Origin: Synergistales bacterium
Lineage (GTDB): Bacteria > Synergistota > Synergistia > Synergistales > JAFGMB01
Length of the DNA stretch: 64,000 nucleotides
Assembly (NCBI GenBank): GCA_963666205.1
Contig: OY762654.1
Coordinates: forward strand, 1,184,001-1,248,000
Direction: 5' to 3'
Made by a program: the position numbers and the translations under genes. The notes below the pieces were generated by a model. It ran no database searches. It saw only the letters and a list, made by a program, of their open reading frames with translations, and was not told the DNA's origin. Below, piece by piece: positions 1 to 64,000 of this stretch (the stretch's first letter is position 1; each line of letters opens with the position of its first letter).

Positions 1-112
1 TAATAACAACAACAAGAAAAAAGAAAATGACGCTTATTATCCTCCATCGTAATTCTTCCAGATGCCCTATAAAGGTCAGGTCAGTTTCTTTCTCCGGAAA
101 AAGGAACTTCAT
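1..112 (-). CDS. tatC: Twin-arginine translocase subunit TatC, 5' part (runs off the window)
   Basis: Not in the ORF track. Read by hand as [37 protein letters not shown]; HLEELRxR is the TatC N-terminal motif. The ATG overlaps the tatA stop (ATGA). Confidence 0.9.
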
Positions 113-291
113 TCTTCATCCTTGTCCCTGGCACCATTGGATTCTTCATCAGTTTCTCCTGTCTCCAGCCCTTTTTTGAATTCTTTGAGGGCACTACCCG
201 TAGCTCTTCCGATCTCGGGCAATCTCTTTGCACCAAAGAGCAGAAGGGCGAGAACAAGAAGAAGTATCACTTCACCCATACCTATATTCAT
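109..291 (-). CDS. tatA: Twin-arginine translocase subunit TatA/E
   Basis: [43 protein letters not shown] helix, FG hinge and amphipathic helix. AAGGAGG RBS before the ATG at 291. Confidence 0.93.
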
Positions 292-315
292 TTCAAGTCC
301 TCCTTTCGACAGCAT

Positions 316-1863
316 TTAAAATGGGAAATCATCCTCTTCAGGAATTCCAGGGTATGTATTTTGAATCTGGTCCTGCCGTATTTCAGCTCGGCCATGATCC
401 TTCAGCGGAGAAATAATTATCGCTTTTTCCGGCAGTGCCGGGCATACATTTTCACAGGCACCGCAACCTATACAAAAGGCCGTATCCACTTCAGGACCAT
501 AGAGATCATTCCTGACAGGGATCATGTATACCGCTCCGGTCGGGCAATGCTCTGCACAGGCACCACAAGCGGTCTCCTGGATATGGACAATACACCTTTC
601 AGGGGAAAAAACAGCGTTCCCCAGTCGGGTTACCTTTTTTACATCAAGGGAAAGAGGGACAAGGGCATCGGTGGGACATACCTGAGTACATATATTACAT
701 TCAAAAAGGCAGAAACTCCTGGAATAATCGAGATTGGGAATAAACATTCTCCTCAGGTCTTTTGTTTCAGATCCTGGGACGATGACTTTCATGGGGCATT
801 TGACGACACAGAGCTGACAACCCGTACATTTCTGGAGAAGTCTGTCCAGAGATACTGCTCCCGGAGGAATTACGGGGGAAATATCCGATCCCGTATCTCT
901 GTCTGGAAAGATCAGTGAAATAATTGAATGTCTCTTACCAAAAACTGCAAGGAGCGCCGTCCATAGGAAAACATAAATCCAGGATATAAAGGCTCTTCTC
1001 GATGAACTGACCTCCTTTGATACTATTCCATAAGAAATAGCTTTTACAGGACAACTGTCAATACAGTTAAAACAGCTGACACATCTCCGGCAATCTATCT
1101 CCTTGCGATCACTTGAAATACAATCTGCTTTACAGAACTTTTCACAGTTCCCGCAACTGGTGCATTTTGCCGGGTCAATATAGAATCCAGCCAGGCTTTT
1201 ACTGGAAAGAAGCCCCAGAAAGATACCTACGGGACAAAAGGAATTACAGTATAAACGCCCTCTCCACCCTGTCAGAAATAACAGGATCCCAAGAGAGAGA
1301 AAAGATAAAAACAAAACTCCCACAGTAGTTTTATGTACAGACACAGGAGTAAGTACATAAAACCCTGAATGTTGAAATATGGAAGTGAGGAGATTCCGGA
1401 TACGGACAACTATGGGGAAAGCCAGATTTATCATCATTCTGCCGAAAATACTGTATGGATCCAGGGCATAAACAAGTACCCTGGTTCCTGCAAGAATGGA
1501 AATGAAAAACAGAAACATTATGAAAAGATTTATAAAGGAAAGAATTCTCTTCTCCCTGAGGGAGAGATGTCTAGTACCCGGATATTTTTTCAGGCTGAAA
1601 ATAAAAATATCCTGAAGTATCCCCAAAGGACAAAAGAAAGAACAGTACAATCTTCCAAATATCAGGGTAAGAGCGACAAGACCCATAAAACCAAGAGACA
1701 GAACTCCTGTTCTGACAAGGAGAGGATAGAACTGGAGATCGAGAACAGGATTCATCACCCGGACAAGCTGTGTACCCTGCCCTCCGATATATATCAAGCA
1801 GAACAGCATTACAAAAGAAGCAACGGCAATTCTGATATTCTTGTGCAACTTCAGAAACCTCAC
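316..1863 (-). CDS. Polytopic membrane polyferredoxin (NapH/MauN-like membrane part, NapG-like C-terminal 4Fe-4S domains)
   Basis: GRLYCSFFCP and GRLYCNSFCP motifs, several CxxCxxCxxxCP motifs, multiple TM helices, internal SRRAFI motif. Confidence 0.85.
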   Translation of the reverse strand: MRFLKLHKNIRIAVASFVMLFCLIYIGGQGTQLVRVMNPVLDLQFYPLLVRTGVLSLGFMGLVALTLIFGRLYCSFFCPLGILQDIFIFSLKKYPGTRHLSLREKRILSFINLFIMFLFFISILAGTRVLVYALDPYSIFGRMMINLAFPIVVRIRNLLTSIFQHSGFYVLTPVSVHKTTVGVLFLSFLSLGILLFLTGWRGRLYCNSFCPVGIFLGLLSSKSLAGFYIDPAKCTSCGNCEKFCKADCISSDRKEIDCRRCVSCFNCIDSCPVKAISYGIVSKEVSSSRRAFISWIYVFLWTALLAVFGKRHSIISLIFPDRDTGSDISPVIPPGAVSLDRLLQKCTGCQLCVVKCPMKVIVPGSETKDLRRMFIPNLDYSRSFCLFECNICTQVCPTDALVPLSLDVKKVTRLGNAVFSPERCIVHIQETACGACAEHCPTGAVYMIPVRNDLYGPEVDTAFCIGCGACENVCPALPEKAIIISPLKDHGRAEIRQDQIQNTYPGIPEEDDFPF

Positions 1864-2786
1864 ATTATGATCTTTTTAATGGTCAGGTTCGAAAGATCCA
1901 TATTCCCAAGGTTGTTTTCGTAGGCATATCTGATGTATTTCACCTTTTCGGGATCCATTCCGTACACCATGGAAGCAGCCGTGTCAACTGCAACGATATC
2001 ACTGGATATGATAAGGTTCTTCATGTTGACAACATCTTCAATGGAACGTCCCCTGGGACCATTTCTAGTTATGACCCTGTAGGCATCTACTATGTTAAGA
2101 TCCGGTTCTCTGAAAAGACAGAAATCGGCAATACACTGGTTCAAACCCTTCAGGTGATAGGCCTGCCTGTCCCACACAACTCCCATAAGATTCTTCATTG
2201 CAATTGAAAGTCCTGTGGAAGAATGGTGTTTAAGTACAGGGATGTTGATGAAAAAATGAGCCTCCATAAGAACTTCATGAACGAGTACATTTTTCAGTAT
2301 TTTTCCATTCGGGATATCTACATTTACATAATATTGACTTCGGTTGGAGGGAACCATGATCCCTCCGGCATCCCGAACTGCCTCTTCAATTCCGCTCATG
2401 CTATAACATGTCTGCCAATTACTGCAGGTATGGTCGAAAACGTAGACTTTACGGGCACCTGCCTCAATACATCTCCTGACCACCCTGGCTACAAGAAAAG
2501 GATTGGTATTCCCGGCTCTTTCAGGAGAAAGATCCCATGAAACGTTGGGTTTGACTGCCACTATATCCCCCTTTGAAATAAATCTTTCCATTCCCCCATA
2601 AAAACTCATGGCCCTGTCAAACATTTCACCAGGTTCCCCTCCCTTGACTGCTACAAGGTCGGGAAAAGGAGCTCCTTGATGAACAGATTCACTACCCCCT
2701 GAAGTTTTCAGAGAGGAAGGAAGGAACATGTATCCAAGACCTAATCCCATTGCAAATGTTTTTTTTAAAAAGTCTCTCCTTTTCAT
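1860..2786 (-). CDS. Tat-exported DUF362-family protein
   Basis: Tat signal MKRRDFLKK; VKPN, NTNP, IPVLKHH and AMKNLMG motifs typical of DUF362. Confidence 0.85.
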   Translation of the reverse strand: MKRRDFLKKTFAMGLGLGYMFLPSSLKTSGGSESVHQGAPFPDLVAVKGGEPGEMFDRAMSFYGGMERFISKGDIVAVKPNVSWDLSPERAGNTNPFLVARVVRRCIEAGARKVYVFDHTCSNWQTCYSMSGIEEAVRDAGGIMVPSNRSQYYVNVDIPNGKILKNVLVHEVLMEAHFFINIPVLKHHSSTGLSIAMKNLMGVVWDRQAYHLKGLNQCIADFCLFREPDLNIVDAYRVITRNGPRGRSIEDVVNMKNLIISSDIVAVDTAASMVYGMDPEKVKYIRYAYENNLGNMDLSNLTIKKIIM

Positions 2787-3155
2787 GGTCTATCACTCCC
2801 CAAAAAGAGTCTCGGAAGATCATCACAAGTTATCCGTTGTGATGCAGATCAGGAGCATAGGGAAACAATCTGAAAAGAAAACGGAAATTATGTATCAAGG
2901 AGTCAGATCATTATTCAGATAGTCAGCGATTTATATATATAGTATCATTTTAAGGTAGAATGTTAAACAGATATTGGCATAGACATAAGGTCAGGGTTAG
3001 GCAGAGCCTACATACTCTTTACAGTATTTCCAGGTCATGAATATCTTATTTCGAAAACAGAAAAGATCGTTTATAAAAGATAAAAGCTTTGAAAAGGTAA
3101 CTTTTATCAAAGATAGTAATATTTATGCAAATAAGTTGATAAAGAGGTCAATAAA

Positions 3156-3899
3156 ATGGAATATACTGTTGAATTCCACGGGACTCTTGTGTTTTTTACC
3201 GGGTCGGCTATGGAGAAGCATATTCTTTCCAGGACTGCCCCCATGAAAGATATAGTAGAGGCTGTGGGTGTTCCTCATACAGAGATCGGAATGATAACAT
3301 CCCTGGGAACATCAAAAGACCTCTGGTATATACCTGAGGATAAAGACCGGATCCACGTTTATCCCGTTGAACCTCCATTGAACGTCACTATCCCTACACT
3401 TCTGAGGCCAGACCCCTTCCCCCGGGTAAGGTTTATTGCCGATGTAAACGTGGGTAAACTTGCAAAACTCATGAGGCTCATCGGCTTTGACACAGCATAT
3501 GAAAATAGATGGTCCGATTCTTATATCGCGGAGAAAGCATTTGAGGAACAGCGAATAGTCCTGACAAAGGATCGGGATCTCCTGAAAAGAAAGATAATCA
3601 GTTACGGAAGGCTTGTACGATCCATAAAACCCTGGGATCAGCTGGCAGAAATAGTACATTTCTTCGGTCTTGAGAAGAGGATATCACCTTTCAGGTTATG
3701 TACTCTGTGCAACAGAACCCTTGTAAGGGTCAGAAAAGAAGAGGTCATCCAGGAACTGGAACCTCTGACCAGGATCTTCTTCAACGAATTTACAAGATGC
3801 CCACAGTGTGGAAAAATCTACTGGGGTGGAACCCACCACGAAAGGATCCTTGAAGGGATAAGATCTCTGGAAAAGGGATCACATCCTCAAGGAAATTAA
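3156..3899 (+). CDS. Ub-Mut7C protein (ubiquitin-like domain plus Mut7-C PIN-like RNase with Zn ribbon)
   Basis: KDIVEAVGVPHTEI; FIADVNVGKLAKLMRLIGFD; LTKDRDL; CxxC and CPQCGKIYWGGTH. Confidence 0.88.
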   Translation: MEYTVEFHGTLVFFTGSAMEKHILSRTAPMKDIVEAVGVPHTEIGMITSLGTSKDLWYIPEDKDRIHVYPVEPPLNVTIPTLLRPDPFPRVRFIADVNVGKLAKLMRLIGFDTAYENRWSDSYIAEKAFEEQRIVLTKDRDLLKRKIISYGRLVRSIKPWDQLAEIVHFFGLEKRISPFRLCTLCNRTLVRVRKEEVIQELEPLTRIFFNEFTRCPQCGKIYWGGTHHERILEGIRSLEKGSHPQGN

Positions 3900-3971
3900 A
3901 AGGATGCGGGAATGCTCCCCCTTGAAGCTATTTTATGAATCCGGCACCAGAAATAAATATTTTTGCCGGGG

Positions 3972-4000
3972 TTGACATATAAGGAAATCCACAATACAAT
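3972..4000 (+). promoter_or_regulatory. Sigma70-type promoter for the ILV-leader transcript
   Basis: TTGACA (3972-3977), 17 nt, TACAAT (3995-4000). Confidence 0.8.
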
Positions 4001-4044
4001 GTGACGCAATCTTTATACAATTCAGACACAAAGGAGGGTTCGAA

Positions 4045-4143
4045 ATGATGCTGATGAAAAATGTAGTTCTAAAGTCTCTAGTTTCCATAATTATAGTCCT
4101 AATTATTAGCAGCGGATCCCCTCCTGGTGTGATCGGTATTTAA
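4045..4143 (+). CDS. Ile/Val/Leu-rich attenuator leader peptide (32 aa)
   Basis: AAGGAGG RBS; MMLMKNVVLKSLVSIIIVLIISSGSPPGVIGI*; run of I/V/L codons including ATA and CTA; followed by an antiterminator/terminator pair. Confidence 0.8.
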   Translation: MMLMKNVVLKSLVSIIIVLIISSGSPPGVIGI

Positions 4144-4202
4144 TTACCTTTACACAGAAACCAGGGCCGGGATTCGCTTTAAGCGTTTCCCGGCCTTTTT
4201 TT
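4111..4202 (+). terminator. Attenuator: antiterminator (4111-4128 with 4160-4178) competing with an intrinsic terminator (4165-4202)
   Basis: GGCCGGGA...TCCCGGCC followed by T7. The left arm can instead pair with AGCGGATCCCCTCCTGGT inside the leader ORF. Confidence 0.8.
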
Positions 4203-4306
4203 GTCTTTAATCAACCATCAACGGGAAATAGCGCGAGTATCGCTTGAGGATACAAAATGGGAAAACACTTTTAATATCTGTTCAATTAAGAAGGGAGATA
4301 AGGATT

Positions 4307-4447
4307 ATGGCCAAAATGGAAAAAATGGAAAACAGGCAGTCAGAAAAGATGATGAGGGTTTACGAAGCTATGGACTCATTTGAAATGTTCAATTCAGAGG
4401 GAATTCTGGAAGTCCGCTGGAGGGGCCCTTTTGAAGGGTATCGTTAG
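4307..4447 (+). CDS. Small hypothetical protein (46 aa), first ORF after the ILV attenuator
   Basis: GGAG/AGGA RBS; MAKMEKMENRQSEKMMRVYEAMDSFEMFNSEGILEVRWRGPFEGYR; no family recognised. Confidence 0.45.
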   Translation: MAKMEKMENRQSEKMMRVYEAMDSFEMFNSEGILEVRWRGPFEGYR

Positions 4448-4474
4448 TAAACCTCTTAACCAGGCTGAACGAAG

Positions 4475-5278
4475 ATGACAAATGAGGAGAAGCGAGAGAG
4501 GGAGCTTTCCGCGAGAGTAAATGAGGCGGTTGAAACCCTTTATTCAGCGTCTGTGAGTGGCATCGGGCTGGACAAAGATACTGCAGAGAGAATGAGTTTT
4601 GAACTGGAAACCGGATACCTTGTACAGGAACTTGTGACAAGCAGAAAGATCACCCATAAGAAGGAACATGTAAGGGGATACAAGATCAGCCTGACCAGTG
4701 CCGAAACCCAGGGCTGGTTCGGAGCAGATGAGCCTGCTTACGGGACATTAACAGACTCCAACATGTCAGACGGTGTCATAACACTGTCTGACATGTCGGA
4801 ACCGCTTATAGAAACCGAGCTGATGTTCTTTATTGAGGAAGACATACATCATCCTGTGGCTGACGAAGACCTGCCTGGTATGATTTCCGCAGCAGCAGGT
4901 CTCGAAATACCCGATTCACGCTTTCTGGACTGGTTCCCCAAACTTTCCCTAGGAACGATAGCTGCAGATAATGCCGTAGCAGGAAGGATAGTAACAGGGA
5001 AAGAAAGAAAGAAACTGTCATACGAAGAACTTGGTAATATCGATCTGAAACTGTTCCTGAATGATAAGGAAATTGCAGAGGGTCATTCTTCAGAAGTCCT
5101 TGGAAATCCCCTGGAGGCTGTCAAATGGCTTGTCAGGAAACTTCACGAAAAAGGTAAGTTTCTAAGCAAAGGAATGATCATATCTTCTGGCACTTTAGTT
5201 CTGCCCCTGCCCCTGCAAAGGGGAACATACAGGGCCTCTTACAGCATCCTGGGAGATGTTTCTTTAAAAGTCCTTTAA
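4475..5278 (+). CDS. 2-keto-4-pentenoate hydratase-like protein (FAH superfamily, MhpD-like)
   Basis: GYKISLTS, EPAYG, IETEL, LEIPDSRF, ADNA, VLGNP and ISSGT motifs. Confidence 0.85.
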   Translation: MTNEEKRERELSARVNEAVETLYSASVSGIGLDKDTAERMSFELETGYLVQELVTSRKITHKKEHVRGYKISLTSAETQGWFGADEPAYGTLTDSNMSDGVITLSDMSEPLIETELMFFIEEDIHHPVADEDLPGMISAAAGLEIPDSRFLDWFPKLSLGTIAADNAVAGRIVTGKERKKLSYEELGNIDLKLFLNDKEIAEGHSSEVLGNPLEAVKWLVRKLHEKGKFLSKGMIISSGTLVLPLPLQRGTYRASYSILGDVSLKVL

Positions 5279-5381
5279 ACACAGCATCAGCAGTATTTCA
5301 ATAATGATAAACAATCAGCAGGCTTTGTCAGGTGAATATTCCATATAGCCATATGCTGAACAGAGAATTGAACAAATATTC

Positions 5382-5410
5382 TTGACAGGTCACTAATATC
5401 ATTGTACTAT
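5382..5410 (+). promoter_or_regulatory. Sigma70-type promoter of the leu operon
   Basis: TTGACA (5382-5387), 17 nt, TACTAT (5405-5410). Confidence 0.8.
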
Positions 5411-5456
5411 CTCGACAATTTACTACTTGAGAGAATAGGAAAAAGGAGGTGCCGCC

Positions 5457-5546
5457 GTGAAATGTAATATCAGTACTGTTGTTTATTCCTTCAATCTACT
5501 AGGACTACTTGATCACTGCGGGTCTCCTCCCCGGAGTTGCAGGTAG
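5457..5546 (+). CDS. leu operon leader peptide (29 aa, LeuL analogue)
   Basis: AAGGAGGT RBS, GTG start; MKCNISTVVYSFNLLGLLDHCGSPPRSCR*; control codons CTA CTA GGA CTA CTT. Confidence 0.85.
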   Translation: MKCNISTVVYSFNLLGLLDHCGSPPRSCR

Positions 5547-5605
5547 TCTTTGGCTGCCTAATTCCAGGGCCGGAACCCCTTAAACGGGATTCCGGCCCTT
5601 TTTTT
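5520..5605 (+). terminator. leu attenuator: antiterminator (5520-5546 with 5554-5578) and terminator (5566-5605)
   Basis: AGGGCCGGAA...TTCCGGCCCT followed by a T-run; mutually exclusive pairing with the 3' half of the leader ORF. Confidence 0.85.
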
Positions 5606-5684
5606 ATTTTTGCCCGGGTAAATACGGTTTTACCCGGATCAGAGACAAACATTCTGAAAGACATTTTAAAAAGGGAGTGACACA

Positions 5685-6950
5685 ATGGGAAAAACGCTTG
5701 CACAGGCAATAATTGAAGCACATTCAGAAGACAGGGCTGATATAGGTAATATCTGCCAGGTGAGGGTGGATTTCGCTTTCGCCAATGATATAACAGCCCC
5801 GCCAGCTATAAGATCCTTCCGTGATATGGGTGCAGAAAAGGTATTTGACAGGGAAAGATGTGCTATCCTTCCAGATCATTTCACCCCAAACAAGGACATA
5901 GCATCGGCACAGCAGGCAATGGAAGGGCGGAAATTCGCCAGGGAACAGCAGATGCTTTACTGGGAAGTGGGAAGGGTCGGGGTGGAACATGCCTTCCTTC
6001 CTGAAAAGGGCTACATCCTTCCTGGAGATATCGTTATGGGAGCAGACAGCCACACATGTACCGGCGGAACCCTCGGGGCCTTTTCCACAGGGGTAGGTTC
6101 CACTGACCTCGCCGCTGTATGGGCAACGGGAGAAAGCTGGCTCATGGTACCTCCGACCATCAAGGTCGTTTTCCAGGGGGAAAGACCGGAATGGATAACA
6201 GGCAAAGACATGGTACTCGCTCTTCTGGGAAAGATCGGGGTTCAGGGTGCCCGTTACAAGGCTCTTGAGTTCCATGGAGAAGCCCTTGGAAACCTTCCCC
6301 TGGATGACAGATTCTCCATCTCGAATATGGCCGTAGAGACCGGTGCCAAGACTGGACTTTTTGTTCCGGATGCAACGATCCTGGCCTATGCTGAGAAGAG
6401 AGCTTCCCGAAGCTTCAACCCCGTTTATCCTGACCGGGACGCCCAATATGAGCAGATCGTGGAAATAGATGTCCAGAGTATGGAACCTCTGGTTGCAGCA
6501 CCTCACTTACCATCAAATGTCCATCGGGCTAAAGAATTTTCAAAGGTCGAGATAGACCAGGTCTTTATAGGGTCATGTACCAACGGAAGACTGAGGGATA
6601 TAGAAATGGCTGCCAGTATTCTTAAGGGACGGAAGATCCATGACCGGGTCAGATGCATGATAATACCAGCCTCATATGAAGTCTATACGGAAGCGATGAA
6701 GAGAGGATACCTCGAGATCTTCACATCCGCTGGCGCTTCCATATGTACACCCACCTGCGGCCCATGCCTTGGGGGACATATGGGTATTCTGGCTGCGGGA
6801 GAAAAATGTGTTTCCACAAGTAACCGTAATTTCATAGGAAGAATGGGGCATACGGAAAGCGAAGTCTACCTTTCAAGCCCCCTTGTCGCTGCAGCAAGCG
6901 CAGTAACAGGACATATAACCGATCCGAGAGAAATGGAGGAACAGGAATGA
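5685..6950 (+). CDS. leuC: 3-isopropylmalate dehydratase large subunit
   Basis: DHFTP, GADSHTCT, IGSCTNGR, CGPCLG and STSNRNF aconitase-family motifs; operon context. Confidence 0.95.
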   Translation: MGKTLAQAIIEAHSEDRADIGNICQVRVDFAFANDITAPPAIRSFRDMGAEKVFDRERCAILPDHFTPNKDIASAQQAMEGRKFAREQQMLYWEVGRVGVEHAFLPEKGYILPGDIVMGADSHTCTGGTLGAFSTGVGSTDLAAVWATGESWLMVPPTIKVVFQGERPEWITGKDMVLALLGKIGVQGARYKALEFHGEALGNLPLDDRFSISNMAVETGAKTGLFVPDATILAYAEKRASRSFNPVYPDRDAQYEQIVEIDVQSMEPLVAAPHLPSNVHRAKEFSKVEIDQVFIGSCTNGRLRDIEMAASILKGRKIHDRVRCMIIPASYEVYTEAMKRGYLEIFTSAGASICTPTCGPCLGGHMGILAAGEKCVSTSNRNFIGRMGHTESEVYLSSPLVAAASAVTGHITDPREMEEQE

Positions 6951-7459
6951 ACCGTATGATCAGAGGTAGAGCATGGACCTTCGGAAATGATATAGACACC
7001 GATGTTATCATCCCTGCCAGATATCTTGTAACCAACGATGAAAAAGAACTGGGGAAGCATTGCATGGAAGATATAGACCCCGATTTCACGAAGAAGATCA
7101 GTAACGGTGATCTGATTGTGGGAGGGGAGAATTTCGGATGCGGATCCAGCCGTGAACATGCTCCCATAGCCTTCAAGGGGGCAGGAATATCCTGTGTTAT
7201 AGCTTCATCCTTTGCCAGGATCTTTTTCCGGAATGCCATTAACATCGGTCTGCCCATTTTTGTATGCCCTGAGGCAGCAAGGGATATCATCCAGGGAGAT
7301 ATTATCTCGGTTGATCCTTCAGAGGGAACTATTACCAATGAAACAAGGGACAGGGTATACTCCACTTCTCCCTTTCCACCCTTTCTCCAGCAGCTTATCG
7401 CGACTGGCGGATTGACCGCATACGTCAGAGAAAAAATACAGCCCAAGGGAAAGGACTGA
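6947..7459 (+). CDS. leuD: 3-isopropylmalate dehydratase small subunit
   Basis: DIDTDVIIPARYL, NFGCGSSREHA, SFARIFFRNAINIGL. Confidence 0.95.
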   Translation: MNRMIRGRAWTFGNDIDTDVIIPARYLVTNDEKELGKHCMEDIDPDFTKKISNGDLIVGGENFGCGSSREHAPIAFKGAGISCVIASSFARIFFRNAINIGLPIFVCPEAARDIIQGDIISVDPSEGTITNETRDRVYSTSPFPPFLQQLIATGGLTAYVREKIQPKGKD

Positions 7460-7463
7460 TCTG

Positions 7464-8597
7464 ATGATATCCCCTGGGAAATACAAGATAGCCCAGATCG
7501 CAGGAGATGGAATAGGCCCTGAAGTAATAGGGGAAGCCAGGAAAATAGCAGACCACTCAGGGAAGAAAAACGGCTTTGAGATCGAATGGAAAGACTATCC
7601 CTTCGGAGCCTCTCACTATCTGAAAACCGGAGAGATACTTCCCGAAACAGCCATAAAGGAAATGGAAGAGATGGATGCCATTCTTCTCGGTGCCATAGGA
7701 GATCCAAGGGTCAAGCCGGGAATCCTGGAAAGGGGAATTCTACTGACCCTCCGATTTCATTTTGACATGTACACGAACCTCAGGCCTGCAAAGAAATACC
7801 CGAGAGTTCCTCTTCCGATCAGGGTACCCGAAGAAAAGGAGCTTGATATCCTTGTGGTCAGGGAAAACACTGAGGATCTTTATATGGGAATGGGTTCCGC
7901 TTCAGATGGGCCGATAAGCTATGAAATGAACGTAAAGAGAGGACTCTACGAGCTTTCAGGTAAACTGGACATTAAACTTACACCCTCCACTCCTTCAGCT
8001 GTTCAGCTTGGAATAGCCAGCGAAAAAGGTGTAAGGAGGATAACGGCAAGGGCATGCAGGGAAGCGGATTCCAGGGGACTGCGGACTTTTACCCTGGCCT
8101 CCAAATCAAACGCAATGCCCCAGCTTTATGGTTTCTGGGAAGAAGTGGCCGCAGATGAGGCTGAAAAACACGGAATTGAAATGAAGATGGTGAACGTAGA
8201 TGCCCTCTGCTATCACCTCGTAAGAAATCCCTGGGAATACGGCGTTATATTGTGCCCCAATTTATTCGGAGATATCGTCAGCGATCTTCTTGCAGGATTG
8301 ACAGGGGGACTTGGAGTCGCCGCTGGAGCCAATATAGGTGACAGAATGGGAATGTATGAACCTATTCATGGTTCAGCCCCTGATATTGCAGGCAAAGGAA
8401 TGGCAAATCCTGTTGCTGCCATTCTTTCAGCATCCCTGATGCTCTCTTCAATTGGAGAAAACAAAGCCGCAGAGGATATCGAAAGTGCCGTATCAGACTA
8501 CCTCCAGGAATCCGATGACGAAGACCTGCCGGTAGAAATGGGAGGCAATGCCACTCCTGAAAAAGCCGGCCAGTTAATCCTGGAGAGGATCATTTGA
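7464..8597 (+). CDS. leuB: 3-isopropylmalate dehydrogenase
   Basis: GDGIGPEV, VRENTED, NLFGDIVSD, EPIHGSAPDIAG; leu operon context. Confidence 0.88.
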   Translation: MISPGKYKIAQIAGDGIGPEVIGEARKIADHSGKKNGFEIEWKDYPFGASHYLKTGEILPETAIKEMEEMDAILLGAIGDPRVKPGILERGILLTLRFHFDMYTNLRPAKKYPRVPLPIRVPEEKELDILVVRENTEDLYMGMGSASDGPISYEMNVKRGLYELSGKLDIKLTPSTPSAVQLGIASEKGVRRITARACREADSRGLRTFTLASKSNAMPQLYGFWEEVAADEAEKHGIEMKMVNVDALCYHLVRNPWEYGVILCPNLFGDIVSDLLAGLTGGLGVAAGANIGDRMGMYEPIHGSAPDIAGKGMANPVAAILSASLMLSSIGENKAAEDIESAVSDYLQESDDEDLPVEMGGNATPEKAGQLILERII

Positions 8598-8678
8598 CAA
8601 TCAGCAAAGAAGAATAACATTTCTGGTAACAACAGGTAAAAGGGGATCGTTTTCATCAGAAGGAAAGGGGAAGTAGCT

Positions 8679-10232
8679 ATGAACCATGATCACGTTCGTA
8701 TTTTTGATACAACTTTAAGGGACGGCGAACAGGCAGCAAGGATCAATCTGAATACGGCCGAAAAAATTCAGATCGCAAGACAACTTGAAAAACTTAAGGT
8801 GGACATTATCGAGGCAGGGTTCCCTGCAGCTTCCCAGGGTGACATGGAGGCAGTTAAAGTAATTTCCGAAGCCATAAGGGGTCCCGTCATAACAGGTCTT
8901 GCAAGATGTTCCGGAAATGACGTGGACGCGGCAGGGAAAGCCCTGATAAATGCATCCAGACCAAGGATCCATACCTTTATCGCCACCAGCGACATCCACC
9001 TAAGGGATAAGCTGAAAATGACAAGGAAAGAAGTTCTGGAAAGTGTACAGAAATGGGTTTCCCATGCCAGGTCCATTGTCAAGGATGTTGAATTTTCAGC
9101 TGAGGATGCGAGCCGTACAGATATAGATTTTCTGGTTGAGATATTTCAGGCAGCCATAGCAAGCGGAGCAACCACACTGAATATTCCTGATACAGTCGGA
9201 TATGCTGTACCCCATGAATTTGCAGAGATGGTAAGAGAGGTCATTACAAGAACCGGCGCAGGGAAAGATATCATCTGGTCTGTCCACGCTCATAACGACC
9301 TTGGCCTGGCCGTCATCAATTCCCTTGAGGCGGTTAGGAATGGAGTACGGCAGGTTGAGTGCACAATAAACGGAATAGGCGAAAGGGCCGGAAATGCTTC
9401 TCTGGAAGAGATCGTGATGGGCCTTCGCACAAGAAGTGATCATTTTGGAGTCCAGACCCGGCTTGAAACCTCTCAGCTATATTCAACAAGCCACCTGGTT
9501 TCCAAACTGACCGGCTTCAATGTTCCGCCCAACAAGGCTATAGTGGGATCTAACGCCTTTGCTCATGAAGCGGGGATCCACCAGCATGGCATGCTCTGCA
9601 ACAGATCTACCTACGAAATAATGAATCCTGAAGATGTAGGGGCTCCCTCTACAGATCTCGTCCTCGGGAAACATTCTGGACACCATGCCTTCCGGGAGAA
9701 GGTCGAAGAGATGGGTTACCATCTTTCCCGGGATGAGATGAAAGAAGCCTTTTCTCTTTTCAAGGAACTCTGCGACAGGAAGGAAATGGTAAGTTCAGAA
9801 GACATAGAGATCCTCATAATTGATGAGATCCTTGCAATCACACCCGAAAGGAAATACATTCTGACAGACTTCAATGTTCACACAACAAAGGGGCAGGCCT
9901 CTGCAGGAATAAGTCTCCGGAATGGAGAGACCATAATGAGTGATGCCGCCACAGGAAATGGGCCTATAGATGCAGCTTACGCTGCCATCAGGCGGATAAT
10001 TGATATGGACACACAGCTGGTAAGTTATCAGATAGATGCTGCCAGCGAGAAGTCTGATGCCATCGGAGAAGCCCATATCACACTGGAACTCCAGGGCCTT
10101 GTTTCCCAGGGAAGGGGTGCAAGCACAGATATCGTCGAAGCCAGCATAAAGGCGTATATCAATGCCGTTAACAGATTGTTCCAGCTTGCTGCAGCCCGGG
10201 GCGTAGACCTTGAAATAGAAAAGGCTTCATAA
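8679..10232 (+). CDS. leuA: 2-isopropylmalate synthase
   Basis: DTTLRDGEQ, HAHNDLG, GERAGN, HEAGIHQHG; C-terminal regulatory domain (GNGPIDA). Confidence 0.95.
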   Translation: MNHDHVRIFDTTLRDGEQAARINLNTAEKIQIARQLEKLKVDIIEAGFPAASQGDMEAVKVISEAIRGPVITGLARCSGNDVDAAGKALINASRPRIHTFIATSDIHLRDKLKMTRKEVLESVQKWVSHARSIVKDVEFSAEDASRTDIDFLVEIFQAAIASGATTLNIPDTVGYAVPHEFAEMVREVITRTGAGKDIIWSVHAHNDLGLAVINSLEAVRNGVRQVECTINGIGERAGNASLEEIVMGLRTRSDHFGVQTRLETSQLYSTSHLVSKLTGFNVPPNKAIVGSNAFAHEAGIHQHGMLCNRSTYEIMNPEDVGAPSTDLVLGKHSGHHAFREKVEEMGYHLSRDEMKEAFSLFKELCDRKEMVSSEDIEILIIDEILAITPERKYILTDFNVHTTKGQASAGISLRNGETIMSDAATGNGPIDAAYAAIRRIIDMDTQLVSYQIDAASEKSDAIGEAHITLELQGLVSQGRGASTDIVEASIKAYINAVNRLFQLAAARGVDLEIEKAS

Positions 10233-10318
10233 ATCTCAGACTACAGATCAGATAAGGGGAGGACCCTGGGGATAATCCATTCTATGATGAAACAGGAATT
10301 GCCTCCCTTTATCTGTGA

Positions 10319-10714
10319 TCAGGAGGATACCCTTACAAAGACGGTCCGATCTCTGGGACCGTCGAACTCACAGAAAAATATACCCTGCCAGGTTCCCAGG
10401 ATGATTTCCCCCTCATCAATAATTAAGGTTATAGAGGAACCGATGACACTGGCTTTGATGTGGGCTGCAGAATTCCCTTCCAGGTGATGATAACTGTCTT
10501 CCATGGGGATCACCCTGTCAAGCTCGTGGAGGATATCTCTTTTTACATCCCTGTCAGCATTTTCATTTATAGTAACTCCAGCGGTGGTATGGGGAATAAA
10601 TATATGACAGGTCCCTTCGGATATTTCAGCCCTTTCGACTATTCTCTGTACCATAATAGTGATATCCTTCATTTCCATTTTTGATACCGTTCTTATTTCA
10701 AGTTTTTCCAGCAC
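10319..10714 (-). CDS. yjbQ: YjbQ/UPF0047 family protein
   Basis: PHTTAGVTINEN, HLEGNSAAHIKAS, LGTWQGIFFCEFDGPR; GTG start at 10714 with a GAGGAGG RBS. Confidence 0.9.
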   Translation of the reverse strand: MLEKLEIRTVSKMEMKDITIMVQRIVERAEISEGTCHIFIPHTTAGVTINENADRDVKRDILHELDRVIPMEDSYHHLEGNSAAHIKASVIGSSITLIIDEGEIILGTWQGIFFCEFDGPRDRTVFVRVSS

Positions 10715-11022
10715 TTTCTTTCCCTCCTCTACCGAAACATTCATGATGGAACAGTGAAAGTGGTATCTTTTCATTTTCAGGATACTTCTCTAAAAGGATC
10801 GTCTTTTCGGGAACTTTGAAATCTCCCCTTTCAGATCCAGGCATCAGAACTGTTCCTGGAAGGAAAAGTATTGATCTGGCCGATACCGTAATGAATTTTC
10901 CCCTTTCATGTTCAGAAATTCAACAATAGTCACTGATCAGCATTTCGGCAAGACATTATATTCATCCATCCTCTTGAAGTTTCAATTGATTAATGGATAA
11001 TAATTCGTAGGGAGGCCTTAAA

Positions 11023-12234
11023 ATGACTTATCTGAAAAGATCCCTTGAAACCAGAATTATGGAAGCGGAAAGGAACTTTCCCCTGCTCCTGATATCCGGC
11101 CCGAGAGGAACGGGGAAAACATCTCTTATACGCTCTCTTTTTCCAGACAGGTACAATTATGTTCCCCTTGAATCCAGGGGAATAAGTATCATGGCCCGGG
11201 AACACCCCGACAGTTTTCTGGAAATTCATTCAGGACCGGTCATTCTTGACGGGATTGACAGAGCACCTGAACTTCTTCCCTTTATTGCACAAAGTATCAA
11301 TCGAATTTCAGGCAGGGGACATTTCATCCTTATCAGTTCCAGGGACCTTTTCCCTGCCAGGGCATTCTCTTCCATAGATAGCGATCTCATGGCCTGGTTT
11401 TCCCTTTTTCCTTTCACATCAGCGGAATTTTCGGGCAATAAGGAGTCCTTCCTCCCCTGGGAAGAGGGACAAAAACTACACAATCCTTTTATGAACGGCT
11501 CTTTTCTATGGCAGAACCTTTTCAGAGGGTTTTTCCCCGAGATCGCAGGTAAGGGCGACATGGATCCCACCCAGTGGCATACTTCTTACCTGGAAAGGGT
11601 CATAGAAGAAGATATACGGTTCCTGAGGAAAAAGGTCCCTCCCCATGGGATAAGAAAACTCCTTCATATCCTTGCAATAAAAACCGGAGAACCATTGAAT
11701 TTCTCCGAAATTGCCCGCAGCCTGGGAATGACCCTTCATATCCTTAAAGCATGGGTGAATCTTCTGGTGGAAACATATCAGATATTCCTGCTGCCACCCC
11801 TGGTTCACGGGACCAGCAAACCGGTGATAAAGTCTCCAAAAGCTTATTTCAGCGACACCGGACTTCTCTGTCATGTTCTTGGCATAAAATCTTCCTCGGA
11901 AGCAGAAAAAAGTCCTTACAGAGAAAAGATCTTTGAAACAGCCGTAATAGGCGAGGTCTTCAAAAGGTTAATTCACAAGGCGGGAATTGCGGATATATAT
12001 TTCTGGAAAAAAGCCACGGGAATGGAAATAAGTCTAGCCGTTAAGAACGGTGGACTTCTTGTTCCGCTGGAGGTATCTACAGACATTGAAAAGGAAGAAA
12101 AAGCTGATAAGGGAATAAGATTCTTCAGAAAGGAATTCGGCAAAAGGGTCGGTACAGGATATGTTATCAATCCGGGAAAGTACAATCTGCCCTTGACCCG
12201 GGGAATTAATGCCCTTCCCTTTTCAAAACTTTAA
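11023..12234 (+). CDS. AAA_14 + DUF4143 ATP-binding protein
   Basis: Walker A GPRGTGKTS; KSPKAYFSDTGL; FETAV; YFWK. Confidence 0.85.
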   Translation: MTYLKRSLETRIMEAERNFPLLLISGPRGTGKTSLIRSLFPDRYNYVPLESRGISIMAREHPDSFLEIHSGPVILDGIDRAPELLPFIAQSINRISGRGHFILISSRDLFPARAFSSIDSDLMAWFSLFPFTSAEFSGNKESFLPWEEGQKLHNPFMNGSFLWQNLFRGFFPEIAGKGDMDPTQWHTSYLERVIEEDIRFLRKKVPPHGIRKLLHILAIKTGEPLNFSEIARSLGMTLHILKAWVNLLVETYQIFLLPPLVHGTSKPVIKSPKAYFSDTGLLCHVLGIKSSSEAEKSPYREKIFETAVIGEVFKRLIHKAGIADIYFWKKATGMEISLAVKNGGLLVPLEVSTDIEKEEKADKGIRFFRKEFGKRVGTGYVINPGKYNLPLTRGINALPFSKL

Positions 12235-12358
12235 GAAGCTGCCAACCTTGATTTCCTTAAAAAATAAAGGAGCGGAATAACATTCCGACCCCTTTCTTCA
12301 GGTTTTAATATTCTGACCTGGGTATTCTAAATTAAAATCATGATCCTGAATCTGTAAT

Positions 12359-13276
12359 TCATAGAATTCTCAAACCGTTCTCTTCAGCCAGCATCTCCAG
12401 GATCCTTGCTCCCGCCACAGAATTACCCCTGTAATCAAGGGCAGGACCAAAAACTCCTATCCCCATCATTCCGGGAAGAGAAGACATTATGCCGCCGCCT
12501 ACCCCGCTTTTACAGGGCATGCCTATTCTTACGGCAAATTCCCCCGAACCGTCATAAGTACCGCATGTCACCATCAATGCCCTGATTATCCGGCAGATCT
12601 CCGGAGAAAGGACATCTTCTTCCGTATAGGGGTTTCTTCCATCTTCAGCAATGGTGGCACCCATAACAGCAAGATCCTTTGCCGAGACCTCCATACTGCA
12701 ATGTCTGAAATAAACATCCAGAATCTCTTCTACATCTCCATCAATACCCTGTGTACTGCTAAGGAAATATGCCAGGGCCCTGTTTCTCTCCCCGGTAAAT
12801 TTTTCAGACATATAGACTTCCTTGTTGATGTTTATGGAAGTATTTCCAGTAAGCTGCCTGGTCATATCCAGAATGGCATCCATCTTCGCATCATTATCCG
12901 AATAAGGAAGTATGGAAGCCAGTACAATGGCTCCACTATTTATAAAGGGATTATGAGGTTTATGGGGTTTATCCATTTCAAGACGCATTATGGAATTGAA
13001 AGGATCTGCTACTGCTTCCATTCCAACTTTGGAAAAAACAATATCCTCTCCCAGTTCCATCAAGGCAAGAGAAAGGGTAACCACCTTTGAAATGGACTGC
13101 ATGGTAAATAGCTGGTCATAATCCCCTGCCGTGTATATATTCCCTTTAACATCAGCGATCGCCGCCCCCAGGGCCATGGGATCTGCCTTTCCAAGCTCCG
13201 GTATATAAGATGCGACCTTCCCGGTGGTACACCAGGGACTGCAGGCCTTGACTGTCTGTTCCAGTATCATCTGCAA
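12359..13276 (-). CDS. glsA: Glutaminase
   Basis: GKVASYIPEL, FTMQSISK, NPFINSGA, KSGVGGGI. Confidence 0.95.
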   Translation of the reverse strand: MQMILEQTVKACSPWCTTGKVASYIPELGKADPMALGAAIADVKGNIYTAGDYDQLFTMQSISKVVTLSLALMELGEDIVFSKVGMEAVADPFNSIMRLEMDKPHKPHNPFINSGAIVLASILPYSDNDAKMDAILDMTRQLTGNTSININKEVYMSEKFTGERNRALAYFLSSTQGIDGDVEEILDVYFRHCSMEVSAKDLAVMGATIAEDGRNPYTEEDVLSPEICRIIRALMVTCGTYDGSGEFAVRIGMPCKSGVGGGIMSSLPGMMGIGVFGPALDYRGNSVAGARILEMLAEENGLRIL

Positions 13277-13540
13277 TTACATCCCCCCCCAGATCTATCA
13301 GATAAACTATCTGAAAATATCAAAGAAATGTTCTTTGAAGTACATGATAGCATGATGGCTGATTTTTCTGAACTATTGCAACTTCTTTAAATCTGATTTT
13401 ATCTGTGAATTGAAACATACTGGTAACATAGCTGCAACAGAACATTAACAATATTATGCTATCTTTCTTTCGGTTGAACATGAAAACCTGCCATTAGAGT
13501 TTTTCTCCCTGACTCACAAATACACCTCTTGAAATGAAAG

Positions 13541-13583
13541 CGTAATTGACGGTTACCGCTCCCCTCGGTAACCGTCAATTACG
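13541..13583. repeat. Perfect 18-bp inverted repeat with a 7-nt loop
   Basis: CGTAATTGACGGTTACCG-ctcccct-CGGTAACCGTCAATTACG. Confidence 0.9.
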
Positions 13584-13821
13584 TTCAGGGATGGATTGTT
13601 CCTGCCATATCTAATATAATTTCAATATACAGCCTTCTTTCATATAACAGTCTATGTACAGATCACCCTTTTCCTTTCTTTTCTCAGTCCATTCCATCCC
13701 CTTCCATATCTGCCTCTTTTCATTACAACCGACCTGCTTTTTGTAATTGCGTGAAAAGAGATGGGAAAACCCCTGGAGAAAAAGGTCACACCTTTATTTA
13801 CACGGAGAGGAGAATCGAAGG

Positions 13822-14253
13822 ATGAAGAGAATGATCGCAGGAAGGGTAATTATGATCTTCTGTATCTTATGCTGTGTCACATCTCCATCAGCAGGTGCAA
13901 CAAGAGCCTACGATCCTGCACCAGCCGATGGGTCGGGAAGTGTTCCCCTTCAACCTGTTTTCAGTTGGAAATATGAGGGGGACAGCTGCAATGTCTATGG
14001 AGGCATTTCCCCTCAGGATCTCAGGCTTGTCATGTCCTATACCACGATGACATGGGTCGAATCGCCTCAAAAGCTGCCTTTCGATACTGTTTTTTTCTGG
14101 CGGGTGGACGTCAACTCCGGAGATCAGGTTCTTGAAGGAGACATCTGGTCATTCAGGACCGAATCGCTTTCGGACTCGGTAGGCTGCAGTTTAACAAAAG
14201 GGGTTTCCTGGTTACCTGTTATTTTACCTCTTTTTATTTTACTGCTGAGATAA
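13822..14253 (+). CDS. Small secreted protein with a SYNERG-CTERM-like sorting signal
   Basis: Signal peptide; PAPADGS...FSW...FFWRVD...GDIWSFRT beta-sandwich; C-terminus VGCSLTKGVSWLPVILPLFILLLR. Confidence 0.7.
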   Translation: MKRMIAGRVIMIFCILCCVTSPSAGATRAYDPAPADGSGSVPLQPVFSWKYEGDSCNVYGGISPQDLRLVMSYTTMTWVESPQKLPFDTVFFWRVDVNSGDQVLEGDIWSFRTESLSDSVGCSLTKGVSWLPVILPLFILLLR

Positions 14254-14365
14254 AACAGGGTTCTTCCTGTTGATCCAGTATCATTGCCTTGAAAGAAGGG
14301 GAAGGGTTGCAATCCTGTAAGAAAGCCTTTTACATGAGGTATATCCTTTCCCTTTAATAGAAGAT

Positions 14366-14406
14366 AGACAAGAGAAGGGTCCCCCGAGGGAACCCTTCTC
14401 TTGTCT
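14366..14406. terminator. Hairpin terminator between convergent genes
   Basis: AGACAAGAGAAGGGT...ACCCTTCTCTTGTCT, 15-bp stem. Confidence 0.75.
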
Positions 14407-14437
14407 TAATTACAGAACCTGCGTATCTCTTCTCTGA

Positions 14438-15190
14438 TCACTGTTCCCATTTCTGCTCTATGGAAGCAAGAGTTCCATCCTCTTTCAGTGCTTTCAGCGC
14501 CTTGTTAACTGCATCAAGGAGAAGGGTATCTGCCTTGTTCATAGCAAATGCCTTGGGGGCTCCTTCGAGTTCCACCGCAAATGCCACTTTCAGCTTACCC
14601 TCAAACTGATCAGAGCCGGCATAATCCTTAGCAACAGGCTCATCCATAAATGCCGCATCTACACGGTTCAGGGATATTTCCCTTACTGCATCATCAAGTT
14701 TGCTGAATTTCCTGACCTCCACCCCTTCAAGACCCGAAACATAGAGGTCTTCTGTAGTCCCTAACTGAACTGAGACTTTTTTGCCCTTAAGATCATCCAG
14801 CCCCTTTATACTGTCATCATCTTTCAATGTGATAAAAGCACTGAAGGTTATAACATATGGATCTGAAAAATTAACTTTTTTGCTCCGTTCGGATGTCACG
14901 CTCATGCAGGCAGCTATCATGTCTATCTTGTTGGTCAGAAGGGCAGGAATAAGTCCGTCAAAAGCCATATCAACCCATTCCACTTTTTTGCCCATTTTTT
15001 CTGCCACAGCGTTGACCAGGTCGATATCATAACCTACAAGAGCACCTGATTTATCGTGAAATTCGAAGGGAGGATAGGTTCCTTCAGTTCCGACAACAAT
15101 AACATCCTTATCCATTACAGATGCTGCAAAAGCCGTTCCGGCAATTAGGATAAGGGCCAATACCGCAAAAATAGATACTATTTTTTTCAT
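14438..15190 (-). CDS. Polar amino acid ABC transporter substrate-binding protein (family 3)
   Basis: Signal peptide; VGTEGTYPPFEF, GYDIDL, FDGLIPAL, VQLGTT. Confidence 0.92.
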   Translation of the reverse strand: MKKIVSIFAVLALILIAGTAFAASVMDKDVIVVGTEGTYPPFEFHDKSGALVGYDIDLVNAVAEKMGKKVEWVDMAFDGLIPALLTNKIDMIAACMSVTSERSKKVNFSDPYVITFSAFITLKDDDSIKGLDDLKGKKVSVQLGTTEDLYVSGLEGVEVRKFSKLDDAVREISLNRVDAAFMDEPVAKDYAGSDQFEGKLKVAFAVELEGAPKAFAMNKADTLLLDAVNKALKALKEDGTLASIEQKWEQ

Positions 15191-15460
15191 AATATCTCCT
15201 CCTTGAATATATATTTGTTTATTTTTTAGTTTATAATTTTACTTGAGTTTATTAATAGGGTTTATTATACTCCATGAAACTTTCATGTCAAACTCATGAT
15301 AGCATCCTGATTGAATTGCCATATCTTCTGCATATCCCGGTCTGATAACATGAATTCCCTGAATTCGATAACAAGATAGAACACAATTTAATTCTGAGGA
15401 CTCATATGATTGAAAGATTTCAGTGTAAAATGGCACTAATCCAACCAGGAGGTGGTCATT

Positions 15461-16657
15461 ATGCTTAACAGGATCAGAGAACTTGCAGATAAACAGGGTT
15501 CCCGAATGACAGAACTAAGGCATCATTTTCATTCAAATCCGGAATTATCCTGGCAGGAAGTTGAAACAACCCGTAAAATTGCCGAAATAATAGAGGATCT
15601 GGGGTTCGAGAACATAAGGACAGGTTTCGGGGGAACTGAAAGCGGACTTACAGCCGACCTTAACCTGGAAAAAGAAGGTCCTATGGTTGCTTTAAGGGCA
15701 GATATTGATGCCCTCCCCCTTACAGAAGAAAATGACATACCCTATCGTTCAACAAGAGATGGGGTTATGCACGCATGCGGCCATGATGCTCATGCAACAA
15801 TGCTAATCGGGGCAGCAACCATTCTGTCCGAGATCAAGGATGATCTTCCCGGCCGTGTAAGGCTTATATTCCAGCCAGCGGAGGAACACGGGTTGAAGTC
15901 AGGTGCGGAAACCATGATAGCCGAAGGAGTTCTTGACGGGGTCGATGCTATCGCGGGTCTGCATATATGGTCCTCCGTCCCTTCAGGGAAAATCGGATTC
16001 AGGAGCGGTCCGATAATGGCTTCGGCAGATGTATGGGAAATAACCGTCAAGGGTAAAGGCGGTCACGGATCGATGCCCCATAATGCCATTGATCCCACCA
16101 TAGCTGCAGCTACGGTAATAACAACGATGCAGACGGTAGTAAGCAGGGAGATCGACCCACAGGACACAGTGGTGCTGAGCATTGGCCAGATAGAATCAGG
16201 AACTGCCGCCAATATCATACCGGAATCGGCTACACTTAAAGGCAATATCCGAACCACAAGTCCCGAAACACGGGCAGCCATCCCTGAAAAGATGGAAAGG
16301 ATCATGAAGGGCATCTGCTCAGCCATGAGATGCGAAGGGATCCTCAATTTCATGAATATATATCCGGTAACGGTAAATGACGAGAAACTCTCAGATCTCG
16401 CAATAAGCACTGCCATAGAGATGTTAGGGGAGAATTACGTTGAAAAAGCCCCTCTCCTTATGGGATCCGAAGATTTCAGCTATTACGGGGAAAAAGTCCC
16501 TGGTACTTTCTTTCTCCTGGGATGCGGGAACAAAGAAAAGGGAACGAACAATCAGCATCATTCTCCAAGATTCAACATCGATGACGATGTCCTTCCCTCA
16601 GGCACTGCCATGCTCGCAGGATTTGCCTGGAAATTCCTGTCTGAACAGGGAAAATAG
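15461..16657 (+). CDS. M20D family amidohydrolase
   Basis: HSNPELS, LRADIDALP, MHACGHDAH, FQPAEE, GSEDF, HHSPRF. Confidence 0.93.
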   Translation: MLNRIRELADKQGSRMTELRHHFHSNPELSWQEVETTRKIAEIIEDLGFENIRTGFGGTESGLTADLNLEKEGPMVALRADIDALPLTEENDIPYRSTRDGVMHACGHDAHATMLIGAATILSEIKDDLPGRVRLIFQPAEEHGLKSGAETMIAEGVLDGVDAIAGLHIWSSVPSGKIGFRSGPIMASADVWEITVKGKGGHGSMPHNAIDPTIAAATVITTMQTVVSREIDPQDTVVLSIGQIESGTAANIIPESATLKGNIRTTSPETRAAIPEKMERIMKGICSAMRCEGILNFMNIYPVTVNDEKLSDLAISTAIEMLGENYVEKAPLLMGSEDFSYYGEKVPGTFFLLGCGNKEKGTNNQHHSPRFNIDDDVLPSGTAMLAGFAWKFLSEQGK

Positions 16658-16757
16658 CGATGACAGTAAGCTATGTATGATATTTTAAAGGGACTCCATT
16701 CTCGGAGTCCCTTTCGATCAGTAATTCTGCCAGATCCCCTGCAAAGTTCTTTCTCCA

Positions 16758-17522
16758 TCAGTATTCAGAATTTATTTCAAGCCTTCTGGCAAGGAGTTCA
16801 GAAAAAGGGTTCAGCTTGCTCTGCTCTTCAAGGATGTCAAAGGTGTAACCCAGATGAGATTCAGCTGCCTTGAGCGCTTTATGGCCATCCTGAGTAACAA
16901 TTGCATTGACCAGATCCTCATGCTGCTGGAGAATTGCCGCAGTTCTTTCCGGCTGCTCTGAATCAAGGATCTGCATTCGCATGGATACTATGGATTTTTC
17001 CATAAGCTCGGTAATATTCTCGTGGATCCTGGACAGGATGGTATTATGGGTTGCCTGAAAGATCGTATTATGGAGGACCGTGTTCCAATAGGCCCCCTGC
17101 TGGGCCTCATCTCTTCCATGTTCTGAAAATATCATTTTCAGTTCTCCCAGACATGCTTTCAGTTTTTCAACATCATCATCTGTTCTTCTCAAAGATGCAA
17201 GATAGGCAGCTTTTCCCTCGATGATCTGCCTGATCTCCATAACCTGCCCCAGGGTTTCCATGGGCCAGAGAAATGCCAGACCTATCCTTGGAGGAAGATC
17301 CCTGCTTTCTCTTCCTAAAAGAAAGATACCCTGCCTTTCCCGAACTTCCAGAAGACCCATGGCTTCAAGGGACACAATAGCTTCCCGCAACAGGGTCCTG
17401 CTGACCTTCAAAAGGTCAGACAATACCCTCTCCGTAGGCAGTTTACCCTTATCATCAATAACGTTTCCTGACTCAATGAGCTCCAAAAGATCGTCTATTG
17501 TCTTTTTTCGACTATCATTCAT
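16758..17522 (-). CDS. GntR/FadR family transcriptional regulator
   Basis: KLPTERVLS...VSRTLLREA winged HTH; FCD domain (EIRQIIE, HEDLVNAI). Confidence 0.92.
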   Translation of the reverse strand: MNDSRKKTIDDLLELIESGNVIDDKGKLPTERVLSDLLKVSRTLLREAIVSLEAMGLLEVRERQGIFLLGRESRDLPPRIGLAFLWPMETLGQVMEIRQIIEGKAAYLASLRRTDDDVEKLKACLGELKMIFSEHGRDEAQQGAYWNTVLHNTIFQATHNTILSRIHENITELMEKSIVSMRMQILDSEQPERTAAILQQHEDLVNAIVTQDGHKALKAAESHLGYTFDILEEQSKLNPFSELLARRLEINSEY

Positions 17523-17617
17523 TTTTCATACTCCTGTCTTATGTCTGATATCAACGATCAACATAAATAGTAACACAGGCAAACCAGTTGAATGAATTTT
17601 CGGATGCGAGATACTTC

Positions 17618-17682
17618 TTGAAATAATCTGAACATTATGATAGCATTTTTAGTGAGGTTTTGGAATACCTTGGTATACCAAG
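17618..17682 (+). promoter_or_regulatory. Promoter and FadR-type operator for the dehydrogenase-TRAP-larA operon
   Basis: TTGAAA, 17 nt, TAGCAT; downstream perfect palindrome CTTGGTATACCAAG (17669-17682) preceded by the half-repeat TTGGAATACC. Confidence 0.7.
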
Positions 17683-17757
17683 ATATTCATTCTCCCCTTT
17701 CCCCTGAGACAATGGATAAGTTGTAGTTTAAGATCGACAATATTCTATCTAAGGCAG

Positions 17758-19245
17758 GTGTCCTTCTTGAAAAAAGGATACGATGTGACGATCATAGGAG
17801 GAGGAGTTGTGGGGTGTGCCATAGCCCGCGAGCTTTCACGATTTGACCTCTTTGTTTCACTCATAGAAAAAGAATACGATGTAGGACTGGGAACAAGCAG
17901 CAGGAACAGCGGGGTTATCCACTCCGGTATCAATTACAAGCCTGGGACGATAAGAGCGAAGGTAAACGTCCGTGGAAACGAACTTATGGATAAACTCTGC
18001 AGGGAAATCAAGGTCAAAATGAAACGAATCGGCAAAATAACTGTCGCCAGAGATGAGAAAGATATCCCCACCCTGTATCGTTTGAAGGAACAGGGTGAAG
18101 CCAATGGAGTTCCTGGTCTGAAGATCCTGGACCAGAAAGAAATGCGGAAAGTCCAGCCCGGGGCAGGTGGGATCGGTGCATTATATTCTCCAAGCAGTGG
18201 AATAGTCTGCCCCTATGGTCTGACCATAGGTCTTGCCGAAAATGCCCATGATAACGGAGTTCACTTTCACCTGGGTCAGGAGGTTTCCTCAATAGAAACT
18301 CTCACTGATGGCGGATTTATGATCCGGACAAAGTCAGGAACCCGTCTCCAGACTCAGATCCTTATCAATGCTGCCGGCCTGTTTGCCGATTCCATCTGCA
18401 GGATGACTGGAATTGAAGAATATCGGATATATCCATGCAGAGGGGAATATTATGTCCTTGACAAACGCCTCGACGGGACTATAAAGACACTCATCTACCC
18501 TGCACCCAGGGCAGATGATCCTGGCCTGGGTATCCATCTGACTCCCACCGTTGACGGCAATATCCTCATAGGGCCCAGTGCTGAATATATCGAAGAACAT
18601 GAAGATTATGCATGTACTGCAGAGGTTATGAAATCTCTACGGGAAGAAGGGCATAATCTTCTCCCTGATCTTCAGATGTCCGACTTCATCCGCAACTTCT
18701 CCGGAGTTCGTCCAAAGCTTACTCCTCCTGAAGTGGGGGGCAATAGCGATTTCGTCATAGAGGACAGGAAAGACATCACCGGATTTATCAATCTGGTAGG
18801 AATAGAAAGTCCGGGACTCACATCTGCTCCTGCAATTGCGGAGATGGTTTCGTCAATGGTCGGCAAACATCTGCCTCTGAGGCCTAATGTCAATTTCAGC
18901 CCTGACAGCAAGGGATCTCCCTTCTTCTTCAGCGAACTTCCCGAGGAAGAAAAGAAACATCTAATCTCTGAAAACCCTAATTACGGAGAGATCATCTGCA
19001 GATGTGAAAAGATAACAAAACAGGAAATTCTCGATGCCATAAACAACCCCCTCGGAGCAAGAACCTTCGTCAGCATCAAATACAGGGCTAGATCGGGCAT
19101 GGGAAGATGCCAGGGAGGATTCTGCATGCCCAGGATAACTAAAATACTAAGGGATGAATTCGGGCTCTCTCCTGAAGACTTTATCCTGAGAGGTAGAACT
19201 TCCCCTCTCTTTGTCGGCAAAGTAAGAGAGGGGGACCAGGGATAA
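17758..19245 (+). CDS. FAD-dependent dehydrogenase (LhgO/GlpA-like) with C-terminal BFD-like [2Fe-2S] domain
   Basis: IIGGGVVG, TSSRNSGVIHSG, GIESPGLTSAPA; ICRCE...GMGRCQGGFC. Confidence 0.88.
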   Translation: MSFLKKGYDVTIIGGGVVGCAIARELSRFDLFVSLIEKEYDVGLGTSSRNSGVIHSGINYKPGTIRAKVNVRGNELMDKLCREIKVKMKRIGKITVARDEKDIPTLYRLKEQGEANGVPGLKILDQKEMRKVQPGAGGIGALYSPSSGIVCPYGLTIGLAENAHDNGVHFHLGQEVSSIETLTDGGFMIRTKSGTRLQTQILINAAGLFADSICRMTGIEEYRIYPCRGEYYVLDKRLDGTIKTLIYPAPRADDPGLGIHLTPTVDGNILIGPSAEYIEEHEDYACTAEVMKSLREEGHNLLPDLQMSDFIRNFSGVRPKLTPPEVGGNSDFVIEDRKDITGFINLVGIESPGLTSAPAIAEMVSSMVGKHLPLRPNVNFSPDSKGSPFFFSELPEEEKKHLISENPNYGEIICRCEKITKQEILDAINNPLGARTFVSIKYRARSGMGRCQGGFCMPRITKILRDEFGLSPEDFILRGRTSPLFVGKVREGDQG

Positions 19246-20483
19246 TGACCGTTGAAAAAAGAGGTATTGTGGTAATAGGAGGAGGACCGGCAGGACTTGC
19301 GGCTGCCATATCCGCCAGAGAGAATGGCTGCGAGGATGTGCTTCTGGTCGAAAGGGACAGGATACTGGGAGGCATTCTTAACCAGTGTATCCATGACGGT
19401 TTCGGTCTTCATACTTTCGGAAGCAGCCTTTCCGGTCCGGAATATGCAGGGCGTTTTATCGACCGTTTCCAGGAACTTGGAATAAAGGTAATGGAAGGTT
19501 CCATAGTCCTTTCCCTTGATGAGAACAGGGTCCTTTCTGTAAGTTCGAGGGAAGGTTATAGAATCATCCAGGCTGATGCGGTAATTCTAGCCATGGGCTG
19601 CAGAGAGAGAACCAGGGGAGCTATTTCCATCCCCGGCAGGAGGCCCTCGGGAATATACACAGCAGGCGCCGCCCAGAACCTCATAAACCTTGAGAACATA
19701 ATGGTCGGGAAAAGAGTCTGCATTCTCGGTTCCGGTGATATAGGCCTTATCATGGCAAGAAGAATGACCCTTGAGGGAGCCAGGGTGGAAGCGGTTTTCG
19801 AACTCCTGCCCTATTCAAGCGGGCTTCCCCGGAATATTCAGCAATGCCTTAACGACTACGATATTCCTCTCTTCCTGAGCACAACTGTCACCAATATCCA
19901 TGGGAAAGACCGTCTTGAAGGAATCAGCGTGGCTCAGGTTGGCCAGGATCGATGCCCCATTCCCGAAACAGAAAGATACGTACCCTGCGATACCCTTCTC
20001 CTTTCGGTAGGCCTGATCCCTGAAAATGACCTTTCCAGGGATACCGGCATTGATCTGGATCCCAAAACGAGCGGAGCCATAGTGGACGATACCTTCATGA
20101 CCAGCATCCCTGGTATTTTCGCCTGTGGCAACGTGCTTCACGTTCATGACCTGGTTGACTGGGTTTCCCTGGAAGCAGCAGACGCCGGAGCCTTTGCAGC
20201 CAGTTATGTCAGAGGAATTAAAAAAGGGAGATCTTACATTCCGGTCTCAGCTGGAGAAGGGATAAGGTACACTCTGCCCCAGGCCATTTCAGGAAGAATG
20301 GATCTGACTTTATCCATGAGAGTATCAGCACCATGGAGGGACAGAACCATTGTAATAAAGGACGGTGAAAGGGAAATAAAGAGAAAAAGAATGGTCCGTC
20401 TCCATCCAGCGGAAATGATAAGGGTAGATCTGAAAGCCAATGAACTTGTTTCCTGTTCAAGGCTGGAGGTGAGCGTGGAATGA
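19245..20483 (+). CDS. NAD(P)/FAD-dependent oxidoreductase (pyridine nucleotide-disulfide family)
   Basis: IGGGPAG, GGILNQCIHDGFG, AMGCRERTRG, LGSGDIG, GIFACGNVLHVHDLVD. Confidence 0.88.
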   Translation: MTVEKRGIVVIGGGPAGLAAAISARENGCEDVLLVERDRILGGILNQCIHDGFGLHTFGSSLSGPEYAGRFIDRFQELGIKVMEGSIVLSLDENRVLSVSSREGYRIIQADAVILAMGCRERTRGAISIPGRRPSGIYTAGAAQNLINLENIMVGKRVCILGSGDIGLIMARRMTLEGARVEAVFELLPYSSGLPRNIQQCLNDYDIPLFLSTTVTNIHGKDRLEGISVAQVGQDRCPIPETERYVPCDTLLLSVGLIPENDLSRDTGIDLDPKTSGAIVDDTFMTSIPGIFACGNVLHVHDLVDWVSLEAADAGAFAASYVRGIKKGRSYIPVSAGEGIRYTLPQAISGRMDLTLSMRVSAPWRDRTIVIKDGEREIKRKRMVRLHPAEMIRVDLKANELVSCSRLEVSVE

Positions 20484-20917
20484 GCATCAGGGAATACACA
20501 TGTGTGGTATGCCCTAATGGATGTACCCTGAAGGTTGAAGTTAAGGATGGTGAAAAACCTGAATTCGTCAAGGTTGAAGGGAACATCTGTAAAAGGGGAG
20601 AAAGCTGGGCAAGACAGGAAGTGGAAAATCCGCTGAGGACCATTGCCAGCAGTGTTCTGGTCAGGGGAGGGGAATTTCCCCTGGCCAGTGTAAGGACGGA
20701 TTCACCTATTCCACTGGAATCCATAGGGGCAGTAATGAATGATATCCGGTCCATTACTCTGGATGCTCCCCTTGAAATCGGAGATGTGGTTATAGAGAAG
20801 CCGGCAGGAACAGATTGCAGGATCATCGTTACAAGAAAGGTCAAGTGCAAAGAAAAGGAAGTGCGTCTCACCGGGAATTCCATAACGGGGGAAAGGGAAT
20901 TGCTGAAACAAAATTAA
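20480..20917 (+). CDS. DUF1667 family small Cys-rich subunit
   Basis: TCVVCPNGC...GNICKRG...NPLRT; usual third gene of this dehydrogenase triad. Confidence 0.85.
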   Translation: MSIREYTCVVCPNGCTLKVEVKDGEKPEFVKVEGNICKRGESWARQEVENPLRTIASSVLVRGGEFPLASVRTDSPIPLESIGAVMNDIRSITLDAPLEIGDVVIEKPAGTDCRIIVTRKVKCKEKEVRLTGNSITGERELLKQN

Positions 20918-20936
20918 TTCTTAAGGGGGAAATAAA

Positions 20937-21953
20937 ATGAAAAAGCTGGTTGGCATTATGTTAGTAGCATTGCTCGCAGTAACTTGTATTTTCTTCAGTT
21001 TTTCCGTTCAGGCAGAGGCAAAGACCTACAGGATCAATATCGCTACGGCTACCACAGGCGGGGCATATTACCCCATAGGAAACGCCATGGCACAGATATG
21101 GACAAAGAAACTCGACGGAGTTAAAGCTGCAGCCCAGTCAACTGCAGGAACTCCACAGAATGTTGAACTTATGATGAATGCAGAAGTTCAGATAGCATTA
21201 GGTCAAAACGGGATCTGCTATTATGCATTTAATGGTACCGGAACCTATGAAGGGAAAAAAGGATTTCCTGCCAGATCACTGAGAGGGATTACAGCCCTTT
21301 ATCCCAATGTAATGCACTGGGTAGTAGCTGCTGATTCGGGAATAAGCAGTATTTCAGAACTGGAAGGAAAGAAAATAGTTCCGGGAGCCGTCGCCAGTGC
21401 TACCGAAATTAACACCAGGGAAATGCTTAGTGCCTACGGGCTTAACTACATGAAAGACGCCGGGGAAGTGAATGTAAAAGCCGACTTTGTAGGATACAAT
21501 GAAGCTGTAGATCTTCTGAAGAACAGGCAGATAGTTGCTTCCCACATTGCTGGCGGAGTACCTACTGCAGCAGTGCTGGATGTATTGTCTACCGGGGCAG
21601 CAAAACTGATCTCCCTTGAAGAGGACAAGATACAGGAGATTACCGAAAAATATCCATGGTATTTCCCCTATACTATCAAGGCCGGGACCTACCCGAAACA
21701 GGAGGAAGACATACATACCATAGCTCTTTCAAACATTCTTTTCACCAGAGAAGATCAGCCTGAGGAATTGATCTACATGATAACCAAAGGGATCTACGAC
21801 TATCATGAAGATCTTGTCAATGCCCATAAAGCTACAAAAAACACCATATTGGAAAACGCCCTCAATGGAATGACCCTGCCTCTCCATCCCGGGTCAGTTA
21901 AATATTACAGAGAACAGGGTATTGAGATACCGGCAAAGCTGATCGCTCAATAG
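20937..21953 (+). CDS. TAXI-family TRAP transporter substrate-binding protein
   Basis: Signal peptide; IATATTGGAYYPIG, LYPN, PLHPG. Confidence 0.92.
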   Translation: MKKLVGIMLVALLAVTCIFFSFSVQAEAKTYRINIATATTGGAYYPIGNAMAQIWTKKLDGVKAAAQSTAGTPQNVELMMNAEVQIALGQNGICYYAFNGTGTYEGKKGFPARSLRGITALYPNVMHWVVAADSGISSISELEGKKIVPGAVASATEINTREMLSAYGLNYMKDAGEVNVKADFVGYNEAVDLLKNRQIVASHIAGGVPTAAVLDVLSTGAAKLISLEEDKIQEITEKYPWYFPYTIKAGTYPKQEEDIHTIALSNILFTREDQPEELIYMITKGIYDYHEDLVNAHKATKNTILENALNGMTLPLHPGSVKYYREQGIEIPAKLIAQ

Positions 21954-22035
21954 TCAGGACAGAGATCACTATGCAGGAGGAACTTTACCCGTTCCTCCTG
22001 CTTCCAAGTACATGAAAGTTAAGGAGGTTTCGGAC

Positions 22036-24012
22036 ATGGCCGAAACTACTAATCTAAATACCGAAACATCTACCGGGAAGGAACTTGACGCAGAAAAGGT
22101 CCTCGAAAAGGTGGACTCTGAGTCCAGATTCAGAAAATTCAGTGGCAAGTGGGCTATAGTTATCAGTTTCGTAGCTATTGCCATGTCCGTTTTTCACCTT
22201 TACACATCAGGTTTCGGCACCTTAATGGCTATGAAGCACCGCAGCGTTCACCTGGCTTTCCTCCTCACTCTCACTTTCCTTCTTTACCCGGCTTCCAAAG
22301 GATCGCCCCGGAAGAGATTGAGTTTTTTTGATTATGTATGGTTGGCATTGGGACTATCTTCCAGTCTTTACATTCTTTTCTTCTTTGATGCTTTCAGTAT
22401 CAGGGGTACTGCCGTAACATCCGATTATGTTATGGGAACTATCCTCATAATATGTGTCCTGGAAGCATCACGGAGAACCATAGGAAAAGAACTTACGATC
22501 CTGGCCATGATCTTCCTCGCTTACGGTTTCTGGGGTGAATACATACCCGGAGTCCTTGGTCATACAGGATTTACCTTCAAAAGGATCGTTTACCATCTGT
22601 ATCTTTCATCTGAAGGTATTTTCGGCATAGCCCTCGGGGTATCATCTACATACATATTCCTCTTTATCCTTTTTGGTGCATTCCTTACAGAAACGGGCAT
22701 GGGACTTTTCATCAAGGACCTTGCCATGTCCCTGGCGGGGCGTACCATTGGAGGAGAAGCAAAGGTTTCCATTATCGCAAGCGGTCTTATGGGAATGATA
22801 AATGGAAGTGCCGTAGGCAACGTTGCAGCAACGGGAACATTTACCATCCCCTTAATGCGGGATGCCGGATTCAAACCCGTATTTTCAGCAGCAGTTGTAG
22901 CAGTAGCTGGAACAGGCGGGATGATTATGCCTCCTGTCATGGGAGCCGCTTCCTTTATAATGGCAGAATTTCTGGGTATCCATTATTCGAAGATCATGTT
23001 AGCAGCAGCCATACCAGCCGTACTTTACTACCTCGCCGAGTATTCTGTCATTCATATAGAAGCTATTAAAATGGGTATGACAAGAATACCCCACGAAAAT
23101 ATTATCCCCTTACGGGTCGTCATGAAGGAAAGGGGACATCTTATGGTCCCTATCCTGGTTATTGTATGGCTTCTTCTCACGGGCAGGACACCTCTGTACG
23201 CAGCTTTTTACGGAATTATATCTTCACTTGTTGTCAGTTCTCTGAAAAAGGAAACAAGGCTTACTCCCAAAGCCTTTCTGAGAGCATTGGAACAGGGAGC
23301 ACGGGGAACCGTGGGAGTGGGTATGGCATGTGCAGTTGTGGGAAATATAATCGGGATCACAAATCTCACGGGATTAGGACTTGTTCTGGGAGACAACATA
23401 GTATCACTGGCTCATGGAAGCGTAATCGTAACGATTTTCCTGACCATGGTGGTCTGTATAATACTGGGAATGGGTCTTCCAACTACCGCCTGCTACATAG
23501 TTACCGCAACTATTGCAGCACCGGCACTGCTACAATTGGGAATAAATCCACTGGCTGCACATATGTTTGCCTATTACTTCGCATGTCTTTCCAATCTTAC
23601 CCCTCCTGTAGCAATAGCATCCTATGGCGCCGCGGGCATATCCGGCCAAAAACCCTCAGAAGTTGGATGGACAGGGTTCAGAATATCTCTCGCAGCTTTC
23701 CTGATACCCTTCACATTTGTCTATAGTCCGGAATTGTTACTTGTTCAGGGATCTTTTATGGATATAGGAATAGCGGTAGGGACAAGTGTTATAGGCGTTA
23801 TAGCCATAGCGGCAGCAGTACAGAATTTCCTTATAGGACCACTGAATATAGCCCAGAGGATCATGCTTTTCGCCGGAGCGGTCCTGCTTATATTCCCCGG
23901 GATAATGACAGATGGCCTTGGCATAGCCCTTACAGCTATTGTTGTAATCTGGCAGAAACTGGCAGGTACCTCCTATACCCCTCCCCTTCGATCCAGGGAA
24001 CAGGAAGCCTGA
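22036..24012 (+). CDS. TRAP transporter fused 4TM/12TM permease
   Basis: GMINGSAVGNVAATGTFTIP, MPPVMGAASF, LGMGLPTTACY, TPPVA; AAGGAGG RBS. Confidence 0.93.
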   Translation: MAETTNLNTETSTGKELDAEKVLEKVDSESRFRKFSGKWAIVISFVAIAMSVFHLYTSGFGTLMAMKHRSVHLAFLLTLTFLLYPASKGSPRKRLSFFDYVWLALGLSSSLYILFFFDAFSIRGTAVTSDYVMGTILIICVLEASRRTIGKELTILAMIFLAYGFWGEYIPGVLGHTGFTFKRIVYHLYLSSEGIFGIALGVSSTYIFLFILFGAFLTETGMGLFIKDLAMSLAGRTIGGEAKVSIIASGLMGMINGSAVGNVAATGTFTIPLMRDAGFKPVFSAAVVAVAGTGGMIMPPVMGAASFIMAEFLGIHYSKIMLAAAIPAVLYYLAEYSVIHIEAIKMGMTRIPHENIIPLRVVMKERGHLMVPILVIVWLLLTGRTPLYAAFYGIISSLVVSSLKKETRLTPKAFLRALEQGARGTVGVGMACAVVGNIIGITNLTGLGLVLGDNIVSLAHGSVIVTIFLTMVVCIILGMGLPTTACYIVTATIAAPALLQLGINPLAAHMFAYYFACLSNLTPPVAIASYGAAGISGQKPSEVGWTGFRISLAAFLIPFTFVYSPELLLVQGSFMDIGIAVGTSVIGVIAIAAAVQNFLIGPLNIAQRIMLFAGAVLLIFPGIMTDGLGIALTAIVVIWQKLAGTSYTPPLRSREQEA

Positions 24013-24084
24013 TAAAGATATTTTCTCTGACCGTCATATAATGATACAAGATCTGGATCTTTTGTTCATTCTGGAGGCTGATCT

Positions 24085-25350
24085 ATGAAAACTGCATTTA
24101 AATACGGAAAACAAGAGCTTACCATCAATATCCCCGATAAAAATCTTCTGGGGATACTGGAACCTTCCGGGCTCGATCCTATCAAAGATCTGGATAAAGA
24201 GGTCAGGACTCTGCTTGAACAACCTACAGCGGGACCTTCTCTGTCTAAGCTCATCCGGATGATCAAGCCCAGGAAAGTGGCGGTCATCGTAAATGATCTG
24301 ACCCGATCTACTCCGACCCCGGAATTACTGCCACCGGTTATCGAAAAGCTCCTGGGTCAGGGGATATCAAGGGAACAGATAGACATCATCATAGCAACAG
24401 GTACACACAGGCCCATGGATAGGGAAGAGATCACAAGCATTACAGGGGAAAACATTTTCAGGGAATTCAATGTCATAAATCATGACTGCGATTCTCCCGA
24501 TCTGGTAACCATGGGAATACTTTCAGGTGAGAATGAACTCAGGATCAACCGGATCGTTGCTGAAGCAGATATCCGGATCGCCATAGGTGAAGTTCTTTTA
24601 CACTACTATGCCGGGTTTGCCGGAGGGAGAAAAAGCATCCTTCCCGGTGTAGCCGGAAGAGAGACCATAATGAAGAATCATCACATGATGACCTTTCCGG
24701 GAGTAGGGATAGGGAAAACATCCGGAAATCCTGTAAGTGAACAGATGGTTGAAGCGGTTGAAAAATATTGTCCCCTTCATTTTATCGTTAACTGCGTGAG
24801 TAACAGCCATAAACAGGTGGTCACACTGGTGGCCGGTGATGCTGTAAAAGCATGGGAAAAGGGAATAGAAGTCTTCAGGAAGATGAATTTTGCTCCTGTT
24901 GAGAAAAAGGCAGACGTGGTGTTTGTATCTGCAGGGGGGTTTCCCAAGGATATAAACATGTACCAGGCTCATAAGGCTCTTGAAATGTGCTCTGCTGCTG
25001 TAAAGGAAGGCGGTAGCATCGTTTTCTTTGCAGAATTGGCAGAAGGGTATGGACATCCTGTTTTTCAGGAATGGGCAGAAAGACAGATGGAACCATACGA
25101 AGCTGTCCAAACCTTTGAGAAAAATTTCAGATTTGGAGCACATAAAATTTACTATCTGGCAAAGCTGGCACAGAAATGTGATATTTACCTCTACTCTTCA
25201 GTGGCCGGAATAGACTCACGAAAAATGTACTGCCATAAGTTAGACTCTCTGGAAGAGATCCTTCCCCTTATCATCAGAAAATACGGAAGCAGCTTTTCCT
25301 CATGGGTAATACCCCAGGGAGGGATCGTGCTTCCCGTTTACAACTCTTAA
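24085..25350 (+). CDS. LarA-family nickel-pincer alpha-hydroxy-acid racemase/epimerase
   Basis: NDLTR, ATGTHR, NHD, HYYAGFAGGRKSILPG, NH, GGFPKDINMYQAHK. Confidence 0.88.
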   Translation: MKTAFKYGKQELTINIPDKNLLGILEPSGLDPIKDLDKEVRTLLEQPTAGPSLSKLIRMIKPRKVAVIVNDLTRSTPTPELLPPVIEKLLGQGISREQIDIIIATGTHRPMDREEITSITGENIFREFNVINHDCDSPDLVTMGILSGENELRINRIVAEADIRIAIGEVLLHYYAGFAGGRKSILPGVAGRETIMKNHHMMTFPGVGIGKTSGNPVSEQMVEAVEKYCPLHFIVNCVSNSHKQVVTLVAGDAVKAWEKGIEVFRKMNFAPVEKKADVVFVSAGGFPKDINMYQAHKALEMCSAAVKEGGSIVFFAELAEGYGHPVFQEWAERQMEPYEAVQTFEKNFRFGAHKIYYLAKLAQKCDIYLYSSVAGIDSRKMYCHKLDSLEEILPLIIRKYGSSFSSWVIPQGGIVLPVYNS

Positions 25351-25504
25351 GAAAACTGGAATTTAAAACCGGTTTCTTAAATCCGGAAATTTTACAGGGG
25401 GCCTCAGGAGGTCCCCTTCTTTAATTTTGCAAAAACAGTAAAACACTCTCAGATCTTAGGGGAAAGATCGCCTGTATTTCTTAGATAATCTTTTCTCCCT
25501 GATC

Positions 25505-26239
25505 TTACCGGCTTTTTTCGATAAGCTCGGCTATTTTTTCAGCCATCATGCGGTAACCGTCTCCGTTGGGATGTATATAATCACTCTTGAGAGAAGCATT
25601 CGATAAAATCTTTCTGAGGACCTTTCCTTCATAAAGAACAGAAAGATCGCGGGCAACCCTTCTGTATAATTTGGGCACCGACAGAGTCAGCCTGGTACTC
25701 GGAACACCAATGACCATTACATCAATGTCCCGTTCCTGCAGGATCGATACCATACTCCTGAGATCTCTCTCTATTTCATCCTCTTCTCTGCCCCTCAGGA
25801 GATCGTTTCCGCCCTCGCAGAGAATGACCAGCCGTGGAGAATATTTCTCCAGAACACCCGGAAGCCTTTCCAGACCCTCGGATATGGTCTCTCCGGGAAC
25901 ACCCGAATTGATCACTTTCATACCGAGCATCGCTTCCAGAAGGACCGGATATGAACTATCTACGGGAGCCCCTGTTCCATAGGTTATGCTGTCACCAAAG
26001 GCCAGGAGAAGACTTTCCGATGACAGAGTAAGTGTCGGGCCAGCTGATCCACATGGAGAAAAAACAAAAAATGACATCCATAAAAACAGAAATCCCAGAA
26101 AGACCTTCATTCCGACAAAAGACATCTTCAATGCCCTAACACCTCCAGAAGCAACTCTTTTCTTTATATCACAAAACAGGGGGACAGGAGAAATTTCTCC
26201 CCCTACCCCCCTGTCAGCAGAATCCTTCAGGCGGTTCAA
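25505..26239 (-). CDS. SGNH/GDSL arylesterase (true start probably downstream of the listed one)
   Basis: FGDSITYG, NSGVPGE, GGND and DYIHPN blocks. Confidence 0.88.
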   Translation of the reverse strand: MNRLKDSADRGVGGEISPVPLFCDIKKRVASGGVRALKMSFVGMKVFLGFLFLWMSFFVFSPCGSAGPTLTLSSESLLLAFGDSITYGTGAPVDSSYPVLLEAMLGMKVINSGVPGETISEGLERLPGVLEKYSPRLVILCEGGNDLLRGREEDEIERDLRSMVSILQERDIDVMVIGVPSTRLTLSVPKLYRRVARDLSVLYEGKVLRKILSNASLKSDYIHPNGDGYRMMAEKIAELIEKSR

Positions 26240-26249
26240 TTATTCATTA

Positions 26250-27671
26250 TCAGCAGTTGTAATAAAGTTCATATTCTTTAGCCGTTACCCTGGCCTTGAC
26301 TTCCACGGCCTCCTGCCTTTTAACCTTTATCCAGTGGGCAAGGAAATTTTCAGAGAAAACGTCATCGGAAGTCAGGAAAGAATGGTCTTTTTCGAGCCCA
26401 TCCAGAGCTTCGTCCAGACTTGCAGGTAAAAGTTTCATGCCATCAGCCTGCTCATAAATATTCTTTTCCAGGGGACCGAATCCCCCCTTCATGGGGTCTA
26501 TCCGGTTTCTGACTCCATCAAGTCCAGCCATAAGGAGAGAGGCAAACATAAGGTAAATGTTTGCTGTTGCATCTCCTGAACGGAATTCGAATCTCCTGGC
26601 TTCAGGATCTTTTGCATAACCGGGTATCCTGATGGCGCCGCTCCTGTTTCCCGTAGCAAAGGCAATTGCGATGGGAGCCTCATAACCTCTGACAAGTCGA
26701 CGATAGGAGTTTGTTGAAGGACAGACCAGTCCCATCAGGGCAGGGGTGTGGGTCAGGATACCCCCAAGAAAGTGGAGGGCAGTATTGGAAAGGGCCGCGT
26801 AATTGGAATCAGGTCCAGCAAAAACTGACTTGCCATCCTTACGCATAAGCATATGGACGTGGAGTCCGTTACCGGCCTCTCCGAAAGTGGTCTTTGGCAT
26901 GAAAGTCGCCGTCAGACCATATTTTGCAGCACTGTTTTTTACTATGTATTTGATCAGCATTGATGCGTCGGCCAGCTTCATGGCCTCGTCAAGCTGAACC
27001 TCGATTTCCTGCTGACCATTTGTACCAACTTCATGATGATGATATTTAACATCGATCCCAAGCTGATCGATAAGTAATGCTGCTTCAGACCGCAGATCCC
27101 TGTATATGTCATGGGGTGCTTCAATATGATATGCCCTGCAGGGAGGAAGCTGATTCCCTCCCTCAAGAGCCTCGTCTTCAACATTCCATCCCGAAGGCCT
27201 GCTGATTATTTTGTATCCGCTTCCGCTGATCTCGTCCCTGAACTGGATCCCATCGAAGATGTTATACTCGAATTCAGGTCCTACGATGAATTCATCAGCA
27301 ATATCCATGTCCTTCATTACCTGAATGGCCTTCTGAAGGATCCTCCTCGGATCCCCGCCATAGGGTTTGAACCCTTCAGAAGTTATCTCCTTTACACTGC
27401 CGAGAAAGCTCAGGGTATTTCTCTCCCAGAAAGGATCAATAAAGGCCGTTCTGAAATCAGGAACAAAAACCATATCACTGGACTCAATGGGAGCATAGCC
27501 GTAATTGGAACCATCGAATCCGAAACCCTTTTCGAACAGTTTTTTCGACAGCCTGCTTGCAGGTATGGAAAGATGCCTCCACCTTCCCTGGATATCTGTG
27601 ACCTTGATATCCAGCATTTCCACTTCCTGCTCTTTTACATACTCAGCTAATTCATCGTAACTACTGAACAA
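26250..27671 (-). CDS. glnA: Glutamine synthetase type I
   Basis: FDGS, GPEFE, HHHEV, ATFMPK, GNGLHVH, NSYRRLV, NRSGAIRIP; TTG start at 27671 after an RBS. Confidence 0.95.
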   Translation of the reverse strand: MFSSYDELAEYVKEQEVEMLDIKVTDIQGRWRHLSIPASRLSKKLFEKGFGFDGSNYGYAPIESSDMVFVPDFRTAFIDPFWERNTLSFLGSVKEITSEGFKPYGGDPRRILQKAIQVMKDMDIADEFIVGPEFEYNIFDGIQFRDEISGSGYKIISRPSGWNVEDEALEGGNQLPPCRAYHIEAPHDIYRDLRSEAALLIDQLGIDVKYHHHEVGTNGQQEIEVQLDEAMKLADASMLIKYIVKNSAAKYGLTATFMPKTTFGEAGNGLHVHMLMRKDGKSVFAGPDSNYAALSNTALHFLGGILTHTPALMGLVCPSTNSYRRLVRGYEAPIAIAFATGNRSGAIRIPGYAKDPEARRFEFRSGDATANIYLMFASLLMAGLDGVRNRIDPMKGGFGPLEKNIYEQADGMKLLPASLDEALDGLEKDHSFLTSDDVFSENFLAHWIKVKRQEAVEVKARVTAKEYELYYNC

Positions 27672-27909
27672 TTTAATACCCCCTGTGTGATCGATCTCTG
27701 AAACAAATAAAAAGATCTTTCCCTGAAACAATATAAACCTTGCAATATATTCCGTACAGTGGGACAATAGTCCTACTCAATAGAATATATTACAATGTTA
27801 TTCCTGGTAGAATATTTTGTCAATTTATTCGAGGTAACTATTTTTTCAGGAATGCTTGAATTAAAATGCTTTTTCTTTTATCTTTTCATGTATATTTTCA
27901 ACCAGGAAG

Positions 27910-28662
27910 GTGGATATCATTTCCGAAGGACTTGTTTCAAAAACTGCAAAGGTAATGGAAACTCTTCTGGAAGAACAGAAGAGCACGAGTTTAAGGAAAA
28001 TTGCGGAAAAGTGCGATATGCCGAAAAGCACTCTTCACAGGATACTTTCGTCCCTTGAAGAAGAGGGCTGGGTCTATAGAAATCCCAGTAAAAGGGAATA
28101 TCGTATCGGCATACGCTTTATGTGTTTTGCCCAGAAATGGAGACTCAATCAGGAACTGACCCTCCTTGCACATCCCCTGATGGAGTCACTCTCGAAAGTT
28201 TCGGGTGAAACTGCAGTTCTGGCAGTTCGGGAAAAAAAGGAGATCCGCTGCCTGGAAGTGGTGGAAACATCAAATCCCATCAAATATCATTTCCGGATCG
28301 GGACAAAACTTCCCATTCATGCAGGCGCAATGGGCAAGATCATCCTGGCATACTCCCCCCTTCAGTTAAAGGAAGAAATCCTCTCCTCTCCCCTTGAAAA
28401 ATTCACCGACAACACCCTTACATCCCCTGACATCCTCAGGAGAGAATTAGAACTGATAAGAGAGAGAGGATACTCAGTTAGCATAGAGGAAGTAGACATC
28501 GGCGGAGCTGCCATCGGTGCTCCTATCCTTGGACCAGAGGGAGAACTCCTCGCCGGACTGATCCTTGACGGACTGACCCATCGCATAGAAACAAGACTGG
28601 AAGATATGGTCCCCATGGTTACAGAGACTGCCGGAAAAATCACAGATCTGGTATCATCTTAA
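27910..28662 (+). CDS. IclR family transcriptional regulator
   Basis: PKSTLHRIL HTH; LPIHAGAMGK; RERGYSVS. Confidence 0.92.
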   Translation: MDIISEGLVSKTAKVMETLLEEQKSTSLRKIAEKCDMPKSTLHRILSSLEEEGWVYRNPSKREYRIGIRFMCFAQKWRLNQELTLLAHPLMESLSKVSGETAVLAVREKKEIRCLEVVETSNPIKYHFRIGTKLPIHAGAMGKIILAYSPLQLKEEILSSPLEKFTDNTLTSPDILRRELELIRERGYSVSIEEVDIGGAAIGAPILGPEGELLAGLILDGLTHRIETRLEDMVPMVTETAGKITDLVSS

Positions 28663-28802
28663 GAAAGTACAGGGATCATTATCCTGTCCGATAAACAATT
28701 CCTTATATCCTGAAACGTTCCTTTCATGAAGAAGAGATTTTGTTTAAAGATCTTAATGAAGGACAGGCTTTTCTCCCTGAACAAACAAGGAGACAGGCCA
28801 TT

Positions 28803-29237
28803 ATGATAAAAAGAGTTATCCTGTGTTTGATTATTCTTCTTATCTATCCTTCTACAAGAAGCATAGCCCTGGAAAGGGCGTATAACCCCTGGCCTCCTGA
28901 TGGTTCTACTGGAGTTTCCATATACACTGATTTCGCCTGGGACCATGATGGGGAAAGCTCAAGTCTCTATTTAGGAACAAGCCCGGGAAACCTTCAAAGA
29001 CTTCTCTACAGGTCTACTGCTAAAAGTTTCGATCTTTACAGCAGCCTGAGCCTGAACAAAAGGTACTACTGGAGAGTTGACGTTCATAACGCAAATACTA
29101 CCGTTACGGGAAAGGTGTGGACCTTCAGGACAAGATCATCCTTCGCTGGAGTGGTGGTAGGGTGCAATGTAGCAAGGCTCACAGGCATTTCTTCGATCAT
29201 ATTCTTTTTGCCTCTCTTATTGCTTAAACAAAAATAA
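28803..29237 (+). CDS. Small secreted protein with a SYNERG-CTERM-like signal (paralog of 13822)
   Basis: RAYNPWPPDGS...FAW...YYWRVD...GKVWTFRT; C-terminus VGCNVARLTGISSIIFFLPLLLLKQK. Confidence 0.7.
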   Translation: MIKRVILCLIILLIYPSTRSIALERAYNPWPPDGSTGVSIYTDFAWDHDGESSSLYLGTSPGNLQRLLYRSTAKSFDLYSSLSLNKRYYWRVDVHNANTTVTGKVWTFRTRSSFAGVVVGCNVARLTGISSIIFFLPLLLLKQK

Positions 29238-29319
29238 TACCGGAATGAATCTTCAGTATATCTCCATGATTACAGAGTTTCATGTAAAATAATTGTCTAA
29301 GATCAATGCAGAATAAGGA

Positions 29320-29715
29320 GTGAAAAAGATGGGCCTTAACAAAGCATGGGAAGACGTAAAAATCTTTCACAAAACATTCAAAGCACCCGTTGGGGAAGAC
29401 CCTCACATGCTGGAAAGAGAAAGATCTCTTGCACGGGCAGACTGGATGCGGGAAGAAGTAGATGAATTTCTTGAGGCTGAAGATGTTTACGGACAGGCTG
29501 ATGCCATGATAGACCTGATATACTTTGCCCTGGGAACCCTTGTGGAAATGGGAGTACCTCCCCAGGAACTCTTTGAAGCTGTACAGGCCGCAAACATGAA
29601 CAAGCTGTGGCCCGACGGGAAACCTCATTTCCGTGAAGATGGCAAGGTTATCAAACCAGAGGGCTGGCAGCCTCCAGAACCGAAACTGAAGGAACTTATA
29701 GACTCAATGGGATAG
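29320..29715 (+). CDS. MazG-like NTP pyrophosphohydrolase
   Basis: REEVDEF, DAMIDLIYFALG, ANMNK, DGKVIKPEGW. Confidence 0.8.
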   Translation: MKKMGLNKAWEDVKIFHKTFKAPVGEDPHMLERERSLARADWMREEVDEFLEAEDVYGQADAMIDLIYFALGTLVEMGVPPQELFEAVQAANMNKLWPDGKPHFREDGKVIKPEGWQPPEPKLKELIDSMG

Positions 29716-29716
29716 A

Positions 29717-29754
29717 ATAGAGGGCAGGGGAAACCTGCCCTCTATAATTTTTTT
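29717..29754. terminator. Intrinsic terminator between convergent genes
   Basis: ATAGAGGGCAGG-ggaaa-CCTGCCCTCTAT followed by a T-run. Confidence 0.8.
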
Positions 29755-29763
29755 CTACCAGGA

Positions 29764-31011
29764 CTATCTGCATAACAGAATGCTAAGATCGTTAACGTTC
29801 GTCCCCGTAGGACCAGTTTTTATCAGATCCCCACTAGCAGAAAGGGCATTATAGGAATCATTGTCATCAAGACTACTGTAAATGTTTATGCCTCTTTCCC
29901 TAAGCCTGTCGGTGGTCTGTCCATCCACAAGGCCTCCAGCAGCATCATTAGGACCATCCGTGCCGTCTGAGCCCACTGAAACAACTGCAACATTTTCAAG
30001 CCCTTCTATGCCAGCTGCTGCAGCGAGGGCAAGTTCCTGGTTCCTTCCACCCATTCCTTTTCCCTTGAGATGCACCACTGTTTCTCCCCCCAGAATTATT
30101 GCACATGGTTTTACAAGGGGATGATCATTGGCGACTTCTTCTCTTGCAAGGGCTGCTACAAAAGAACCTGCTTCCCTGGCTTCACAATCAAGGGTGGTCG
30201 TAAGAACCATGGTCCTGTAGCCCCTTTCTTCAGCCGCCTCTTTCGCTTTCTCACATAGAACCGCAACACTTCCCGTTATTGTGGTGGTTACATTGTCCAG
30301 TTCCTTGGGTGTTTCATCCTTGAGCAATTCAAGGAGGGTTTGTTTGACTTTCAGTCCATATCTGTCCACAACAGCAAGGGCATCTTCTGAACGGGAACTG
30401 TCCGGATAAGCCGGACCGGATGCGATGCTGTCCAGACGGTCTCCAAGAACATCGGAAAGCACTATTGAAAATACCCTGGCTGGATGTACCAGTTCTGCAA
30501 ATCGACCACCCTTGACCGATGATAATCGTTTCCGTATCATGTTTATTTCTACAATATCTGCTCCGCATGCCAGCAGTTGATCTGTAATGTTAACAAGATC
30601 TTCCAGGGACACTGCATCGAGGGGTTTCTCAAACAGGGCAGAACCTCCTCCGGAAACCAGGAAAAGAACCGTATCCGAGCTGGAAAGGTCTTTTACCATT
30701 TCCAGGGCCTCTGATGTAGCCAGAATGGTGTTATCGTCTGGCAGAGGATGACCGGCCTCGAACACCCTCATTCTCCTGATATCTCCCAGGCTATGGCCAT
30801 ACTTGGTTATCACCACACCGTTGTCAAGCCTTTCTTCAAGGCATTCCCCGGCAGCAGAGGCCATCCGCCAGGCAGCTTTACCTATGGCAACAAGAAATAC
30901 CCGGCCAGGAAAATTCTGGCCCTGAAGCGCTCTCCTGACCGAATTTTCAGGGAGAACTTCCCTGATCGACTTCAAAACTATGTCCATTGCATCCCGTCTC
31001 AAAGATCCCAT
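29764..31011 (-). CDS. Glycerate 2-kinase (DUF4147/MOFRL, GckA/TtuD type)
   Basis: IGKAA, AGHPLPD, VSGGGSAL, VKGG, IASGP, GGRNQE, GSDGTDG, GPTGTNVND. Confidence 0.92.
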   Translation of the reverse strand: MGSLRRDAMDIVLKSIREVLPENSVRRALQGQNFPGRVFLVAIGKAAWRMASAAGECLEERLDNGVVITKYGHSLGDIRRMRVFEAGHPLPDDNTILATSEALEMVKDLSSSDTVLFLVSGGGSALFEKPLDAVSLEDLVNITDQLLACGADIVEINMIRKRLSSVKGGRFAELVHPARVFSIVLSDVLGDRLDSIASGPAYPDSSRSEDALAVVDRYGLKVKQTLLELLKDETPKELDNVTTTITGSVAVLCEKAKEAAEERGYRTMVLTTTLDCEAREAGSFVAALAREEVANDHPLVKPCAIILGGETVVHLKGKGMGGRNQELALAAAAGIEGLENVAVVSVGSDGTDGPNDAAGGLVDGQTTDRLRERGINIYSSLDDNDSYNALSASGDLIKTGPTGTNVNDLSILLCR

Positions 31012-31228
31012 CTTTGATCATCCCTCATCCTGAAATTTAAAGGTCTTCTGTAAACAAGATATGGGTCAATTATATTTCTTTATCCCCTTTATGTGAAAAT
31101 ATACTTTATAATTTTTAAATATGGATAACACTTCTAAAAGTTACCTTATGGAATGGTAAAACCACCAGGTAAAAGCGCTGGGAATTCCCTGAAAACTCAT
31201 AGCCATAACAGGATCGGAGGTCTGATGA

Positions 31229-32509
31229 ATGAGACTGAAGGAGAGAGCAAGCGAACTGATAAGACAGTTCAAGGGAGACAGTTATTCCTTTGGAATAGAC
31301 AAACTGGAAATGGCCGGGTCATATGCCGGTGAATTCGGGAAAAGGGTTCTCCTGATCGGAAATACCGGTCATCTTGCACCTGTATTTGAAAAGATCCGCC
31401 AAGACCTCTCGGACAAAGGGCTGGTCTTATGCGGCAAAAAGATCGTGCCCGGTTCACGACCCAATTCCCCCAGAGAAGATGTATACAGAATTGCCACTTA
31501 CATGTATCTCTACAGACCCGACTGTCTTATGGCCGTAGGCGGAGGAAGTACCCTGGATGCAGTCAAGGCAGCAAATGTCCTCTATTCCCTTGGATTGAGA
31601 TCTCTTGAGATCGACGATTATCTCGGCACCGGCAAAGTGACTGAAAAACTCGAAAAAACCGGTGCGAACATGCTGCCAATGATAGCGGTACAAACCAACT
31701 CCAGTTCAGGTTCTCACCTGACCAAATATGCTAATGTCACGGACCCGGTGTCCGGACAGAAGAAACTGATCGTTGATAGTGCTGTGATACCTGACAGAGC
31801 TGTCTTCGATTATAGCGTCACAGAGAGTATTCCCACACCCGTTTCCCTGGACGGAGCAATGGATGGTATCTCCCACTGTCTGGAGGTCTTCTACGGTGCA
31901 AAGGGAGAAAACCTGTCAAGGGTGAGGGAAATAGCCTTAACGGGGATCGAACTTATCGTTGAAGCGGCACCCCGGCTACTCAAGGACCCAACAGACATGG
32001 AACTTCGCGAACTGCTTGGGTTGGGAACAGATCTGGGGGGTTATGCCATAATGCTTGGAGGAACCAACGGAGGGCACCTGACAAGCTTCTCCCTGGTCGA
32101 TGTTACCACCCATGGCAGGGCCTGCGGACTTATGAATCCATACTATACTGTTTTCTTTGCTCCCGCCATCCCGGAACAGCTCCTGGCCATAGCAGATATA
32201 TTCAAACGTCACGGCTACATCACCGAAAACCTGACTTCCCTTAGTGGACAGGAGCTGGGAGAAACTGTGGCAAAGGGTCTTATGAGTTTTGCCAGGGACA
32301 TAGGATTCCCGACCACCCTGACCGAACTGGATGGATTTTCAGATGGACATATAAAAAGAGCCCTTGACGCGGCAAAGGATCCTCAGCTTAAAATGAAGCT
32401 GGAAAACATGCCTGTGCCTCTTTCCACGGATCAGATAGATGAATACATGGGTCCAGTTCTTCAGGCTGCTGCGACAGGAGACCTGTCGATAATAAGAACC
32501 CTGCATTAA
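31229..32509 (+). CDS. Iron-containing alcohol dehydrogenase family protein
   Basis: VGGGSTLDAVKA; DGISHCLE; GHL...HGRAC metal ligands. Confidence 0.88.
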   Translation: MRLKERASELIRQFKGDSYSFGIDKLEMAGSYAGEFGKRVLLIGNTGHLAPVFEKIRQDLSDKGLVLCGKKIVPGSRPNSPREDVYRIATYMYLYRPDCLMAVGGGSTLDAVKAANVLYSLGLRSLEIDDYLGTGKVTEKLEKTGANMLPMIAVQTNSSSGSHLTKYANVTDPVSGQKKLIVDSAVIPDRAVFDYSVTESIPTPVSLDGAMDGISHCLEVFYGAKGENLSRVREIALTGIELIVEAAPRLLKDPTDMELRELLGLGTDLGGYAIMLGGTNGGHLTSFSLVDVTTHGRACGLMNPYYTVFFAPAIPEQLLAIADIFKRHGYITENLTSLSGQELGETVAKGLMSFARDIGFPTTLTELDGFSDGHIKRALDAAKDPQLKMKLENMPVPLSTDQIDEYMGPVLQAAATGDLSIIRTLH

Positions 32510-32583
32510 GTATGATCGAGACAGATAACAATGTCCTTCCTGAAAACCGGAAGGCCATTGTTATCATAAATATAACCTGTTAT

Positions 32584-33855
32584 CTATTCCACAATTACCC
32601 CTACTCCATCGGGTATAACAGAAATAGAAGCCTTTGGATCACCAAGGATCTCTTCTGCCATATCAAGAGCATCTTCTATAGAGGCAGCCCATTTCATATT
32701 GAGGAATCCTATCAGTTCTTCTGGTAATGAAGTGACCATTATCACCGTAGCTTTAAGGAGAACACGGAGAAATATCTGTATCTGCCACTGATCCGGTTCT
32801 GTTTCATTTCTACCCCTGGACAATATCCTCCTCAAGAGACCTTCCGGATCTTTGTGATCGCAAAAAGTATTGGCAAAAGCTTTCCCGCCTAAGCCATCAC
32901 TACATTCAGCCACAAGAATGATAACTCCTCCATCTTTTACACAAGCCTCGGCAGCCGTCATTCCCTTAACTGCCTGGTAGACATTCTGGTCCATGGGGTA
33001 TCCACCATTACTTGCTATAACAATATCTGAAGGTATTGCCTTAACACATGAACGCTGCCGCACATAATCACATCCAGCAAGGTGTGCTTCTTTCATATTT
33101 CCTGAGAATGCAGCAATAATCTTTTTACTTTCATCCATAACAACGTTGCAGATAAAGGCCAGTCCTGCAGTTCGTGCAGCAAAAAGCATATCTTCATGAA
33201 TGGGATTCCCTGCCAGAATTCCTGTCCGACATCGATTATGAGAAATGAATTCGGCACAGTGATTAGCCATTATAGATCCATATCCGGCAACACCAGGAAG
33301 AACACTTTTTCTCCCTCCGCTGAAACCTGCAAAAAAATGAGGTTCAATAAATCCTTCTGCCACGAGCAGGTCTGCTTCCATAGTCAATTTATTCAGAAGC
33401 ATCCTTCCTCCCGAAGGAAGGATGCCGGCATCGACCATTTCATCCTCTGCATGACTGTTATGGACCACTATTTTCTCTCCGGATGCAATGTCAGGCCCAT
33501 ATTTTTCGACGATCTCTTCTCTTGTTGTTTCGCGGTGTCCTCCCGTTGCTATGAGAATAGTAATATCTGCATATGGATTTACGGATCTTATCTCTTCGAG
33601 TAGAAGGGGCATGATAATCCTGCTGGGGACAGGCCGGGTATGGTCACTGCTTATTATTACGATTTTCTCTTTATTAACTGACAACTCCTTTAATCTTGGT
33701 GACACCACAGGATCGAGGAGAGATCCTTTTACAATTTCAGCCTCTGAAATGAATATTCTATGGTCAGGTTCCATGGGAAGTAGTATTCCCCTTAATCTAT
33801 CTTCGGGAATCTGACAGGAAAGAAAACTCTTCCCGTAGGGAACTGAAATCATCAT
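32584..33855 (-). CDS. larA: Nickel-dependent lactate racemase
   Basis: SDHTR, EPHFFAGFSGGRKS, NHC, GYPMDQNVYQAVKGM and DQW, all close to canonical LarA. Confidence 0.88.
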   Translation of the reverse strand: MMISVPYGKSFLSCQIPEDRLRGILLPMEPDHRIFISEAEIVKGSLLDPVVSPRLKELSVNKEKIVIISSDHTRPVPSRIIMPLLLEEIRSVNPYADITILIATGGHRETTREEIVEKYGPDIASGEKIVVHNSHAEDEMVDAGILPSGGRMLLNKLTMEADLLVAEGFIEPHFFAGFSGGRKSVLPGVAGYGSIMANHCAEFISHNRCRTGILAGNPIHEDMLFAARTAGLAFICNVVMDESKKIIAAFSGNMKEAHLAGCDYVRQRSCVKAIPSDIVIASNGGYPMDQNVYQAVKGMTAAEACVKDGGVIILVAECSDGLGGKAFANTFCDHKDPEGLLRRILSRGRNETEPDQWQIQIFLRVLLKATVIMVTSLPEELIGFLNMKWAASIEDALDMAEEILGDPKASISVIPDGVGVIVE

Positions 33856-34333
33856 ATATCTTCACTTCTTTCAAACACAGGATCCTACCAACTTAAGCAG
33901 GGAACTCTTCAGCATGATCAGCATCGGCCATGACATACCGCAGCGATGATCCCGGGAAATGGATCTTCTGAATTATCCCGGATTTAACAGTATAGAGGTC
34001 ATCGAAATTATAATTTCACCTGGATTAAAAACAAATCACATAAAACAGAGTATTAAGCAGAATAAAAGATCTGGAGAAAGAAAAAGGTTATTTTTCAACT
34101 TTAAATAGTAGCCAGTACTGTTATTGGGATTAGAAATTGTCAGAAGATTAAGATATACTTATATTACAAAATGTTAGGGATTTCTAACATTAATATTCAA
34201 GCATAAAGAAAGGGACCTTGAAATCCTGAAATAACAGCATTTTTTAATTTAGTGCAAATGAGAAAATGATCAAGTACCTGAGAGAAATAGAGAGAAACAA
34301 CTATCGAGAGTAACAGAGAGGGAGGTGTCAGAA

Positions 34334-35928
34334 ATGAGAAACAGGTTCAAACTATGCTCAGCACTTTTTGTAGCATCAGCGTTTATTATTTCGACAGGTA
34401 TAGCCTATGGAGCATCCTACGAAGAACTTGTGAAGATCTATCTGGAAAAGGAAAGTGTAGAAAAACAGATAGTATCAGAAAGAGTATATGATGTCAGTGG
34501 TGAAAATATCAATGCTGCCAAACTTTGGGAAGAGATAGCCTTCGAAAAAGATCCTTCCATAGTTTCTGAAAAGGGCACCAGGCTTTTAAATTACCTGGTA
34601 GATGGGAATGTATCAGAATGGAACCAGATTAAAGGATTTCTGGGACCAGAAGGTTACTCCAGATCACTTGTAGCATTCAATACCGCTATATACAGTATAT
34701 CTGCTCTCCTCGAGATTGGAGATCCTGTTTCTTCAAGAAAGGCTTACGATATAGCAAAGGATATTTTCGACTCCCGGCAAACTATAGAAATAATCTATCG
34801 CACTTCTGGTAGAGAGGCCTTTAAGGAAAAGGGAAAACTCAGAGAACTTGGAGGCTCTAAGTGGATAGACAACAAGGGATACGAACTCTGGAACGTGAAT
34901 GACAAGGATAGCAGGCCTTTCGGTATAGAACCTGTAAGAAAGATCAGGGGATATGTCAATGTTTCCGAGGCTGTTTCCAGAAAGATGGTATTTCTTGATT
35001 CAAAGGGTCAGGTAAATTCCGGATCTGGATTGTATGCCTGGGATTGGAAAACCGGAAAAGTCTATCGTTTACGAGACAGGGAATATTCAGACGAAGGAAG
35101 GCCTGATAGAGGAAACAGATCAGGTGAAAATCCCGGGGATGATGACAACGGAGTACCCGGCGGCGACGATGATGACAACGGAGTACCCGGCGACGACGAT
35201 GATGACGACGATGACAACGGTCAGCCCGGTGACGACGATGATGACGACGATGACAACGGTCAGCCCGGTCACGACGATGATGACGACGATGACAACGGTC
35301 AGCCCGGTGACGACGATGATGACGATGATGACAACGGTCAGCCCGGACGATGGCGACGATGATGACGATGATGACAACGGTCAGCCCGGTGACGACGATG
35401 ATGACGACGATGACAACGGTCAGCCCGGCGGCGACGATGATGACGATGATGACAACGGTCAGCCCGGTGACGACGATGATGACGATGATGACAACGGTCA
35501 GCCCGGCGGACGACGATGATGACGATGATGACAACGGTCAGCCCGGTGACGACGATGATGACGACGATGACAACGGTCAGCCCGGTGACGACGATGATGA
35601 CGATGATGACAACGGTCAGCCCGGCGGCGACGATGATGACGACGATGACAACGGCGGTCCCGGCAACGGGAACGGCAATAACGGAAATCCCGGGAACGGC
35701 GGTGGGAACAACAACGGTTCCGGTCCTGGTTCCGGTAATGGCGGAAGTAACAACGGACAAGGCGGAGATTCCAGTAACGGCGGCGGTAATGGAAACAGTG
35801 GGAATAATGGAGGTGGAGGCAGCAACTCCGGTCTGGGAGACGGTACTAACCCCGGGAATGGCTCTGATAACAACAATGCAGGAGATTCCCCGGGAGGAAA
35901 TGGCACCAATAATCCAGGTGGAAACTAG
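34334..35928 (+). CDS. Secreted protein with Asp-rich tandem repeats and a Gly/Asn-rich tail, split by two frameshifts (about 35347 and 35508)
   Basis: GGAGG RBS and signal peptide; the (NGQPGD8)n reading continues across three ORF-track frames (34325-35362, 35034-35519, 35350-35928). Confidence 0.75.
35132..35664 (+). repeat. Coding tandem repeat, about 39-nt unit (AACGGTCAGCCCGG followed by GAY codons)
   Basis: 11 NGQPG units plus 2 NGVPG and 1 NGGPG variants, counted from the translations. Confidence 0.95.
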
Positions 35929-36003
35929 ACTTAAAGCCGTTAGATATTAATTACCAGGAAGACATATTCGGATAACTTCATAACACAAATGATAGGAATA
36001 ATA

Positions 36004-36041
36004 AAACAAGAGGGCCGGCTTAAAAGCCGGCCCTCTTGTTT
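36004..36041. terminator. Bidirectional terminator
   Basis: AAACAAGAGGGCCGGCT-taaa-AGCCGGCCCTCTTGTTT. Confidence 0.85.
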
Positions 36042-36063
36042 ATGCATAAAATTTTCCTGTTAA

Positions 36064-37184
36064 TTACCTTTTTCTCATGAATAGAAGAGGCAGCAGAAGA
36101 AGAAGCGCAGAGGGTGCAAGGAAACCGACCGAGCAACCGCCACCGCTGCTCTTGAAGTCATCAGGAATATGCTCATCCCATTCGAGATGAATAGTGCCTT
36201 CTCCTCCATCCTGCGCTGAACCGTAAAACACCGGGATATCAAAAGAACCGTTAAGATCATTTATTGAGAAATAACTATACCTGGAAGGAGAAAGAGAACT
36301 CTGCCAGGATATATACATAGTCCGGGGTAACCATGGCCGACAGGCCTGATCCGACCCGGCCATCCGTAAGGTCATAGATAGCCTTGGAGTAGTCAATTAT
36401 ATTATCAGTCAGAACCAGGTCTTCCCCAGAAGATTTACATCAACATGTTTACCCAACCTAATCTTCTTCTCCACTCAAAGTTCAGCTCACTATCAAGACT
36501 ATAACCGTCACTTGCCTGATCGAGGGTAAATGAAAGATCCATATCAGCACTTGTTATATCGTTAAAGGATGCAAGCAACTCATAATCTGGATCATCTTCA
36601 TCGTCAAGTGATGGGTAAAAGTAATCACTAACAACTTCAGGAGTTGCAACCTTATATACTGCTACTCTGAAGGTAGGATCCTGCTCGACTTTTATTGCTC
36701 CTATTGCAAAATAATTGCTGGAATCACCAAGATCCGCATCAATTCCGCCATATATAACCCTGCGACCAGAAACAGCACCAAAATCCCAGGAAACAGTAAC
36801 CCCATAATCACCGCTCACAAAGGTATCCCAAAACCTGGGAAAATCGAAAGCCCCATCTCCTCATCGTATTCCATAGATATTTCCTCGAAAGAAATATTGA
36901 ATGAACCGGAAACACTTCCTGATTCCTCTAATGTACGTATAAACATCCCATCCATTGGTTGATCATTTCCATCCCAGTTAGAATGTCACAGCCTGGCCTC
37001 CTACTCGAAGACCGATATCATCAGAGTTGATCAGCAGAGGTCCCTCCATGCTGGGAAAAAATTACCCGTTCCTACAAAAATATCAGCACTATCAGTCTGT
37101 GAACCGGGATCAACAACAGCAAAACCGGGCACGAGCTACAAAAAGCATAAGCGCAGTTAACATAAATACAACGAATTTCTTCAA
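36064..37184 (-). pseudogene. Multiply frameshifted SYNERG-CTERM surface protein
   Basis: GGAGG RBS, signal peptide MKKFVVFMLTALMLFVA, then a shift to VPGFAVVDPGSQ; middle fragment 36435-36818; intact C-terminus SSGGGCSVGFLAPSALLLLLPLLFMRKR. Confidence 0.7.
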
Positions 37185-37460
37185 AACATATTACCTCCCT
37201 GATAAAAGAGTTATGTTGATAAAAAGAAACAGAAAAGACTTCCAAGATCTAAAAGCATTTGAAGAGTAACAACTCCTGTGAAAGGGCAGATGGATAATAT
37301 ACATCAACAACATTCTACAGAATAATAAGTAAAAATCCAAGGAAATACACTTTTATGGAAGATCCTCTGATAATGTTCCTCCTATTTCTTTGCTTTACTT
37401 TATTCTGAAATACCTTTACTCTGATGACCAATGCTCTAACCACATCTATTCTTCCAAGGA

Positions 37461-39293
37461 GTGATCATTTTGAGTAAGAGACTCTGCACCTGCGTCCTGG
37501 TTTTACTATTGCTGACGTTACTGACTGTTCCTTCACAAGCATCTCTGGAGTGGACAAGAATTACCAATCCCGGGAATGGACCGGGAGACCCCGATGGAAT
37601 AGTTCCGGGGGGTGACCGTAACAATAGTTACGCATGGTGCATGGAAGTGCTCCCAACACCTTATGGAGATTACCTTTATGTTGGAAGCAACAGGAACCTG
37701 GGTTTTTTCATCATAGGAGGAAACAGATACTTTTCTGACTCCATGATCGAGCAATATTTTAATAACGATCTTCCTTCAGCAAAGGACTTCAGATCCAGAA
37801 TATACAGATACAGACTTGATGGGAGTGAACCATGGAAAGAGGTATATGTTTCACCTACTGTTTTTTCCGGGGATGTGGGAGCTTTTTCAACAACTGCCCC
37901 AAACCTTGTGACTTTTTTTGGCGGTGAAGGTACCAATGTTACCCTTGGAAAGGAAACAGGTTACAGGGGTATGCAGGTTTTCACCCCCGCTGGCGGGGAT
38001 TTACCAAGGCTTTATGTCGTTTCTTTCAATATCCTCGGAACATATTCCAGGATACTGGAGATAGACGGTTCAGATCCTGAAAGTCAACCCAGTGAAGTTT
38101 TCAGACTGGAAGTAAATACACTCAGGGGCATAACAGAACATAACGGAAAACTCTGTGTCGGAGCAGAAGAGATATACGAAACGGAAGGACCGACTCTTCA
38201 GAAAGAAGGCAACAATACTTCCACCGAAGGATGGTCCATGATAGCCACATCAGAGGATCTCAATGGAACAGCTGTCTGGGACCTGATCAGCTATAACGGT
38301 TACCTTTACTCCTTCAACTCCCAGCTGGAAGAAATGGAAGATGGCGGATTTTCGGTCTATAAGGGATATTATGCTGGTCCGGACAACCCGGATTCAAACG
38401 AAGCCGGATGGATATGGACAACCATCGCCGGAGAAGGGGGTAAATATCCGTACTCCATGGGGCACATAAGGCCTAACGCCGCTTCTCCGTTCCTGTTCGA
38501 TGACAAAGTGTACGTGGGAACACTTGCCTCCATGCCAGAAGCTTTGATGGGTCTTGTAGCAGATGCGGCCGATCAGGATGGCTCCCTTACTGAAGCATTT
38601 CAGAATTTCAGAGCGCTCCTGGATCCACCCCAGATATACAGGTTCGACAAGGATGATGACTGGGAATTGATAACAGGAGATCCTTCTGAAAATCTGGACC
38701 TCTCTGGTAACAGGATATTCCAGGCAAGGCTTGGAAACTATGGCGGAGGTTTTTTCAATCCCAACCTGCTGCAGGTTCTGGCAGGAGATACCGAAAATTA
38801 CTCTTTTCTCCAATATGTATGGAGAATGGAACCCTATGAGGGAAAACTTTACGCTACCACCTTCGATATAAGGGTATTCCTCAGATATTTTACAAACTTT
38901 GTAACTGATCCGGATAAACTTGAAGAGATCGAGACCCTTTTATCCCGGATAGATCTTTACAATCCAGATCCGGCAGGAACGAATATTTACAGCTCTGAAG
39001 ACGGGATCAGCTGGACACCAGTAATTACTGACGGTTTTGGAGATCCCTATAACTATGGCGGAAGAACCATAAAAGCTACAGACAAGGGTCTTTTTGTCGG
39101 AACAGCCAATCCCTTCTGGGGAGCCCAGGTCTGGAAGGCAACGGCTTCTGACAGCACGGAAGAAAGTACTACTACAGTAGAGGAAACAGATGTTTCTGTT
39201 TCCTCCGGGTCGGGCTGCAGCATCGGATATATATATCCATATGCCCTGCTGTTATTCCCCCTTTTATTTGTAGTTGGAAAGAAAATCAGATAA
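37461..39293 (+). CDS. Secreted beta-propeller-like surface protein with SYNERG-CTERM
   Basis: Signal peptide; recurring YLYVG/KVYVG/KLYAT/GLFVG blade strands; Ser/Thr linker; SSGSGCSIGYIYPYALLLFPLLFVVGKKIR. Confidence 0.75.
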   Translation: MIILSKRLCTCVLVLLLLTLLTVPSQASLEWTRITNPGNGPGDPDGIVPGGDRNNSYAWCMEVLPTPYGDYLYVGSNRNLGFFIIGGNRYFSDSMIEQYFNNDLPSAKDFRSRIYRYRLDGSEPWKEVYVSPTVFSGDVGAFSTTAPNLVTFFGGEGTNVTLGKETGYRGMQVFTPAGGDLPRLYVVSFNILGTYSRILEIDGSDPESQPSEVFRLEVNTLRGITEHNGKLCVGAEEIYETEGPTLQKEGNNTSTEGWSMIATSEDLNGTAVWDLISYNGYLYSFNSQLEEMEDGGFSVYKGYYAGPDNPDSNEAGWIWTTIAGEGGKYPYSMGHIRPNAASPFLFDDKVYVGTLASMPEALMGLVADAADQDGSLTEAFQNFRALLDPPQIYRFDKDDDWELITGDPSENLDLSGNRIFQARLGNYGGGFFNPNLLQVLAGDTENYSFLQYVWRMEPYEGKLYATTFDIRVFLRYFTNFVTDPDKLEEIETLLSRIDLYNPDPAGTNIYSSEDGISWTPVITDGFGDPYNYGGRTIKATDKGLFVGTANPFWGAQVWKATASDSTEESTTTVEETDVSVSSGSGCSIGYIYPYALLLFPLLFVVGKKIR

Positions 39294-39314
39294 CAAGACC
39301 TGAAAACACATTGG

Positions 39315-39352
39315 AGGGCAGGGGAGTCATATTACTCCCCTGCCCTTTTTTT
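39315..39352 (+). terminator. Intrinsic terminator
   Basis: AGGGCAGGGGAGT...ACTCCCCTGCCCT followed by a T-run. Confidence 0.85.
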
Positions 39353-39550
39353 CATTATATCTTCGGTAATAAGTGCAAGAAGTGATGACATCATCAGGGA
39401 AACTGGTCCATTATATTTTCTCCCGGGACAAAAATACGACTGACTGAAACAGAAAATAGATAAAAGGGCATTTCAGTTGAATATATTGTAATATTACCTC
39501 AATGATCCATATGTTCTACTGCAGAAAGAGAAACAGAGAGTTACTTTACC

Positions 39551-40951
39551 TTGAAAGGACTGGACCTGATGATCAGACTTAAATTAATAGATTCATTCCT
39601 GCGAAAGATCCTTTATATTATTCTCCTGATAATTACAGTAACTGCAATAGCTGACCCTTTAAAGGCGGTAGAACCCCGGGAACTGCCGCTGGACAGCGAA
39701 ATACAAGATGTGCTCACCCTTCCCCAGAATCCTTTCTTTTACCTGACTGAAGATTACAACAGAAGATTGATAACAGAAGAAGAGCAGTCCGAATACCTGG
39801 AAGAATTCAAAGAGTTTTATTTCTCTCCCTGGTTCCAGGAGAAACCCCGCCACGGAATGGATGTGCAGGAATGGATCTTCAGTCATTTTGGAGAAAAGCA
39901 GGGTTATGGTGAGAACCGACGACTGAGGACCATAAAATGGCTTGAAGAACAAAGAGCCCGGGCTAACCTTTCTGCTTTGGGCACCCTTAACCGAAAAGCT
40001 GTGTCAGTCAGGGAGACCGATCTCAGACTTCTTCCTACCCCAAGGCCCTTTTTTTACGACTTCAACCTCCCGGGAGAGGGCTACCCCTTTGATTATCTTC
40101 AGAATTCCGCTGTTCATGCAGGGGAACCTCTTTTCATATCTCACCTTTCCGGAGATGGGGCATGGGCATGGAGTGAAACATCCTACGCGGCAGGTTGGGT
40201 AAAGATCGAAGATATTGCTTTCGTGAATGATGGATTGATCCAGAAATGGACACATTTACCCCTCGGCGTTGTCATTGCTGATAATTTCCCCATAAAGGAT
40301 CAGGATGGACAGTTCTGTCTTAACGGGAGGGCTGGAACCATCCTGCCCATCACAGGCAGATACATAACAAGGAACAGGATCATAATTCCCCTGAGGGGAC
40401 TGGACGGAAATGCTATTGAAGGGACAGCCCTTCTTTCCTCCGATAAACTGGGAACACACCCTCTACCTTTCACAAGCTGGAATGCGGCACTTATCTGCGA
40501 AACCCATATGGAGATGCCCTATGGATGGGGAGGATATGGACAGAATCGTGACTGTTCAGCCACTATTCGTGATATTTTTCTCCCCTTCGGGATCTGGCTT
40601 CCCCGAAACTCCGGAGCTCAGGCAAAAACAGGCATAACTATAGATCTGGAGAACATGGAAAACACTGACAAGATACACGCTATCCTCAGGGAAGCAAGAC
40701 CTTTCTGTACCCTTGTAAACAAGAAAGGTCATGTTATGTTATACATCGGTCGATATAGGGAAAACCCGCTTATTCTTCACAATACATGGGGGATCAGAAC
40801 CCTGGATAACGGGAAAGAGGGAAGAAAAATAATCGGCAAAACAGTGATCACCACTCTGGCACCGGGCAAAGAACTCCCGGATCTCTACCCTGGAAAGGGT
40901 CTGCTTATTGACAGTATTACCGGGATCACCCTTCTGGGAGGGATACGCTGA
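39551..40951 (+). CDS. NlpC/P60 peptidoglycan endopeptidase with SH3b-like domains
   Basis: GEGYPFDYLQNS; PYGWGG...RDCSA; LPRNS; GHVMLY. Confidence 0.88.
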   Translation: MKGLDLMIRLKLIDSFLRKILYIILLIITVTAIADPLKAVEPRELPLDSEIQDVLTLPQNPFFYLTEDYNRRLITEEEQSEYLEEFKEFYFSPWFQEKPRHGMDVQEWIFSHFGEKQGYGENRRLRTIKWLEEQRARANLSALGTLNRKAVSVRETDLRLLPTPRPFFYDFNLPGEGYPFDYLQNSAVHAGEPLFISHLSGDGAWAWSETSYAAGWVKIEDIAFVNDGLIQKWTHLPLGVVIADNFPIKDQDGQFCLNGRAGTILPITGRYITRNRIIIPLRGLDGNAIEGTALLSSDKLGTHPLPFTSWNAALICETHMEMPYGWGGYGQNRDCSATIRDIFLPFGIWLPRNSGAQAKTGITIDLENMENTDKIHAILREARPFCTLVNKKGHVMLYIGRYRENPLILHNTWGIRTLDNGKEGRKIIGKTVITTLAPGKELPDLYPGKGLLIDSITGITLLGGIR

Positions 40952-41221
40952 CAAGGCATGCCCGATCTATTAAAAAATGTGCCTTAAAGACTCGGGGGAT
41001 AGTATGGATCATCCTTACAGATATCCCTGAAAACATGATAATGAACTTAATTTACAGGTTTTAACCTTAAACAAAAAACTGAATTTAAAGGTCAAAACTT
41101 GACAAATCAAAGCTTTACGGGATAATTGCTCCATAACCGTGGAGGGAATATGAACGTGACATCCAATGGTGGATGTCACTTTTTTGTGTGCCCTCCCATG
41201 TATGGAGGAATAATTATAGAT

Positions 41222-42937
41222 ATGGAACAGAAGAATTTCGGGAGTTTCGGTCTCAGGCCGGAACTATTGGCAACACTGGAGAGGAAACAGTTTCAGAATC
41301 CGACACCTGTCCAGGAAAAGGTACTCTCTCTGGACAGCCACAATATGGATCTTATAGTAAGGGCAAAGACTGGTTCAGGCAAAACCCTGGCCTTCCTTCT
41401 TCCCCTTTTCAACGAAGGAAAAGTTTCCATGGGGAAACCCAGGGTACTTGTCCTCTCCCCCACAAGGGAATTGGCACAGCAGATATCCCGTGAAGCCGAA
41501 TGGCTTGGCAGGGACCTGGATGTAAGGATCGCGACCCTGGTAGGGGGAATGGATATATCCGGGCAGATCCGCGATCTACGCAGAGGAGCTTCCCTTGTCG
41601 TAGGGACTCCGGGAAGGACCCTCGATCACATAAGAAGGGGCACCCTCAAACTAAACGAAGTACATACGGTCATCCTCGATGAAGGTGATCATATGCTTGA
41701 TATGGGATTCAGAGAAGAACTGGAAGGAATTCTCGACTCCATAGAGGACAGGGAAAGGACATGGCTCTTTTCCGCTACCATGCCTGCAGAAGTCCGCTCC
41801 CTATCCAAGAGGTATCTTAAAGAGCCTGAATATATCTCCCTTGTAGAGGATGGCGCACAGCACTCGGATATAGACCACAAGGTTTACATGGTACCCCGCA
41901 GATGCAGGCTTGATGGACTTGTTAATGTGCTCCTCTGGGCTCACTCCAAAAAAGGGCTGGTCTTCTGCCACACCCGGGCTGAAACAATGGAAGTATCTGA
42001 TCGTCTTATCCGCGAAGGTTTCACTGCGTGCTGCCTTCATGGCGATATGACCCAGAGGGAACGTAACACTGCTCTTACTTCCTTCCGTTCAGGAAAGGTA
42101 TCCCTTCTTGTAGCCACTAATGTCGCCGCGAGGGGTCTGGATGTTCCTGGAATTGAACATGTTTTTCAGTACGGCCTTCCTGACGACATTGAAACCTTTA
42201 TTCACAGGAGCGGCAGAACAGGTAGAGCCGGCCACGATGGAGAGAACATCGTAGTCCTTAATCCCATAGAATCCAGGAAGTTCAGATTCATGATCAGAGG
42301 TACCAAGATCAAGGTTGAATGGCTCCCCGTGCCCGATGGGAAAGAGATCAGGATAAAACACCGTAAAAGATATGAAGAGAAGATCCTCAATGGATCCGTA
42401 CCTTCCAGCGAGGATGTCAGAACATGGGCAGAAGACCTTCTTGAGAGAGAAGATGCCGTGAACCTTGTAACCAGACTTCTGAACCTTGTAAATAAAAAAG
42501 TTCCTTCCGGTTACGATATTCAAAAGGAACTTCAGAAAGAAATGGACAGCAGGGACCCCCGCGAAACCAGGGAGAAGAAACCTGTGAAAAACGCAAGAGT
42601 TCATCACAACAGGGGAAGGGGAACAACGGTAACTCTCCTTATGAAACAGAAGAACGGCTGGAACGTAGGCCGAGTGCTCAGATCTGTCTGCTGTGCCCTT
42701 GAAGTTGACAGGAACGAGGTTTCACAGATCACCCTGAACGAAGAGAATATAATGGTTGATCTCATGCCCCTGGCCCTTGATAAATTTCAGGATTCAGCCA
42801 GCGCCCTGAACAGATGGGGTCTTGTCCCTACCGAGAATGCCGCTGTGAAAACAGTTTCAAACCAGCGGAACTCCGCTAAAAAAAGACCTGCCGGCAGACG
42901 GCCTGGAAAGAGAGAAACTTCGAAAACCAGGAGCTGA
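41222..42937 (+). CDS. DEAD/DEAH-box RNA helicase
   Basis: Q motif, AKTGSGKT, SPTRELA, DEGD, SAT, ARGLD, HRSGRTGRAG. Confidence 0.93.
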   Translation: MEQKNFGSFGLRPELLATLERKQFQNPTPVQEKVLSLDSHNMDLIVRAKTGSGKTLAFLLPLFNEGKVSMGKPRVLVLSPTRELAQQISREAEWLGRDLDVRIATLVGGMDISGQIRDLRRGASLVVGTPGRTLDHIRRGTLKLNEVHTVILDEGDHMLDMGFREELEGILDSIEDRERTWLFSATMPAEVRSLSKRYLKEPEYISLVEDGAQHSDIDHKVYMVPRRCRLDGLVNVLLWAHSKKGLVFCHTRAETMEVSDRLIREGFTACCLHGDMTQRERNTALTSFRSGKVSLLVATNVAARGLDVPGIEHVFQYGLPDDIETFIHRSGRTGRAGHDGENIVVLNPIESRKFRFMIRGTKIKVEWLPVPDGKEIRIKHRKRYEEKILNGSVPSSEDVRTWAEDLLEREDAVNLVTRLLNLVNKKVPSGYDIQKELQKEMDSRDPRETREKKPVKNARVHHNRGRGTTVTLLMKQKNGWNVGRVLRSVCCALEVDRNEVSQITLNEENIMVDLMPLALDKFQDSASALNRWGLVPTENAAVKTVSNQRNSAKKRPAGRRPGKRETSKTRS

Positions 42938-42961
42938 CCTCAGGGGTTGCACTGAAATATG

Positions 42962-42993
42962 AGAGGCTCTTCCCGCGGGAAGAGCCTCTTTTT
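42962..42993. terminator. Intrinsic terminator
   Basis: AGAGGCTCTTCCC-gc-GGGAAGAGCCTCT followed by a T-run. Confidence 0.8.
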
Positions 42994-43280
42994 CATTCTT
43001 TAAGGAATTGCAGTTCCGGACTTGTCATACTTGCAGTAAAACGGATAACTTCGTATTCCGCCACACCATTTTTTCTGAAGGGATCTTCATTCAGGATCCT
43101 TTCAAGTTCTTCCGGATCCTTCAGACCTGAAATAATCACTCCACCCGTCCGTGGTTCCTTCCTTCCCGAAAGAAGGAAACTGCCTGCTTCATACTGTTTT
43201 TTTAGATATTGCCGATGTTCATCCAGGAACCTGTCCACTTCCTCGACGGGCCTGATATATGTAAGGGATATTAAATACAC
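42993..43280 (-). CDS. YciI-like protein
   Basis: HRQYL, SGRKEPRTGG, DPF. Confidence 0.85.
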   Translation of the reverse strand: MYLISLTYIRPVEEVDRFLDEHRQYLKKQYEAGSFLLSGRKEPRTGGVIISGLKDPEELERILNEDPFRKNGVAEYEVIRFTASMTSPELQFLKE

Positions 43281-43303
43281 TTAAAATCAACTCCCTCTTG
43301 TGT

Positions 43304-43825
43304 TTATCTGTAACTGTTTTTCTTTATCCTGGAAAAGTCAAGCTCGCTTTCAGGATGTCCGGGCTTCTCCTCAGCACCATAACCTATGGCGATTATTGAA
43401 ACCACCCTGAGGTTCCTGGGAATACCCATAAGTTCCTGGACATATTCCTCTGCAGTATGCTCTTCCGAATGGGGACGCTTGCTGATCTGGATCCAGCAGC
43501 TGCCAAGACCTATGGAATGGGCGGTACAGTGGGCAATGGTAGATGCTATGGAACAGTCCTCGATCCAGGTATCGCTTTTATTTTCATCACCAAGGACCAC
43601 TATTGCAAGAGGCGCTCCCTCCAGGAACCGGGCGCCTCCCGGTTTGGATGTGGAGAGTTTGCTGATGACCTCTCTGTCATCCACAAAGATGAACTCACAT
43701 GGCTGGGCGTTCTTTCCTGAAGGAGCCCTGAGTACGGCTTCCTTTAATAGTTCAACCTTTTCGAGCTCGATCTTTCTTTCCTGGTACTGTCTTATACTCC
43801 GTCTTTCTCTGAGAATATTTAACAT
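43304..43825 (-). CDS. Nitroreductase family protein
   Basis: RRSIRQY, APSGKNAQP, GLGSCW, IGY. Confidence 0.92.
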   Translation of the reverse strand: MLNILRERRSIRQYQERKIELEKVELLKEAVLRAPSGKNAQPCEFIFVDDREVISKLSTSKPGGARFLEGAPLAIVVLGDENKSDTWIEDCSIASTIAHCTAHSIGLGSCWIQISKRPHSEEHTAEEYVQELMGIPRNLRVVSIIAIGYGAEEKPGHPESELDFSRIKKNSYR

Positions 43826-43953
43826 ATGGCACCTCCATACCTGAGTGATTTTCTAAATACCGTAATCATTAACGCACAATTGGTTAAAACATTAAAACTG
43901 GACTTTCACAACTACTGATCTCGGCTTCGATTATAGTAGTACCTTCTCTTAAG

Positions 43954-44378
43954 TTACATATCGAGTATTACCGTAGGGACAAATCCTGAACCCTTTATGA
44001 TCTGCTGAAGATAGCTGGAGATCTCTATGAGACGGAGTCCGTTATCGAGAAACTCCATGATCATAACACCGATAAAGGTACCCTCTGCTCCTCCAATCCC
44101 TCCGATAAGACTAGTTCTTCCCAATACTATTGATGGCTATCACATCAAGTTCCAGGCCTATCCCGATACTCGGTTGGGTACTCCAGAGCATCCCTGCCAT
44201 GGGGAACCCGGCAAGATTCCTTGTTTCATCATTGTCATCAAGGATATAAATACAAATTCCGAAGGTGGTCCTCCGTCAGGATAACGGAATCATGAAAATG
44301 GATATCTGAGAAATAGAAGAAGGATCGATAGAACTGTCGAGATAGATATTCTGAAAAACAGTTTCCCGGGATTTTCAT
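43954..44378 (-). pseudogene. rbsC: Degraded ribose-type ABC permease fragment
   Basis: Hand translation: QPSIGIGLELDVIA, frameshift, IVLGRTSLIGGIGGAEGTFIGVMIMEFLDNGLRLIEISSYLQQIIKG. This matches the RbsC C-terminus; most of the gene is missing. Confidence 0.75.
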
Positions 44379-44388
44379 ATCCTTAAAC

Positions 44389-44781
44389 CTAAAATGATGC
44401 TCCACATGTAATGATAATATTGGAAAAAGGTGTGAATTCTCCGGTTCGAATAACAAATCTCATCTCATGAAGCATTTCTTTGAGCTCCTCATGGGTAACA
44501 CTGGAACATTTAAATCCGCCGCAACATACCTGAAGTTTTTTTAGAAGATCCTTATCTCTGGATACTTCCATGGCCCAGGTCACTTCCGCTATGGCCAACT
44601 CTTTGATTACTACTTCAAGAACAGAAAAAAAGGGCGGGCAACCTGGGGCATAAGCCAGATCGATCCTGTTCACCTGCTGGGGAACAGGTAACCCCGCATC
44701 GGAGATACAGAAACGGTCGAGGTATCCCAGAGAAGCGATCATGTAATTCAACTCAGGATGCAGTATTCCTCCTTTTTTCAT
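44389..44781 (-). CDS. rbsD: D-ribose pyranase
   Basis: MKKGGILHPEL, DAGLP, RIDLA, IRTGEFTPFSN. Confidence 0.88.
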   Translation of the reverse strand: MKKGGILHPELNYMIASLGYLDRFCISDAGLPVPQQVNRIDLAYAPGCPPFFSVLEVVIKELAIAEVTWAMEVSRDKDLLKKLQVCCGGFKCSSVTHEELKEMLHEMRFVIRTGEFTPFSNIIITCGASF

Positions 44782-45041
44782 TCTCTTTACTCCTTTCTTC
44801 ATATTGCATTTTTCAGTTTCGATCATGAAAACAATCAAGGAAAAAGGAAAATTGATAAAGGGAAGATTCAGGAAGAAATGGAAGGTAGAAGCAATTCTAG
44901 ATCAATGTCTTTCATAATATTACTTAGATATCATAATATCTTATTATAGAACAGAAATGGCGGGAAAAAATGGGGTGAGAGAATGAACCTTCCCGCCCCA
45001 TTTTTATGATAAATGGAAATATCCAGTTTATGAACCAGCGC

Positions 45042-46046
45042 TTATTGTACTGCCGGGAAACTACCTTTCCAGCTTTCCCAATCTGAAACAATATTATCTA
45101 CTATTGCTGACCCTACACGGAAACCGTTGGTCATTCCTATGGAAAAACCTCCAGATGAAGTGGAGAGGCTTTCTCTTACTGTCTGGCCCGGATGAGGCTG
45201 GTCAAAGTTGACCACATCTCTTATTACGAACATTCTGTCCAGCTTACCGAAAGCGTTCAGCACCAAGGCAAATGCACTGTCCTCCATCTGGGTCACCATG
45301 TATCTCCCCGCATCATAGGCACTGCAGACCTCATCAGCAGTCCTGGAACTTCCCCTGCCATGCCAGTAGGAATCTCCGGTTACAGAAACTCCCCTCTGGA
45401 CTGAAGGTTTGGACCGGGCCTCTGCATCATTGTAAAGGAGCCTGTAAAAAGCAGCCCTGGAGGAATCCGCCAGTTCAACCCCGGCAGCAAGTTCAGAAAC
45501 TCTTTCGATAAGCCCAGTATTGAGCTCGAAATAGCCCAAGTCTCTCATGCTGTCCATAACCATAAATGTTGATTCCCCACTCTTCCCATCGGACTCTTTC
45601 CAGCTGTGGCCAAGTTCATAGTCCACAACCGCATCACAAAGCACGACGGAACCCAGGGTGGTACGGGAAGGAGGTCCTCCCGCACAGCCGGAGACCATGA
45701 AATAGGTATTGCTGAGATCAAAACGGGGATCTGACAGGATCGCCGTCAGTGTTGCAGCAGCCCTTGCCTTCCCCATGCCCGTTACAGTTCCTGCGACTCC
45801 ATCAGAATTAATGTAGAAATTGTTGGGATTACCGGTAATTTCAAATGCCCTGGCTCCCTTAAAATATCTTTCATACCAGTGCTGAAATTCACCGGCAAAG
45901 TCTCCTGTATTCTCTCCAACCTCGAACATGGAAAGTACAAGCATTTTCACTTCGATCCCCTTTTCAGAAGCAGCAACACCGGCAGAGAGGAGAGAGAACA
46001 ACAGGATAAACACCAGGATAACTCTTAGTGAACGCAAATATTTCAA
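45042..46046 (-). CDS. Purine nucleoside permease (NUP) family secreted protein
   Basis: Signal peptide; SMFEVG...GEFQHW; DPRFDLSNTYF; GDSYWHG; TQMED; NFDQP. Confidence 0.78.
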   Translation of the reverse strand: MKYLRSLRVILVFILLFSLLSAGVAASEKGIEVKMLVLSMFEVGENTGDFAGEFQHWYERYFKGARAFEITGNPNNFYINSDGVAGTVTGMGKARAAATLTAILSDPRFDLSNTYFMVSGCAGGPPSRTTLGSVVLCDAVVDYELGHSWKESDGKSGESTFMVMDSMRDLGYFELNTGLIERVSELAAGVELADSSRAAFYRLLYNDAEARSKPSVQRGVSVTGDSYWHGRGSSRTADEVCSAYDAGRYMVTQMEDSAFALVLNAFGKLDRMFVIRDVVNFDQPHPGQTVRESLSTSSGGFSIGMTNGFRVGSAIVDNIVSDWESWKGSFPAVQ

Positions 46047-46107
46047 AACAGAACCTCCCTCGGTTTTTAAAACGACAGAACCATCGTGAAGTGTTCATAT
46101 TTCTTTT

Positions 46108-46563
46108 TTAAATATTTTTTAAAACAGCTTCAGCAGTCATGATAACAACAAGATAACGCAAGGATTTGCCTATGGCCACCCAAAAGATAAAGATCCATAA
46201 CTCAAGATTGAAAACCCCTGCTACTACCGTCAGTGGATCTCCTACTACAGGCAGCCATGCAAGGGACAAAATGGGGGCTCCCCATTTCCTGTATATTTTT
46301 TCGGCCTTTTGCCTTTTCTCAAAGTTTACATTTATGTAACGCGATAATAAAAAAGTCGCTCCCAACTTACCAACATAGTAATTTGTAATGGAACCAAGGG
46401 TATTGCCGGTAGTTGCAACTGCAAAAATAACCCATGGATCATAGCCGGAAACCGCCATAAGGGCAACAAAAACTTCTGAACCAAGGGGAACTAGAGTTGC
46501 GGCAAAAAAACTCACCATAAAAAGTCCGAAATAACCGGATTGAAAAACCAGATCTTCTATCAT
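46108..46563 (-). CDS. YqaA/DedA family membrane protein
   Basis: FFAATLVPLGSE, GNTLGS, WLPVVGDPL, GKSLRY. Confidence 0.88.
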   Translation of the reverse strand: MIEDLVFQSGYFGLFMVSFFAATLVPLGSEVFVALMAVSGYDPWVIFAVATTGNTLGSITNYYVGKLGATFLLSRYINVNFEKRQKAEKIYRKWGAPILSLAWLPVVGDPLTVVAGVFNLELWIFIFWVAIGKSLRYLVVIMTAEAVLKNI

Positions 46564-46652
46564 TTGCCGAGAAACCCCGTTTCTCTGTTTTATCTTCGGA
46601 TAATGAAAAGGTTATTCACCATGTTGACCTACAAGTGAACAGATTGGCCCAG

Positions 46653-48053
46653 TTATAACTGGGCCAATCTGGATAAGACCCTTCTGATAGCCTGGGCGGA
46701 GATCCTGATGTCCTCATCAGTAGTCGCCCAGTTGGAAACAGAAATTCGCATGGCATCCATGTCATTCCATCGGGAACCGCCAGCCCAGCATGTTCCCTCC
46801 TCCTGCACAAGGGATGTAACCTGCCTGGTAAAATACCCGTCATCCTTCCCTTCAGGATCAAGGAAACGAACAAGTACCTGGTTAAGGATGACTTCATTCA
46901 GAATCTCTACATTGGGATCTTCGGAAAGGAGGTAAGCCATTAACTTTGCCTGGCGGCAGTTACGTTCAACTATTTCCCTTACACCTTCCCTTCCAAGAGA
47001 GCGGATGGCTCCATAAAGGGCAAAACCCCTTGCCCTCCTGGATGATTCGGGAACCCATTGCGATGGATCCCTTACTTCCTCCGGAGCAGCTATATAGTAG
47101 GGAGCCTTAAGCGCCATGGAAGCTCTGTGGGCAGCCTCGTTGGCAACGATAGCAATACCTGAATCATAAGGCACATTCAGCCATTTGTGAGCGTCGGTTG
47201 CCCAGGAATCCGCAAGTTCAATACCTGCTGACTCTTTCCTGAGAGAAGGGGTCAATCTTGCCCAGAGCCCAAAGGCACCGTCAACATGGACCCAGGCACC
47301 GGATCTATGGGCGATCGGGATTATCTCTTCGCAGGGATCGAAGGCACCTGTATTGACATTACCTGCCTGGGCATTCACTATTATGGGCCCCCGGCATGAA
47401 GTCAGTATCTTCTCCAGTTCCGAAGTGATCATTCGCCCCTGGGCATCAACAGGGACATACCTGATATTGTCTGTTCCAAAACCGAGCATTTTCAGCGCAT
47501 TGATGAGAGTTGCATGAGCCTCTGCTCCGGCAACAATATTGACCTCGGGAGCTCCATAAAGACCCTGCTTTTCCACATCCCACCCACTTGAACGGAGCAC
47601 CTCGTGCCTGGCAGCGGCGAGACAGGTGAAGTTAGCCATCTGACATCCGGTAACAAAACCCATGGAAGCAGTTGGAGGGAGATCCAGAAGATCCAGTATC
47701 CATCCAGAAACTATCTCTTCCACGACACCTGATGCCGGTGAAGAAATCGAAAGGACTCCATTCTGGTCCCACACCGATGTCAGCCAGTCGGCGGCCAGGC
47801 TTGCTGGTACAGCTCCTCCTGTAACAAAACCAAAATATCTTGGACCGGGACTGGCCACAAGCCCCCCGTCCACTTTGGCTGACATGTCCCGGATCACTTC
47901 CAAGGGATCCTCACTCTTTTCCGGGAGGTCCATAACAAGATCCTTCCTCAGTTCCTTAACGCTCTTTACAGCACCCACATGCCTCGATTCGATCCCATCA
48001 AAATAATCAACTGCTAACTTGAAAGTCTCTTCCAGCATTTTGTTATCGATCAT
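46653..48053 (-). CDS. Group II PLP-dependent (aromatic amino acid-type) decarboxylase
   Basis: PRYFGFV, HVDGAFG, DSWATDAHKWLNVPY. Confidence 0.9.
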   Translation of the reverse strand: MIDNKMLEETFKLAVDYFDGIESRHVGAVKSVKELRKDLVMDLPEKSEDPLEVIRDMSAKVDGGLVASPGPRYFGFVTGGAVPASLAADWLTSVWDQNGVLSISSPASGVVEEIVSGWILDLLDLPPTASMGFVTGCQMANFTCLAAARHEVLRSSGWDVEKQGLYGAPEVNIVAGAEAHATLINALKMLGFGTDNIRYVPVDAQGRMITSELEKILTSCRGPIIVNAQAGNVNTGAFDPCEEIIPIAHRSGAWVHVDGAFGLWARLTPSLRKESAGIELADSWATDAHKWLNVPYDSGIAIVANEAAHRASMALKAPYYIAAPEEVRDPSQWVPESSRRARGFALYGAIRSLGREGVREIVERNCRQAKLMAYLLSEDPNVEILNEVILNQVLVRFLDPEGKDDGYFTRQVTSLVQEEGTCWAGGSRWNDMDAMRISVSNWATTDEDIRISAQAIRRVLSRLAQL

Positions 48054-48450
48054 AGGGAACCTCCCCGGCTATTTCCTTTTTGAAAGTATGTTCATCTCTA
48101 TTCTAAATATATAGTTGATTTCAGTTATTACAATAGGAATATTATCAGGTATTTGATAGGGTCTGGCCTATGGAATAAGGTCTATCCCTTCCTTTTGATG
48201 ATCAGATCATGGAGAATATATTCACTCCGGGAAAAAAGACTGGTACCAGTTCTTTCCTGCCTTTCAGGATATATCCCTTAAAACCTGCCATTATGGCAGG
48301 AAAAGGAAATATTGAAGTGACTGTAGGGACCTTTACGATCAGAGGTTCATGATGGGCATGGCTGCCAGCGGAGCCGGCAACCATGCTGGGATCTCATTTC
48401 GGGAAAAAGGCTGTTTAATATAGCAGGCATTGCGGTCATAAAAGGATAAG

Positions 48451-49704
48451 CTAGAAGGAGTCATCCCTTTTCTGACCATCAACAGCAATTATGGTTCCAA
48501 GTAAGACATCCACTGCCAGAGCCAGGTCTGCGGATTCGGAAAACTCCTCCGGGCAATGGCTCCGACCTCCCCTGCTGGGAACGAAAAGCATGGCCGTGGG
48601 GAAATATTTCGCCATTATCATGGAATCATGGCCGGCACCACTGCTTATATGAATGACCCTGTCTGTAAAACTCTGAGCCGTCTTCTCAAGGATCTTTCTC
48701 AATTCGGGATCAAGTTCTATGGGAGGGACGAAATGACTCGTGGATATATTCACCCGGGTTCCGTTCCTGTCGGAGATCTCCTTCAGGACCTCTTTTGCAT
48801 GGGGGATAAGCTTGTCCATGGTCTCCCTGTCCGAGGATCTGAGATCCATGGTGAACCAGGTACGGTCAGGGACCTTATTTGATGATCCATTGGGGATCTC
48901 AAGCCGCCCCACAGTTGCCACTGTATGAGGTAAACTCCTGGCATATCGGTACATCTCCACAGCAGCATGAGCTGCCACTTCGAAGGCATCGGAGCGAAGA
49001 TTCATAGGGGTGCTCCCGGCATGATCAGCCCGACCCTCAACGGATACCTCTATGGTGGAAGTTCCGGCTATAGCCGATACCACACCAAGCCTGCAGCCTT
49101 TCGATTCAAGTACCGGACCCTGCTCGATATGCACTTCAAAAAAAGCACGGATATTTCTTGCCCAGTCAGCATCAGGGAATGGAATGTCAGAAAAGCTGTG
49201 GCGGAACTCTTCTACCATTTCCCGTGCATTCCTTACGTTCTCATATTTCAGGGGAATAAGATCATCTTCGCTTGCCTCTCCGTTAAACCATCGACTGCCC
49301 AGGAACCCTGACTGAAGTGCAGTTCCTTCTTCTTCCACAAAGGCCATTATCTGAATGGGATGATGCAGTTCCATATTCTGTTCTTTCAGCAACCTCACAA
49401 CTTCAAGTCCCGCTATCACTCCGGCTGCTCCGTCATATTTCCCGCCATTTCTTACAGTATCCAGGTGAGAACCTATACAGACAGCAGGGAGATCAGGCGT
49501 CAGACCTTCCATGCGCCCCACCAGATTGCCCACCCGGTCCATATAGACCTGCATTCCAAGACCTTTCATTATTTCCATTACGGTTCTGTTCACATCTCTG
49601 AATTCACTTGAAAAACTGGGTCTGGTAATGCCCTGTCCGGGAGTGGAATTATGCCTGGAAAGTTCATTAAGAAGCTCGTCAATACGCTGGGTATTTGCTT
49701 TCAC
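48451..49704 (-). CDS. Zn-dependent N-carbamoyl-amino-acid/allantoate amidohydrolase (M20)
   Basis: GSHLDTV, GKYDGAAG, EEEG, EVHIEQG, HAGSTPM, SGAGHD, SHCPEE. Confidence 0.9.
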   Translation of the reverse strand: MKANTQRIDELLNELSRHNSTPGQGITRPSFSSEFRDVNRTVMEIMKGLGMQVYMDRVGNLVGRMEGLTPDLPAVCIGSHLDTVRNGGKYDGAAGVIAGLEVVRLLKEQNMELHHPIQIMAFVEEEGTALQSGFLGSRWFNGEASEDDLIPLKYENVRNAREMVEEFRHSFSDIPFPDADWARNIRAFFEVHIEQGPVLESKGCRLGVVSAIAGTSTIEVSVEGRADHAGSTPMNLRSDAFEVAAHAAVEMYRYARSLPHTVATVGRLEIPNGSSNKVPDRTWFTMDLRSSDRETMDKLIPHAKEVLKEISDRNGTRVNISTSHFVPPIELDPELRKILEKTAQSFTDRVIHISSGAGHDSMIMAKYFPTAMLFVPSRGGRSHCPEEFSESADLALAVDVLLGTIIAVDGQKRDDSF

Positions 49705-49877
49705 TCTGCAACCTCCGACTTATTAGTGTACATAACACAAAAACATAATTCATTACATCCTTCAGTATCTCTCCGTAAAGATTCTCCCCTATTTGACTGA
49801 ATATATGCAAACCTTATTTGTCTCAGTATATCCATGTTAACAATCGGTTATTCAAGAATATATATGTATTTCATGGA

Positions 49878-51035
49878 TCAATAGTTTTCCATCACATATC
49901 TTTTAAATCGATGAATCCCTTCTGTAAGGTCCTCATCGGAGGCCGCAAAGCTCAATCTTAAATAACCTTCTCCATTATCACCGAAATAAGATCCGGGAAC
50001 TGTAGCGACCTTACCCTTTTTAAGAAGGTCAACGGCAAATTCTTCTGAACTTTTTCCAAAAGACCTGATATTCGGGAAAGCATAAAAGGCCCCCGCTGTA
50101 GGATAGCAGCTTACCCCCGGGATATCATTAAGGCCGTCTATAACGATGGTCCTTCGCCTGGAATAGATATTCAGCATCTCTTTCACACAATCCTGCGGTC
50201 CTTCAAGAGCTGCAATTGCGGCCTTTTGAGGAAAGGTCGGGGCGCAGGATATCAATGACTCCTGTAGATAGATGGACTGTTCTATATATTCGGACGGAGC
50301 TACTATATATCCAAGTCTCCAGCCGGTCATTGCATAGGTTTTGGAAAAACCATTATGGATTATGACCCGTTCTTTCATGCCAGGTATCTGTGCAATACTG
50401 CAGTAGGTTCGGCCATCATAGATAATGCTGTCGTAAACTTCGTCGGAAATAACGGTAAGGTCATGCTTTTTCACCACTTGAGCTATCTTGAGAAGATCAT
50501 CCTCTTCCAGAAGGGCTCCGGTCGGGTTATTCGGGGAATTTATCAGCAATGCCCTGGTTTTGGGCGTCACCGCTCTCTCGATATCTTCTGCCTGAAGACG
50601 GAAACCGTTTTCCTCTGTTACGGGAACTGTGACCACTTTTGCTCCTGCAAGATGAAACTGCCCCAGGTAGTTGGGATAGTAGGGATCTGGAATAATGACT
50701 TCATCTCCGGGATTCAGAATTCCTACAAATGAGTGAAACAGGCCCTGAGTGGTACCGGTCGTGATAATCACATTTTCAGGACCGTAATCAATACTCATTT
50801 CATTTTTATACCTTTTCGCAACAGCTTCCCGAAGTTCCCACAGGCCTCCGCTGGGAGCATAGTGGGTAAACCCGGCCCTTAAGGCTTGTACACCAGCCTC
50901 TATAATATGGGATGGAGTTTCCAGATCCGGTTCTCCTATACAGAGGCTTATGACATTATCCATGGACAATGCCAGAGCCGACATTTTGCGTATCCCTGAG
51001 CGGGGAAAGTCCGACACTCTTTGAGAATTTTTCAT
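49878..51035 (-). CDS. Class I/II PLP aminotransferase
   Basis: GEPD, NSPNNPTG, SDEVY, FSKTYAMTGWRLG. Confidence 0.93.
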   Translation of the reverse strand: MKNSQRVSDFPRSGIRKMSALALSMDNVISLCIGEPDLETPSHIIEAGVQALRAGFTHYAPSGGLWELREAVAKRYKNEMSIDYGPENVIITTGTTQGLFHSFVGILNPGDEVIIPDPYYPNYLGQFHLAGAKVVTVPVTEENGFRLQAEDIERAVTPKTRALLINSPNNPTGALLEEDDLLKIAQVVKKHDLTVISDEVYDSIIYDGRTYCSIAQIPGMKERVIIHNGFSKTYAMTGWRLGYIVAPSEYIEQSIYLQESLISCAPTFPQKAAIAALEGPQDCVKEMLNIYSRRRTIVIDGLNDIPGVSCYPTAGAFYAFPNIRSFGKSSEEFAVDLLKKGKVATVPGSYFGDNGEGYLRLSFAASDEDLTEGIHRFKRYVMENY

Positions 51036-51185
51036 AACAGATTACCTCCCCGGTAAAACCAGATTTCAAATTGATAGATACTGTTTTGAAGTATTAAGAT
51101 AATAAGAGGGATGATGAATAATCTCTTACAACAAAGCATGAACGGCCGTGAATAATAGAGATCATGAATATAAACCACTTAAACT

Positions 51186-51202
51186 GTTTTACTATGTAAA
51201 AC
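51186..51202. promoter_or_regulatory. Palindromic operator, copy 1
   Basis: GTTTTACTATGTAAAAC, downstream of a minus-strand TTGACT/TAGTAT promoter. Confidence 0.7.
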
Positions 51203-51327
51203 TTTATTTTATTTTTAGCCACAAACCATACTATCATAATCCATTTTTTAGTCAATCAGTTCCTTCTATTGTCAGTTTATCAACAAATCAGCCACCCTAT
51301 TTGATGAAGTGTTCAGGATAAGAGATT

Positions 51328-52524
51328 TTATAATCCCGGGTTAAGCATTTTGACTGCAAATCCGGCCAGCATAGATGTTCCTGTAACAAAAACATCTTCA
51401 TCCACATTGAACTTTGACGAATGATGGGGGAAATCACTACCTTTTTCACTATTTCCAGTTCCCAGGAGGAAAAAGACACCCGGGATCTTCAACTGATAAT
51501 AGCTGAAATCTTCCGACCCCATTACTGGAGCTATTTCTTCCATGTTTTCTCTACCGATCAGCTCCTCTCCAACTTCTTTGATCATGATAAATAATCTACT
51601 GTCATTAATAGTGGAAGGTACATATTTTGTATATTTAAAATCTGCTTCACAGCGGAAGGTATGACTTACACCCTCGACGATCCGCCGTAAAGACTTTTCC
51701 ACATGGTCCTGAACTTCCCTGGTAAAGGTCCTGGCTGTCCCCTCAAGTCTTACTTTTTCCGGAATGATATTGAAGGCGCTTCCGGCCAGCATACTTCCGG
51801 TGCTTACAACAGCAGTATTTTGAGGATCTATTTCACGGCTTACTATAGTCTGAATGGATGAGATTACCTGTGCTGCGGCTATGGTAGGATCAAAAGTTTC
51901 ATGAGGAGCAGAACCATGGCCTCCCTTTCCCCGGATCACTGCCTCCCAGGCATCGCATGCTGCCATCATGGGACCTGAACAGCATCCGACCTTACCTGCA
52001 GCGATAGGTGACCATATATGGAGTCCGCAAATGGCCTCAACATCTTCAAGAACACCTTCTCTTACCATCTGGTCCGCCCCGCAGATTTTCAGAGCTGTCT
52101 CTTCACATGGCTGGAATATAAGACGTACCTTTCCGCAGAGATGTTCTTTCATCTCCACGAGGATCATAGCTGCACCCAGAAGCATGGCCATATGAGAATC
52201 ATGTCCACATGCATGCATTATGCCTTCATTTTGCGATGAAAAAGGCAGGCCGGTATCTTCTTTTATGGGAAGGGCATCCATATCAGCCCTCAGAGCTACA
52301 CATTTTCCAGGTCTGGATCCGGTTATTTCTGCAGTAACACCACAACTTGTTCCTCCAAATCCTATCCTGATATTTTCACATCCCATTTCCTTCAGTATCT
52401 TGGCGATCCTTTCAGAAGTCTGCACCTCTTCCCAGGATACCTCCGGGTACATATGGAAATACCGTCTGAATTCAACCACTTTCTGATGATTTGCCTTCGC
52501 AAGTTCCATTATCTTGTGCAACAT
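51328..52524 (-). CDS. M20D family amidohydrolase (paralog of 15461)
   Basis: LRADMDALP, MHACGHDSH, FQPCEE, GSEDF, HHSSKF. Confidence 0.92.
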   Translation of the reverse strand: MLHKIMELAKANHQKVVEFRRYFHMYPEVSWEEVQTSERIAKILKEMGCENIRIGFGGTSCGVTAEITGSRPGKCVALRADMDALPIKEDTGLPFSSQNEGIMHACGHDSHMAMLLGAAMILVEMKEHLCGKVRLIFQPCEETALKICGADQMVREGVLEDVEAICGLHIWSPIAAGKVGCCSGPMMAACDAWEAVIRGKGGHGSAPHETFDPTIAAAQVISSIQTIVSREIDPQNTAVVSTGSMLAGSAFNIIPEKVRLEGTARTFTREVQDHVEKSLRRIVEGVSHTFRCEADFKYTKYVPSTINDSRLFIMIKEVGEELIGRENMEEIAPVMGSEDFSYYQLKIPGVFFLLGTGNSEKGSDFPHHSSKFNVDEDVFVTGTSMLAGFAVKMLNPGL

Positions 52525-52609
52525 TGTGAATCTCCTCCCTGGACTGGACAGTCTTTATGAACATTTCAGCGTTTTAAGAACGAGTGTTTCAAGAAAAAGA
52601 ATAATTCTA

Positions 52610-52676
52610 TTGACAAGACTAATTTGTATGTTACCATAATTTCATAAATAGTAAAATCGGTTTTTACATAGTAAAA
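52610..52676 (+). promoter_or_regulatory. Promoter and palindromic operator, copy 2
   Basis: TTGACA (52610), 16 nt, TACCAT; TTTTACATAGTAAAA at 52662-52676. Confidence 0.7.
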
Positions 52677-52774
52677 TAGTAAAAGAAATTACACTTCCCC
52701 ATAACAACTGTTTATGGTTAAAAGAATCCGTTCCGCAGGATTTTGAGATCAAATTTATCAGGAGGTATTTAGAA

Positions 52775-53713
52775 ATGAAACTCGACAGAATTTCTGAACT
52801 GATGGAAAAAGCAGGTATTCCCGGAAGAGATCTTTATGATCGTCCGGAAAGTGGAAAATCATTCCCCGACGGATGTCATTACAGGATCGAGATGTCAGGG
52901 GTAGAAGGACCTAAAGTCCTGGAAGCACTTATCGATGAGCGTCATAAAAGGAACGTTCCCGTCCATCGACTGATCTCTTTCTGCCAGGGTGGCACCCTTT
53001 TTGACAAGGCCGAGCTCAAGGACTTCGCGCAGATGGCAGCAGAGGATAAAATGGAAGTCATCGCTGTTCCAGGACCAAGAAATGCCTGGGATACGGGACG
53101 CCAGTTCATTACAGCCGATGGTCAGAGATGCGGAGGATTGAACCACCGTGGATCCGATGAAGTCCGCAAAGTTCTAGCAGACATGCTCGAAATGTATGAA
53201 ATGGGTTTCCGGGGTTTTATGCTCGTTGACTGGGGAGTAATGGCCATGGTCAAACAGCTTCAGGAAATGGGAGATTTTCCAAAGGATATCGCTATCAAGC
53301 TGTCGGTATGGGCTGGAGTAAGTTCTGCCTGCGGAGCAAAGCTGGCACAGGATATCGGAGTAAGCTCCTTCAACCCCGTTTCAGATCTTTCTCTACCACA
53401 GATGGCTTCTATTCGTAAGGTAGTTGACATCCCCATCGACTTCTACATCTGGACCTTTGATTCCTACGGCGGTGCAAACCGGATATTTGATGCACCTGAA
53501 GTAGCCCAGATCTATGCTCCATGCTACTTGAAGTTTGAACCGGCACCCACCGCTAATTATTATTCTCCCTTTGTGGCTGATGAAAATCATATGGACCTGA
53601 TGAGGAAAAAGATCAAATGGGCAGAATGGGTGATAAATAACGTAAAAGAAAATGCCCCGGAAATGAAGGTTTCTCCCCAGGGAGCGTCAGACCTCTTCAT
53701 ACCAAAGGTTTAG
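52775..53713 (+). CDS. Uncharacterised TIM-barrel protein, U32-peptidase-like
   Basis: Strong AGGAGG RBS; FPDGxHYRIE, GFRGFML.D.G, SSFNPxxDLSL motifs recalled from U32-annotated proteins. Family call not verified. Confidence 0.55.
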   Translation: MKLDRISELMEKAGIPGRDLYDRPESGKSFPDGCHYRIEMSGVEGPKVLEALIDERHKRNVPVHRLISFCQGGTLFDKAELKDFAQMAAEDKMEVIAVPGPRNAWDTGRQFITADGQRCGGLNHRGSDEVRKVLADMLEMYEMGFRGFMLVDWGVMAMVKQLQEMGDFPKDIAIKLSVWAGVSSACGAKLAQDIGVSSFNPVSDLSLPQMASIRKVVDIPIDFYIWTFDSYGGANRIFDAPEVAQIYAPCYLKFEPAPTANYYSPFVADENHMDLMRKKIKWAEWVINNVKENAPEMKVSPQGASDLFIPKV

Positions 53714-53841
53714 GCATTTCTTACAGGACAGATCGTGACTTTCAGCCCCCCCTGATGTCACGGCAATAACATACAGTCAGAGAGAATAAACAGTTCCAGG
53801 GGGGCATATCTGTGCCCCCCTGACCCCCCGGAGGATTTCCA

Positions 53842-55152
53842 GTGAATAAAGAAAACAAGATACTCCTTTTTATGGTAATGTCGCTATTTTTTACATACCT
53901 TCCATGGTACAGTTTTTCTGGAGTTTCCAACCTGATCACTGCAGAATTAGGCCTTAACACAACTCAACTGGGCTATATTCTTTCTTCCTTTCAGGTGGGG
54001 TATATAATAACCGTCCTCGTTACAGGTTTCCTTGCAGATTTATTCAGACCCAGAGCAGTAGTGCTTTTCGCTTCCCTGGGAACAGCTCTGACAGCAACCC
54101 TTTTTCCATTTCTGGCAAAGGGATTTTTGTCCGTCCTGATGTTGAGACTCCTGGTCGGATTATTTTCCGGAGCCATATATGCTCCGGGAATGGCCCTTCT
54201 CTCTTCCTGGTTTCCCCCGGATAAACGGGGAAAAGCCATAGGAGCCTACACGGCCGGCCTTACATTCTCCTATGCAGGAGGATATTTCATAGCATCACCC
54301 CTTGCCAGTGTTCTGGGATGGCGTACAGGAATGATGTGTTGTGCCATACCAGCTTTTCTGTCCGTGTTCCTGATCTATTTTTTCGTTTCTGACGGGATCC
54401 TCGAAAATGATTCGCCGGATAGCTGCCAGGAGAGTTCCAGGTCTGAACCGAATATGCCGGCACCTGCCCCAGAGGGCGGATTCTCCGGCCCTGCAGTTCT
54501 AACTTTCGGCTATATGGGGCATATGTGGGAACTTTATGCTTTCTGGGGATGGATCGGCCCCTTCCTTGTAGCCAACTTTGTACATGCCGGATTCCCCTTA
54601 AGCAGAGCTGTTTCTTTGGGAGGAGTAGGTGCTTCCATGGCCATCGCAGCCGGCGCCATAGGAGTATGGATGGCAGGTTCTATTTCTGACCGGATGGGAC
54701 GCATAAAAGTTATAATAGCAGCTTCTTTATGCAGCATCCTGGGGAATGGGATCTATGGTTTTACCTTTGGAAAGGGACTGGCAACAGTTGCATTACTTGG
54801 AATATGGATAGGATTCTGGTCCATCGCGGATTCTGGAATTTACAAGGCAGCCCTGACGGAGATGACCCGACCAAGGATCCGGAGTACGGCATTGGGGATC
54901 CAGTCAGCCATTGGCTATCTGCCAACAGTAGTAGCGCCTGTCGTTTTCGGGAAATTACTTCAGATCTATAATCCTGGTATAAAGGAAGTGAGTAATGCCA
55001 CTAACTGGAGCATGTCCTTCCTGGTTCTCGGTATAGGAGCACTTGTCGCACCTCTTGCCATGTTGTGGCTTCTGCGGATACCCCAGTCAATATTGATCAA
55101 CCATAAGCCTGATCGAAACATCACCGGAGGAAACGGGCCAGCCGAACGTTAA
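53842..55152 (+). CDS. MFS transporter
   Basis: About 12 TM helices; GFLADLF, WFPPDKRG, GSISDRMGR motifs. Confidence 0.92.
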   Translation: MNKENKILLFMVMSLFFTYLPWYSFSGVSNLITAELGLNTTQLGYILSSFQVGYIITVLVTGFLADLFRPRAVVLFASLGTALTATLFPFLAKGFLSVLMLRLLVGLFSGAIYAPGMALLSSWFPPDKRGKAIGAYTAGLTFSYAGGYFIASPLASVLGWRTGMMCCAIPAFLSVFLIYFFVSDGILENDSPDSCQESSRSEPNMPAPAPEGGFSGPAVLTFGYMGHMWELYAFWGWIGPFLVANFVHAGFPLSRAVSLGGVGASMAIAAGAIGVWMAGSISDRMGRIKVIIAASLCSILGNGIYGFTFGKGLATVALLGIWIGFWSIADSGIYKAALTEMTRPRIRSTALGIQSAIGYLPTVVAPVVFGKLLQIYNPGIKEVSNATNWSMSFLVLGIGALVAPLAMLWLLRIPQSILINHKPDRNITGGNGPAER

Positions 55153-55214
55153 CATCATTTGATACCCTTATTGCATGTGATAGATCATCTGATCTACTTT
55201 ACATCCTGGACATT

Positions 55215-55640
55215 TTATGAATTGAATGCCATTAATATCTCTACATGTCCTGTATGAATATCAATTTGTTCTTTTATCATTTTAAATCCGCATTTTTTAT
55301 AAAACTCGATACTATCACGATTTTCCTTATACACGGTAAGATTCAAGTTCTTGCTGACTTCCTTCGACTTATCAACAAGCTGTTTGCCAATACCCTTTCC
55401 CTGTTCCTTCGGGGAGACAAAGATCGCGGCCAAGGTTTCTCCGCATAAAGCAACAAAGCCTTTAATCATTCCATCTTCCTCAAATACGAAGATTTCGCTT
55501 CCAGGTAAATAGATTTCACGCATGTCAATAACTTTTGATTCCCAAAACCCTTTTTCTATAAAATTGTGTGCCTTTATTGAGGCTTCAAGCCAAATGCTCA
55601 AAATCTGATCTATATCGGGCTTTTGGTAAGCACGAATCAT
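55215..55640 (-). CDS. GNAT N-acetyltransferase
   Basis: AHNFI; FVSPKEQGKGIGK; FYKKCGF. Confidence 0.9.
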   Translation of the reverse strand: MIRAYQKPDIDQILSIWLEASIKAHNFIEKGFWESKVIDMREIYLPGSEIFVFEEDGMIKGFVALCGETLAAIFVSPKEQGKGIGKQLVDKSKEVSKNLNLTVYKENRDSIEFYKKCGFKMIKEQIDIHTGHVEILMAFNS

Positions 55641-55997
55641 CCCTTATCTCCTAGTATATTATTGGGGAAATGTATCTGCGGAATAAACTCAACTATATAT
55701 AACGTTGGCATCACGTGATGTACTTATTGTATATTACAAATCCTATCCTATCTTTATTAACATAGGATATTCAACTGTTTTTCCCCGCATTTCAAATGGA
55801 CCTAATACAGGGAACAGGCCACTTGAATACTTTTTCTGGGTCCTTATGGGTATTGAGATTGTTTCGGACTCAATTGATTTTGCGATCTAGTGAGTTGAGA
55901 TTGGTATGGCCTAAAATCAAGCTAATGAAATAAAGAAGTTCAGTAAGGGTTGAATGTTATAACAATATATAGAAAGTACCAGCATGAAACACTTCTT

Positions 55998-56309
55998 TTA
56001 TTGTTCAGCATCATTTTCTCTCTGATTCTTCTTTTTATAAATCATGGAAATATTAATCATTGCGTACCAGATTACTCCGACTAGCAATGGCTGAATTCGA
56101 TTTGAATTACCTATCGCAAAAGAAGCTCCCAAAGCTGCAAACATAGCAATAAAAATATGAAAAAGACGGATAAGAATTATTTGATGGTTCAATTTAGATA
56201 TAATTTTTTCAAAAATCCAGAATAAACATAGTGCTATTGCTCCAAATGGCAAAGACCCTCCAAATGCATAAATCAGGACATCAGAAAACTGTTTCATAGT
56301 AATACGCAC
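55998..56309 (-). CDS. Hypothetical three-TM membrane protein
   Basis: Three hydrophobic segments and a basic tail; AAGGAG next to the start region. Confidence 0.55.
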   Translation of the reverse strand: MRITMKQFSDVLIYAFGGSLPFGAIALCLFWIFEKIISKLNHQIILIRLFHIFIAMFAALGASFAIGNSNRIQPLLVGVIWYAMINISMIYKKKNQRENDAEQ

Positions 56310-56343
56310 TCCTTAAGAACAAAGCCTGATCTCAACAGAAACA

Positions 56344-56508
56344 TTAAGAACATTCCTTGATCTTATCTATAATAGTACCAATCAAGGACCCTGCCACAAA
56401 ACCTATTAGTCCAGATTTATAACTACTCCCTTCAAAATTGACCATTCCTCCAAGAATAGCACCTAATACAGCACATTTGGTCATCCAATTATTTTTGATT
56501 CCAAACAA
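56344..56508 (-). CDS. Small glycine-zipper-like protein (54 aa)
   Basis: Not in the ORF track. GAGGGAG RBS, TTG start; MFGIKNNWMTKCAVLGAILGGMVNFEGSSYKSGLIGFVAGSLIGTIIDKIKECS*. Confidence 0.6.
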   Translation of the reverse strand: MFGIKNNWMTKCAVLGAILGGMVNFEGSSYKSGLIGFVAGSLIGTIIDKIKECS

Positions 56509-56580
56509 TGTTCTCCCTCATTTCATACTATATCTGTTCTACAATAGAATATTGCATATACACAAATATAGAACGCTTTG

Positions 56581-56615
56581 AAAAAGAGTGCGGGGTTAGC
56601 TTTCACCCCGCACTC
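56581..56615 (-). terminator. Intrinsic terminator after atoE
   Basis: GAGTGCGGGGT...ACCCCGCACTC stem with a T-run on the minus strand. Confidence 0.8.
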
Positions 56616-56670
56616 AAAAGTTCGGTTACATACATACGTAAGTGTGTTGTCCTTAAAGTATAACAATACT

Positions 56671-57996
56671 TTATATGAGTAAAAATACGGCAGAACAAAT
56701 AATCCCTGCCAGAATAGCAACCATTACACAATATCCCATTATGTCCCTTACACTCAGATTTGCAATGGCCAATAGAGGAAGTGCCCAGAACGGCTGAATC
56801 TGGTTCGTCCAGGAATCTCCCCAGCAAAGGGCCATAGCGACTTTTGCAGAAGACACCCCTAGTGCGTGTCCTGCTGGAACCATGATAGGACCTTGCACCG
56901 CCCATTGCCCTCCGCCTGACGGAACAAATAAGTTAACAAGTCCTGCACTTAAAAAGGTGTATAGGGGGAATGTCCTGGCAGTAGAAATACTGACAAACCA
57001 GTTTGACATCCACTCGGCAAGACCTGATGTTCTCATCATTCCCATTATTCCTGCATAGAAGGGGAACTGGAGAGCAATGCCACCTGCGGCCTTTATGGCA
57101 TTGTTGATTGACTCCATATACCTTCTCGGGGACTTATATGCAAAGATTCCAAGGGTGAGGAAAATTAATATCACTATATCAAGGGTCAAACTAAACCCTT
57201 TAGTCATAAAGTGATTAACAATTACTACTGAGCCTGCTATTCCAAGAAGTAAGGAGAGAATGAGACTATTATCCAGTTTCTTAGCTGGTGAATCAGACAC
57301 TTCAGCCATGATTGGTTTCTCATCTGCAAACATATTTGGATCAACCTCAAGGATGAGGTCTCCTTTTTCTTCCCGGGGATACATGAAAATGTACAGAAGG
57401 GGAATAGCGATCAAAAGAGTCAAGCTCAAGATAATGTTCCAAGAACTGTAAAGAGTTTCGGTAACCGGAACAATTCCAATAATATCTTCAAGGAAATGCT
57501 TAGGTGTCGCTATAACCAGAGGGATACTTGAAGAAGGACCGCGCATCAGATTTCCGCTATAAGCCGCCGCTACGATAATCGGATAGTGCAATTTCTTGCC
57601 ATAATCTTTCTTCGCTAATTCTTTTGCTACCAAAGCTCCTGCAATCAAACCGAATGCCCAGCTTAAATAACTGCACAGAGCAGCCAATGTAGCGATGAAC
57701 CATACAGCCTGAACAGGACTTTTAGGAATTCCCGTAAGAGCTTTAAGGCCTTTATGTACAATCGGAGAATTGGCCAGAGCATGTCCTGTTATCAGAACAA
57801 ATATCATCTGCATGGTGAACTTATACAGACTGAAGAATCCCTTTCCCCAGTATTGGGTCATTTCCATTGGGCTTTTATGCATAATCCCCATACCCATTAG
57901 AAAAACAATAATACTCAAAATAATAGCAAAGGTAAACGGCTGAGGAAGCCAACGTCTCACAAGTCTGACAAAAAAGTTTGTCATAGCTCTAATCAC
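56671..57996 (-). CDS. atoE: Short-chain fatty acid transporter
   Basis: WGKGFFSL, FTMQM, QFPFYAGIMG, VPSGGGQWAVQGP, NQIQPFWALP. Confidence 0.92.
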   Translation of the reverse strand: MIRAMTNFFVRLVRRWLPQPFTFAIILSIIVFLMGMGIMHKSPMEMTQYWGKGFFSLYKFTMQMIFVLITGHALANSPIVHKGLKALTGIPKSPVQAVWFIATLAALCSYLSWAFGLIAGALVAKELAKKDYGKKLHYPIIVAAAYSGNLMRGPSSSIPLVIATPKHFLEDIIGIVPVTETLYSSWNIILSLTLLIAIPLLYIFMYPREEKGDLILEVDPNMFADEKPIMAEVSDSPAKKLDNSLILSLLLGIAGSVVIVNHFMTKGFSLTLDIVILIFLTLGIFAYKSPRRYMESINNAIKAAGGIALQFPFYAGIMGMMRTSGLAEWMSNWFVSISTARTFPLYTFLSAGLVNLFVPSGGGQWAVQGPIMVPAGHALGVSSAKVAMALCWGDSWTNQIQPFWALPLLAIANLSVRDIMGYCVMVAILAGIICSAVFLLI

Positions 57997-58122
57997 ATTA
58001 ATCCACCTCCAGATATCTTAATGTTCAACCCAAAACTTCTTATCAAGTTAAACCTATATGAAATATTTCACCTCCTACCGGCTCTTATTCTTAATGCTCA
58101 AACATCGAGAATCGCAAATCTC

Positions 58123-58806
58123 TTACACTTCCATCTTGCAAAGGTTTTCAGAAACCTTAAACTTCGCTTCAGTTACCTCTATTAATTCTTCCAATGATAT
58201 TTCCGGTGCAATTTCTTCAAGATATAGTTCTTCATCCCTGAATCTAAATAGACCAAACTCAGTCACAACCACGTCTACTTCTCCAAAACCGGTAATGGGA
58301 AGCGAACACTCCTTCACTATTTTGGATGTTCCCTTCTTGGTAATATGCTGCATGGCTACGTAAACCTTTTTGGCTCCTGTAACCAGGTCCATTGCCCCAC
58401 CAACACCCAACTGTTTTCCGTTCGGGATTATCCAGTTAGCAATATTAGCTTTTTCATCGACCTCGAAAGCTCCAATAACAGTTGCATCTATATGGCCTCC
58501 TCGGATCATCCCAAAAGACATGCTACTATCAAAATAACAACAGCCCTTTGTTTCAGTAATAGCTATCCGCCCCGCATTAATCAGGAGACAATCCTTTTCT
58601 TCTTCACAGGCAGCTGGACCAACACCCAACATTCCATTTTCGGCCTGAAGAAAAACTCTGTTGCTCTCTATATAGTCTGCTATCATAGTAGGTATTCCCA
58701 CTCCAAGATTGATAAACAGATCCTTCTGCTCACTCTGAGCTGTGAATTCCATTGCAATCCTTTTTGCAATTCTTTTTTTTGCTAATTCACTATCTAACGT
58801 TTTCAA
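58123..58806 (-). CDS. atoA: 3-oxoacid/acetate CoA-transferase subunit B
   Basis: NLGVGIPT, QAENG, IRGGHID, GGAMDLV. Confidence 0.88.
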   Translation of the reverse strand: MKTLDSELAKKRIAKRIAMEFTAQSEQKDLFINLGVGIPTMIADYIESNRVFLQAENGMLGVGPAACEEEKDCLLINAGRIAITETKGCCYFDSSMSFGMIRGGHIDATVIGAFEVDEKANIANWIIPNGKQLGVGGAMDLVTGAKKVYVAMQHITKKGTSKIVKECSLPITGFGEVDVVVTEFGLFRFRDEELYLEEIAPEISLEELIEVTEAKFKVSENLCKMEV

Positions 58807-58811
58807 CCTGT

Positions 58812-59483
58812 TCACCCCCTTAAAACCATTACATCTACAAAAAGATGTGGCGTGACAACACATTCAGGATCAAGCTCTCCTCTGGGAACAAGTTCTCCAA
58901 CTTCAGCAATCACAAGATCTGCCGCCATTGCCATTATTGGATTAAAGTTCCTGGCTGTTTTGTAATAAGAGAGATTACCTAACTCATCAGCCTTTAGTGC
59001 TGAGATAAGAGCAACATCTGCATGGACAGCCTTTTGAAGCAAGTATTCCCTTCCATTGAATATCTTGGTCTCTTTCTTTTGCCCCAGTTCTGTTCCAACT
59101 GCTGTCGGAGTATAAAAAGCGGCAACTCCTACTCCAGCCGCTCGTATCGCTTCTGCAAGAGTTCCCTGGGGGATGAGGTCAACATCGATTTTCCCCGAGT
59201 TATAAGCTTCTGCGACTTCCGGATTCCAGTTGTAATATGTACCGATTAAACCCTTTACCTTACCAGCAGTCAGCAATCTACCTAGCCCCACATTAGGAGA
59301 ACCCAAGTCATTACTTATGATCGTCAGATCACCAATATCAAGTTCACAAAGGGCATCTATCAACATTTTAGGGTCCCCTGAATTCCCAAAACCGCTTATC
59401 ATGATGCTTGATCCAGATTTGATCATCTTCATTGCTTCATTAAGTGATTTAAGTTTTGGACATTTGGAATCAATAGAGGGCAT
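58812..59483 (-). CDS. atoD: 3-oxoacid/acetate CoA-transferase subunit A
   Basis: ISND, PQGTLAEAIRAAG, TARNFNP. Confidence 0.88.
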   Translation of the reverse strand: MPSIDSKCPKLKSLNEAMKMIKSGSSIMISGFGNSGDPKMLIDALCELDIGDLTIISNDLGSPNVGLGRLLTAGKVKGLIGTYYNWNPEVAEAYNSGKIDVDLIPQGTLAEAIRAAGVGVAAFYTPTAVGTELGQKKETKIFNGREYLLQKAVHADVALISALKADELGNLSYYKTARNFNPIMAMAADLVIAEVGELVPRGELDPECVVTPHLFVDVMVLRG

Positions 59484-59519
59484 ATATATCTCTCCTTGTC
59501 GATAAAATGATTTACAGGT

Positions 59520-60713
59520 CTAAAACCGCTCATATATTGTTGCCATGCCCAAGCCACCAGCAATACATATAGTAGCCAGACCATACCTGACATGGCGTTT
59601 TTTCATTTCATGAAGCAGAGTCACTGTGATCCTGTTGCCAGAACAACCAAGGGGATGCCCTAGAGCTATGGCACCACCATTAACATTTGTTATTTCCTGA
59701 TTCAGACCCAACTCTTTTATACAGGCCAGGCTTTGTGCGGCAAAAGCTTCATTAAGTTCGATCAAGCCAATATCTTCCAGCTTTAGCCCAGACCTACTCA
59801 AAGCCTTCTGTGTAGCAGGAACTGGCCCTATACCCATGTACCGAGGGTCTACCCCAGATGCAGTACCCACAACAAATCGTGCCATTGGTTCTAAACCGGA
59901 TTTTTTTAGCATAGTTTCTGACATCAGGAGAACAGCAGAGGCCCCATCGTTTCTTCCTGAACTGCTTCCTGCAGTCACTGTCCCATCAGATTTGAAAGCT
60001 GGCTTTAGCTTTGCCATTTTCTCTATAGAAACATCTCTTCGTGGAAATTCATCTACTTTAAATTCAATGGGATCACCTTTTTTTTGTGGGATGAGGACAG
60101 GCACTGTTTCATCCTCAAATTTACCTTCATCAATTGCCTGAACCGCTCTCTTTTGGCTTGTAAAAGAAAACATATCCTGCTCTTCTCTTGAGATGCTGTA
60201 CTTTTCAGCAAGATTTTCTGCAGTCATACCCATTATCAGATGTCCATATTTATCTTCAGGCTGTGAACGAGGCTGACTTTCAGTATTAGGATCTAATAGG
60301 AGACCATTCCCAGCTTTATAACCAAATCTTGCTTTTCTTAAATAAAACGGAGCTGTACTCATACTCTCAACTCCACCAGCAATAACTACATCAGAGTATC
60401 CAGTCATGATCTGCAAAGCACCATTTACGATTGACTGCATTCCGGATGCACATTGCCTATGGACAGTATAAGCGGGCATTTCTTCAGGAAAACCTGCCAT
60501 TAACGAAGCCAACCTGGCAATATTGGGACAGTCCGTAGACTGCTTTGCTTGTCCCAGAATGACCTCATCGACCATACCGCTCTCAATGGAGACTTTCTCA
60601 AGCACGCCAGAAATAACAACCCTTGCTAACTCCTCTGCCGGGATATTCTGTAAGGCCCCTCCTAATTTCCCTCCTGCAGTACGAACAGCAGAAACAACAT
60701 ACACACTCTCCAC
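59520..60713 (-). CDS. atoB: Acetyl-CoA C-acyltransferase (thiolase)
   Basis: CASG, NEAFA, GHPLG, CIAGG. Confidence 0.88.
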   Translation of the reverse strand: MESVYVVSAVRTAGGKLGGALQNIPAEELARVVISGVLEKVSIESGMVDEVILGQAKQSTDCPNIARLASLMAGFPEEMPAYTVHRQCASGMQSIVNGALQIMTGYSDVVIAGGVESMSTAPFYLRKARFGYKAGNGLLLDPNTESQPRSQPEDKYGHLIMGMTAENLAEKYSISREEQDMFSFTSQKRAVQAIDEGKFEDETVPVLIPQKKGDPIEFKVDEFPRRDVSIEKMAKLKPAFKSDGTVTAGSSSGRNDGASAVLLMSETMLKKSGLEPMARFVVGTASGVDPRYMGIGPVPATQKALSRSGLKLEDIGLIELNEAFAAQSLACIKELGLNQEITNVNGGAIALGHPLGCSGNRITVTLLHEMKKRHVRYGLATICIAGGLGMATIYERF

Positions 60714-61160
60714 GACAACACCCCCGAATGAAATCTATAATGCCAGCAGAATAAGATACCTTTTTACTGAAATATTAGAATTGAAGATATATTTAGAGTC
60801 TTGCATGAAATCTTGCATCCCCCATAAAATGCGGTTGAAATATTCCATTCATTCGCATTATAAAACAGAATGTGTAAGAATTCCAGAGAGAATGTCCAGT
60901 AAGAGATTTTGTTATTTTTCTTTTCTATATCCCTATGAATTATTTTGGTGGGTGCTACAGAATTGAGATACTGCTCTGAACATTATCTTGGGATACATAC
61001 TATGTCTTTTATTTCGATTTCAAACATCGAAAAACAGCATAGGAGAGTTACTCGTTCCAATTGTATGGGAGAGATTGAGAGTAATTTATTAAGATGGGTT
61101 TTAATAGTTCTCCATGAAAGACATTGCTTTTGAAAAGCAAAAATCCTTTAATGATAGAAA

Positions 61161-62036
61161 TTACACGATAGGAGGCGTCTTCCTTTTCCAACCAACATAA
61201 ATTTCTTCCTGATCCCAGATCTCTTCAAAGTCTTTCAAGGTGTCCTGTCCTTCCTTCCCGAATTTTCTCACCACCGATACTATCAGAGCATTCAAGATGC
61301 TCATTGTGGGCGTAAGAGAAATAACAAATGAGACCGGGGGAGCTTGAACTACCAGCGGAATATCAGATGCCATTGCAACAGGAGAAGTGAGGCTGTTTGT
61401 TATTGATGCCGTCTTTATCCCAATCGAATGAGCATACTCCAATAAACGTACTGTCGCCCTTGAGAATCTACCAGTACATATGCCAATCAAAAGGGGGTTT
61501 TGAGTTTTGTTTTTCGCCTTTAAGAGCCTTTCAAAGGCAAAATCTTTATCCAAAAGATTAATTGCCGGAAGAAACCACGAGAGGTACATATTAAGAAAAT
61601 AAGCAGTGGCATAACTGCCTCTGCTGGCGACAATATATACAGCATCAGATTTTATCAAAGCATCGGCTATGCTATCTAATGCTTTATAATCCAGATTAGT
61701 AATTGTATTTAACAATGCTTCATTATCGTCCATCAGAATTTTAGTAGTTACATCATCCTTTCCAGCAGAGCTGATGTAAGTATTGTGTTCCTCAAAGGGG
61801 GTACATAGTTTAATCAATGACTCCTGGATGGAGCTTCTCATGGCAGGGTAACCATCATACCCAAGAGCTAAAGCGAATCTTACAACAGTAGATTCACTTA
61901 TCCCAACTCTTTTGGCTAATTCAGCAGCAGTAAGGAATGCAACTTCATTCATTCTTTCAAGGATATACTCGGCTATTTCTAAATGTGATGCCGATAGTTC
62001 CGGTAGTTTAGACATTATGCGATCTTTGACCATCAA
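61161..62036 (-). CDS. MurR/RpiR family transcriptional regulator
   Basis: SESTVVRFALALGYDGY HTH followed by an SIS domain. Confidence 0.9.
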   Translation of the reverse strand: MMVKDRIMSKLPELSASHLEIAEYILERMNEVAFLTAAELAKRVGISESTVVRFALALGYDGYPAMRSSIQESLIKLCTPFEEHNTYISSAGKDDVTTKILMDDNEALLNTITNLDYKALDSIADALIKSDAVYIVASRGSYATAYFLNMYLSWFLPAINLLDKDFAFERLLKAKNKTQNPLLIGICTGRFSRATVRLLEYAHSIGIKTASITNSLTSPVAMASDIPLVVQAPPVSFVISLTPTMSILNALIVSVVRKFGKEGQDTLKDFEEIWDQEEIYVGWKRKTPPIV

Positions 62037-62534
62037 TAATCTCCTTTAACTCAATTGATTAAAAACTCTTCTATCGATTAAAACCAGACTTTTACGCTTA
62101 TAGTTATTTCCCATATATAAGCTTGTTATTATCACACACTATTACTAACTATTGCTGATTATACAAGATTCCTCTCTGCATACGAAGTAAATCAACATAC
62201 ATCCCGTGAAAACCCTTGACATAATCTCTTGCTAAAGAGGGTGAAAAATATTTTATTATGTACATATACTTGAATCATAGAAAAAATTGCAGCAAAGACG
62301 TTATCTGGACTTAGGATACATATCAATAGGCGGGATTCGCTACTCCCCTGTTATTTAATCGTTTACTATCATTAAAAAATTTTAATTAAGTTATTAAAAT
62401 CAATTCATAGCAATTGTATGAACATGACTTACCTGATACAAAACAAGCAAACTGTCTATGCCCCAAAAGAAGACACCTGTAATACATTCACAGGCATCTC
62501 CTTTTGAGGAAATATTCTCTTGCCATATAAGCAA

Positions 62535-63713
62535 TTAGCGCTTTATTACAATGGAGACGCCTTGCCCTCCTCCGATACAGGCAGTGGCCAAACCCAATTC
62601 AAGGTCACGATTTTTCAAAGCATATATAAGGGTGGTTAGGATTTTCGCACCAGTTGCTCCTACAGGATGACCCAAAGCTATAGCACCGCCATAAATATTG
62701 CATTTCTCCATATCAAAAGGCATTTTCCTGTTTACGGCCAGAACTTGTGCTGCAAATGCTTCATTTAATTCAATTAAATCCATGTCATCCAGGTTTAAAC
62801 CGGCTTTATCAAGTGCCTTTGGAGTGGATATAACGGGCCCCAGACCAAAATATCGTGCATCTAAAGCACCACTGGCATAACCAATAATTTTCGCCAGAAT
62901 CGTGTACCCTTGAGAACGGGCCCAGTCTTCATCTGCCACAATAATGGCACAACCTGCATCACATAGCGCCGAACTACTTCCAGCTGTGATAGTACCATTT
63001 TCTTTAAATATAGCTGGCAATTTACTCAGTTTTTCAAGACTAGTATCCCTTCTAGGTATTTCATCAGTATCAAATATTACGTCACCCTTTTTCCGGTCTT
63101 TAATAGTAACTGGAATGATTTCATCCTGAAAATTTCCGTTATCAATAGCGTCAATTGCTCGGAGGTGACTTCTCAGGGTAAATTCATCCTGTTCCTGCCT
63201 TGATATATGAAAGTCTTCAACTAGCTGTTCCGTCGCTGTACCCATTATCACATTCGATATCGGACAAATAAATCCATCCCTATGCAAGGCATCTGGAACA
63301 CGTTTTTCTCCCATCCTATGTCCCCATCTGGCATCAGGCAGCAAATACGGAACATTCGAAGCACTTTCCATGCCTCCTGCTACAATAACCTTTGAGTCTC
63401 CTAATCTAATCTTGTCTGCTGCTAACATCACAGACTTGATACCAGACCCACATCTCTTGTTAATGCTGAAGGCTGGAATACTCTGAGGAAGACCCGCCCG
63501 GTAGAGCGCTATTCTAGCCGGATTAGCTCCTACTCCAGCCTGCCAGCCAATACCAAGGATGACTTCATCGATATCCTCGTAACTTACACCACTTCTTTTT
63601 ATTGCTTCAGAAACGGCATATGCGCCAAGATCAGAAGCATCAAAAGGTTTTAAACTCCCTCCAAATTTCCCACCTGGAGTCCTACAGGCACTTATAATTA
63701 CCGGGTTTCCCAT
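62535..63713 (-). CDS. Thiolase (second copy)
   Basis: CGSG, NEAFA, GHPVGATG, CIGGGQG. Confidence 0.92.
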   Translation of the reverse strand: MGNPVIISACRTPGGKFGGSLKPFDASDLGAYAVSEAIKRSGVSYEDIDEVILGIGWQAGVGANPARIALYRAGLPQSIPAFSINKRCGSGIKSVMLAADKIRLGDSKVIVAGGMESASNVPYLLPDARWGHRMGEKRVPDALHRDGFICPISNVIMGTATEQLVEDFHISRQEQDEFTLRSHLRAIDAIDNGNFQDEIIPVTIKDRKKGDVIFDTDEIPRRDTSLEKLSKLPAIFKENGTITAGSSSALCDAGCAIIVADEDWARSQGYTILAKIIGYASGALDARYFGLGPVISTPKALDKAGLNLDDMDLIELNEAFAAQVLAVNRKMPFDMEKCNIYGGAIALGHPVGATGAKILTTLIYALKNRDLELGLATACIGGGQGVSIVIKR

Positions 63714-63745
63714 AAATTAGCCCCTCCTAGAAAATGTATTCTCCT

Positions 63746-64000
63746 TTAGTCAATCCCTTCCATAGTGGACAGGGCATCGGAAACGGTAAATTCAGCAGTA
63801 ACATTATTTGTAATATCTTCTACCGTTACCTCTGGAGCAAGTTCACAAAGGGATAAAGTCCCTTCATTAACCCTGAAAAGACAATACTCTGTCACAATAG
63901 TGTCTACGACACCAACCCCTGTCAGGGGCAGGGTGCATTTCTTAAGGATTTTGGGTTCACCTTTTTTAGTTAGCAAAGTAGTCGCTATGATAACCCTTTT
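63746..64000 (-). CDS. CoA-transferase subunit B, 3' part
   Basis: KILKKCTLPLTG...IVTE...ELAP; paralog of 58123; truncated by the window end. Confidence 0.85.
   Translation of the reverse strand, partial: KRVIIATTLLTKKGEPKILKKCTLPLTGVGVVDTIVTEYCLFRVNEGTLSLCELAPEVTVEDITNNVTAEFTVSDALSTMEGID

Follow-up and report, generated by a model that had tools for sequence, protein, structure and literature searches.

On balance, we favor the view that a divergent regulator gene and an adjoining operon at positions 16758 to 25350 of the window (the whole 64,000-nucleotide stretch of Synergistales DNA that was analyzed) serve the regulated catabolism of an imported 2-hydroxy-dicarboxylic acid, with malate as the most likely substrate. 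In the proposed pathway, a TAXI protein and a fused TRAP permease would take up the hydroxy acid, a nickel-pincer (NPN) LarA homologue would interconvert its D and L forms, and an FngABC-type three-subunit flavo-iron-sulfur dehydrogenase would oxidize the L form to the 2-oxo acid (malate to oxaloacetate). By analogy with P. furiosus FngABC, electrons from this oxidation and from reduced ferredoxin might be passed together to NAD+ (confurcation), which would make an otherwise uphill reaction possible without oxygen or quinone. A GntR/FCD regulator would bind a conserved operator that closely follows the -10, and the acid or the resulting oxo acid would cause its release. An earlier note on this DNA had suggested import, racemization and oxygen-independent stereospecific oxidation; this scheme is supported, and it fits all of the sequence tests that we ran.

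Gene organization and control region

Open reading frames and Pfam and NCBIfam profile searches bore out all seven genes that the earlier note had named, at the positions it gave. A GntR+FCD regulator of the FadR subfamily (16758..17522, minus strand; Pfam GntR and FCD) is transcribed divergently from the operon. On the plus strand lie genes for an FngA-like large subunit, an FAD dehydrogenase with a C-terminal BFD-type [2Fe-2S] domain (17758..19245, with TTG 17767 as a possible alternative start), an FngB-like FAD/NAD subunit (19245..20483; Pyr_redox_2, 110 bits) and an FngC-like DUF1667 subunit, presumed to carry a [4Fe-4S] cluster (20480..20917; PF07892, 94 bits). These are followed by genes for a TAXI-family TRAP solute-binding protein with a signal-like N-terminus indicating a signal peptide (20937..21953; TIGR02122, 304 bits), a fused TRAP permease of the DctQM type (22012..24012; TIGR02123, 677 bits) and a LarA-superfamily racemase (24085..25350; Lar_N, 212 bits). 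TRAP systems are importers. The fngA stop and the fngB start have one base in common, fngB and fngC overlap by 4 bases, and a GGAGG stands 8 nt upstream of the larA homologue's ATG.

A terminator scan placed a hairpin with a T-tract at the end of the operon (25396..25417, plus strand; 9-bp stem with 6 GC pairs, then TCTTTAATTT). Between 17758 and 25350 it returned no intergenic terminator-like site on the plus strand, only weaker ones inside genes. RNA-library contigs from a ~96%-identical relative span fngA-fngB and fngB-fngC-TAXI-permease, although contigs are not proof of a single transcript, and none of them bridges the permease-larA junction. In other Synergistota the same genes, including the larA homologue, are found together down to 52% LarA identity in rearranged order, so their clustering is evidently not due to chance; the permease is 60-97% identical across the related clusters.

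A consensus scan gave a promoter-like site for the operon (TTGAAA-17-TAGCAT with TG; 17618..17646, plus strand). Such sites are no more numerous than in shuffled sequence, and this one was picked out by its position. Just downstream is a candidate operator, TTGGAATACC followed by the palindrome TTGGTATACCAA (17660..17682), which has one exact copy in the window compared to 0.11 expected. The composite motif TTGG(A/T)A(T/G)ACC-TTGGTnnACCA(A) occurs in 11 of 12 regulator/fngA intergenic regions, the window's included, while the twelfth (L137) keeps the TGGTnnACCA box alone; the operator, as full composite or core box, is thus present in all 12 regions examined. In related loci, the operator is closely preceded by a matching -10. 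The regulator's best NCBIfam matches are LldR, PdhR and GlcC, all far below cut-off, and a divergent homologue (37-95% identity) is found at 10 of the 13 sampled loci of the window's dehydrogenase class (class I, below). The conservation of this candidate operator appears to tie the GntR regulator to the operon.

The dehydrogenase and its glpK-linked paralogues

Judging by the domain make-up of its A, B and C subunits (DAO+BFD, Pyr_redox_2, DUF1667) and its cysteine motifs, the triad is a member of the FngABC family. The large subunit matches Pfam DAO (246 bits) and Fer2_BFD and has cysteines at positions 414, 416, 451 and 456; the FngB-like subunit has two GxGxxG motifs, and the FngC-like subunit has Cys8, 11, 15 and 37. 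The operon's DUF1667 gene is the only one in the host genome (2.95 Mb, 100%-complete), which has a single triad. FngABC of P. furiosus (PF2005-2007) was described in 2026 as a ferredoxin/NAD electron-bifurcating glycerol-3-phosphate oxidoreductase (PMC13689815). Membership in this family would give the oxygen-independent oxidation step a concrete mechanism.

The kinship with L-2-hydroxyglutarate oxidase that the earlier note had recognized in the large subunit is real: NF008726 (the E. coli LhgO family) scores 243 bits (cut-off 299; model positions 1-282 of 389 matched), and the best PDB match is Drosophila L2HGDH (8w75). In the alignment, S51-H55-Y247-L257-H260-R318 of the window's FngA correspond to S88-H92-Y289-L299-H302-R393 of dmL2HGDH, so that all six contacts to 2-oxoglutarate are identical. 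Y289 and H302 hold the C1 carboxylate and R393 the C5 carboxylate (PMC10726252). In MpGlpO, F, K and I occupy contact positions. The contacts in the window's FngA suggest an enzyme of the L-2-hydroxy-acid type and not of the type of the glpK-linked glycerol-3-phosphate paralogues.

To compare these paralogues we sampled 40 Synergistota loci. The glpK-linked class comprises 24 loci, with FngA 33-42% identical to the window's; glpK lies directly upstream in 22, and all four glpK genes tested score >730 bits. Coupling to ferredoxin and NAD is extrapolated from archaeal FngABC, for which these bacterial copies, at this level of subunit A identity, served as stand-ins, and we counted this against the coupling. 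Class I comprises 13 loci, with FngA 59-94% identical to the window's. None of the 13 has glpK beside fngA, and 12 adjoin a LarA-superfamily isomerase: TAXI, TRAP and the LarA homologue are present at nine, and at three a different NPN isomerase (NF052515; two of the three scored, 488 and 510 bits, cut-off 400) directly follows fngC. One locus has, among these neighbors, the regulator only. Five genomes carry both classes, which the tree splits with an SH-aLRT of 100. The contacts read S-H-Y-L-H-R in all 22 class-I rows (17 distinct loci). In contrast, the 22 glpK-linked rows read S/T-H-F/H-K-T/L/Y-R, with GlpO-like F/K residues and Y-L-H in none.

A metagenome set of 80 contigs with class-I-type FngA gave a similar picture. 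GLGIH or GLGVH is present in 71 contigs and glpK in none; a class II fumarate hydratase gene lies just upstream of fngA in three (732-746 bits, cut-off 664.75) and a succinate-CoA ligase gene near it in four. A LarA-family gene was found in 11 of the 80, many of the contigs being short, and we counted this against the scheme.

The triad's usual annotation would make it an ordinary anaerobic glycerol-3-phosphate dehydrogenase with unrelated neighbors. Glycerol-3-phosphate is the substrate of all the characterized family members (PMC13689815), and among NCBIfam models the large subunit scores highest with that for type 2 glycerol-3-phosphate oxidase (283 bits against a cut-off of 460). However, glpK, whose absence from the cluster the earlier note had pointed out, is missing from the entire genome, where the best match to TIGR01311 scores 70 bits (cut-off 590). 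The class-wide lack of glpK, the replacement of phosphate-type K and F by carboxylate-type L and Y, plus H, and the persistence, through changes of gene order, of the association with NPN racemases, enzymes that act on 2-hydroxy acids, further make this reading very improbable.

Racemase, importer and candidate substrates

The HYY-HFF contrast that the earlier note had drawn between two LarA copies holds: the operon's homologue reads LHYYAGFAGGRK (HYY) and the window's second LarA (32584..33855, minus strand) reads PHFFAGFSGGRK (HFF). Equivalents of H108, H174, K184, H200, R75, Q295 and K298 are all present in the alignment, and the homologue is thus, by its residues, predicted to be catalytically complete; larB, larE and larC, also raised in that note, are all present elsewhere in the genome. 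It scores 469.9 bits against NF052593 (LarAH6 malate racemase; cut-off 500). Its signature is Y,Y,H,K, with the H-K pair of malate racemases; the rule for these is H,K and that for 2-hydroxyglutarate racemases H/Q,T (PMC11770544; PMC7583248). The NQT motif described for the latter (PMC7583248) is absent. In the phylogeny the homologue falls in its own clade beside the malate racemases (support 1.0), confined to Synergistota among the sampled sequences and sister (0.86) to seven homologues, two of them preceded by malic enzyme and one followed by an Ldh_1 dehydrogenase. The homologue's loop has Y where canonical malate racemases have F, its K298 equivalent is preceded by H instead of Q, and, unlike theirs, the residues that follow its H-K pair are bulky. 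In the TAXI protein, E125 of VcGluP, which binds the amino group of glutamate, is replaced by N.

The earlier note had offered 2-hydroxyglutarate as one candidate: the D/L acid would be imported and racemized and its L form oxidized to 2-oxoglutarate. We know of no other NAD-independent oxidation of 2-hydroxyglutarate in anaerobes, malate having malic enzyme, and we counted this for 2-hydroxyglutarate. L2HGDH is described as specific for L-2-hydroxyglutarate, with L-malate not used (PMC10726252), so the conserved contacts of the dehydrogenase, R393 included, taken alone favor a C5 acid. The racemase signature agrees with the rule for this acid, too, at three of its four positions (Y, -, H; PMC11770544), and 2-oxoglutarate and 2-hydroxyglutarate are bound by the only TAXI system known to have a dicarboxylate ligand other than an amino acid (PMC12344293). 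On the other hand, the fourth position is K and not T, the genome contains no 2-hydroxyglutaryl-CoA dehydratase, and Anaerobaculum mobile, a related species, can ferment malate and tartrate, whereas 2-oxoglutarate and glutamate are not fermented (PMC3739175). We consider 2-hydroxyglutarate unlikely; malate or a close C4 analogue would be the better candidate, given the racemase signature, the neighbors of its nearest relatives and the fumarase-linked relatives of the dehydrogenase. The TAXI substitution and the fermentation of malate by A. mobile were also counted for malate, and the racemase's score of 470 (cut-off 500) and its altered selectivity positions against it. With three malic-enzyme-like genes and the gene of a canonical malate racemase (563 bits) already present in the genome, a second route for malate would call for an explanation.

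Another hydroxy-dicarboxylate or analogue is likewise a doubtful candidate: tartrate, epimerized at C2 and oxidized to oxaloglycolate, or citramalate or sulfolactate. Characterized malate racemases epimerize tartrate as a side activity (PMC11770544), Desguin et al. proposed it for Mar1 (PMC7583248), and A. mobile ferments it. Also in favor are the racemase clade's sub-cut-off score and its three selectivity positions that differ from those of canonical malate racemases. A glycerate 2-kinase gene lies 4.4 kb from the cluster, and clusters of related genomes have gained an Ldh_2 gene (three genomes; best match L-sulfolactate dehydrogenase, sub-threshold) or a FAH-family gene (two). These additions are limited to few genomes, however, the conserved core has no tartrate-, citramalate- or sulfonate-specific gene, and the fumarase-linked relatives suggest malate itself. 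It could also be speculated that flux runs in reverse in vivo, with NADH reducing the 2-oxo acid, as high-potential acceptor, and ferredoxin, and the hydroxy acid as product. FngABC of P. furiosus works freely in both directions, the faster being that from dihydroxyacetone phosphate and NADH to reduced ferredoxin (PMC13689815, Table 1). Relatives linked to fumarase and succinate-CoA ligase would suit a reductive C4 branch, and one related locus adjoins bifurcating-type [FeFe]-hydrogenase genes. Both reverse flux and, within it, a true bifurcation that supplies low-potential electrons for hydrogen production are quite improbable, as the enzyme is encoded here together with an importer that depends on a binding protein, with a racemase and with a regulator of repressor type, which is the layout of catabolic uptake operons such as lct (PMC8914356).

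Comparison with known systems

Drosophila L2HGDH, the top solved structure for the large subunit, shares its six substrate contacts. Unlike the window's triad, L2HGDH/LhgO enzymes are single-subunit and quinone- or oxygen-linked, with neither the [2Fe-2S] domain nor partner subunits B and C. Among PDB and NCBIfam entries, the racemase is closest to Mar2/LarAH6 of Thermoanaerobacterium thermosaccharolyticum (6d6z). It retains the two catalytic His residues, the Lys tether and the His-Lys pair, of which K351 is proposed to bind the second carboxylate in Mar2 (PMC7583248). The homologue differs from Mar2 in having HYY instead of HYK/HYF, H for Q293 and bulky residues for AAA after the H-K pair.

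Like the window's triad, FngABC consists of FAD + [2Fe-2S], FAD/NAD and four-Cys DUF1667 subunits encoded in the order A-B-C by overlapping genes, and it has bacterial glpK-linked homologues in the same phylum. In contrast to these, the window's class forms a separate clade with Y, L and H for F/H, K and T/L/Y, and its partners are NPN racemases, the TAXI-TRAP importer and the GntR regulator, never glpK. The main text of PMC13689815 assumes that non-glycerol family members use other polyols, and it does not mention racemase, LarA, hydroxy acid, TRAP or Synergist.

The lct cluster of Acetobacterium woodii and Anaerobutyricum encodes a regulator (lctA), EtfAB (lctBC), an FAD lactate dehydrogenase (lctD), a permease (lctE) and a LarA racemase (lctF), and its substrate is a 2-hydroxy acid that NAD+ alone could oxidize only in an uphill reaction (PMC8914356). 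The window's operon has the same design of regulator, importer, NPN racemase and flavin-based dehydrogenase, which confurcates in lct (PMC8914356) and may do so here. Only the racemase superfamily is common to both, and all other modules come from different families: FngABC stands in place of the GlcD-type lactate dehydrogenase and EtfAB, TAXI-TRAP in place of the lactate permease, and a malate-racemase-like protein in place of a lactate racemase.

Organization of the operon and its promoter region

All seven genes named in the earlier note were recovered at the locus as open reading frames with Pfam and NCBIfam matches. The genome is a single contig of 2.95 Mb, and the window spans its positions 1184001-1248000. 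On its plus strand, the operon opens with a DAO-type FAD dehydrogenase bearing a C-terminal BFD-like [2Fe-2S] domain (fngA-like, 17758-19245), followed by a Pyr_redox_2 FAD/NAD protein (fngB-like, 19245-20483), a DUF1667 protein (fngC-like, 20480-20917), a TAXI binding protein (20937-21953; 304 bits on TIGR02122, above cut-off), a fused DctQM-type TRAP permease (22012-24012; 677 bits on TIGR02123, above cut-off) and a LarA homologue (24085-25350). A regulator with GntR and FCD domains, assigned from its reading frame and profile matches, is transcribed divergently (16758-17522, minus strand). Successive plus-strand genes are spaced by -1, -4, 19, 58 and 72 bases, and a GGAGG lies upstream of the larA start. 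A hairpin with a T-tract 3' of larA (25396-25417, plus strand) was the best plus-strand candidate in a scan of the window, the remaining ones being weaker and all intragenic. For the fngA-like gene a TTG start at 17767 may be preferable to GTG 17758, since the purine run AAGGCAGG is too near the GTG.

Three metatranscriptome runs of one study yielded contigs that share about 96% identity with the operon; they derive from a relative and not from the window's organism. They correspond to window positions 19096-20012 (fngA/fngB), 20328-22503 (the end of fngB, fngC, the TAXI gene and the start of the permease gene) and 24210-25520 (larA), and such RNA-library contigs establish neither that the genes are transcribed nor that they share one transcript. 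None of those listed crosses the gap between the permease gene and larA, and the uncovered parts count neither way.

Between the regulator and fngA, a -10-like element is closely followed by TTGGAATACC-TTGGTATACCAA, a candidate operator (17660-17682) whose shape is typical of FadR-subfamily operators. The composite motif occupies the same place in 11 of 12 intergenic regions, the window included, while L137, one of the sampled loci of relatives, keeps only the TGGTnnACCA box. It occurs once in the window against an expectation of 0.11. A promoter scan of the window returned sites no more numerous than in shuffled sequence.

The flanks (12359-16657 and 25505-27767) carry nitrogen and amino-acid genes, namely a glutaminase, an amino-acid ABC binding protein, an M20 amidohydrolase, a GDSL-type hydrolase and a glutamine synthetase. 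The last three of these are retained only in the closest relative.

Two classes of a bifurcating-type dehydrogenase family

The triad has the domain make-up of FngABC from Pyrococcus furiosus (PF2005-2007), with adjacent genes for A (DAO and BFD), B (Pyr_redox_2) and C (DUF1667). Schut, Poole and Adams (PMC13689815) describe FngABC, published in October 2026 as a fifth class of electron-bifurcating enzyme, as linking the oxidation of glycerol-3-phosphate and ferredoxin to NAD+ reduction; it was inactive with any two of its three substrates alone. Glycerol-3-phosphate is the sole proven substrate in that account, and for the 32% of homologues without glycerol-related neighbors the authors assume other polyols. 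The main text of the article contains no mention of racemase, LarA, hydroxy acid, TRAP or Synergist. Judged by title and abstract, none of the DUF1667 papers found dealt with hydroxy acids, and no title in the literature searched named a bifurcating malate dehydrogenase. In the window, Cys414, Cys416, Cys451 and Cys456 of the A subunit's BFD domain are the expected [2Fe-2S] ligands and Cys8, Cys11, Cys15 and Cys37 of the DUF1667 protein the expected [4Fe-4S] ligands, the cluster types following PMC13689815; the B subunit has two GxGxxG motifs.

DUF1667 is present in 164 of 268 Synergistota genomes, and the window's genome has a single copy. We compared the surroundings (±10 kb) of 40 Synergistota DUF1667 genes with the window proteins, defining groups by FngA identity to the window so that the neighboring genes were an independent observation. 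In 24 loci (class II) the A subunit is 33-42% identical to that of the window and glycerol kinase lies directly upstream in 22, one of the remaining two being cut by a contig end; the four kinases tested all scored 734-759 bits on TIGR01311 (cut-off 590). In the 13 class I loci (59-94% identity) glpK was found in none. Nine of these carry the TAXI, permease and LarA genes, one the regulator only, and three a different nickel-pincer isomerase (NF052515, "group 22") directly after fngC, two of which scored 488 and 510 bits (cut-off 400) and the third of which was recognized by 80% identity. The last three of the 40 loci form an intermediate group (48-51% identity) with neither glpK nor a LarA-family neighbor. 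These loci, L128, L130 and L132, come from a different family within the phylum, and their genomes (G001, G003 and G004) have a glpK-linked copy as well. Both classes occur together in five genomes. In a quick IQ-TREE tree one branch (SH-aLRT 100) set off the glpK-linked rows and another (90) class I.

The group 22 loci (L164-L166, for example L165:8641-13098) are four-gene units of fngA, fngB, fngC and the isomerase without a transporter, in three Synergistota genomes. In L165 the unit adjoins NuoF-like and bifurcating-type [FeFe]-hydrogenase genes.

Linkage was also examined from the racemase side, among 80 genome loci retrieved with the operon LarA as query. Fourteen encode a LarA at least 52% identical to it; 11 of these have the dehydrogenase genes, and in the other three the contig ends on the side concerned. 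The triad was absent from all 66 loci whose LarA is 40% identical or less. The association of larA with the cluster, on which the earlier note had staked its proposal, is thus conserved. The order is TAXI-permease-larA-fngABC in two of the 11 linked loci, and 3.5 kb is inserted in two others. Some related clusters (L022:5572-6732; L025:6539-8694; = L152, L135, L157) contain an Ldh_2-family dehydrogenase gene, alone in one genome and with a fumarylacetoacetate-hydrolase-family (FAH) gene in two. The inserted Ldh_2 matched L-sulfolactate, malate and ureidoglycolate dehydrogenases below threshold only and the FAH gene was HpaG-like, also below threshold; such family matches are too generic to fix a substrate.

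The solved structures closest to the A subunit are Drosophila L2HGDH (8w75), Bordetella Bp3253 (3dme) and Mycoplasma GlpO (4x9m). L2HGDH contacts 2-oxoglutarate through S88, H92, Y289, L299, H302 and R393, with Y289 and H302 placed at the C1 carboxylate and R393 at that of C5 (PMC10726252). By alignment, with a chain offset of 40, the window equivalents are S51, H55, Y247, L257, H260 and R318. The pattern S-H-Y-L-H-R is present in all 22 class I rows (17 distinct loci, five of them fetched twice) and in all three rows of the intermediate group. The 22 glpK-linked rows instead show S/T-H-F/H-K-T/L/Y-R, none of them with Y-L-H, and GlpO carries F, K and I where the two classes differ. The rule Y-L-H versus F/H-K-x sets a carboxylate-type clade apart from the glpK-linked one. 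The strongest single argument for a 2-hydroxy carboxylic acid substrate is that the class split goes together with a switch from phosphate-type to carboxylate-type contacts. The kinship of the large subunit with L-2-hydroxyglutarate oxidase stated in the earlier note is seen in all six contacts; the match to NF008726 (L-2-hydroxyglutarate dehydrogenase/oxidase) reached 243 bits, below the cut-off of 299, and spans model positions 1-282 of 389 only.

A scan of metagenome contigs with an alignment of class I A subunits confirmed 582 relatives, of which 80 (48-85% identity) were kept. GLGIH occurs in 56 of them and GLGVH in 15, the motif being missed by the search pattern in nine; neither the GKG form nor glpK was found in any of the 80. 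Five carry a LarA homologue and six a group-22-like isomerase, many contigs being short, and most of the longer loci have no LarA-family gene. We scanned ten recurrent neighbors from loci without a racemase and found no sugar kinase among them. A class II fumarate hydratase lies just upstream of fngA in three loci (732-746 bits on TIGR00979, cut-off 664.75), a gene of the 4-hydroxyphenylacetate-hydroxylase/4-hydroxybutyryl-CoA-dehydratase family is upstream in four, succinate-CoA ligase genes occur in four and a GntR-FCD regulator in three.

The racemase and the importer

The genome encodes five LarA homologues and a single larB-larE-larC cluster (2372180-2374804); these cofactor genes, whose presence the earlier note proposed to confirm, are all adjacent, each scoring above its own cut-off. 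The best outside match of the operon LarA is Acetomicrobium hydrogeniformans (93% identity), the next matches are all Synergistota, and its best solved relative is Mar2. It scored 469.9 bits on the malate-racemase model NF052593 (LarAH6), below the cut-off of 500. It has both catalytic His residues, the Lys tether of the nickel-pincer cofactor, the nickel-ligating His and the Arg/Gln/Lys contacts to carboxylate, in the motifs ATGTHRP, LHYY, GGRK, KNHH, TRS and YQAHK (residue list from PMC11770544).

According to Urdiain-Arraiza et al. (PMC11770544), the selectivity positions read F,F,W,E/Q in lactate racemases, Y,F,H/Q,T in 2-hydroxyglutarate racemases and x,x,H/Q,K in malate racemases. The operon LarA has Y,Y,H,K, and thus the H/Q and K of malate racemases at the positions of LarA1 W358/T359; its AHK aligns with AHK in Mar2 and QWQ in LarAH2. 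Desguin et al. (PMC7583248) assigned Mar2 K351 to the second carboxylate and associated a "GHK" motif with malate or a close analogue and "NQT" with 2-hydroxyglutarate.

In the family tree the 17 distinct cluster-linked sequences formed one clade (FastTree support 1.0), with invariant NDxTRSTP, LHYYAGFAGGRK, MYQAHK and FGAHK followed by bulky residues, in contrast to the canonical malate-racemase-like SDxTRPxP, HYF, MYQAQKA and LGGHKAAA. Their sister group (0.86) comprises seven sequences from Halanaerobiales, a Syntrophomonadaceae record and a record labelled Deltaproteobacteria. Among the four whose immediate neighbors were scanned, two lie downstream of a malic enzyme, one lies upstream of an Ldh_1-type malate/lactate dehydrogenase and one is next to a GlcD-type FAD oxidase that has a CCG iron-sulfur partner.

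The other LarA homologues differ in kind. Of those at 827505-828752, 1330416-1331717 and 1798400-1799653, one is a canonical malate racemase (563 bits on NF052593) with a ProC-like reductase as neighbor and a TDT/SLAC1-type transporter 4 kb away, a context not informative on the division of work between the two racemases. The other two fall in no curated family (loops HEL and HRV; best 272 and 308 bits, below cut-offs). The window's second LarA (32584-33855, minus strand) has HFF where the operon copy has HYY, as noted previously. It belongs to the lactate-racemase family (585 bits), and its F,F,W,Q signature is that of LarAH43, which performed best on lactate and glycerate (PMC11770544). It adjoins an Fe-alcohol-dehydrogenase-like gene (31229-32509), a glycerate 2-kinase gene (29764-31011, minus strand) and an IclR/BhcR-like regulator gene (27910-28662), and 27910-33855 may be a glycerate-racemizing module.

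The TAXI protein has a predicted signal peptide and adjoins the permease, as expected of a TAXI-TRAP system. Compared with glutamate-binding VcGluP (PMC11574862), Y45 and Q93 are kept and N replaces E125, which holds the amino group, unlike in a glutamate-specific importer of the VcGluP/TtGluBP type. Vibrio cholerae VCA0144 has the same N and binds neither Glu nor Gln (PMC12718363). A Proteus TAXI protein is specific for 2-oxoglutarate and 2-hydroxyglutarate (PMC12344293), and no solved chain is so labelled among known TAXI structures. The closest solved structures are glutamate-bound or have no known ligand, and the comparison gives a negative hint only, against glutamate.

Probable substrate and comparison with known systems

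We take the operon to be a module for uptake and oxidation of a hydroxy-dicarboxylate. The triad's usual annotation would make glycerol-3-phosphate the substrate. The kinase that accompanies such a role is missing not only from the locus, as the earlier note had pointed out, but from every class I locus and the whole genome, where the best glycerol-kinase match reaches 70 bits, and the phosphate-type K/F residues are replaced in the A subunit. That best match (2012183-2013555) is an FGGY-family kinase with one TGA read-through that continues in a second overlapping frame, so the gene may be broken. A 2-hydroxy carboxylic acid is in our judgment very probably the substrate, and to that extent the hydroxy-acid scheme of the earlier note holds up; 2-hydroxyglutarate, the example it offered, seems unlikely, and malate stands at about an even chance.

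The evidence on which acid it is points in more than one direction. The contact residues of the A subunit do not separate C4 from C5 acids; taken alone they favor 2-hydroxyglutarate, because L2HGDH rejects L-malate (PMC10726252). The operon LarA is not of the 2-hydroxyglutarate type (LarAH7/LarAH32), since it reads Y,Y,H,K and lacks the NQT motif, and no 2-hydroxyglutaryl-CoA dehydratase was found in the genome. Fumarase makes L-malate, so the fumarase context of the metagenomic relatives favors malate as the family's substrate. The genome also has three malic-enzyme-like genes and two Na+-decarboxylase beta subunits. Another analogue such as tartrate is about as improbable as 2-hydroxyglutarate. 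A related species, Anaerobaculum mobile, ferments malate, tartrate and glycerol, does not grow on 2-oxoglutarate, glutamate or lactate, and degrades malate faster with a hydrogen-consuming partner (PMC3739175), which, for another species, is only a hint as to the window operon.

By analogy with FngABC, it is somewhat probable that the dehydrogenase would couple to ferredoxin and NAD. The malate/oxaloacetate couple lies near those of glycerol-3-phosphate and lactate, so confurcation would be useful. With malate as substrate, oxaloacetate could feed the Na+-pumping decarboxylases, which might explain why the cell has another malate route in addition to malic enzyme. We suggest tentatively that this whole FngABC clade might be a ferredoxin/NAD-dependent bifurcating dehydrogenase of L-malate (or 2-hydroxy-dicarboxylates), common in anaerobes and repeatedly recruited beside at least two nickel-pincer racemase families to burn both enantiomers. 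If so, it would be the first enzyme of the fifth bifurcating class to act on a carboxylic acid. Confirmation would reveal a way in which strict anaerobes oxidize malate-type hydroxy acids without quinones, provide the uncharacterized LarA clade with a physiological partner and correct a widespread "glycerol-3-phosphate dehydrogenase" annotation. The locus, a defined operon with importer, racemase, regulator and operator, is one where ligand screens could find the substrate.

Each protein family is already known, as is the lct design; as far as we searched, the carboxylate-type FngABC clade, its sequence rule and its repeated pairing with nickel-pincer racemases are not in print. The operon has the same build as the lct lactate cluster (PMC8914356), with every module but the racemase drawn from another family, and if our reading is confirmed it would extend the lct logic from lactate to dicarboxylates.
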